DNA of 34,848 nucleotides from Gemmatimonadota bacterium (GTDB lineage Bacteria; Gemmatimonadota; Gemmatimonadetes; Palauibacterales; KS3-K002), in contig JBDHAI010000005.1 of the NCBI GenBank assembly GCA_039588155.1, positions 1 to 34,848 of the forward strand, written 5' to 3'. Shown here one piece after another: positions 1 through 34,848 of this stretch. The first letter of the stretch is position 1, and the number at the start of each line of letters is the position of its first letter. Position numbers and translations under genes: made by a program. The notes beneath the pieces are model-generated. The model ran no database searches. It was not told the origin of the DNA and saw only the letters and a list, made by a program, of their open reading frames with translations.

Positions 1-1607
1 AGCCGATCCCCGTTCACCAACGCGTCGGCGTCTGAATTCACAAGATTCGCGTCACCACATGAGAAATTGAAGCGATATCCATGGCCGATGTGATTGACGA
101 CACTTGGTCCTGCGTTCATGGAGTCAATGGTTGCCTGGAGGGTGAGGGGGACCGAGCCAGGGTACGACGGGTATGTTTGGTACGCGCGGGGCGTTCGCAG
201 CGGTTTGTCTTCGAAGACGGACACGTAGAGGCTCTCCGAGAGCTCAGAACCGTCGACGACTATCGGATCGCCCTCCTTCCAGTTGGCCGGAAAGAGGACT
301 TCCGAGAGGAGCAGCACCTTGTCCCCGTAATCGCGTCGGACAGGCGTTTCGTAGGCGATTATCTTGTCGATCATGATCGACGCGTCGGCCACGCTGGATG
401 TTGGCAACCTGCCCACGTACACCTCTGCGTAGAGATCGGCGTTGTCTGCCGGAGCCTCTCCCCAATACTGATCATGGGTGTCGTTCCACGACCCGTCCAG
501 GCATGCGAAGTACAGATCGGCCGGCACGTGTGTTCCATTATTGATGTAGCGGCTGTACGCGTACCTGGCCGGGATGACGTCGGTGTCGCCGCCCAGCAGG
601 ACGAACTCGATGCCCCAGTTCTCGTACGCATCGCGTATGAAGAACCGTATCGTCTCGGCGAGGTCCACTCCGTTGCGGCAATTGGCTTGGATCCATTCCG
701 TCGTTCTGATGACCGTCGCAACGCCCTTGGTCGTCTTCCAGTTCGCGAGCCGCTGGTACTCCGCCGCCAGCGCATCGTTGGTCACGATTACATAGTCGAC
801 CGGGCATCCCTCGAGCGAAGGGGCCTCGGTTGGCTGGAACCCTCGGGGGAGCGGGGCGGCGATACGCTGCGGTGCGCCATACGCGTCGATCATTCCCGGG
901 TTCACGACACGCGACGCGATCGTTCTCCGGACATCGTCTTCCAGGTGTGGTCGGTAGCGTTTTCGATGGGTGACATCACTGCCGGCGAGCCCGGGGCGCG
1001 TTGTCAGATGGAGGTCGATGTGTTCCGTGAGGAAGATGGTCCCGCCTTCGATGTGGAGCGGAAATACGGCAAAGCTCGCGATGGCATATCCATGAAGGTA
1101 GCCCGTGCCGATGTGTTGCCCCAGGAGGGTTGGAAACCTGACCGTGTTCTGTTCGAACGCGGGGAGTGGCTCGGCTATCCCCATCAATCCTTGACTCGTA
1201 CGTGGAGAATCGGCAGGCCGCAGCCGGACGCCTGTGGCAAGTATGTTTTGTGGAGAGCTCGTGAAACGGTAGTCGTCGACCACCTCGCCCGGCGGCAGGA
1301 GCACGCGAACGATCCGGAGTGGCAGTGCGGGTGAACCGGACTGCCGAAGTTGAACGAATCCGGGCGCGCGGACCCTTATGCGAGCGAACTCCGCCGTCGT
1401 CTCAACCACCAACGCCTGTTCCGGCGTTGAGAACGTAAACGACATCTCTCGCGCCTGTACGAGGACTCCTGTCATTGAAGACAAGAAGACCGTGATAGCG
1501 AAGAGTCTGGGGACAAAAGTAATCGCCAGCGGCGTGGAGGTGCGGATAGACGGGTACCGGAGAGACCGGTTCTGGAATCCGCTTCTGGCGTGCACCACAA
1601 AGGGCAC
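1..1607 (-). CDS. Peptidase C25 (gingipain-like cysteine protease) family protein, N-terminal part; 3' end runs off the window
   Basis: Absent from the ORF track (GTG start, no stop within the window). My reverse-strand translation gives GTG at 1607 preceded by AGGAGG with a 6-nt spacer. The N-terminus MPFVVHARSGFQNRSLRYPSIRTSTPLAITFVPRLFAITVFLSSMTGVLVQA is signal-peptide-like. Frame checked by hand at three places: NDALAAEYQRLANWKTTKGV (721-780), AYENWGIEFVLLGGDTDVIPARYAYSRYIN (541-630), SMNAGPSVVNHIGHGYRFNFS (61-120). The LLGGDxDxIP and HxGHG motifs are typical of C25 peptidases. The 81..1334 plus-strand ORF is its antisense shadow. Confidence 0.8.
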   Translation of the reverse strand, partial: MPFVVHARSGFQNRSLRYPSIRTSTPLAITFVPRLFAITVFLSSMTGVLVQAREMSFTFSTPEQALVVETTAEFARIRVRAPGFVQLRQSGSPALPLRIVRVLLPPGEVVDDYRFTSSPQNILATGVRLRPADSPRTSQGLMGIAEPLPAFEQNTVRFPTLLGQHIGTGYLHGYAIASFAVFPLHIEGGTIFLTEHIDLHLTTRPGLAGSDVTHRKRYRPHLEDDVRRTIASRVVNPGMIDAYGAPQRIAAPLPRGFQPTEAPSLEGCPVDYVIVTNDALAAEYQRLANWKTTKGVATVIRTTEWIQANCRNGVDLAETIRFFIRDAYENWGIEFVLLGGDTDVIPARYAYSRYINNGTHVPADLYFACLDGSWNDTHDQYWGEAPADNADLYAEVYVGRLPTSSVADASIMIDKIIAYETPVRRDYGDKVLLLSEVLFPANWKEGDPIVVDGSELSESLYVSVFEDKPLRTPRAYQTYPSYPGSVPLTLQATIDSMNAGPSVVNHIGHGYRFNFSCGDANLVNSDADALVNGDR

Positions 1608-1716
1608 TTCCAACCTCCTGTACCGGCACACTGCGAGGGACGGAGGCGATGCGGCGATTCCTCGGGTATAGCGAGGATCTTACCGCAGCAGTAGGGAGCT
1701 TCGAATCTATATTTGC

Positions 1717-1746
1717 ATTATAGCAGATCTGCCGCCCGTTGTTGAC
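1717..1746 (-). promoter_or_regulatory. Candidate sigma-70 promoter with extended -10 (TGcTATAAT) for the C25 peptidase gene
   Basis: The minus strand reads GTCAAC-N18-TGCTATAAT, with TATAAT at 1722..1717. It lies about 110 nt upstream of the GTG start, in a locally AT-richer intergenic stretch. The -35 element is weak. Confidence 0.35.
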
Positions 1747-1791
1747 TTACATTACGAAACCGAGCCAGCGGGGCAGCCGAGTACGTTTTGG

Positions 1792-1824
1792 AATAAAGAA
1801 AGGGCCGCCTAACCTGGCGACCCT
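1792..1824 (-). terminator. Rho-independent terminator downstream of the 949-aa surface protein gene
   Basis: The minus strand reads AGGGTCGCC-aggtta-GGCGGCCCT (9-bp stem with one G-U pair) followed by TTCTTTATT. It starts about 25 nt after the stop at 1851. Confidence 0.6.
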
Positions 1825-1850
1825 TCATGAACTCTCCCTCTCGCTCCGCG

Positions 1851-4700
1851 CTATCGAAGCAACGTCATCTTCTTCGTCTGTACGAACGGCCCAGCCGCAA
1901 TCCGGCAGAAGTAGATTCCGCCCGCCACAATTCGACCGGCATCGTCCCGTCCATCCCACAGCACCGAGTATCGGTCCGCGGCCCGACGTGCGTCGAGTAG
2001 TGTCCGTACAAGTCTCCCGGACACGTCATAGATACGGATCGATACGTCGGCGTCATGCGCAAGTCCGAATCCGATTCGCGTGTCGGCGCCGAACGGGTTC
2101 GGGCGATTCTGTTCGAGGAAGTTTGCCTTCGGTGGGCCAGTTTCCTCGACACCCACCACTAGATCCGGTCCGAGCATCGCATGCGGGCTGGCGTTGTCAT
2201 GGATGTCGATGGCTTCGATCTTGTAGTAATAGCCGTCGTCCCAGTGCCAGTCGCCGTCGTGATATCCCGGCGCCACCGGCTCATCGATCAAATTGCCGGG
2301 GCCGGGTGTAAATCCGGCTTGCGTTCCCCGGTAGACTGCGTAATGCGACATATCCGCTTCGGTGTTGGCATCCCACGTGAGTTCAAGCCCTTCCGGCCCC
2401 GTCTGGTTGCCGGTCAGGTTCTGTGGCATCGCGGGTGCAATGTCGTCCACGGAGTAACCGCTGTCCGGAGCTGAGATGTAGAACACCAATTCGTCGCTGG
2501 TGTGCGCGATTACTTGGTAGTAGTTGTACTCCCAACCGGCGGCGGTGGAGTCGAAGAGCGTAGGCTCCGGATACCCGTATGTTTCGAGATGGTAAGCACC
2601 CGTCGTGTCAATGGGGTGCCAGAAAAACAGCTGGCCGGCGATCTGTTCAATCCGGACGGTGCCGCCCGCCTGTAGCACGAGGGATCCCGCTGCCAGAACC
2701 GCTGTTACTTCTTCGTTCTCCATCAATGTCTGCGCCGCCGTCTCGCTGATCGCTCGCCAGACGGTGTACTGCGTGATCTGACCACCCGCGGCGGGAAGGT
2801 CGAGTGCGCTGGCAAACCACGACAAGTAGATATGTCCCCCCTGGTCGAAGGGAACGTCACGCACAGCGGATATCACGGGCACCGGGTACGAGAACGCGTT
2901 GAACGCCGTGTTGTCGGTCTCGTCGTACTCGGCAACTTGATCGAGATCATCGGCAACAACGCCGAGGTAGATGTCGCCGCGCGGTGCGGTTTTCGGCAAT
3001 GTTGCCACAATAACCACCGTTGTATCGGAGCCGGAATCGATATTCGTGACAGCAACGGAGTCGACTATCACATCGTTCGTTGTAATGACCGTGTCAGCCG
3101 ACACCCGGAGCGTCACGCGGAATACTCCCGATGGACGATCGCCGAGGTTGGATATCTGAATAGACGCGGTCACTGGGTCATGGCCCTTCGTTGTCCCCGC
3201 CGTCGAGCTGAACGTCGTGACTTCGAGATCGGCAGCCGCACCAATCCCTTGCATGGGGACGGTGAGGGTGCTGTCGGTTTGATCGTCGCTCGCAATCGTC
3301 AACGTGTCGACAAACCCGCCGATGCTGTCGGGGGTGAATTCGACCGCGACCCACTGGCTGTCTCCGGGCGCGACGCTGAAGGTGGTGACGGAGGGTACGA
3401 AGTAGATCGACGTCGCGGACACGTCACTCACGTTCAGTGTGGCCCCGCCGATGTTGTATACCGTCAACGTCTCGACGCCCGTCGAACTCGTCGGCACCGG
3501 GCCGAAATCCAGCGCGGAGGGCGACACGTCGATAGCCGTAGGAAACAGGAAACCGGTGTTGTTACCCAGATCGGTGCAAGCGAGCACTGTCAGTGTCGGC
3601 GTCGCATATCCGTCCTGGATCTTCGCATGGGAGATGCTGACGGTAGCCAACGAATCGTAGTCCAGTGTCCACTGCGTACCGCCGGCGACCCCGTCTTGCT
3701 CGAGCGTGATCTGGTTGGCACCGGTACCTCCCGTGATCTCGAATGTCCCGGTTCCGTTGACGTCGATGGTCTTGCCGGCGCCGAAGCTCAGCTCGCATCC
3801 GTCGGCCGACATCTCGAATGTTCCCGAGTCCACCACGATGTCGTCGCCAAAGCTGTAGACGTTTCCCGTCCCGGTCGTGTTGCTTAGAGTGGCTCCAAAC
3901 CAGACGATTAGGCGGCCGGAAATGTCGAGTTCCGCCTGGCTGATGTCCAACTGGCCTCCCACGCGGAGTGAATCGGCTATTTCGGCGGCGCCGCCCAGGG
4001 TACTGATATCGCTCGTCAAGTAGGCATCAATGGCCCCGAAGACTTGGCCGGCCTTCGCCGCCAACGTCCCTCCCATCGTCATGTCGATCCTTCCGCCTCT
4101 CATATCCACCTGGGCCAGCTGTGACAGATCGATGTATCCTCCCATCCCACCGGGGGTCATGATCGTCATCGTTCCGACGATGGACCCGCTTGAACTGCCG
4201 TAGATGTCCCCCAATACCGAAATGAAACCGGATCCGGTGACCGGGCCGTAGATGTAAAGATGGTTATTAGTCGACACCGACCCGGTCCCTGTATTCATGT
4301 ATCCTTGGATCGTCATGTCGTTCGCGCTCAAATTCCAACTTTGGATTTGTGTATTTGCAAGCGTGGCGGGGCCACTCACCGAGAGGAAATTCTGCAAGAT
4401 CAGCGTTCCACCCCATGCCGACATGTTCAATGCGGCCAGATTGAGACCGCCGATATCCATGAAACTGGACCCGCCTCCGGATGAGAAAATCACCGTCCAG
4501 CCACTCATTGGTGCGCCAGATGACCAATTGGCGCTCTCGGACCAGTTGTTGGACGCACCACCGCCAGTCCACGTGGTCGATTGGGCAAACACGGCGCTCG
4601 TTGTCGCAAAGCCGGATAAAACTACCAGTAGTAAGACAATTGAGACGCGCTTGGAGCGAACTTGACATGGCATGTCACTCGACCGGGAAAACCGTTCCAT
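1851..4700 (-). CDS. Large secreted multi-domain surface protein with T9SS/FlgD-like C-terminal sorting domain
   Basis: 949-aa ORF with GGGAGAG 7 nt upstream of the ATG. Signal peptide: KRVSIVLLLVVLSGFATTSAVFAQ. The N-terminal region is G/T/S-rich and beta-helix-like. It has an Ig-like segment (DVSPSALDFGPVP...TLTVYNIGGATLNV), a CARDB-like segment (ADLEVTTFSS...ISNLGDRPSGVFRV...DETDN) and an Fn3-like segment (PAMPQNLTG...LTWDANTEADMSHYAVYRG). The C-terminal ~85 aa (NRPNPFGADTRIGFGL...VSIRIYDVSGRLVRTL...WDGRDDAGRIVAGGIYFCRI) match the T9SS type A / FlgD Ig-like CTD pattern. Confidence 0.85.
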   Translation of the reverse strand: MERFSRSSDMPCQVRSKRVSIVLLLVVLSGFATTSAVFAQSTTWTGGGASNNWSESANWSSGAPMSGWTVIFSSGGGSSFMDIGGLNLAALNMSAWGGTLILQNFLSVSGPATLANTQIQSWNLSANDMTIQGYMNTGTGSVSTNNHLYIYGPVTGSGFISVLGDIYGSSSGSIVGTMTIMTPGGMGGYIDLSQLAQVDMRGGRIDMTMGGTLAAKAGQVFGAIDAYLTSDISTLGGAAEIADSLRVGGQLDISQAELDISGRLIVWFGATLSNTTGTGNVYSFGDDIVVDSGTFEMSADGCELSFGAGKTIDVNGTGTFEITGGTGANQITLEQDGVAGGTQWTLDYDSLATVSISHAKIQDGYATPTLTVLACTDLGNNTGFLFPTAIDVSPSALDFGPVPTSSTGVETLTVYNIGGATLNVSDVSATSIYFVPSVTTFSVAPGDSQWVAVEFTPDSIGGFVDTLTIASDDQTDSTLTVPMQGIGAAADLEVTTFSSTAGTTKGHDPVTASIQISNLGDRPSGVFRVTLRVSADTVITTNDVIVDSVAVTNIDSGSDTTVVIVATLPKTAPRGDIYLGVVADDLDQVAEYDETDNTAFNAFSYPVPVISAVRDVPFDQGGHIYLSWFASALDLPAAGGQITQYTVWRAISETAAQTLMENEEVTAVLAAGSLVLQAGGTVRIEQIAGQLFFWHPIDTTGAYHLETYGYPEPTLFDSTAAGWEYNYYQVIAHTSDELVFYISAPDSGYSVDDIAPAMPQNLTGNQTGPEGLELTWDANTEADMSHYAVYRGTQAGFTPGPGNLIDEPVAPGYHDGDWHWDDGYYYKIEAIDIHDNASPHAMLGPDLVVGVEETGPPKANFLEQNRPNPFGADTRIGFGLAHDADVSIRIYDVSGRLVRTLLDARRAADRYSVLWDGRDDAGRIVAGGIYFCRIAAGPFVQTKKMTLLR

Positions 4701-5031
4701 CGTGATCTCTCCCTTTGCATCGGGGCAGAGCCTCGACTACACCTCTCGAGGTATTTCGAGACATTCGTATTTGCTCTAGTCATAAGGCACGCTATGCACC
4801 ATTGTATCCGGAATCGACTGAGGCGAGAATGATGCACTTGCATTATATCTTCGCGCGACATTTCGGGCCTATACTCTGCAACCAATGGTCGAGATCGTTG
4901 TGCCGCCGTCGGCGCATAGGCGTTCACGACCCCTTCGGCATCCTCGGCAGCGCGCCAATTTGCGTCTCGATCATTCCTAACAGTCTCCAAATGCTCCTCG
5001 CTGGATGGCCTCTTCCTTCAAGGAGGCGAAG

Positions 5032-6150
5032 ATGTCTGCGCTATTACGAATCGCCTTGGTAGCGGTTACGACCAGCGCGCTTCTGATCTCACAAACAGGC
5101 TGTAGCGAGGATATCAGCTGCCCAGAAGACTGGCACGCTTGTCCGCCTGTCGTCGTGGACATGGAATTCGTGAACCTGTGCGTGGACAGCGCGACAGCCC
5201 TGCAGGTGAGAATCGAAGCGACGCACGAATACTTTGACTTTCCGTGGGGCTCTATCTGGATTGAAGTGCCCCGCTGGAACAATGCTACCGTGATTGACAG
5301 TCTCGGGGGCGGTGAATACTGCCTGACAAATACGATGTATCCGGATGCGGAGCCAATTGCGCTCGGTGAAGAGGCACGCTTTGCAATGCATTTCGAAGGC
5401 GGTTATCACGTCGTGGTCAAAGACGCGGTATTTCTGAAGGACACGGTGGCAACGACTTGTTACGACGCCGCTCCCTGCCCGCGGGGGTCGGGAGTCGGCG
5501 TTCTGGTCGATTACGATATGTCGGCCGGCCTGGAATTGGAGGTATTCAACGCCAACGATTTCAGCGGGGCGGATCCCGTTGCCCTCTTCGAGCTGCAATG
5601 GGCGGCGGCGACCGACACGCTGCCGATCAGTAACCTGGTGTGGGGAGATTCCCTGCTGGAGTCATTGGCCTGGACCTCGCCGGCCACCAATCTGCCCGTG
5701 ACGCTGCTGCCGGGGCAGCCGCCGCTGGTATACGACATCCCCGACAACGATGTGTTGGATGCCGATGTCGTTCTCGTACGTGCTCATTCATCTTCGTCGA
5801 CACTGGAAACGAAGGGCATTGTCCAGGGAGACCTGCGAAGCAGCGGTACGGGAGTCACCGGTGGTTCCATACCAGGATTCCGTCTCATGGGGAGCTACCC
5901 CCATCCCTTTTCCGAGAGCACGACGATCGAGTATGAGCTCGAACGTCCCTCAGACGTAGTACTCACCATCTACGACGTTCGCGGCAAACGGGTGGCACGG
6001 ATCAAAAAGCCGAGCTCGCTCGCCGGACGTCAGACGATCACCTGGTCGGGCAAGGACGAGGCCGGGCGGAAGGTCAGATCGGGCGTCTACTTCTGTCGGC
6101 TTGAAGCGGGTCGGTATAGCGACACGAGGAAGATAGTAGTCGTCAGGTAG
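5032..6150 (+). CDS. Secreted hypothetical protein with T9SS/FlgD-like C-terminal sorting domain
   Basis: ATG at 5032 follows AGGAGG with a 6-nt spacer, which I prefer over the track start at 5005. N-terminus MSALLRIALVAVTTSALLISQTGC is a signal peptide with a weak lipobox. The C-terminus (YPHPFSESTTIEYELERPSDVVLTIYDVRGKRV...WSGKDEAGRKVRSGVYFCRLEAG) follows the same CTD pattern as the neighbouring gene. Confidence 0.8.
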   Translation: MSALLRIALVAVTTSALLISQTGCSEDISCPEDWHACPPVVVDMEFVNLCVDSATALQVRIEATHEYFDFPWGSIWIEVPRWNNATVIDSLGGGEYCLTNTMYPDAEPIALGEEARFAMHFEGGYHVVVKDAVFLKDTVATTCYDAAPCPRGSGVGVLVDYDMSAGLELEVFNANDFSGADPVALFELQWAAATDTLPISNLVWGDSLLESLAWTSPATNLPVTLLPGQPPLVYDIPDNDVLDADVVLVRAHSSSSTLETKGIVQGDLRSSGTGVTGGSIPGFRLMGSYPHPFSESTTIEYELERPSDVVLTIYDVRGKRVARIKKPSSLAGRQTITWSGKDEAGRKVRSGVYFCRLEAGRYSDTRKIVVVR

Positions 6151-6234
6151 GGTTGGCCTAGTCTGGAACGAGCAAGTGTCCTGGTGCAGGGGGTCGGACA
6201 CGGCGGAACTTGAGTTGGAAAGGAGGAAGGAGTC

Positions 6235-6495
6235 TTGGCAGAAGAAACGAGAATCGGCCATGTCTCTCACTACTTCGGGAAGATCCAGGTGGCCGCCATC
6301 GAGCTGACCGAGGGCGCGCTGTTGGTGGGAGACACCATTCACGTGAAGGGACACACGTCGGATTTCGTTCAAACGGTAGACTCGATGCAGATAGACGGAG
6401 CGGATGTGCCGCGCGCCGAGACAGGACAGTCAGTTGGCATACGGGTCACCGAGCACGCCCGGGTGGGGGACGAGGTCTTCAAGGTCGTCGAGTAG
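6235..6495 (+). CDS. Small stand-alone EF-Tu domain-II-like beta-barrel protein (translation elongation factor-like protein)
   Basis: 86 aa with a TTG start preceded by AAGGAGGAAGGAG. The sequence IGHVSHYFGKIQVAAIELTEGALLVGDTIHVKGHTSDF...GQSVGIRV resembles the translation-protein beta-barrel (GTP_EFTU_D2-like) fold. Confidence 0.6.
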   Translation: MAEETRIGHVSHYFGKIQVAAIELTEGALLVGDTIHVKGHTSDFVQTVDSMQIDGADVPRAETGQSVGIRVTEHARVGDEVFKVVE

Positions 6496-6507
6496 CTGAC
6501 CGCGCCC

Positions 6508-6543
6508 TGCGATCTCAGTCCGATTCGATCGGGACGTTCATCA
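6508..6543 (+). repeat. 36-nt direct repeat, copy A (34/36 identical to 11836..11871)
   Basis: Copy A reads tgcgAtctcagtccgattcgatcgggaCgttcatca; copy B reads tgcgGtctcagtccgattcgatcgggaTgttcatca. Copy B is the 3' end and stop codon of the cNMP-binding gene. Copy A lies in non-coding DNA. Confidence 0.9.
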
Positions 6544-6765
6544 GGAAAACAAAAGGACAGACTGGAATATGAGCGGGGGCCGCGCAGAGCGTGCGGCTCC
6601 AGCCTGTGGCAGTCCCACGTCCTCATCAACACGCGCAAGCCATCCCCATAGAGCCCTCGAGATCCGTAACCCCTCGAGTGATTCCCTCGTACACAACTTC
6701 GGAGAGGCCGCAAACCTCGACCCTGCATCGCTCACTTCAACCAAATATTCAGGAGGCCCGAAGCC

Positions 6766-8169
6766 ATGTTGTCAAAGGGCGCGATTCCCGTTCAGGCGGC
6801 TTTCGCACCGGTCATCAGGATCATTGCCTGCGCCGCTCTTGCCGCTGTATTCACGCTACTGTCGCTCGTACCCGCCACCCACGCCCAGGTTGCCAGCCCC
6901 GGAGAGCTGCCCGCCATCGACGCAGCGACCCGGGCGGCGATCGTCGACAGCATTACCGCCGCCATCGATTCGATCTACGTCCTCGAGGAGCCGGCCCGGC
7001 GCATCGTCGCGGGCTTGAGGAAGAACCTCGCCAACGGTGACTACGACGAACTGACCGACCCGGCGGCGTTCGCGCAAAAGCTCTACGAGGATGCCCAGGC
7101 CATTAGCCACGACGGCCACTTCCGCATTGCGGCCATGCGGCCCCTCGATCCGGCCGTCGCCGAGGCTCAGCGGGACGAGGACCCGGCCGACGTCGAGCGC
7201 CGCCGCAGGCTCCGCCGAGCGCGGAACTATGGCTTCAAGAAGGTGGAGATCCTCTCCGGCGGCGTCGGTTACCTGAGATTTGATCAGTTCGCCCATGGCG
7301 ATGAGGCCTTCGCGGCCGCGGCGGCGGCCATGAACTTCCTGGCCAACAGCAATGCCGTGATTCTCGACCTCAGGTACAACGGTGGTGGCTCGGCCTCCAT
7401 GATTCGATTCATCTGCGGTTACCTGTTCGAGGAGAATGCCCACCTGATCAACTGGGACATCCGCGCCGAGAACAAAACCGTCCAGTCTTACAGCGCCGAC
7501 TACGTTCCAGGGCGGCGCATCACCGAGCAACCGGTCTATATCCTCGCCAGTGGTAACACCTTCTCCGCGGCCGAGGAGTTCACCTTCGATCTCAGGAATC
7601 TGGAACGCGCCACCGTTGTGGGCGATACGACCGGCGGCGGCGGGCACACGGTGGCCTCTCTCATCTTCGACTTCGACAGTTTCCGCATCGGCATGCGCAT
7701 TCCCTACGGCCGCGCCTACAACCCCGAGAACAACGAGGGGTGGGAAGGTGTGGGCGTCTTGCCACACATTGCCGTCCCGGCGGAGCAAGCGCTGGATGCG
7801 GCACATGCAGAGGCCCTGCGCAAACTCATCGAAGCCGAGGAGGACGAGCAGATCATCGCCGGGTACCGGTGGGGTTTAACGGATCTGGAAAGCCGGCTCA
7901 ATCCCATCGAGCTTCCGAAGAAACAGATGGAGCAGTACGTCGGCGTCTACGGCCCGCGCCGCATCTTCATCGAAGACGGTGTTCTCTACTACCAAAGGGA
8001 AGACCGACCCCGCTACAGGATGGAGCCCATGGGGGAGGATCTCTTCCGCGTCGGCGATCTGGATTTCTTCCGGATTCGCTTTCAGCGAAACAAGGCGGGG
8101 AAGGGCGTCAAGATCATCGGCCTCTACGACGACGGCAGCAGCGACGAGCACGAACGCGACAAAGGCTAA
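6766..8169 (+). CDS. S41 family peptidase (C-terminal processing / IRBP-like serine peptidase), secreted
   Basis: 467 aa with AGGAGG upstream and a signal peptide ending ATHAQ. Motifs: VGYLRFDQF, LDLRYNGGGSASM, and YILASGNTFSAAEEFTFDL...VVGDTTGGGGH. The GxxxSAAE pattern is the S41 catalytic-serine region. Confidence 0.8.
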   Translation: MLSKGAIPVQAAFAPVIRIIACAALAAVFTLLSLVPATHAQVASPGELPAIDAATRAAIVDSITAAIDSIYVLEEPARRIVAGLRKNLANGDYDELTDPAAFAQKLYEDAQAISHDGHFRIAAMRPLDPAVAEAQRDEDPADVERRRRLRRARNYGFKKVEILSGGVGYLRFDQFAHGDEAFAAAAAAMNFLANSNAVILDLRYNGGGSASMIRFICGYLFEENAHLINWDIRAENKTVQSYSADYVPGRRITEQPVYILASGNTFSAAEEFTFDLRNLERATVVGDTTGGGGHTVASLIFDFDSFRIGMRIPYGRAYNPENNEGWEGVGVLPHIAVPAEQALDAAHAEALRKLIEAEEDEQIIAGYRWGLTDLESRLNPIELPKKQMEQYVGVYGPRRIFIEDGVLYYQREDRPRYRMEPMGEDLFRVGDLDFFRIRFQRNKAGKGVKIIGLYDDGSSDEHERDKG

Positions 8170-8235
8170 CGCCGAGCCGGGGTCACCCTCCTTTTGAGTC
8201 CCGCCAAAAAAACTCAAGAATCTCACCTGTATCAC

Positions 8236-8264
8236 TTGACATATACACTAATACGGATTATCCT
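8236..8264 (+). promoter_or_regulatory. Candidate sigma-70 promoter TTGACA-N17-TATCCT for the 8339 ORF / YtrA-ABC operon
   Basis: Perfect -35 TTGACA (8236-8241), a 17-nt spacer and -10 TATCCT (8259-8264). It sits in a markedly AT-richer island (8190-8280), about 75 nt upstream of the ATG at 8339. Confidence 0.5.
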
Positions 8265-8338
8265 CCAGGTGTATGAGGGATCTAATGCACTTGGGCGGTC
8301 CCCACCCACGCCGGCGGCCGGCCCGGAAGGAGAGGGAA

Positions 8339-8755
8339 ATGCGACGGAACAAACAAGTTATGCTTGGAGTCCTCCTCGCGCTCGTCGCGGTCGCGGCGCC
8401 GGCCGACCCCGCGGTGGCCGGTGGCTGGAAGGCACCTCGGCAGCTCGGCGTGGGGCTGACCGTGGACTCGCGGTGGATCGCCGTGGAGGGCTACTACTCC
8501 GTGCGCGACCGTGGGGCGGCCGCCCGTGGTCAGGCGTGGGCGGGCGGAGCCCCGTCCCGCGGCGCGACGCGGATGCGGGTGGTGCGGCTGGGCGGGGTGC
8601 CCAACCTCATCGGACGCATCCACCAGCACCTGGTTGCCGCGCGCGTCCTGGGCGATGCGGCGTGCGCCGTGGCCCGCCACTTCCTCGGCGTCGCAACCAC
8701 GCCCCGCTCGGCCGTCAAACAGGAGAGGGGAGCGCGCGATGCTGATCGTCGTTGA
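8339..8755 (+). CDS. Hypothetical protein with N-terminal signal peptide
   Basis: ATG at 8339 follows GGAAGGAGAGGG. N-terminus MRRNKQVMLGVLLALVAVAAPADPAVA. Third-position GC is strongly elevated along this frame. No family recognised, and the R/A/G-rich C-terminal half keeps confidence low. Confidence 0.35.
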   Translation: MRRNKQVMLGVLLALVAVAAPADPAVAGGWKAPRQLGVGLTVDSRWIAVEGYYSVRDRGAAARGQAWAGGAPSRGATRMRVVRLGGVPNLIGRIHQHLVAARVLGDAACAVARHFLGVATTPRSAVKQERGARDADRR

Positions 8756-9081
8756 TGCGAACAGCGGCGTGCCCGTGTACCGGCAGCTCATCGACCAGAT
8801 CCGGTTCCACGTGTCCACCGGTCTGCTCCGGCCCGGTGATGAGCTGCCCTCGACGCGCGCCCCTGGAACGGGATGGCGTGGTGCAGCGCCGCCCTGGACT
8901 GCCGCTCGTCGTCAAGGCCGTCGCCGACGGGGAAGCCGAGACGCGCAGGGCGGACCAGGTTCGCGAGGCGCTGGCGGCCGCGGTGCGGGTGATCCGGCAG
9001 CTGGGTGTGGCGCCCGAAGAGGCGACCCGAGCGCTCGAAGACATGTTGCAGGAAGAGACCGATAAGGAACGGGAGAGTTGA
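8739..9081 (+). pseudogene. YtrA-subfamily GntR transcriptional regulator, disrupted by internal deletion of the recognition-helix region plus a frameshift
   Basis: Frame 0 from ATG 8739 reads MLIVVDANSGVPVYRQLIDQIRFHVSTGLLRPGDELPSTRA, a typical YtrA/GntR N-terminus. After about 8860 the homology continues only in the +1 frame: LERDGVVQRRPGLPLVV...VREALAAAVRVIRQLGV...LEDMLQEE, stop at 9081. The roughly 19 aa expected between PSxR and LExxG (the ELAxxLxVNxNTVxKAYxE helix) are missing. Confidence 0.6.
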
Positions 9082-9082
9082 C

Positions 9083-9985
9083 ATGAACATCATCGAATTC
9101 AAAGACGTGCGCCGCGCCTACGTCGAGGGACTCGACGTGCTCAAGGGCATCACCTTTCGCGTGCAGTCCGGCGAGGTCGTCGGATTGCTCGGACGCAACG
9201 GCGCGGGCAAGACCACGCTGATCCGCATCGCTATGGGGATGCTGGAGGCGCAGTCCGGCTCCGCCCGCCTGTTCGGTCTCGACCCCCGGAGCAAGCCGCT
9301 CGAGGTCAAGCAACGCGTGGGGTACGTATCCGAAGACCAGGTGCTTCCGCCCTTCATGCGGGTGCGCGAGGTGATCGCGCTGCACCGGAAACTCTTCAAT
9401 GACTGGGATGACGATACGGCGCGGCGGCTCGTCGAGCGCTTCCGCCTGCCCCTCGAGAGCCGGATCTCCCAGATGAGCAAGGGGCAGGCGCGGCAGGTGG
9501 CACTTCTCTGTGCGGTGTCGCACCGGCCGGAGCTGCTGCTGCTCGACGAGCCGGCGGGCGGCCTCGATCCGGCTGCGCGGCGCGAGTTTCTGGAGACGTC
9601 CATTCAGCTGCTCAACGAGACCGGATCGACCATTCTGTTCTCCTCGCACCACCTCAACGACGTCGAGCGCATGGCCGACCGCGTGGTGCTCATTCACGAG
9701 GGCGAGCTCCTGCTCGACAGCGACATGGACCGCATGCACGAGGGCTACTCGATTGCACTCGTCCCCTACGAGGTCAACGGCGACGGGGCCGTGCGCCGCA
9801 CGCTCGCCCGCCACGAGACCTGCATCGCCGTTCGCGAGCGCGCCGACGCTTTGCACGCGGTGTTCGCCCTCCCACCCGACGGGGCGCGCGACGTGCTGGG
9901 CGAGCAGTTCGGGATCAAGGGGGCACACTGCCGCACCGCGGCTCTCGAAGAGATGTTCATCGAGCTGGTGGAGGGACAGTCATGA
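9083..9985 (+). CDS. ABC transporter ATP-binding protein
   Basis: Starts MNIIEFKDV. Walker A GRNGAGKTTL, signature MSKGQ, Walker B LLLLDEPAGGLD, H-loop FSSHH. Its stop overlaps the next start (ATGA). Confidence 0.9.
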   Translation: MNIIEFKDVRRAYVEGLDVLKGITFRVQSGEVVGLLGRNGAGKTTLIRIAMGMLEAQSGSARLFGLDPRSKPLEVKQRVGYVSEDQVLPPFMRVREVIALHRKLFNDWDDDTARRLVERFRLPLESRISQMSKGQARQVALLCAVSHRPELLLLDEPAGGLDPAARREFLETSIQLLNETGSTILFSSHHLNDVERMADRVVLIHEGELLLDSDMDRMHEGYSIALVPYEVNGDGAVRRTLARHETCIAVRERADALHAVFALPPDGARDVLGEQFGIKGAHCRTAALEEMFIELVEGQS

Positions 9986-11796
9986 TCGCGCAACTCATCC
10001 GCCAGGATCCGGCGTTTCGCCGGCTGCCCCTCTGGGTGCTCGTGGCGATGGGCTGCACTTCGGCGGCGGTTACGGTGATTGCCTGGATCACCGCGCGACG
10101 TGGCCCGGTCGGACTGGAACTGCTGGCCGCACTCAGTTGGCTCTCCATTGCGCTCTATCTCGTTTTCGGCGATATCGGCACGCGCACGAATCGCTTCAAC
10201 CTGTCGCTACCCGTCTCCGCACGTGAGTTGTGGCTTTCGCACTTCATCGCCGTCGGACTGACAGGGATGATAATCCTGGCGATGTCGGCGGTGGTGACCA
10301 CGGGCAGCCTGATTCTGATGCGGAAGATCGTGGGCGGATGGCAGGGCGAACCCGGAGCACTCGCGGTTCTCGGCGGCCTGCTCGCTGCCGGGCTGCTCTT
10401 CGCCGTGGGTATCATTCATGCCTTCCGCCCGGACGCGCAGGAAGTGCCGCTGTCGCTGCGCCGCGCCGGCTGGTCGCTCGTCGCCGCCGCGGTACCCCTG
10501 GGGCTTGCCCTCGTGCTGCGACCGCTCGGCGCCCTCGGTGTGGCGATCGTGCTCGGGCTGGCCGCGGCCACATTCCTCCACGTGTTCCGCGCGATACCCG
10601 AGGCCCTGTCGGTGCCAACGGAAGCACAGCGTGCGTCCGCCGCTGCCCCGTCCGATGCGACTGGACCGGCGTCGTGGGCGACAACGCAGCGGCCGACCGG
10701 CCTGTGGTTTGCCCTGCGGGTCGTGCACGGGGTGACGACGTGCGCAAAGAAACCGGTAGCGATATGGATCGTCACCCCGTTCTTGCTATTCCTGGGCTTC
10801 TGGGAGTCGGGAATCGACGCCCGCTGGATTTCGAGCACGCAGCGGTTCGCGTATCCCTTCATGATCGTGTATGTGGTGATGGTCGTCACCACCCTGTCGC
10901 TCGCCAGACTCGGCGCGATCGACTGGCTGCCGTGGTGCCGCCGGCGCACGCTCGCGCTACTCGTGATGCCGCTGCTCCTCTGCGTGGCCGCCGGTTACGG
11001 CGTCGGTCGCATCACCGACACCGTTCTCGGCGAGCGTGCTGACGGGCGGGAGCTTTTGTGCTTCGTGGAAGATCGCGAATCCGGGGAGCCCCGCCTGTGC
11101 GTGCTGTGGAGCGCCTGCGAGATTTCGTGGAGCGGCAAGCCGTCCGATCTCACCGCTCCCTGGGGCGAAGCACACGAACCGTGGAGCGAACCGGTCGTCA
11201 GGGGACTGCCGGTCCGAGTGTATTTTCCGTACGAGGTTCCCCCGGGGAGTTCGGTGGACTTCGCCGCCCTCCAGATCAGTCGTGCCGCCGGCGCCTTGTT
11301 CGGCGCCGACATCCCCCCCGACGAGATCCGCTCGCGTTACCTAGAAGCGGACGTAGACGGGTCGACGCTACCAGGGACGCCAGCACTCACGCTGCAGGCC
11401 GACTACCCCGAGCTGCGCCGGGTTGGGCGCGGCGTGTACTTTCCGTGGATCATGGCGATGATAGTGGTCTTGTGGTCACTGCTCACGGCGGGGTACATCC
11501 ACTGGCTGCGGGCCGGTGTCTCCGAGAGAAAGCGCAAGATCGTCGGCGGGCTTTTCGTTGCCGTGCCGATGCTCCTCTGGGTCCTCGACTTTGTGCTTAC
11601 GGTGACGGAGGTGTCCGAGATTCCCATCCGCAATGCCTTCATCTTCAACTTGTCGCGCAGTGCCGGTGAGACCCCGGCCGGGGTGGCGGTGGTGTGGGTG
11701 GGGAGTGCGCTCGTCGGCTGGGCGGCGTACCGACTGGTCGAGCGGCGCTTCGAGCGCGCCGAGTTGAGCATGAAACCAATCGGCAGACAACCGTAG
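9982..11796 (+). CDS. Large polytopic membrane protein, putative permease partner of the ABC ATPase (family not recognised)
   Basis: 604 aa, translationally coupled to the ATPase through an ATGA overlap. It has many hydrophobic helices in two blocks separated by a ~110-aa soluble segment (ERADGRELLCFVEDRESGEPRLCVLWSACEISW...). Confidence 0.65.
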   Translation: MIAQLIRQDPAFRRLPLWVLVAMGCTSAAVTVIAWITARRGPVGLELLAALSWLSIALYLVFGDIGTRTNRFNLSLPVSARELWLSHFIAVGLTGMIILAMSAVVTTGSLILMRKIVGGWQGEPGALAVLGGLLAAGLLFAVGIIHAFRPDAQEVPLSLRRAGWSLVAAAVPLGLALVLRPLGALGVAIVLGLAAATFLHVFRAIPEALSVPTEAQRASAAAPSDATGPASWATTQRPTGLWFALRVVHGVTTCAKKPVAIWIVTPFLLFLGFWESGIDARWISSTQRFAYPFMIVYVVMVVTTLSLARLGAIDWLPWCRRRTLALLVMPLLLCVAAGYGVGRITDTVLGERADGRELLCFVEDRESGEPRLCVLWSACEISWSGKPSDLTAPWGEAHEPWSEPVVRGLPVRVYFPYEVPPGSSVDFAALQISRAAGALFGADIPPDEIRSRYLEADVDGSTLPGTPALTLQADYPELRRVGRGVYFPWIMAMIVVLWSLLTAGYIHWLRAGVSERKRKIVGGLFVAVPMLLWVLDFVLTVTEVSEIPIRNAFIFNLSRSAGETPAGVAVVWVGSALVGWAAYRLVERRFERAELSMKPIGRQP

Positions 11797-11835
11797 ATAA
11801 GGCTCTAGTCAGCCGCGGCGACATCCACCGCGCCA

Positions 11836-11871
11836 TGCGGTCTCAGTCCGATTCGATCGGGATGTTCATCA
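11836..11871 (+). repeat. 36-nt direct repeat, copy B (3' end of the cNMP-binding gene)
   Basis: See copy A at 6508..6543. On the minus strand it encodes ...MNIPIESD plus the stop. Confidence 0.9.
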
Positions 11872-12307
11872 CGATCGCCTGCAGTTTCCTCATCGTCTCG
11901 ATGTAGCGATTGAAGTAGATCTGAGAGATTCGGCTCTGCAGGTTGTATCCCATCATCAGGTCCTGGTCCATCAGGTTTCTCAGGACGGCGGCGTCGGTCT
12001 TGAGCAGCTCCGTGTATTTGGTGCATTGCGCGGTCAACGCGTAAGAGCCCCGCTCGAGACTCACGCACGACCCGAACATCGCCCCTTTGCCAAGCTGGTC
12101 GATGGAAATACTGACGCCGCCTTTCCCAGGCATGCGCAAAGCGACCTCGCCCTCGAGTACGGTGTAGAAATGGCTCGCCTTGTCGCCTTTGTGGTACACC
12201 GTGTCTCCGGCGTCGAACTTGACCTTGTCGGAAGACTCGCTGAGCGTATGGACCTGCTCCGGGCGTAGGGTCTCGAACACCTCTTGAGTGGTGAGACGAT
12301 CCTCCAT
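11843..12307 (-). CDS. Stand-alone cyclic nucleotide-binding (cNMP/Crp-type effector) domain protein
   Basis: Motifs FDAGDTVYHKGDKASHFYTVLEGEVALRM...GKGAMFG fit the cNMP-binding beta-roll. No HTH or other output domain is present. AAGGAGG abuts the first ATG (12313), so the second ATG at 12307 (6-nt spacer) is preferred. Confidence 0.8.
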   Translation of the reverse strand: MEDRLTTQEVFETLRPEQVHTLSESSDKVKFDAGDTVYHKGDKASHFYTVLEGEVALRMPGKGGVSISIDQLGKGAMFGSCVSLERGSYALTAQCTKYTELLKTDAAVLRNLMDQDLMMGYNLQSRISQIYFNRYIETMRKLQAIVMNIPIESD

Positions 12308-12498
12308 GATCATCCTCCTTGATCATTCGGGGGCGCCTTCCGGCATGCTCGGCGTCCCCTGTCATTCAATAGCTTAGCACCGTCGAGAACCAACAACAAC
12401 CCCGGGACTCATCCCAGGTTCAGGCGCGAGAAGACGCGCAAGATGGTGACGATGAAATGATATCGAGTTAACAGCCGCCAGTCGACCCCATTTACGTC

Positions 12499-14352
12499 CT
12501 ACACGTGTTCGACGTTCGTGTACCGCGCCACGTCGTCACTAAGCGTCAGGATGTCGGTTTGATCCAGCTTGTGCACGTCGTCCCGGCCGTTAGTTCGTGC
12601 GAAATGCTTCAACTCCTCCAACGTGCCATTGAAGAAGTTCACGAAGCGGTCCACGGCCCGGTCAATATCGAACAGTCGCCGCAGCCCTGGGTCCTGCGTG
12701 GCGATACCGACCGGGCAGAGACCGGTGTGGCACACACGCGCCTGCCGGCAACCCACCGCGACCATCGATGCCGTGGCCAGGGCCACCGCATCGGCACCCA
12801 AGGCCAAGGCCTTGGCTATGTCTGCGCTGTCACGGAAGCCACCTGTCACACAGAGCGTCGCATTGCTTTCGGCCGCGTCCAGCGCTTTGCGCGCGCGGTG
12901 GATGGCGTAGATTGGTGGAATGCAGACGTTGTCTTTGAGAAAGGTCGGTGCCGCGCCCGTTGCGCCTCCCCGACAGTCGATCGTGATAAAGTCCGGCTTC
13001 GCCTCGAGCGCGAAGGCGATATCCGCCTCGACATGGCCGGCGGCAAACTTGATCCCCACAGGTTTGCCGCCGGTCAGGGCTCGCAGATGGTCCACCTCCC
13101 GTTTTAAGTCGTCGATGCTCGAAATGTCCGCATGACGGCCGGGAGAAACGGAGTCTTCTCCCATCTGGATACCACGAATCTGCGCGATCTCCGCGGTGAT
13201 CTTCTCCTTTGGCAGGTGGCCACCCATCCCCGGTTTGGCCGCTTGCCCGATCTTGATCTCGGTTGCATCAGCCTGCCGGATTACGTCGTCGTTGTGCGAG
13301 AAGCATGCCGTGCCCAGTTCGTAGACGTACCGAGCTGCTTCCTTCCGTTCCTCGGGCAACATGCCACCCTCGCCCGAGCACATCATCGTGCCCACGAGCC
13401 GGGAGCCGCGCGCCATGGCGATCTTGGCTTCACGGGCCAGGGCACCGAAAGACATGTGGGACACATAGAACGGAATTTCGATTTCCAGCGGATGGTCCGC
13501 CGTCCTTCCGATCACCGTCTTTGTCATGACGTCCTCGTCCTCGTTCAGCGGCATGCGTGCAAGCTGGGCACCCTTGAAGACGATAGAATCCCAATCCGCG
13601 AAGAGCCTGCGCGTACCCATCGAAGAGATGTTGCTCTTGCCGGTCCCCGCCAACATCTCTACGCGGCCCAGCTTCGGCGGCAGGACGTGCGGCCGTCGCA
13701 CCGCCGCCCGACGACCCTCGCCGTCGTCCCGGAAGTGGACGTACCAGTGGCTGCCGTCACAGAAGGGCTTGTTCTTCGATTCGCCGCAACGGCACAGCGT
13801 GTAGTGCTCAGGTGACGCAGGCGCCTCGTCCGTGCGCGTCTCCAGCTTCGGCCCTCCGACGATCATGTATGGACCGTTCTCCACGAGACGGACTCCAGGG
13901 TTCCGATCCTGGGCGTTGTGGAGAACGCCATCTATCGAGTAGCTCAGCGCCCCAGACGGACACCTCTGTATGATCTCGATGATTCTCTCCGGCACGGCGC
14001 CATCCGAATCGATCCACGGCTCCGTCCCCATCCGCCACACCTTTGGCAGGCCGTCGGTGCAAAAACCGGCGTGCGAGCAAACACCGCGGTTGTCATGGAT
14101 GACGATCTTCTGGCCCCCGTACGTGTCCACCCGATCCGGCTGGCGGCCGGGCTTCTTATCGCCCCTCCACCCAATCTTGCCGTGCGTGCCGTCGCAGTAC
14201 GGCTTCTCCTCGGAGCGTCCGCACCGACAGAGTGCCATCACGGGACGTGTCGTGATGGGCTTGCCGGACGGAGCCGTCATGTTGTCCAGCCCGCTCACGA
14301 CGAGCGGGCCGTTCGGGACCACGTCGATCGTGAAAGCATCCTTGTCGCGCAT
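12499..14352 (-). CDS. Fusion protein: two CDGSH iron-sulfur domains plus a ferredoxin-like mono-cluster segment plus a glutamate synthase (GltB domain 2)-related FMN oxidoreductase
   Basis: Two CDGSH motifs: CRCGRSEEKPYCDGTH and CRCGESKNKPFCDGSH. Between them lies a Cys-rich segment (GVCSHAGFCTDG...QRCPSGAL). The C-terminal ~400 aa carry glutamate-synthase-related motifs: MSFGALAREAKIAMARGS, CSGEGG, KIGQAAKPGMGGHLP, ITIDCRGGATGAAP. Confidence 0.8.
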   Translation of the reverse strand: MRDKDAFTIDVVPNGPLVVSGLDNMTAPSGKPITTRPVMALCRCGRSEEKPYCDGTHGKIGWRGDKKPGRQPDRVDTYGGQKIVIHDNRGVCSHAGFCTDGLPKVWRMGTEPWIDSDGAVPERIIEIIQRCPSGALSYSIDGVLHNAQDRNPGVRLVENGPYMIVGGPKLETRTDEAPASPEHYTLCRCGESKNKPFCDGSHWYVHFRDDGEGRRAAVRRPHVLPPKLGRVEMLAGTGKSNISSMGTRRLFADWDSIVFKGAQLARMPLNEDEDVMTKTVIGRTADHPLEIEIPFYVSHMSFGALAREAKIAMARGSRLVGTMMCSGEGGMLPEERKEAARYVYELGTACFSHNDDVIRQADATEIKIGQAAKPGMGGHLPKEKITAEIAQIRGIQMGEDSVSPGRHADISSIDDLKREVDHLRALTGGKPVGIKFAAGHVEADIAFALEAKPDFITIDCRGGATGAAPTFLKDNVCIPPIYAIHRARKALDAAESNATLCVTGGFRDSADIAKALALGADAVALATASMVAVGCRQARVCHTGLCPVGIATQDPGLRRLFDIDRAVDRFVNFFNGTLEELKHFARTNGRDDVHKLDQTDILTLSDDVARYTNVEHV

Positions 14353-14373
14353 CGATCTACTCCCTTCAGCTCC

Positions 14374-15702
14374 TCAGCCGTGCGTCGGCCGCTTGCCCGC
14401 ACGGATCTCATCGACGTAGCGGCCGATGTTCGACACCCCGGCCAGCATGATCTCAAAGTGCTTCTGCGCGAATCTCATCTCATCCGACTCGTCCTTCGGT
14501 GGATCGTCCCGCCAAGCTGACAGCGCCTTCTCTCCGTCGTAGTCCACGAAGCTGCATCTCACCGAGTAGTCGTCCGCAGGCAGGAGCAGGGCATCGCCGG
14601 GCAGGAGCGCCGTATGCTCGACCTCGAGCAGGTTCTCGCAGAAATGTGCGCACGACGACAGGTCGAGCTGCTTGAACTGCTCTGCCTGCGCGTTGAAGTC
14701 GGCGTAAAGATAGAACGCGCCGCGCGGCGTCGTGCTCTTGACTCCGTCGAGTGCCGCGAGTTTGCTCGAGATCAGTCGACCGGCTAGCGTGTTGACAGCA
14801 CGGCAGTCGCGGACATATGCGTCTACGCTGGAACCGCCCGAGTACGCGGCGAGAGCCGCATACTGGACGGGTGCTGCGACACAAGAATAGGTGGACCCGG
14901 CGACCTTCAGCACGCTTTCCAGCAGTTCCGATGGCTCCTTGGGGAAGATCCCGACGCCAAATCGGTAACCGCCGCTGGAACGATCTTTCGACAATCCACC
15001 GGTCACGATGGTCCCCTCGGGATACACCTTCATCATGCTTGTGAATGAGTCAAAGTCGAACGCGGTGAGAGCGTAGATTTCGTCCGCGATCACAACGATG
15101 TTCTCACGCCTGCACACGTCGGCGAGTTCCCCCAGCTCGTCCTCGGTGTACACGGCACCCGTCGGATTATGGGGGTGGTTGAGGACCAAGATCTTCTGTG
15201 ATGAGCCCAGTTGCTGAATCCCGCGGATCAGGACGTCGGGTGCCAGCTTGTAGCCGTCCTCCTCGCGCGTTCGCAGGCCGATGACTTGCCTCTTCAGGAT
15301 CCTGGCCTGGGGAAGATAGCTCACCCACGAAGGTGTGGGAACGATGACGGGGCCGGCGACGGCGGTCATAATGGCGGCGATCATCTCCTTGCTGCCGGGA
15401 CTGCAAACGACCTGCTCGCCCGAACACGCGACCCGGAAATGTCTAACGTGATAGGCGGCGATGGCCTCGCGCAGTTCGGGTAGGCCGGCAGTGGGCAGGT
15501 AGGAGTGCTTCTTCGCGTTTTGAGCAAGCGCTTCGACCACGTCGGGTGGCGGGGGAAACGGCGACTGCCCGAAGGCAAAATGGTGGTAGGGCGCATCGCA
15601 TCCCTCTGCCTCACACCGTGCCCGGTACTCGCTGATCTGGTCGTTGATACGCAGGTTCGCGGGCAATGAGACAGCCTGCAGATGGGGCTCGACACGGATC
15701 AA
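14374..15702 (-). CDS. Class I/II pyridoxal-phosphate-dependent aminotransferase
   Basis: 442 aa with an in-frame TTG start 3 nt after the anti-sigma stop. Motifs LNHPHNPTG and the PLP-lysine region GGLSKDRSSGGYRFG. Confidence 0.8.
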   Translation of the reverse strand: MIRVEPHLQAVSLPANLRINDQISEYRARCEAEGCDAPYHHFAFGQSPFPPPPDVVEALAQNAKKHSYLPTAGLPELREAIAAYHVRHFRVACSGEQVVCSPGSKEMIAAIMTAVAGPVIVPTPSWVSYLPQARILKRQVIGLRTREEDGYKLAPDVLIRGIQQLGSSQKILVLNHPHNPTGAVYTEDELGELADVCRRENIVVIADEIYALTAFDFDSFTSMMKVYPEGTIVTGGLSKDRSSGGYRFGVGIFPKEPSELLESVLKVAGSTYSCVAAPVQYAALAAYSGGSSVDAYVRDCRAVNTLAGRLISSKLAALDGVKSTTPRGAFYLYADFNAQAEQFKQLDLSSCAHFCENLLEVEHTALLPGDALLLPADDYSVRCSFVDYDGEKALSAWRDDPPKDESDEMRFAQKHFEIMLAGVSNIGRYVDEIRAGKRPTHG

Positions 15703-15705
15703 TGT

Positions 15706-15960
15706 TCATTCTCCCCGACCGTCCGGCTGTTTGCCGAGAATGGTCCTCTCGAGACGCCGGAGCACGTCGGGATCCCCTGTCTTTCCACGTGGGCCGAAGA
15801 TCCTGCTGGCGGCGACGCCAATCGCCCGAAGCTGCGCCGCGTAGCGGCGGCAATGCCGGCACATCATCAGGTGGAAGCGAACCGCCAACCGCCTCGTCCA
15901 CGCGGCTTCTTCCAGGCCGTCCGAGGCGAGAATGCCGGCAACTTCCTTACAGTCTAGCAT
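15706..15960 (-). CDS. Anti-sigma factor, zf-HC2 type
   Basis: MLDCKEVAGILASD...HLMMCRHCRRYAAQL follows the H-x3-C-x2-C zinc-finger anti-sigma pattern. The preferred ATG at 15960 overlaps the end of the sigma gene by 14 nt. Confidence 0.7.
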   Translation of the reverse strand: MLDCKEVAGILASDGLEEAAWTRRLAVRFHLMMCRHCRRYAAQLRAIGVAASRIFGPRGKTGDPDVLRRLERTILGKQPDGRGE

Positions 15961-16636
15961 CGCGACTCCCTCTGATTCCTCTGGCTTCCAGGCACTCCCG
16001 CAGCCGGTTCCGGCAGCGGTGTAGCATCGCCCCAAGGTTCGTGCGGGTTACGTCGAGAATGTTACATATTTCCTGGGAAGAAAATCCTTCGGCCTCGCGC
16101 AGGACGAAGGCGAGCCGCTGCCGCATGGGGACGGTGTCGAGGCACTCACGGAGCCACTCGCGGATCTCGCCGTGATACACGTCGGTGTCCACGGCGCGGG
16201 GCGGCCGGAGCCAGCTACCGTCGGAACTGAACCGCTGTTCGACGATTTCATCGATGTCATCATGCTGCTGGCTACGACTCGCCTCACGTCGGAACTCGAG
16301 CACTTTCTTGTAGAAAATCCCGAAAAGCCACGTGCGGACGTGGGCGCGGCCGTGGAAGCTGGGGGCCTTTTCAATGAATGTGGCAAACGTCTCCTGGGTG
16401 ACGTCCTCGGCTTGTGTCTCGTCTAGTCCCGCGCCGCGAGCAGCGCGGAGGATGTGGGAAAGATATGCCTTCACCACAACCTCGATCGCGGCCCGGTCGC
16501 CCGCTCGAATCCGCTCCGCGAGGCCGGGGTCGTCGATGGACAGGGGACTCCTGCGCGACGATTCCCTAGTGATATCCGGCACCTCCTGATTTACAGGACC
16601 AAGCCTGTAACAAAAAGACACCCTCGCCGCACACAC
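15947..16636 (-). CDS. ECF-type RNA polymerase sigma-70 family factor
   Basis: Region 2-like DVTQETFATFIEK...RTWLFGIFYKKVLEFRR and region 4-like PMRQRLAFVLREAEGFSSQEICNILDVTRTNLGAMLHRCRNRLRECL. The track start is GTG; the true start is uncertain. Confidence 0.8.
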   Translation of the reverse strand: MCAARVSFCYRLGPVNQEVPDITRESSRRSPLSIDDPGLAERIRAGDRAAIEVVVKAYLSHILRAARGAGLDETQAEDVTQETFATFIEKAPSFHGRAHVRTWLFGIFYKKVLEFRREASRSQQHDDIDEIVEQRFSSDGSWLRPPRAVDTDVYHGEIREWLRECLDTVPMRQRLAFVLREAEGFSSQEICNILDVTRTNLGAMLHRCRNRLRECLEARGIRGSRDARL

Positions 16637-16691
16637 TTCCTGAACGCGAAGAAGCGACTCGTAATCATAGTCAGGGAAAGGAGATCCGACA

Positions 16692-17183
16692 ATGAATACA
16701 AGACGAATCCTCCACGGGGCCTACGGCGGCCTGGCCGGTGGTCTGATCTTCGGCGCGATGATGGCCAAGATGGGCACGCTGCCGATGATCGGCAAGATGA
16801 TCGGGCAGCCGAGCGCTGCGGCCGGCTTTCTCCTGCACATGGTCAACAGTGCAGTCATCGGCGCCGGCTTTGCCATCGTCGTGAACCTCATCAAAGCCAA
16901 CCACAGCGCATGGGTCCGCAGCCGGACAGCCGCGCTGGTTCACGGGCTCGCCTACGGTGGCTTGTGGTGGGTGCTGGGACCGCTGACGCTGATGCCGCTG
17001 TTCCTGGGCATGGGACTCGGCGTCAACTGGAACCTTACGGCCGCGGGGGCCATGCTGCCCAGCTTGGTAGGACACCTGGTCTACGGTGCGGTCCTCGGCC
17101 TCACCTACGGCACTTTGCAGAGTCGCGTCGCCGTGACCCGAGCGGCCGTATCGCTCAAAGCGTCCGCGGCGGGAGGCAAGTAG
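16692..17183 (+). CDS. Small integral membrane protein (about 4 TM, internally repeated), unknown function
   Basis: 163 aa with GGAAAGGAG upstream. Gly-rich helices appear in two similar halves (YGGLAGGLIFGAMM... and YGGLWWVLGPLTLM...). Confidence 0.6.
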   Translation: MNTRRILHGAYGGLAGGLIFGAMMAKMGTLPMIGKMIGQPSAAAGFLLHMVNSAVIGAGFAIVVNLIKANHSAWVRSRTAALVHGLAYGGLWWVLGPLTLMPLFLGMGLGVNWNLTAAGAMLPSLVGHLVYGAVLGLTYGTLQSRVAVTRAAVSLKASAAGGK

Positions 17184-17304
17184 GGCCTGCCGCCCCGGGA
17201 GCGTCTGGCGCCCGGTTGGCGAGCAAGAATCTGTGTAATCGTGCGTGATCTCGCTGCACTAACTCGGCGGCGGGGGTAAGGAACTGTCTCGTTTAGGAGG
17301 AATC

Positions 17305-17733
17305 ATGAAACGCAGCATAGTGAGTCTCAGCATGCTTCTGGTCGCTCTCGTGGTCGGCGTGGGTTTTGCCGAGAAGGCGGCGGAAACCCCCGCCCTGGAC
17401 GGCTACTGCCCGGTCGCGTACGTTGCGATGAACCAGGCGGTCAAGGGTGATCCGGAGATTTCCCTGGACTACGCCGGCAAGCACTTCGTGTTCGTGAACG
17501 CGGACGCGAAGAAGATGTTCGAGGCGGATCCCGCGAAGTACCACGTCGCCTACGACGGCTACTGCGCGACCGCCATGTCCATGAGTAAGACGCTGGCAAG
17601 CGATCCGACCCTCTTTACGCTCGAGCAGGGCGTGACCTACCTGTTCTCGAGTACCGAGGCCAAGGAGATGTTCGACGCCGCGCCGGCGGGTTTCATCGAA
17701 AAGGCCGACACACAGTGGGCGTCGCTCGACTAA
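17305..17733 (+). CDS. Secreted tandem YHS-domain protein (Cys form)
   Basis: AGGAGG upstream and a signal peptide. Two YHS-like repeats: LDGYCPVAYV...YAGKHFVFVNADAKKMFEADPAKY and YDGYCATAMS...GVTYLFSSTEAKEMFDAAPAGF. Confidence 0.7.
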   Translation: MKRSIVSLSMLLVALVVGVGFAEKAAETPALDGYCPVAYVAMNQAVKGDPEISLDYAGKHFVFVNADAKKMFEADPAKYHVAYDGYCATAMSMSKTLASDPTLFTLEQGVTYLFSSTEAKEMFDAAPAGFIEKADTQWASLD

Positions 17734-17739
17734 CCAAGG

Positions 17740-17776
17740 GGTCGGAGGCGCCTCGCTTGCCGGGGCGCCTCCGACC
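17740..17776 (+). other. Perfect 13-bp GC-rich stem-loop between the YHS and DUF3179 genes
   Basis: GGTCGGAGGCGCC-tcgcttgccgg-GGCGCCTCCGACC. No U-tract follows, so it is not a canonical intrinsic terminator. Confidence 0.7.
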
Positions 17777-17812
17777 ACCGATATGCGCCGCGGTCCCTGA
17801 GGGGGGAGTGGT

Positions 17813-18796
17813 ATGAACCGTTTCACGTGGATAATCGTTCTCGTTCTCGCGGTGTGGTGCGCGGTGACGGCGGCGCCCTCGCGGGCCCAGCCGTCCGAGT
17901 CTCCGCCGGAAGGCGTTCAGCAGATACTGCCGCGGGGCGAGATTCCGGCCGTATTCGACCCGACGTTCGTTCCGGCCGCCGAGGCGAAGATACCCGACGA
18001 CGCCTGGGTGCTCGGTGTGATCCTGGATGGTGTAGCGAAGGCGTACAGCCTGAACCTGCTCAATCATCACGAGGTGGTGAACGACCGCTTCGGTGCGCGC
18101 GCGCTGGCGGCCGTCTGGTGACCCCTCGCCAATACGGCCGTCGTGTACGACCGCAGGATCGGAGATCATGAGTTGAGTTTCGAGCCGTCGGGCGCGCTCG
18201 AGATGGCCTCACTGGTGATGCGGGACCGCGAGACCGACAGCTGGTGGTCCATGATGCAATCGAGGGCGATCGGCGGGGAGCTGGCCGGAACGCACCTGCA
18301 GGAGCTGCCCGTCGGAGAGAAGGCCACGTGGGCGGCCTGGCGCGCGCGGTATCCGAACACGCTCGTTCTGTCGATCGACAGTCTCGAGCACGTCGACAGC
18401 AATCCCTACGACTCGTACTTCGCCGACGAGCGCACCTTCCGCGGGATCGAAGTGGAGGACGATCGGCTGGCGCCGAAGGCGCCCGTCTACGGCTTTCGAA
18501 TCGACGGCGGGCCGTTCGCGATCGCCCACGATCGCATCGAGGGCGGGCTCGTGGTCGAGGTCGATGGACTGCCCGGGAAGCGCCTGCTCTTCTACCGGCC
18601 TGCGGGCGCGTCGGTCTACCGGTCGACCGTGGCGGTCTCTCTTCCGGTAGACGCCGTCGTGGAGGGTGACCTCACGGACCTGGTCGCCCGCATCGGGGAG
18701 GGAACGTTGGACGGAGCCGAGCGGCTCGACGGGTTCGACACCTTCTGGTACACGTGGGTCCTGGCGAACCCATCGACCCGTCTGCTCTCCCCGTGA
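17813..18796 (+). CDS. DUF3179 domain protein with an in-frame TGA (18119-18121) at the first Cys of the CPLC motif; candidate selenoprotein
   Basis: ORFs 17813..18121 and 18143..18796 share one frame and are separated only by the TGA. The joined sequence reads ...VLGVILDGVAKAYSLNLLNHHEVVNDRFGARALAAVW-[TGA]-PLANTAVVYDRRIGDHELSFEPSGALEMASLVMRDRETDSWW. This matches the DUF3179 pattern (...AYP...HE.VND..GG.P.AVTYCPLC.T..VYDR...L.F..SG.L....LVM.D..T.S.W). Signal peptide at the N-terminus. Confidence 0.6.
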
Positions 18797-18804
18797 GCGA
18801 CGAT

Positions 18805-18823
18805 CCGCCGGCGCCGGCAGCGG
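18805..18823. terminator. Possible bidirectional hairpin/palindrome between convergent genes
   Basis: CCGCCGGCGCCGGCAGCGG contains the perfect 12-bp palindrome GCCGGCGCCGGC, located between the stops at 18796 (+) and 18848 (-). No U-tract. Confidence 0.25.
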
Positions 18824-18847
18824 TGATCAAGGCGCGGCGGCGCCCAC

Positions 18848-19489
18848 TCACTCGTCGTACAGGGCCTTGATCGCTCCCCAGGTGCTCGACTCGACCGGAA
18901 CCGGCGCCTGGCCGAAGCCGATACACATCGCCTCCCAACCGGCAAATGCGCCTGGATCTCCCGTGTCGCACCGGAAATAGGTCGGCGGCCCTGCGACGGT
19001 CCCGGCGATTGTCGGGCATGCCGTCTGGAAGCACACCGAAGCAGTGATCGGTGTCACCGCGAATACCTCTGTCATTGACAAAACCATCAGATCGCCCTGG
19101 GCCACGGGGCAGCTCGCCGGATCTGAACGCCGGAATTGGTCGCAGCCGTCGATGACGATGAGGGCATCGTAGCCCGCGGGCGGCAGGCCGGTTGTACCCA
19201 GGATGGTCAGCCCCGGCGGCAACGCGGCCGTGAGCAGCTCCGGAGCGTCGAACTGGGCGACGCCACCCTCCGGCACCCGGGCGACGACGTACAACGGAGT
19301 CACACCCACCCCGATGTTGGCGCACGTCTCCGTGCCCAGGACGTCGAAGAAGAGTCCGATTTCACCCTCGGCAAGGGGGCTTGTCGAAGGTGGTGGGGGG
19401 CACTGGGCGACGACAACGGCGGGAAGGCCCACAGCGACAAAGACCGCCAAGAAAGCGACAGGGAAGGCTCCCCTCGTCAGCCTGCTCAT
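18848..19489 (-). CDS. Secreted Cys-rich hypothetical protein with C-terminal TWGAIKALY motif
   Basis: 213 aa with a signal peptide ending VVVAQ and 9 Cys in the mature part. It ends ...VPVESSTWGAIKALYDE. No family recognised. Confidence 0.6.
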   Translation of the reverse strand: MSRLTRGAFPVAFLAVFVAVGLPAVVVAQCPPPPSTSPLAEGEIGLFFDVLGTETCANIGVGVTPLYVVARVPEGGVAQFDAPELLTAALPPGLTILGTTGLPPAGYDALIVIDGCDQFRRSDPASCPVAQGDLMVLSMTEVFAVTPITASVCFQTACPTIAGTVAGPPTYFRCDTGDPGAFAGWEAMCIGFGQAPVPVESSTWGAIKALYDE

Positions 19490-19555
19490 GACTCACCTCC
19501 TGTGGATGACGAGATTCTAGCACATCGTTGCAGACTCAGCAATGAGAAGCACGTG

Positions 19556-22264
19556 CTAGCGGTTTCCCATCTTGCGCGTCCAGTCGGTGATGACGGTAAC
19601 GGGCGAGGCGAGGTCCTTCTCGAGCGGAACCGTGACGAGGAAACGATCGCCGTCGGGGGCGACGTCGTAGCACCAGAACCCACCGGCTCCGTGAAACTGG
19701 AAGAGCTTGCGCGCGGCACCCGTTTGGAAACCCATGGTGGTCTCCTCGACGTCGACCGACACGAGGTAGTTTTGCGGATCCATGTAGAAGAGCTCGCGGC
19801 CGTTTCGGTTCCACCGTGGTTGCGTGCCGCCCCCCTGCGACACCTGCCAGCGGCCTCCGGGTTGCGGGAAAGCGGCGACGAGGACCTCGGTTCGCCCGGT
19901 TTCGTCGGACGCGTAGGCGACCATTGTCCCGTCCGGTGAGAACTGGGCCAGGAATTCGAACGCCTCCGTGGCGGCAAACGGCTGCGGATCGGCCTCCCCG
20001 GACAGCGACACCGCGTAGATGTCGCTCGCCTGCGCCGTCGTCTCGGGAACATACAGAAGCCGGTTGCCCCAGGATGACACCGGCCACATGAAGCCCGCGC
20101 CCGCGACGATCCGGTGCGATCGGGTTCCGTCGATGGCAATGGCGTCGATGCCGCCCTCGCCGTAGGCGTTGGTCGTCACGGCGACCGTCTTTCCATCCGG
20201 CAGCCACTGCACTCCCGGGTGGTCGTAGGTGTCGACGGTGAGCTTGCGGCGGCGGCCGCTTTGGAGTTCGACGAGCCAGGCGTCCGACACGCCGCGGTCC
20301 TGGTTTGCGATGGGAAGAGCGGCGCTGCGCCCGTCCGGCGAAATCTGCGGCGTCCCCCCGTACGTGTAGTCCGCCGGCGCCCCGACATCGCCGACCGGCC
20401 GGCCCGCGCGATCGAGCCACCGCAGCTGCGTACGCGTCAGGTTGTTGCCCGTCATGCAGACGAGCACGCCGTTGGTGGAGGCGGCGAACACGCCGCGGCT
20501 GAATCGCTCGTCCATGCGCGCGTCGTCCACCAGCGGTACCGCGGGTCCGGTGACCGTGAGCGAGCCGGGGTCGAAGCGCTGCGCGACGAGCACCGTTCCC
20601 CGCACGTAGATGAGATGGCCGGACGCGTAGACGACGTTGGAGGCCACATCCAGGACCTTCTTGCGCTGGTTCGACCCGAGCTCGCCAGCGTACACGACCG
20701 GACTATCGCCGGATCCCGCGCCGGCGCGGCGTGCGAGGTAGATGAAATGGCGGCCGTCGGGGAGGAAGTGCGGGTAGCGGTGCGTCGCCTCGGACAGTGA
20801 GGTGTCGAGTGCCGTAATGGCGGTGACCGGACCGCCATCGGCGGCGACTCTGGACACCGGCCCGTACGAGGACCGCGTGAACAGGATGATCCCGTCGCGG
20901 TTCCAGGTCCCGCCACGTGGATCGACGCCTTCCACCAGCGTGATCACCGGACCGCCGGCGGTGTCGATGCGCTCGAGTCTACCGTGCGCAAAGAAGCCGA
21001 TCGATCGGCCGTCGGGGGAGAAGAAGGGGCCCTCCGCTCCTTCCGTGCCGGCGAGCGGCCGCGCGTCATCCGAACCGAGCGAGCGCACCCAGAGAAGATC
21101 GGGACCCTCGCCGTCGCGCGCGCAGAACGCCACCATCGAACCATCCGGCGAGATCGCAAGCGGGAGGGGTTTGTCCGTGCTGGACGAGAACAGCACGCCC
21201 GCGGGCGGTTGAAGGAGGGCGTGAACCGGCGGCGCCCCGGGTACGGGACGCATTGCGAATATCCCCGCCGCTACAGCAGCGACGATCGCCACTGTCGCCA
21301 CGATCCACGCCATCCGTTCGCGGCTCCGGCGCCGCTTCGCCACCGGCTTCGGCACGCCTGCCTGCGAGCCGCCGTCGGCGATCCATGAGAGCTGCAGCTT
21401 GACGTCGTGCGCGCTCTGCAGCCTGTCCGCCGGGTCTTTGGCGAGGCACGCACGCACGACGCGATCCAACGCCGGCGGCGCCATCGGCGCCAGCTGCGGA
21501 ATCGGCTTGGGCTCGCTTCCCATGATGGACGTGATCAGCGACGCCTGACTATTGCCGTCGAACGCGCGCGTTCCCGTCGCCATCTCGTAGAGCACGCACC
21601 CCAGCGCCCACAGGTCGCTGCGCTCGTCCGCTTCCTTCCCCTCGAGCTGCTCGGGTGACATGTACTGGAACGTGCCCACGATGGTCCCCTCGGCCGTGAG
21701 CGGTTCGGCGACGGTCGGCGACTGCGTCAGCGCTTCGATGGACGCGCCGCCGCCCGGCCCGCCCGCGAGCCCGGTCGTGCGCGCGAGGCCGAAGTCCATC
21801 AGTTTCGCCCCACTCCTGGTGAGCATCACGTTGCCGGGTTTGAGATCGCGGTGCACGATGCCCGCACGGTGGGCCTTGTCGAGCGCGTCCGCGACCTCCG
21901 ATCCGATGCGCAATGCGTCCGGGACCGGCAACGGACCGCCGGTCAGGCGCGTCGCCAGCGTCTCGCCCTCGATCAGCTCCATCACGAGATAGTCGATGTC
22001 TCCCTCGCGGCCCACGTCGTAGAGCGTGCAGATGTGCGGGTGGTTGAGGCCGGAGACCGTCTTGGCCTCGCGCTCGAAGCGCGCGCGCACCTCGGCACTG
22101 GCCGAAAGATGCTGCGGGAGCACCTTGACGGCGACCTCGCGGCCCAGCCGCGTATCGCGGGCACGGTAGACCTCGCCCATGCCCCCCGCGCCGAGCGGCG
22201 CGAGGATCTCGTAGGGTCCAAGTTTGGTATCAGGCGTGAGGTTCATGGGGACAGATCCTACCAT
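19556..22264 (-). CDS. Ser/Thr protein kinase fused through one TM helix to a TolB-like WD40 beta-propeller domain
   Basis: Hanks kinase motifs: GAGGMGEVY...VAVKVL, HRDLKPGNVML, DFGLA, SPEQL. TM helix MAWIVATVAIVAAVAAGIFAM, then repeated FSPDG/ISPDG propeller motifs. Start placed at the ATG at 22264; the ATG at 22246 is equally possible. Confidence 0.85.
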   Translation of the reverse strand: MVGSVPMNLTPDTKLGPYEILAPLGAGGMGEVYRARDTRLGREVAVKVLPQHLSASAEVRARFEREAKTVSGLNHPHICTLYDVGREGDIDYLVMELIEGETLATRLTGGPLPVPDALRIGSEVADALDKAHRAGIVHRDLKPGNVMLTRSGAKLMDFGLARTTGLAGGPGGGASIEALTQSPTVAEPLTAEGTIVGTFQYMSPEQLEGKEADERSDLWALGCVLYEMATGTRAFDGNSQASLITSIMGSEPKPIPQLAPMAPPALDRVVRACLAKDPADRLQSAHDVKLQLSWIADGGSQAGVPKPVAKRRRSRERMAWIVATVAIVAAVAAGIFAMRPVPGAPPVHALLQPPAGVLFSSSTDKPLPLAISPDGSMVAFCARDGEGPDLLWVRSLGSDDARPLAGTEGAEGPFFSPDGRSIGFFAHGRLERIDTAGGPVITLVEGVDPRGGTWNRDGIILFTRSSYGPVSRVAADGGPVTAITALDTSLSEATHRYPHFLPDGRHFIYLARRAGAGSGDSPVVYAGELGSNQRKKVLDVASNVVYASGHLIYVRGTVLVAQRFDPGSLTVTGPAVPLVDDARMDERFSRGVFAASTNGVLVCMTGNNLTRTQLRWLDRAGRPVGDVGAPADYTYGGTPQISPDGRSAALPIANQDRGVSDAWLVELQSGRRRKLTVDTYDHPGVQWLPDGKTVAVTTNAYGEGGIDAIAIDGTRSHRIVAGAGFMWPVSSWGNRLLYVPETTAQASDIYAVSLSGEADPQPFAATEAFEFLAQFSPDGTMVAYASDETGRTEVLVAAFPQPGGRWQVSQGGGTQPRWNRNGRELFYMDPQNYLVSVDVEETTMGFQTGAARKLFQFHGAGGFWCYDVAPDGDRFLVTVPLEKDLASPVTVITDWTRKMGNR

Positions 22265-22362
22265 GATTCGTTCGTCGGCTGGAATCCACAACCTCCGTCT
22301 GCTAGAGTGAGCGGGTGGTGTCAGGCGACTCGGCGATCCGGTTCTCGAGGACAAAGTCGCTG

Positions 22363-24366
22363 ATGAACGTGCAGACTCGAATGCAGCGCTGGGCGGGTCC
22401 CGTTGTCCTCGTGTCGCTGGCGGGTGTGCTCCGCTTCTACGGCATCGGGTGGGGGCTACCGCAGGTGTACGAGGAGGCGCAGCCGTTCCGGCTCGCGTGG
22501 AGCATGTGGGGGTGGGGGGACGCGAGCGTCTTCGATCCGAATCCGCACTTCTTCAACTATCCCAGCCTCTATATCTACGTTCAGTTTGCGGGACAGGGTC
22601 TTGCCTTTCTCGGCATGAAGGTGGCGGGCATGATCGATTCGGTGCTGGACTACCGGGTCCAATACGCGCTCGACCCGACGCCGTTCTATATGATGGGCCG
22701 CGCGATTACGGCCCTCTTCGGCATCGCGACTGTCTATGTGACCTACCGTCTCGGGCGTCGCACCCAGGGGCAGGCGCTGGGAATCGGGGCCGCTCTGCTG
22801 GTGGCCGTCAACACGTTTCACGTCTCGAAGTCGCAGGTCATCGAGGTGGACGTGCCCCTGACCTTCTTCGCGATCCTGACCCTCTTACTCGCTGTGCGCC
22901 TCTTGGAAGCGCCGACGCGCAGGAACTACCTCCTAACCGGGGTGGCCATGGGGCTCGCCATCTCGACCAAATACACGGCCGCACTCCTGCTGCTCCCACT
23001 GGTGACCGCCCATCTCTTCGCGCGTCGGGGAAGCGGCGGAAAGCCGCCGTGGGCCCGCCTGGGTCTGGCGGTCGTGGTGGGTCTCGCCGCGTTCGCCGTG
23101 ACATCACCCTTCGTGCTTCTGGACGCGAAGACCTTCGCCCAGCATATGCGGCTCGAGAGCCAGCACATGCGCCTGGGCCACTTCGGGTCCGACACATACT
23201 CCAGCGCGTCGTTCTACATCCGCGCGTTGCCCGAGATGATCCTCGGTCTACCGCTCACGCTCTTCGGGTTGTTCGGGCTCGCGTTCCTGGCGGGCGTCCG
23301 GCGATACGCCTGGGCGATCGTCCTGGCCGCGTTTCTCGTCCCATACATTCTGGTGGTGGCGTCGTGGTCGATGAAGGCGTATCGCTATCTCCTGCCTGCC
23401 CTCCCCGTCGTGATGCTCCTGACCATGGGGTCTCTCGTCGAGGGCCTTCGTCATCGGCGATGGACGCTCGCGCCGGGCGCGGCCAGGGTGGGCGCGCTCG
23501 TCCTGGCCGGCCTGTTGCTCGCCGCGCCGTCGCTGGCCCGTTTCCCGCTGCACCTGGAGCGCATCCAGCCGGATACGCGGACATTGGCGAAGCGCTGGAT
23601 CGAAGCAAACGTCCCTCCCGGGTCGTTCATCCTGCAGGAGCATTACGGGGCCGAGCTATTCGGCCCTCTGGCGTCGCAGAGGCTGGACGAAGACGTGAGA
23701 AGAGAAGTTTTCGAGCGAGATGCGATGCCGTTCTATGCGGTTCAGATGCTCCCGCTGATGCAGGTGAAACCCAACCGCTCGGCGGCCTTCTACAGTCTAT
23801 CTCTCTATGAAGACGTCGACGTGGTGATCACGAGCGGCATCGTGCGCGGCCGCTACGTCCACGAGGCGGAGCGTTTCCAGAGCCAGGTTGCGTTCTACGC
23901 GGACCTCGAGAGACACTTTGAAAAAGCGCTGGAGTTGGAAATTACTCGCAACAGCGGGCCGGCCATTACGATCTACGTCAACAAGCGCCATGTGGCTCCC
24001 TTCGGCGACCGCGGGGTCGTGGCGGGCCCTCGAGCCGTCGCCGCTCCTCCCGATGGAGAGCGGAAGATATCGAGGGCGGAGGAGATCTTCTACGACAACC
24101 TCGGGCTCAACTACGAGACCTTCGGCTACCACGAGGCGGCCCTGGCGTCCTATGAGCTGGCGTTTCGCTACCCGATCACCATGCCGCCGATGTACGCGTC
24201 TCTGGTCATGGGAAGGGTGCGATGCCTCCTCGCGCTGGGGCGGCCCGCGGAGGCAGTCAGGGTGGTGGAGGTGGGCGCCGCGGCCACTCCCAGCGCCGAG
24301 GACCGCGAGCGGTTCCTGCGCGTGAAGCAGGCGATCCTCTCCGGCGCGACGCGGCCCGATCCGTAG
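22363..24366 (+). CDS. GT39/GT83-like (ArnT/PMT family) membrane glycosyltransferase with C-terminal TPR-like region
   Basis: More than 10 predicted TM helices. The N-terminus LRFYGIGWGLPQVYEEAQPF...NPHFFNYPSLYIYV is typical of dolichyl/undecaprenyl-phosphate-sugar-dependent transferases. The soluble C-terminus contains TPR-like FYDNLGLNYETFGYHEAALASYELAF. Start uncertain: GTG 22315, ATG 22363 or ATG 22381. Confidence 0.65.
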   Translation: MNVQTRMQRWAGPVVLVSLAGVLRFYGIGWGLPQVYEEAQPFRLAWSMWGWGDASVFDPNPHFFNYPSLYIYVQFAGQGLAFLGMKVAGMIDSVLDYRVQYALDPTPFYMMGRAITALFGIATVYVTYRLGRRTQGQALGIGAALLVAVNTFHVSKSQVIEVDVPLTFFAILTLLLAVRLLEAPTRRNYLLTGVAMGLAISTKYTAALLLLPLVTAHLFARRGSGGKPPWARLGLAVVVGLAAFAVTSPFVLLDAKTFAQHMRLESQHMRLGHFGSDTYSSASFYIRALPEMILGLPLTLFGLFGLAFLAGVRRYAWAIVLAAFLVPYILVVASWSMKAYRYLLPALPVVMLLTMGSLVEGLRHRRWTLAPGAARVGALVLAGLLLAAPSLARFPLHLERIQPDTRTLAKRWIEANVPPGSFILQEHYGAELFGPLASQRLDEDVRREVFERDAMPFYAVQMLPLMQVKPNRSAAFYSLSLYEDVDVVITSGIVRGRYVHEAERFQSQVAFYADLERHFEKALELEITRNSGPAITIYVNKRHVAPFGDRGVVAGPRAVAAPPDGERKISRAEEIFYDNLGLNYETFGYHEAALASYELAFRYPITMPPMYASLVMGRVRCLLALGRPAEAVRVVEVGAAATPSAEDRERFLRVKQAILSGATRPDP

Positions 24367-24470
24367 GCGCGGGGTTTGGCGGATGATGCCTGGTATCGTT
24401 TGCGCGCCGGGCGCACCGGGGCGTAAGATCATCATGTACAGCAGCGGGGAAACCCAGAGAGGAGGAGACC

Positions 24471-24824
24471 GTGGCCAGGATCGCGGTGCTCTACTGTAAG
24501 CGAATAAAGGACCACTCCTGCGTTGCCTGCGCGAAGTGCTACAAGGGAATGGCGGAGAAGAATGGGGAGTTTGCCCAGCACGATGAGGTCGAGCTGGTGG
24601 CGATGACGGACTGTGGCGATTGCCCGGGTCTCGCGGTGCCGAGAGTCAAACAATTGAGCGAGGTGACGGAGAGTCTCGGGAGGCCGATCGAGACGGTCCA
24701 TTTGGGCACGTGCGTGAAGCGCGCCATGGAAACGGCCGCTTGCCCCATCGACTTCGACGATCTCAAGATCACGTTGGAGAGAGAGTTCGGGCTGAACGTG
24801 GTGCTGGGAACGCACGCGTACTGA
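24471..24824 (+). CDS. CGGC-domain protein
   Basis: 117 aa with a GTG start after GGAGGAG. MARIAVLYCKRIKDHSCVACAKCYKG...MTDCGDCPG...HLGTCV follows the CGGC-domain Cys pattern, with the variant CGDCPG. Confidence 0.7.
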   Translation: MARIAVLYCKRIKDHSCVACAKCYKGMAEKNGEFAQHDEVELVAMTDCGDCPGLAVPRVKQLSEVTESLGRPIETVHLGTCVKRAMETAACPIDFDDLKITLEREFGLNVVLGTHAY

Positions 24825-24988
24825 CGCCGCACCGACACGCGCGACACCCGCGCTGCGGCCTGATACAAATGCATCATTTTGCGTGCGCGGGTGTTGCCGC
24901 ATCATCCTGTCAAAGCTGGCATTGCGCGGACGCGCGGCTCGCGCCATTTTCGCGGGGGCGCGGCTTGGGTTGACCGGGCGCCCGGCGA

Positions 24989-25012
24989 GTGTTTCATTTA
25001 TGGAAATGAGTG
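24989..25012 (+). promoter_or_regulatory. GTTTCAT-containing palindrome upstream of the sigma-54 activator gene (possible autoregulatory site)
   Basis: gtGTTTCATTTATGGAAATGAgtg holds the perfect inverted repeat TCATTT-atgg-AAATGA (24994-25009). It shares the GTTTCAT half-site with the two UAS elements at 26481 and 31695. Confidence 0.4.
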
Positions 25013-25055
25013 TTACGCGGATGGAACAGACAGACGAACATCCAAAGAGGGAATC

Positions 25056-26414
25056 ATGTCACCAAACCACGGAACCCAGTTCTTCGAGACGGTGCTCCGC
25101 TGTATTGCCGATGGCGTGTTCACCGTGGATCGGGATTTTCGAGTCACGTCGTTCAACCGGGCGGCCGAGCGGATCACGGGCATGCCGGTCGAGGAGGCCG
25201 TCGGAAAGAGGTGCTCGGACGTATTCCACGCCGACCTGTGCGAGCACGGGTGCACGATCCGAAAGGCCATGGAGACGGGGCGGGAGATCATCGACCATCC
25301 CGCGAGGATTCTGGATGTCAGGGGACGGGCCGTCCCGATAAGCGTCAGTACCGCGCTGCTGCGCGAAGAGGACGGCACTTTGTTGGGAGCGGTGCAGACG
25401 TTCCGAGACCTGTCGGCACTGGAACAGCTGCGGCGGGAGATCCAGAACCAGTACACGTTCGAGGACATCATTGGCAAGAGCGAGGCGTTCCAGAAGATCT
25501 TCGCCATCCTTCCAGACGTCGCCGAGAGCGAGAGCACCGTGCTCATCGAGGGACCGAGCGGATCGGGCAAGGAGCTCCTGGCCAGGGCCATTCACAATCT
25601 GAGCCACCGGCGTAAGAAGCCCTACGTGGTGGTGAACTGCGGGACCCTCCCTCCGAACCTCTTCGAGTCCGAGCTGTTCGGGTACAAACCGGGCGCTTTC
25701 ACGGACGCGAAGAAGGACAAGCCGGGACGCATCGCCCTCGCAGAGGGCGGGACCATCTTCTTCGACGAGATCGGCGATCTCCCGCTGGAAACGCAGGCGA
25801 AGCTCCTGCGGGTGCTCCAGGAGCGGGAGTACGAACCGCTCGGCGGCGTGCACACGCGGCGGGCCGACGTCCGGGTCGTGGCCGCCACGAATAGGAGCCT
25901 CACCGATCTCGTATCCAGGGGCGAATTCCGCGACGACCTGTACTTCCGTCTGGCCGTCGTCCGTCTGACCATCCCCCCGCTGCGCGAACGGCGCGGGGAT
26001 ATTCCCTACCTGGTGGAACATTTCATCCATCGCTTCAACGCGAGGCGTAACAAGAACATCGAAGGCGTCACTCCGCAGGTGCTGGAGATCCTCATGCGCC
26101 ACGAGTTCCCGGGAAACGTTCGCGAGTTGGAGAACGTGATCGAGTACGGATTCGTTCTGTGCCACGACCGACTCATCGAAGTGAGACACCTTCCCGAGGA
26201 CCTGCAACCGGAGGATCTGGCGCGCTCACCAAGGACACGACGGCGATCGGGCTCGGCGCTGCAGCGCGCCGAGGCGGATGCGATTCGGGAAACGCTCGCG
26301 GCCACCCACGGGCACGTTGGGCGCGCCGCCGAAGAGCTGGGCATCAGCCGAACCACGCTGTGGCGGAAGATGCACAAGTACGGCATCAGCGTCGGCGAGG
26401 AGAGGAGCCCGTAG
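25056..26414 (+). CDS. Sigma-54-dependent transcriptional activator (PAS - AAA+ - Fis-type HTH)
   Basis: ATG at 25056 follows AGAGGGA. The PAS domain (FFETVLRCIADGVFTVDRDFRVTSFNRAAERITG) carries a Cys cluster (KRCSDVFHADLCEHGC). AAA+ motifs: EGPSGSGKELLARAIH, ESELFGYKPGAFTDA (GAFTGA variant), RVVAATN. C-terminal HTH: AAEELGISRTTLWRKMHKYG. No receiver domain. Confidence 0.9.
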   Translation: MSPNHGTQFFETVLRCIADGVFTVDRDFRVTSFNRAAERITGMPVEEAVGKRCSDVFHADLCEHGCTIRKAMETGREIIDHPARILDVRGRAVPISVSTALLREEDGTLLGAVQTFRDLSALEQLRREIQNQYTFEDIIGKSEAFQKIFAILPDVAESESTVLIEGPSGSGKELLARAIHNLSHRRKKPYVVVNCGTLPPNLFESELFGYKPGAFTDAKKDKPGRIALAEGGTIFFDEIGDLPLETQAKLLRVLQEREYEPLGGVHTRRADVRVVAATNRSLTDLVSRGEFRDDLYFRLAVVRLTIPPLRERRGDIPYLVEHFIHRFNARRNKNIEGVTPQVLEILMRHEFPGNVRELENVIEYGFVLCHDRLIEVRHLPEDLQPEDLARSPRTRRRSGSALQRAEADAIRETLAATHGHVGRAAEELGISRTTLWRKMHKYGISVGEERSP

Positions 26415-26480
26415 GGAGGGTAGAAGAAAACTCGAGTTACACGCCCTTCTCATTCGCGCACCGTTTCAAAACTCGCGTCG

Positions 26481-26536
26481 CCGTTGTTTCACTTGCGAAA
26501 ACGTGAAACGGGCGGTGGTTTCATAGCCGCAACAGG
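26481..26536 (+). promoter_or_regulatory. Upstream activator sequence (UAS-A), paralogous to 31695..31749
   Basis: UAS-A: ccgttGTTTCACttgcgaaaacGTGAAACgggcggtgGTTTCATagccgcaacagg. UAS-B: ccgttGTTTCATgcgtgaaagcGTGAAACagcggtgGTTTCATgcgcgcaacaag. It contains the inverted repeat GTTTCAC-N10-GTGAAAC and lies about 130 nt upstream of the -24/-12 element. Confidence 0.65.
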
Positions 26537-26619
26537 TGCGCGCTTCCGCTGCGCGCGGCATCCCCCCTTACTCATTGTCTCCCAATGCATTGCGAGGCGT
26601 CAGCGCACGCTCTCCGGTT

Positions 26620-26634
26620 TGGCCTGAGGATTGC
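26620..26634 (+). promoter_or_regulatory. Sigma-54 (-24/-12) promoter of operon A
   Basis: TGGCCTGAGGATTGC has GG and GC in exactly the consensus spacing of TGGCAC-N5-TTGC. It lies about 25 nt upstream of the TTG start at 26659, the same geometry as the operon B promoter. Confidence 0.75.
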
Positions 26635-26658
26635 GGTTCCGCATTCCGGAGTAAACCG

Positions 26659-27030
26659 TTGAAAGTTGCAATACCCTGCATGGGAGAGGTCGTCGCGCCG
26701 TGTCTGGAGTGCGCGGCCACGATCGCGATCTTCACCACTGAAGGTGGAAAGGTCGTGGACCGGCTCGAGTTTCCCATCTCGAGTCGAGAGCCGCTCGACC
26801 GGATTCGGCTCCTTCGCGACCAGAAGGTGGACACGATCATCTGCGGGGGAGTGCAGGACGCCTACGAAGACCTGGTACTCGCGAGCGGCGTCAGACTGAT
26901 CTCGTGGGTCTCCGGGAACGTCGAGGATCTGCTCGCTCAGTACCTGGGCGGGCGACTCGAACCAGGAAAGCGCGCCGGTAAGACGAAGGCACCCGGCCAC
27001 GGCGAGAACGGGTCCGGTCATGCCAACTGA
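26659..27030 (+). CDS. NifX/NifB-like (dinitrogenase FeMo-cofactor-binding fold) protein, paralog A
   Basis: TTG start after GGAG. The sequence is (M)KVAIPCMGEVVAPCLECAATIAIFTTEGGKVVDRLEFP...DRIRLLRDQKVDTIICGGVQDAYEDLVLASGVRLISWVSGNVEDLL. It fits the MKIAIP...FxI...VdvVIcGgIg...L...GI.V pattern of the Nitro_FeMo-Co family. Confidence 0.7.
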   Translation: MKVAIPCMGEVVAPCLECAATIAIFTTEGGKVVDRLEFPISSREPLDRIRLLRDQKVDTIICGGVQDAYEDLVLASGVRLISWVSGNVEDLLAQYLGGRLEPGKRAGKTKAPGHGENGSGHAN

Positions 27031-28150
27031 AGACGTCAGGGGCTGGCTCCAGGCGAACCTCTTTGACGCCGTTCCTGTCAGCATCTGCGTCATCGACCGG
27101 TCCTTTCGCGTCATCGTCGCGAACGAGCTCTTCGGCAAGACCTACGGACCCTGGGAGAACCGCTACTGCTACTCGGTCTACAAGGACCGGTCGGAGCGCT
27201 GCATACACTGTGGGGCTCGTGAAACGTTCAATGACGGGAAGATCCGATCCCGGGAAGAGCAGGGCAGGACGCACGATGGACGCCGGATCGAGTACCTGGT
27301 TCACCTCGTCCCGATGGTGCAGCCGGGCGGCGAGGTCCGTCACGTGATAGAGATGTCCACCGACATCAGCGACCTGAAGAGACTCGAGAAGGAGAAGACC
27401 GAGGCCGAGCGGCTTGCGGCCGTGGGGGAGACGGTGGCGGGCATCGCGCACGGGCTCAAGAATGTACTGATGGGTCTGGAAGGGGGCATGTACGCCTTCA
27501 GCACGGGGCTCGACAAGGGCGATGCGGAGCGGATGTCCCAAGCCTGGAGCATGTTGCAGGGGAACATCAATCGCGTGTCGAGGTTCGTCCGGGAGTTCCT
27601 GGACTTCGCGAGAGGGCGAGCCCCGGATGTCTCGGTGGTGGATCCGAACGAGCCGGCGAGAGACGTCGTCGACTTGTTCAAGGAGATGGCGGCGAAGGAG
27701 GGCGTGACCCTCGAGGGGAACTTTCACAAGGGTATGGCGGAAGCGTTTCTCGACAGAGAGGGAATCCACACCTGCCTGGCCAATCTCATTTCGAATGCCA
27801 TACAGGCATGTAGGATGAGCGACCGGAAACGGAAGTACAAGGTGACGCTTTCCACCCGCGAGAAGAACGGATCGATACTGTACGAAGTGACCGACAACGG
27901 ATGCGGGATGGACTACGACGTCAGCAGGAAGGTGTTCTCGAGTTTCTTCAGCACCAAGAGCGCGGACTCCGGCACCGGTTTGGGACTTCTCACCACGAAG
28001 AACATCGCCCACCAGCACGGCGGCAAGGTGTCGTTCGAGACGGACGAGGGGGTAGGCTCGGTCTTCAGAATCGAGTTACCACGTAGGAACCTACCCGTAC
28101 CAGACGCGGACAAGGAAACGGGAGCGGCTCAAACAAACGAAAACGCCTGA
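27020..28150 (+). CDS. Cytoplasmic PAS sensor histidine kinase
   Basis: Overlaps the preceding gene by 11 nt. The PAS domain carries a Cys cluster (YCYSVYKDRSERCIHCG). H-box AAVGETVAGIAHGLKN. ATPase motifs: NLISNAIQA, TDNGCGMD, GTGLGL. No TM helix. Confidence 0.85.
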   Translation: MPTEDVRGWLQANLFDAVPVSICVIDRSFRVIVANELFGKTYGPWENRYCYSVYKDRSERCIHCGARETFNDGKIRSREEQGRTHDGRRIEYLVHLVPMVQPGGEVRHVIEMSTDISDLKRLEKEKTEAERLAAVGETVAGIAHGLKNVLMGLEGGMYAFSTGLDKGDAERMSQAWSMLQGNINRVSRFVREFLDFARGRAPDVSVVDPNEPARDVVDLFKEMAAKEGVTLEGNFHKGMAEAFLDREGIHTCLANLISNAIQACRMSDRKRKYKVTLSTREKNGSILYEVTDNGCGMDYDVSRKVFSSFFSTKSADSGTGLGLLTTKNIAHQHGGKVSFETDEGVGSVFRIELPRRNLPVPDADKETGAAQTNENA

Positions 28151-28167
28151 AGCGTAGAGGGACTGCC

Positions 28168-28707
28168 ATGGCCAGAGCACAAGACAAGACCGTCCTCGTG
28201 GTGGACGACGAGCCGGATGTGCGCAACTACCTTTCCATGATTCTCACAGACGCCGGCTTCAACGTTGTTAACGCGAGCGACGGTGTGGAAGCCCTGGAGA
28301 TCATCCGGGAGAAGAAGCCCGACTTCATTTCGCTCGACTTGGTCATGCCGAGGAAGAGTGGACATAAGCTGTTGTACGAGTTGAGAAAGGACCGAGAGCT
28401 TTCGCGCATCCCGGTGCTGATCGTCACGGCACACGCACAGACGGAACTCGGCAAGAGCGACCTGGACGACATCATGGAGAGCAAGGTGATCTCGGGCCCG
28501 AGCGTCTATCTGGAGAAGCCGGTCAGGCCCCAGGACTACGTAAGATCCGTGCAGCGAGCCCTCGGCATCGAGGAGGCCGAGGTCACCGACGACAAGATGG
28601 GGATCCAGAAGGAACTGGAACAAGAGCTGCGCAACGCGAGCACCGATTCAATGAAGCGCGCCCTGGAGATGCTCAAAAAGAAGAAACACACGGACGGTCA
28701 AAAATGA
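28168..28707 (+). CDS. Response regulator, receiver domain only plus a charged helical C-terminal tail
   Basis: VLVVDDEPDVRNYL...PDFISLDLVMP...PVLIVTA...LEKP are CheY-like receiver motifs. No DNA-binding domain. Confidence 0.85.
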   Translation: MARAQDKTVLVVDDEPDVRNYLSMILTDAGFNVVNASDGVEALEIIREKKPDFISLDLVMPRKSGHKLLYELRKDRELSRIPVLIVTAHAQTELGKSDLDDIMESKVISGPSVYLEKPVRPQDYVRSVQRALGIEEAEVTDDKMGIQKELEQELRNASTDSMKRALEMLKKKKHTDGQK

Positions 28708-29624
28708 GCGAACTGCAGATTCTAATGTATGTCGCCTATGCGTTCCTCTTCGTGGGTACGGGGTACAGAGCCTACAGAATGGCGAGAATGCCCGTGCACC
28801 TGCGGTGGGACCTCTATCCCATCCCCCACGAAAAGGGACGGGGACACTACGGAGGGTCGTACTTCGAGGAAGTCGACTGGTGGACGAAGCCGGCCGAGGT
28901 ATCGGTGCGAAGCGAGCTCCGAGAAGTGGCCAAGGAAATCCTGTTCATCCAGTCCATGTATCACAACAACCGCTCCTTGTGGGCGTGTTCCTTCCCGTTT
29001 CATTTTGGACTCTATGCGCTGATCGTCTTCGTCTTCCTGATATTCCTCGGGGCGTTTCTCGACCTGGTGGGGATATCGGTATCCGCAGAGGGCAATCTGC
29101 TCGGCAGATCCTTGTACTACGTGACGGCGCCCCTGGGCCTGTTCGGCTCGGTGCTGGTCACCCTGGGCGCCGCGGGCCTTCTGGTGAGCCGGGTGGCACG
29201 GGTGGACCTGCGCCGCACATCCGTACGCAGCGACTACTTCAATCTGATCCTGCTTCTGGCCGTGTCCGTAAGCGGGATTGTGGCCTGGGGTGCCGACGAT
29301 CTCTCCTATTCGCAATCGAGGCTGTTCATCGCTCGCTTGATTTCCCTGCAACCGGCGGAGCCCGTGTCGGCCGCGTTTGCCACGCATCTCGTGCTGGCCG
29401 CCGTCTTCATGATTTACCTCCCGTTCACTCACATGACGCATTTCGTGGGTAAGTACTTCACCTACCACAAGGTTCGCTGGGAGGACAGCCCGAACGTCAG
29501 GGGAAGCGTGCTCGAGAAGAGAATCAATGAGGCGCTTGGGTACACCGTGACCTGGGCGGCGCCGCACATCAAGACCGGCGGCACTTGGGCCGAAGCCGCA
29601 ACGGAAGAGAGTACCAAGAAATGA
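28704..29624 (+). CDS. NarI/DsrM/HdrE-like membrane di-heme cytochrome b subunit (nitrate reductase gamma family), paralog A
   Basis: ATGA overlap with the response regulator gene. About 6 TM helices with conserved His in helices: PVHLRWDLYPIPHE, FPFHFGLYAL, ATHLVLAAVFMIYLPFTHMTHF. Confidence 0.7.
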   Translation: MSELQILMYVAYAFLFVGTGYRAYRMARMPVHLRWDLYPIPHEKGRGHYGGSYFEEVDWWTKPAEVSVRSELREVAKEILFIQSMYHNNRSLWACSFPFHFGLYALIVFVFLIFLGAFLDLVGISVSAEGNLLGRSLYYVTAPLGLFGSVLVTLGAAGLLVSRVARVDLRRTSVRSDYFNLILLLAVSVSGIVAWGADDLSYSQSRLFIARLISLQPAEPVSAAFATHLVLAAVFMIYLPFTHMTHFVGKYFTYHKVRWEDSPNVRGSVLEKRINEALGYTVTWAAPHIKTGGTWAEAATEESTKK

Positions 29625-31237
29625 GCAAGGGCAAGAGGGTGACGATCAAGGATTTCTGCACCAAATCGGGCCAGCTCGTCGAGCTGGACACCACACAGTT
29701 CCCGCCGCTGCCGGCCCCATACGACGAGCTCGATCTCGTGCCGAAGATCAAGCCGCTCTCGCAAGAGGTCAAAGACAGACTCGAGAGCGACCTCGACGGC
29801 GTGTCGGCGGTCAAATTCCCTCGCCCGGAAACGGAAGAGGAGAAGCGGGAGCTCGTAGGGCGGTTTCTCTCGGGGCTGAAGAAGCTCTTCGAGCGGGAGA
29901 ACAACTGGGGCTTCATGCAGCCGTTGTTCCTGACCATCGAGTACTGCGCGAAGTGTCAGACGTGCGCGTCGGCCTGCCCGATCTACAACGAATCGGGCGA
30001 ACAGGACATCTATCGGCCGACCTACCGCTCGGACATTCTGCGGCGTCTGTACAAGAAATACGTAAAGCAAGGCGGCAAGATCCTGGTCAAGATATCAGGC
30101 GATGACATCGAGGCCAGCTGGCTGATGATCGCTCGCGTACTGGAGCTCAGCTATCGCTGTACCGTTTGCCGCCGCTGCGCCCAGACCTGCCCCATAGGTG
30201 TGGACAACGGCCTCGTAACGCGCGAGTTGAGGAAGATATTCAGTCAGGAGATGGGCGTTACGATCGAACAGCTGCACCAAAAGGGATCCGTCCAGCAGCT
30301 CGAGAAGGGGTCCAGCACCGGGATGACACCGGTCGCATTCCTGGACAACATCGAGTTCCTCGAGGACGAAGTGGAAGAGAGAACGGGGATGAAGTTCAAA
30401 TGGCCGATGGACAAGGCGGGAGCGGATGTTCTCTTGATTCACAACGCCGGCGAGTATCTGGCGTGGCCAGAGAATCCAGAGGCCTTCGCGATCATCCTGG
30501 AGAAGGCCGGCATCAGCTACACGCTTTCGAGCGAGCTGCTCGGGTATGACAGCGTCAACTATGGTGTGTGGTACGACGACGTGCAGTTTGCCAAGGTGGC
30601 CCTCAAGCACGCACAGATCGCAAAGGATCTCGGCGTCAAGAAAATCGTCCTGGGCGAGTGCGGCCACGCCCACAAGGCCCTGACGGTGATCGCAGATCGT
30701 GTGTTCTCCGGTGACTACAACATCCCCCGCGAGAGTTCTCTGACGCTGCTCCGCGATATCGTGACGAGCGGGAAGCTCAAACTGGACCCGGCGCGAAATG
30801 ACGACATGACGACCACGCTCCACGATCCCTGCAACATCGTGCGGCTGATGGGGATAGTCGAACCGCAGCGCGAGATCCTGAGAGCCGTGTCCAATCACTT
30901 CCGCGAGATGACACCTCACGGGGTGCACAACTACTGCTGCGGCGGCGGAAGCGGGTTTGCGATAACCGCGAACACCAACTTCCCGGACTGGCGCACCGTG
31001 GTGTCATCCCGGGCCAAGTTGCGACAGATACTCGACGTCTTCAGTGACGTCATCGGACCGGAGCACAAGAAATACGTCTGTGCGCCGTGCTCGAACTGCA
31101 AGGGCGCGATGCGCGACATGTTTGCCGCCTATGGCCTGTTCGAGCGGTGCAACATACTCTATGGAGGCCTCGTGGAGCTGGTCGTAAATGCGATGGTCGA
31201 TGTTGAGAAGCCTTTTCTCGAGTGGGAGTTCCACTAG
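29621..31237 (+). CDS. HdrD/DsrK-like iron-sulfur protein (two 4Fe-4S motifs plus CCG domains), paralog A
   Basis: ATGA overlap with the upstream gene; starts MSKGKR. Cys motifs: CAKCQTCASACP, CTVCRRCAQTCP, LHDPCNIVR, NYCCGGGSG, CAPCSNCKGA. Confidence 0.85.
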   Translation: MSKGKRVTIKDFCTKSGQLVELDTTQFPPLPAPYDELDLVPKIKPLSQEVKDRLESDLDGVSAVKFPRPETEEEKRELVGRFLSGLKKLFERENNWGFMQPLFLTIEYCAKCQTCASACPIYNESGEQDIYRPTYRSDILRRLYKKYVKQGGKILVKISGDDIEASWLMIARVLELSYRCTVCRRCAQTCPIGVDNGLVTRELRKIFSQEMGVTIEQLHQKGSVQQLEKGSSTGMTPVAFLDNIEFLEDEVEERTGMKFKWPMDKAGADVLLIHNAGEYLAWPENPEAFAIILEKAGISYTLSSELLGYDSVNYGVWYDDVQFAKVALKHAQIAKDLGVKKIVLGECGHAHKALTVIADRVFSGDYNIPRESSLTLLRDIVTSGKLKLDPARNDDMTTTLHDPCNIVRLMGIVEPQREILRAVSNHFREMTPHGVHNYCCGGGSGFAITANTNFPDWRTVVSSRAKLRQILDVFSDVIGPEHKKYVCAPCSNCKGAMRDMFAAYGLFERCNILYGGLVELVVNAMVDVEKPFLEWEFH

Positions 31238-31258
31238 ATTTGCTCGGAGGGATACAAG

Positions 31259-31648
31259 TTGGCCCGAAAAATACTGATAGTCGATGACGAGGCCGATGCC
31301 AGGACCTATCTGGAAGTGTTGTTCCAGGAGAACGGCTACGAGACCGCGGTCGCGGTTGACGGCGATGAGGCGATGCCGAAGGTCAAAGAGTTCAAACCGG
31401 ACGTGATCACGCTGGACATCATCATGCCCCGCGAAAGCGGGCAGAAGTTCTATCGCGAGTTGGTGCGAGACCCGGAATTCGCAAAGGTGCCGGTCGTCGT
31501 ATGCAGCGGCGTGACGCGGTACCGGGAGCTGTTCTCGCGCGATCACCGTACCATGCCCAAGCCGTTCGCCTTTGTCGAGAAGCCCGTCGACAGGGACGAG
31601 CTTCTGCAGAAGATCAAGGAAGCGATCGCGTCTCGCGGCGAGGGGTGA
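31259..31648 (+). CDS. Single-domain response regulator (CheY-like)
   Basis: TTG start. ILIVDDEADARTYL...PDVITLDIIMP...PVVVCSG...VEKP. Paralog of the 28168 response regulator. Confidence 0.85.
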   Translation: MARKILIVDDEADARTYLEVLFQENGYETAVAVDGDEAMPKVKEFKPDVITLDIIMPRESGQKFYRELVRDPEFAKVPVVVCSGVTRYRELFSRDHRTMPKPFAFVEKPVDRDELLQKIKEAIASRGEG

Positions 31649-31694
31649 CACGCCGGGCTCCCCTGGCACGATCGCGCCCTCTGAACGCGCGCCA

Positions 31695-31749
31695 CCGTTG
31701 TTTCATGCGTGAAAGCGTGAAACAGCGGTGGTTTCATGCGCGCAACAAG
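31695..31749 (+). promoter_or_regulatory. Upstream activator sequence (UAS-B), paralogous to 26481..26536
   Basis: See UAS-A for the alignment. It lies about 135 nt upstream of the -24/-12 element at 31832. Confidence 0.65.
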
Positions 31750-31831
31750 CGGCCGCCTGCGAGCGGCGGTCATGCGGTCCTTACCAGTTGTGTGTCAACG
31801 TGTTGCAGTGTGTCTGCACGCGGGCTTTGAT

Positions 31832-31846
31832 TTGGCAAGGGGATTG
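31832..31846 (+). promoter_or_regulatory. Sigma-54 (-24/-12) promoter of operon B
   Basis: TGGCAAGGGGATTGC has consensus GG/GC spacing. It lies about 25 nt upstream of the TTG start at 31872, with GGAGG in between. Confidence 0.8.
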
Positions 31847-31871
31847 CGGTCTTTGAGCCTGGAGGAAACCG

Positions 31872-32225
31872 TTGAAAATCGCAATCCCTCGGATGGGTGA
31901 AGTCGTTGCCCCGTGCCTCGAGTACTCGGCGACGATCGCGATTTTCTCCGTCGAAGGTGGAGCGGTCGTCGACCAGCTCGACTTTCCGATCTCGAGTCGA
32001 AATCCCCTCGACCGGATTCGCCTGCTGCGCGACCAGAAGGTGGACACGATCATCTGCGGCGGCGTGCAGGACGTCTATGAAGACCTGGTGTGCGCGAGCG
32101 GCATCCGGCTGATCTCTTGGGTCTCTGGAAACATCGAGGAACTTCTCGGTCTGTTCCTCGAGGGGCGGTTGGTCCCGGGAAAGCGCTCGCGTCAGCCCGA
32201 CGCGCAACGCCGCCACCAAGCGTAG
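31872..32225 (+). CDS. NifX/NifB-like protein, paralog B
   Basis: TTG start. MKIAIPRMGEVVAPCLEYSATIAIFSVEGGAVVDQLDFP...DRIRLLRDQKVDTIICGGVQDVYEDLVCASGIRLISWVSGNIEELL. It shares roughly 80% nucleotide identity with paralog A, including a 32-nt identical run (26815-26846 = 32028-32059). Confidence 0.7.
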   Translation: MKIAIPRMGEVVAPCLEYSATIAIFSVEGGAVVDQLDFPISSRNPLDRIRLLRDQKVDTIICGGVQDVYEDLVCASGIRLISWVSGNIEELLGLFLEGRLVPGKRSRQPDAQRRHQA

Positions 32226-32237
32226 GAAGAAGCATTC

Positions 32238-33659
32238 GTGACGACCAGCAAGTACAGCTACTACGTCGAGAACAGGACCCTGGAGGTGACGGAGCGGCCG
32301 AGGAAGTTCCTGGAGGCGTTCGCGGCCGTTCTGGAGCACGGAAGCTACGGCATCGCGCTCGATGCCTACGCGCGGATGTGCTCGCGCTGCGCGCGCTGCG
32401 CGAGCAGCTGCCAACTCTACGACACCACCGAGGCCGCGCGAGACATCCCCATCCACCGCTCGGAGCTGCTCCTGCGCGTCTACCGGCGGTACTTCACGCA
32501 AGGTGGACTGGCGAAGGCCCGGCTCTTCGGCGGGTTCGAGCTCAGCGACGAGTACCTGGATCTCATGGCCGAGGAATACTACCGCTGCACGGCTTGCCGA
32601 CGCTGCACGCGGTACTGCCCGCTCGGCATCGACCACGGCCTGATCACGCACCTCGCGCGCTGGCTGCTGGCGGAGGTCGGCGTGATACCGAAGGCGCTCG
32701 TGGTCTCCGTCCGCGAGCAGCTCGAGGGCGTGGGCAATACCTCCGCCATTCCGGTCGCGGCGCTCAAGGACACCTGCGAGTTCCTGGAGGAGGAGCTCGA
32801 GGAGCAGACGGGCCTGGATATCAAGTTCCCCTTCGACGTGGAGGGGGCGGAGTACATCTTCTTTCCGGCCGTCTCCGACTACCTGCTGGAGGCGGACACC
32901 CTGATGGGAAACGCGGCCGTGATGCACGTCACGGGCGGATCGTGGACGATCGGCACCGGAAACTTCGACGGCATCAACTATGGGCTGTTCTACAGCGACC
33001 GGATGATGGAGCGGATCGTCGCCAACCTCGTCGCGGAGGCCCGCAGAATCAACGCGAAGAAGATCCTCATCGGCGAGTGCGGGCACGCGACCCGTAGCGC
33101 CTGGTTCATACCGACGTTCGCCGGACAGGACAGCCCGCCGGTCGTGCACTGCATACAGTACGCCGCGCAGATGCTGAGGGAGGGGAAGCTCCCGTTGAAG
33201 AAGGGGAAAATCGAAGGTCGCGTGACCTACCACGACCCCTGCAACATCGCGCGCAGCGGGCGCATCGTGGAGGAGCCTCGGGAGATTCTCCGCGCCATCT
33301 GCGAGGAGTACGTGGACATGACGCCGAACCGGGCGGACAACTACTGCTGCGGCGGTGGCAGCGGAACGGTCTCGATCGACGAACTCCGCGAGTTCCGGAC
33401 GCACGAGGCGGGCAAACTCAAGGCGGAGCAGATTCGGGCCACCGGCGCGAACATGGTCGTCGCTCCTTGCGCCAACTGCAAGAAGCAGCTGCGCGAGGTG
33501 TGTGAGGACAACGGGCTCGAATCGGTTCAGATCACCGGGCTTCACGACTTGCTGCTGAAGGTCATCGATTTCGGGACGAGCGCCTCCAGCGGAGAGAACG
33601 CCGAAGATGCGAAGGGCGCGCCGGAAGTCACAACGGAAGCGGAAGCGAAGGGGGAGTAG
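32238..33659 (+). CDS. HdrD/DsrK-like iron-sulfur protein with CCG domains, paralog B
   Basis: GTG start. Cys motifs: CSRCARCASSCQ, CTACRRCTRYCP, YHDPCNIARSG, NYCCGGGSG, APCANCKKQL. Confidence 0.85.
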   Translation: MTTSKYSYYVENRTLEVTERPRKFLEAFAAVLEHGSYGIALDAYARMCSRCARCASSCQLYDTTEAARDIPIHRSELLLRVYRRYFTQGGLAKARLFGGFELSDEYLDLMAEEYYRCTACRRCTRYCPLGIDHGLITHLARWLLAEVGVIPKALVVSVREQLEGVGNTSAIPVAALKDTCEFLEEELEEQTGLDIKFPFDVEGAEYIFFPAVSDYLLEADTLMGNAAVMHVTGGSWTIGTGNFDGINYGLFYSDRMMERIVANLVAEARRINAKKILIGECGHATRSAWFIPTFAGQDSPPVVHCIQYAAQMLREGKLPLKKGKIEGRVTYHDPCNIARSGRIVEEPREILRAICEEYVDMTPNRADNYCCGGGSGTVSIDELREFRTHEAGKLKAEQIRATGANMVVAPCANCKKQLREVCEDNGLESVQITGLHDLLLKVIDFGTSASSGENAEDAKGAPEVTTEAEAKGE

Positions 33660-33666
33660 AGCGGCG

Positions 33667-34368
33667 ATGGAAAGCTGGCTTGCATGGGCGCGCGGGCCCC
33701 TCTTCTGGGCCGCGCTCGCGTTCTTGCTCCTGGGACTGGCCCGGCACGTCTTCGTGGTCGGTTGGGAGGTCGTGCGGATCACGCGCCGCGCGGGCGACGG
33801 GCGCGTCCCCTACCGGAGACTTGCCAAGGTAACCTTGGCATGGCTGTTTCCATTCGGAAAGCTGAGGAACCGTGCGTTGCTCGGCGTCACGTCCCTCGTG
33901 TTTCACATCGCGATCATACTGGTGCCCCTGTTCCTCGCGGGCCACATCGCCCTGTGGCAACGAGGACTGGGCCTCTCCTGGCCGGCGATACCGAACGCGC
34001 TTGCCGACGTCCTCGCCATCGTGGCGGTCGTTGGCGCCGCGCTTCTCGTGCTGCAGCGGGCGATTGCGAAGGACACCCGCGCCGTCGGCCGGTTCCAGGA
34101 CTACTCCCTGCCCCTGTTCATCGCGCTTCCGTTCGCGGCGGGGTTTCTCGTCATGCACCCTGAGTGGAACCCGTTCCCGTACGAGTTGACCCTTCTCGTG
34201 CACGTCCTGAGCGCGAACGTTCTGCTGATTCTGATTCCAGTCACCAAGCTCAGCCACGCCGTGCTGATGCCCGGCTCGCAGCTCATCACGGAAGTGGCGT
34301 GGCACTGGCCGGCGTCCGCCGGCAGCAAAGTCGGTATCACCCTGGGCAAGGAGGGTGAGCCGGTATGA
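33667..34368 (+). CDS. NarI/DsrM-like membrane cytochrome b subunit, paralog B
   Basis: Preferred ATG at 33667 (MESWLAWARGPLFW...). About 5-6 TM helices with His-bearing helices: LVFHIAIILVPLFLAGH and LLVHVLSANVLLILIPVTKLSH. Confidence 0.7.
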   Translation: MESWLAWARGPLFWAALAFLLLGLARHVFVVGWEVVRITRRAGDGRVPYRRLAKVTLAWLFPFGKLRNRALLGVTSLVFHIAIILVPLFLAGHIALWQRGLGLSWPAIPNALADVLAIVAVVGAALLVLQRAIAKDTRAVGRFQDYSLPLFIALPFAAGFLVMHPEWNPFPYELTLLVHVLSANVLLILIPVTKLSHAVLMPGSQLITEVAWHWPASAGSKVGITLGKEGEPV

Positions 34369-34721
34369 GCGCTCCCAAGGGGATTCTGATCGACACCACG
34401 CTCTGCACCGGCTGCGAAGAGTGCATCGTGGCCTGCAAGGAGCAGAACGGTCTGGGCAAGGATCGCCCCTGGCACGGGCAGGAGTCGATTCACGATCTCT
34501 CCGCCACGCGCTGGAGCACGATCATCCGGAAGCCGGCCGGACGCTACGTTCGCAACCAGTGCCGACACTGCCTGGAGCCCGCCTGCGTGTCGGCGTGCAT
34601 CGTGGGCGCGTTGAAGAGATCCTCCGAGGGAGCGATCACCTACGACGAAGACAGGTGCATGGGGTGCCGATACTGCATGTTGTCATGTCCGTATGAAATA
34701 CCCCGCTACGACTGGGACCGC
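34365..34721 (+). CDS. 4Fe-4S dicluster ferredoxin-type subunit (DsrO/HybA/DmsB-like), apparently 3'-truncated
   Basis: Not in the ORF track because the frame has no stop before the window end. ATGA overlap with the upstream gene. My translation: MSAPKGILIDTTLCTGCEECIVACKEQ...RNQCRHCLEPACVSACIVGAL...DEDRCMGCRYCMLSCPYEIPRYDWDR. Three Cys clusters are present. The expected fourth (KC..C...P.C) is absent, and similarity is lost after about 34721. Confidence 0.65.
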
Positions 34722-34760
34722 AGGCCACCAACGAGCGGCTTGCGTAGCGGTCCAGCAGAT

Positions 34761-34778
34761 GGCCGGCTAAAGCCGGCC
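34761..34778 (-). terminator. Hairpin directly downstream of the minus-strand partial gene
   Basis: GGCCGGC-taaa-GCCGGCC is a perfect 7-bp stem starting 2 nt after the minus-strand stop at 34780-34782. It is nested inside a second inverted repeat, CGTAGCGG (34743-50) / CCGCTACG (34777-84). No U-tract. Confidence 0.35.
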
Positions 34779-34779
34779 G

Positions 34780-34848
34780 CTACGGATGCAGCAGAATCTT
34801 TCCGAACAGCTCGCGCTGCTCCATGCGCCGGTGCGCGGCCTGCGCTTC
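34780..34848 (-). CDS. 3' end of a minus-strand gene, possibly a medium-chain dehydrogenase/quinone oxidoreductase family member (partial)
   Basis: The minus strand reads ...EAQAAHRRMEQRELFGKILLHP then stop. This resembles the AH..ME....GKIVL C-terminal signature of zinc-type ADH/quinone oxidoreductases. Only 22 codons are visible. Confidence 0.3.
   Translation of the reverse strand, partial: EAQAAHRRMEQRELFGKILLHP

Follow-up and report, generated by a model that had tools for sequence, protein, structure and literature searches.

An exported DUF3179-family protein whose in-frame UGA codon very probably encodes selenocysteine

Introduction

Selenoproteins of the DUF3179 family were reported from the Olavius algarvensis symbiont metagenome, and YHS-domain selenoproteins were introduced in the same study (Zhang & Gladyshev, 2007). 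Two reviews of prokaryotic selenoproteomes, of 2022 and 2026, list DUF3179 with the motif UxxC/T (U standing for selenocysteine, Sec), both citing that work; the YHS family is covered in them as well. The selenoprotein status of the family is already known, and in our protein search NCBI records of relatives were found to bear the name 'DUF3179 domain-containing (seleno)protein'. As for the signal that directs Sec insertion, the published model of the bacterial SECIS (the bSECISearch consensus) describes a hairpin with an apical loop of 3-9 nt and a stem of 4-16 bp, placed so that 16-37 nt separate the UGA from the loop, with a G among the first two nucleotides of the loop and a U after it, and with an energy cut-off of -7.5 kcal/mol.

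We describe here a locus on a contig of 34,848 nucleotides (the whole stretch analysed, hereafter the window), which holds a new, mis-split member of this family. The gene and its relatives share with the published DUF3179 selenoproteins the Pfam domain PF11376, a Sec that comes first in a C/U-P-L-x motif, the existence of Cys-form homologues and a stem-loop after the UGA. They differ in motif, in the lack of another Cys in the mature domain of most of these proteins (see below) and in taxonomic range. While the Sec position is identical, the published motif is UxxC/T and the motif found here is UxxA, in the window and in 94 of 95 Sec-form relatives, the remaining one (L113) having a Cys as the fourth residue (UPLC). 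Furthermore, the published proteins come from a deltaproteobacterial symbiont, whereas the relatives found here belong mostly to the Acidobacteriota (Thermoanaerobaculia) and to other environmental phyla.

The hairpin compares in a similar way with the SECIS of the fdhF type from E. coli: it too lies in the coding region after the UGA and has a small apical loop with a G and then a U, but the copy in the window departs from this type and from the bSECISearch consensus by a C-A mismatch, by a low stability (-5.2 to -6.8 kcal/mol) and by the existence of two possible registers. With the selenoproteins of DUF3179 already on record, the scientific gain is small: the lone Sec of the UxxA motif and the almost universal Sec usage of the clade are modest refinements over the published description.

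Results and discussion

One reading frame runs through the TGA

A reading of the window made from the letters alone (the sequence-only reading) had noted two open reading frames, 17813..18121 and 18143..18796, that lie in one frame and are split only by the TGA at 18119-18121. The ORF list and the translation agree with this: the two frames are joined through that TGA, and no other in-frame stop occurs from the ATG at 17813 up to the terminal TGA (Table 1). The accompanying claim, that read-through gives an uninterrupted DUF3179 protein, was borne out by Pfam. Indeed, when a Cys is placed at the TGA, the product matches PF11376 with 201.8 bits (E 2.1e-59, for a gathering cut-off of 27) in a single stretch that extends from position 2 to position 291 of the 292-position profile, corresponds to residues 42-321 and crosses the TGA. 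In the alignment of 30 full-length homologues, the C-terminus of the protein falls at the same end as theirs.

The N-terminal part begins with a putative signal peptide, inside which the sole Cys of the protein is located, and hydrophobic N-termini are also seen in the aligned full-length homologues. Taking these data together with those presented below, we consider it very probable that 17813-18796 is a single gene, that it specifies an exported protein of the DUF3179 family and that its UGA codon 103 encodes selenocysteine.

Table 1. Features of the DUF3179 locus and of its upstream neighbour (window coordinates)
Feature	Position	Strand	Details and basis
Exported YHS protein, Cys form	17305..17733	+	two YHS-like repeats (GYCPVAY, GYCATAM); NF041384, Pfam YHS
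Inverted repeat of 16 nt between the YHS and DUF3179 genes	17740..17776		arms 94% complementary, 5-nt loop
Shine-Dalgarno-like GGGGGGAG	17801..17808	+	4 nt 5' of the ATG at 17813; read from the sequence
DUF3179 protein, very probably a selenoprotein precursor; one gene	17813..18796	+	327 aa; start ATG 17813, predicted Sec codon 103, true stop TGA 18794-18796
Putative Sec-type signal peptide MNRFTWIIVLVLAVWCAVTAAPSRA	17813..17887	+	inspection of the translation alone
UGA very probably read as selenocysteine	18119..18121	+	residue 103, context W-U-P-L-A-N; Cys column in homologues; next base C
Predicted SECIS hairpin, family-conserved register	18135..18153	+	18135-18141 with 18147-18153 (CGGCCGU / ACGACCG); C-A mismatch 18138/18150
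Alternative hairpin register	18137..18154	+	GCCGUCG / UGUA / CGACCGC, one C-C mismatch; minimum-free-energy fold of the window

We examined in this light the possibility that the UGA is a true stop and that the locus yields an exported N-terminal fragment of 102 aa together with a separate C-terminal protein of 217 aa that starts at the GTG at 18143, as could be thought from the presence of this GTG 7 codons past the TGA and from the automatic ORF list, which gives both pieces. This explanation is very improbable. Inspection of the sequence before the GTG for a motif comparable to GGGGGGAG revealed no ribosome-binding motif, and the C-terminal piece would be devoid of a signal peptide. Moreover, the Pfam domain runs continuously through the junction, as does the AlphaFold model of a Cys-form homologue (P0004, see below), the first usable start past the TGA differs in position between homologues, and the split occurs always, and exactly, at the Cys codon.

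The TGA occupies a conserved cysteine column and is shared by most relatives

A protein search returned 318 relatives of the window DUF3179 protein, which itself has no record elsewhere; full-length sequences make up about 30 of the best 120. In the alignment of 30 full-length homologues, the residue facing the TGA is a Cys in 29 cases and a Ser in one, within the motif VW-C-P-L-A-N. The sequence-only reading had equated the TGA with the first Cys of a CPLC motif; the Cys column stands, but the second Cys does not, since the fourth residue of the motif is an Ala in this clade.

The other relatives among the best 120 are about 215 aa long and start a few residues past the motif (e.g. MANTAVVYDR... 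or MVYGR...), as expected of a gene caller that stops at an in-frame TGA. A scan of GTDB with one genome per species gave 303 relatives. Of the best 80, 79 carry TGA at the Sec position and one carries TGC, while TAA and TAG never occur there. These 80 loci, whose Sec forms span at least seven phyla, come mainly from Acidobacteriota (Thermoanaerobaculia, including Multivoradales, Holophagae and Vicinamibacteria), but also from Krumholzibacteriota, Latescibacterota, Planctomycetota, Myxococcota (Polyangiaceae), Nitrospira, KSB1 and Calditrichia. With a Cys form as the seed, a scan of metagenomes gave 36 loci, 27 with TGA and 9 with a Cys codon (TGC or TGT), which brings to 10 the loci of the two scans with a Cys codon at the DNA level. 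The three closest relatives of the window gene, from metagenomes (L115, L116 and L117; 64-78% identity), all carry TGA at the same codon. The sequence-only reading had proposed to look for orthologues with the same UGA, and these loci provide them in number.

It had also named decay of the downstream part in orthologues as a sign of a pseudogene, and none was seen. In the comparison with L115, dN/dS is 0.215 on the 5' side of the TGA and 0.169 on the 3' side; with L117, the values are 0.131 and 0.319, respectively. These ratios indicate that purifying selection maintains the gene halves on either side of the TGA, which excludes a pseudogene. More generally, the scenario of a nonsense mutation in a Cys codon, with the gene being dead or simply misread through an assembly or sequencing error, has a negligible probability. 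It would draw on the fact that TGA is one base away from TGC and from TGT and on the splitting of the gene by callers, which affects the window copy as well as most database entries and leaves the truncated proteins mentioned above. However, the same-codon TGA recurs in the species genomes (79/80) and in 27 metagenome contigs without TAA or TAG ever taking its place, a shared assembly artefact at homologous TGAs is implausible over so many projects, dN/dS is well under 1 on either side, and the hairpin described below is specific to the TGA forms.

As regards public records, the Sec forms of the UxxA clade are systematically mis-annotated. Gene callers split or truncate the window gene and most of its relatives, so that this selenoprotein is under-counted in annotated environmental genomes. 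Examples of database proteins that start just past the UGA are P0055, P0038, P0066, P0067 and P0112. The mis-annotated records include NCBI-annotated MAGs as well as complete chromosomes (L052 and L026). Complete chromosomes of Thermoanaerobaculia with the UGA form are, for instance, OZ245024.1, OZ243123.1 and OY761158.1.

A hairpin downstream of the UGA is conserved in the Sec forms and lost in the Cys forms

The sequence-only reading had pointed to a hairpin downstream of the UGA as a candidate bacterial SECIS. RNAalifold, run on 77 sequences, did not recover this hairpin and produced a meaningless consensus (-1 kcal/mol); we therefore tested an explicit structure instead. In the family register (Table 1), 85.4% of the cells are paired over 102 distinct Sec-form sequences, compared to 24-57% for slid controls; the alternative register, which corresponds to a slide of +3, reaches 56.7%. 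The peptide encoded by the stem region, TAVVY[G/D]R, is conserved, so that most pairs cannot vary and covariation is limited to a few of them. Pair 24-34 is intact in every sequence, as CG in 96, UA in 5 and UG in one, the UA cases combining a synonymous change of the Ala codon (GCC to GCU) with a Gly-to-Ser replacement (GGC to AGC). At pair 23-35, CG is replaced by GC in 3 of the 102 sequences. Altogether, the alignment of the hairpin contains 9 double-change cells, a number reached by none of 500 shuffles.

The constraint is also visible at synonymous sites. The entropy at stem codons +5, +6 and +9 is 0.31, 0.15 and 0.15, respectively, and these values are among the lowest of the gene, for which about 0.75 is typical; the Asn codon immediately beyond the stem shows 0.99.

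The Cys-form genes (n = 10) differ from the Sec forms in this respect. Of 8 stem pairs, these genes keep 4.8 on average, compared to 6.83 for the Sec forms (Mann-Whitney p = 2.5e-7), and the wobble base of the Ala codon is a C in 2 of 10 Cys forms versus 96 of 102 Sec forms (Fisher p = 2.6e-7). Several of the Cys-form genes encode the identical peptide, PLANTAVVYDRR, and yet do not keep the stem. Judging from these alignments, the hairpin, conserved in the Sec forms and lost in the Cys forms as the candidate SECIS should be if it served the UGA, is predicted to be a genuine SECIS specific to the DUF3179 family, of which the window contains a weaker, mismatched copy. With the Cys column, the shared TGA and purifying selection on both sides, its restriction to the TGA forms upholds the reading of the UGA as selenocysteine.

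A side observation concerns the loop. On either side of its invariant G-U, the wobble positions of two Val codons (18142 and 18145 in the window, alignment columns 27 and 30) covary across the 102 Sec-form hairpins: the combinations are C..G in 58, G..C in 22, A..C in 14, A..U in 5, A..A in 2 and G..G in one, and C..C is not encountered. The C..G and G..C types are both found within Thermoanaerobaculia. In the GGUC loop of E. coli fdhF, a closing pair forms around an extruded GU. The covariation hints at a constraint within the predicted SECIS loop, possibly a closing pair of the same kind. If this is true, the DUF3179 clade would constitute a natural data set for the recognition rules between SelB and the SECIS, within an under-counted environmental selenoprotein.

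The window copy of the hairpin is weak and mismatched

In the family-conserved register, the stem of the window hairpin begins 14 nt past the UGA and consists of 6 pairs and one mismatch; the loop is CGUGU (18142-18146), in which G18143 and U18144 are invariant, the UGA and the loop are 20 nt apart and the energy is -5.2 kcal/mol. The alternative register has a UGUA loop, a 22-nt spacing from the UGA and an energy of -6.8 kcal/mol. The latter is the hairpin that the sequence-only reading had placed at 18137-18155: its sequence and its C-C mismatch are present, but it ends at 18154. Both registers fit the bSECIS model in loop, stem, position of the G and spacing, and both miss its stability threshold.

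The weakness of the stem in the window is associated with an Asp codon (GAC): the members of the family that have a Gly codon (GGC) instead form a perfect 7-bp stem of -12.4 kcal/mol. The mismatched version is not peculiar to the window, as it is found base-for-base identical over 32 nt (alignment columns 10-41) in L115-L117. The folding energy in the window is no better than that of shuffled sequence (z = -0.16 to +0.9), so that the hairpin is no evidence by itself and its significance comes from the cross-genome comparison only. The sequence-only reading was right on this point, having deemed the hairpin alone indecisive.

TGA is a stop elsewhere in the window

We also ensured that TGA serves as a stop in other genes of the window. 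Genes supported by Pfam that end in TGA include an ABC ATPase (9005-9985), a histidine kinase (27020-28150), two response regulators (28168-28707 and 31259-31648) and the NarI-like genes, and the DUF3179 gene itself terminates with TGA. This agrees with the earlier argument, built on examples such as the TGA at 9983-9985, against a recoding of TGA over the whole genome. Furthermore, a six-frame scan for internal TGAs, requiring at least 40 open codons on each side and a coding-like GC3, gave 18119 as the only credible case in the 34.8-kb window, and hence no further selenoprotein candidate there.

These observations bear on a third explanation, namely that the UGA is decoded as an amino acid other than Sec, either through a genome-wide reassignment to Trp or Gly or through read-through by a near-cognate tRNA (Cys or Trp) in a weak UGA-C context. 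The base that follows the UGA is indeed always a C in the TGA-form sequences, and in E. coli no termination context is leakier than UGA-C. In addition, no Sec machinery was seen in the DNA that was searched: selA, selB, selC, selD and tRNA-Sec are absent from the window, apparently one whole contig of 34.8 kb, where ARAGORN found no tRNA and no tRNA-Sec and a scan with Rfam gave nothing above gathering scores, and tRNA-Sec is likewise absent from the 60 homologous loci scanned (L001-L060). We nevertheless regard such a decoding as very improbable. A reassignment is at odds with the Pfam-supported genes that end in TGA and with the occurrence of one in-frame TGA in 34.8 kb; the location of the UGA at a conserved Cys position is the hallmark of Sec/Cys exchange; and a hairpin with a GU in its loop at the right distance fits SelB-dependent decoding, while plain read-through would not select it. 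Finally, Acidobacteriota are, according to the literature, a phylum with known Sec users.

Predicted decoding and properties of the protein

On the model of the known pathway in bacteria, decoding would proceed as follows. During translation, UGA codon 103 would not be read as a stop; the mRNA 14-35 nt past the UGA would fold into a short hairpin displaying a G-U dinucleotide in its loop; and this hairpin would recruit SelB-GTP-Sec-tRNA(Sec) to the ribosome, with insertion of selenocysteine as the outcome. We infer SelB dependence and actual selenium incorporation from this general mechanism.

Given its putative N-terminal signal peptide, the mature DUF3179 protein should act outside the cytoplasm. 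The mature domain is devoid of any other Cys in 86 of 95 Sec-form proteins. With a UxxA motif and no further Cys, the selenol cannot form an intramolecular pair of the CxxC type; it more likely acts alone, as a nucleophile or as a ligand of a metal or metalloid, although this is a guess.

An AlphaFold model was built for P0004, the closest full-length Cys homologue (pLDDT 95.9). In this model, the Cys position terminates a beta-strand and is followed by a short helical turn. A fold search of the model against the PDB gave no match at E <= 0.001; weak partial matches to small Rieske/NirD-like domains (probability <=0.6) were not relied on. Similarly, the DUF3179 profile had no significant match among PDB sequences.

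We tentatively raise the possibility, which we hold to be rather doubtful as a whole, that the UxxA clade is a functionally distinct branch of DUF3179: exported, with a lone selenol as the sole redox- or metal-active residue, almost obligately dependent on Sec and commonly mis-annotated as truncated. In any event, the lone Sec of the UxxA motif and the near-constant Sec form may help work on the function of DUF3179.

The YHS neighbour and the gene neighbourhood

The gene upstream of the DUF3179 gene had been described as coding for a secreted tandem YHS protein in its Cys form, which proved accurate: the product scores 98.7 bits against NF041384, 'YHS domain-containing (seleno)protein' (cut-off 70, residues 30-139), and 30.5 bits against Pfam YHS, and it contains the two repeats listed in Table 1. 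The remark that the YHS family includes selenoproteins is likewise correct in view of the work of Zhang & Gladyshev (2007) and of the naming of NF041384. While this family has Sec forms, the neighbour found in the window is of the Cys form (GYC).

The YHS neighbour is no conserved partner of DUF3179. Adjacency of the two genes is rare, being observed at 3 of about 120 other loci (L086, L106 and L108), where the YHS gene is downstream and of the Cys form, and clustering of the flanking ORFs over 110 loci revealed no recurrent partner gene near DUF3179. The inverted repeat that lies between the two genes in the window is not followed by a T-run; it may mark a transcription boundary, or be a terminator-like or regulatory stem.

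One locus, L086 (Ga0214472_10003091), brings together three genes within 902-4457, two DUF3179 genes and one YHS gene. The gene at 902-2128, on the minus strand, codes for a DUF3179 paralogue of the Cys form (motif SYCPLTGSG), which was seen only in L086. The Sec-form UPLA gene lies at 3001-3915, and the Cys-form YHS gene is directly downstream, at 4035-4457.

Further upstream in the window, a DUF6789-like membrane protein (16692-17183, plus strand) is encoded just upstream of the YHS gene; the match is weak, with 18.6 bits, below the cut-off. Divergent from it, on the minus strand (15706-16636), are an ECF sigma factor gene and a short ORF that has no Pfam match and could code for an anti-sigma factor. 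Homologues of ECF sigma or anti-sigma factors also occur near DUF3179 in L009, L045, L070 and L109.

Other genes in the window

The remainder of the window contains several genes that deserve mention in their own right. Two pairs, at 28704-31237 and 32238-34368, each consist of a membrane protein of the NarI-like type (PF02665) and a 4Fe-4S/CCG-domain protein (PF13183, PF02754); they resemble DsrMK or HdrDE modules and adjoin a PAS histidine kinase and response regulators. On the minus strand, at 12499-14352, a protein of unusual architecture combines an FMN domain of the glutamate-synthase type, two CDGSH iron-sulfur fingers and Fer4_19. Lastly, large secreted proteins with T9SS C-terminal sorting domains and FlgD-Ig-like domains are encoded at 1851-4700 (minus strand) and 5005-6150 (plus strand), and the sorting domains hint that the source organism has type IX secretion.
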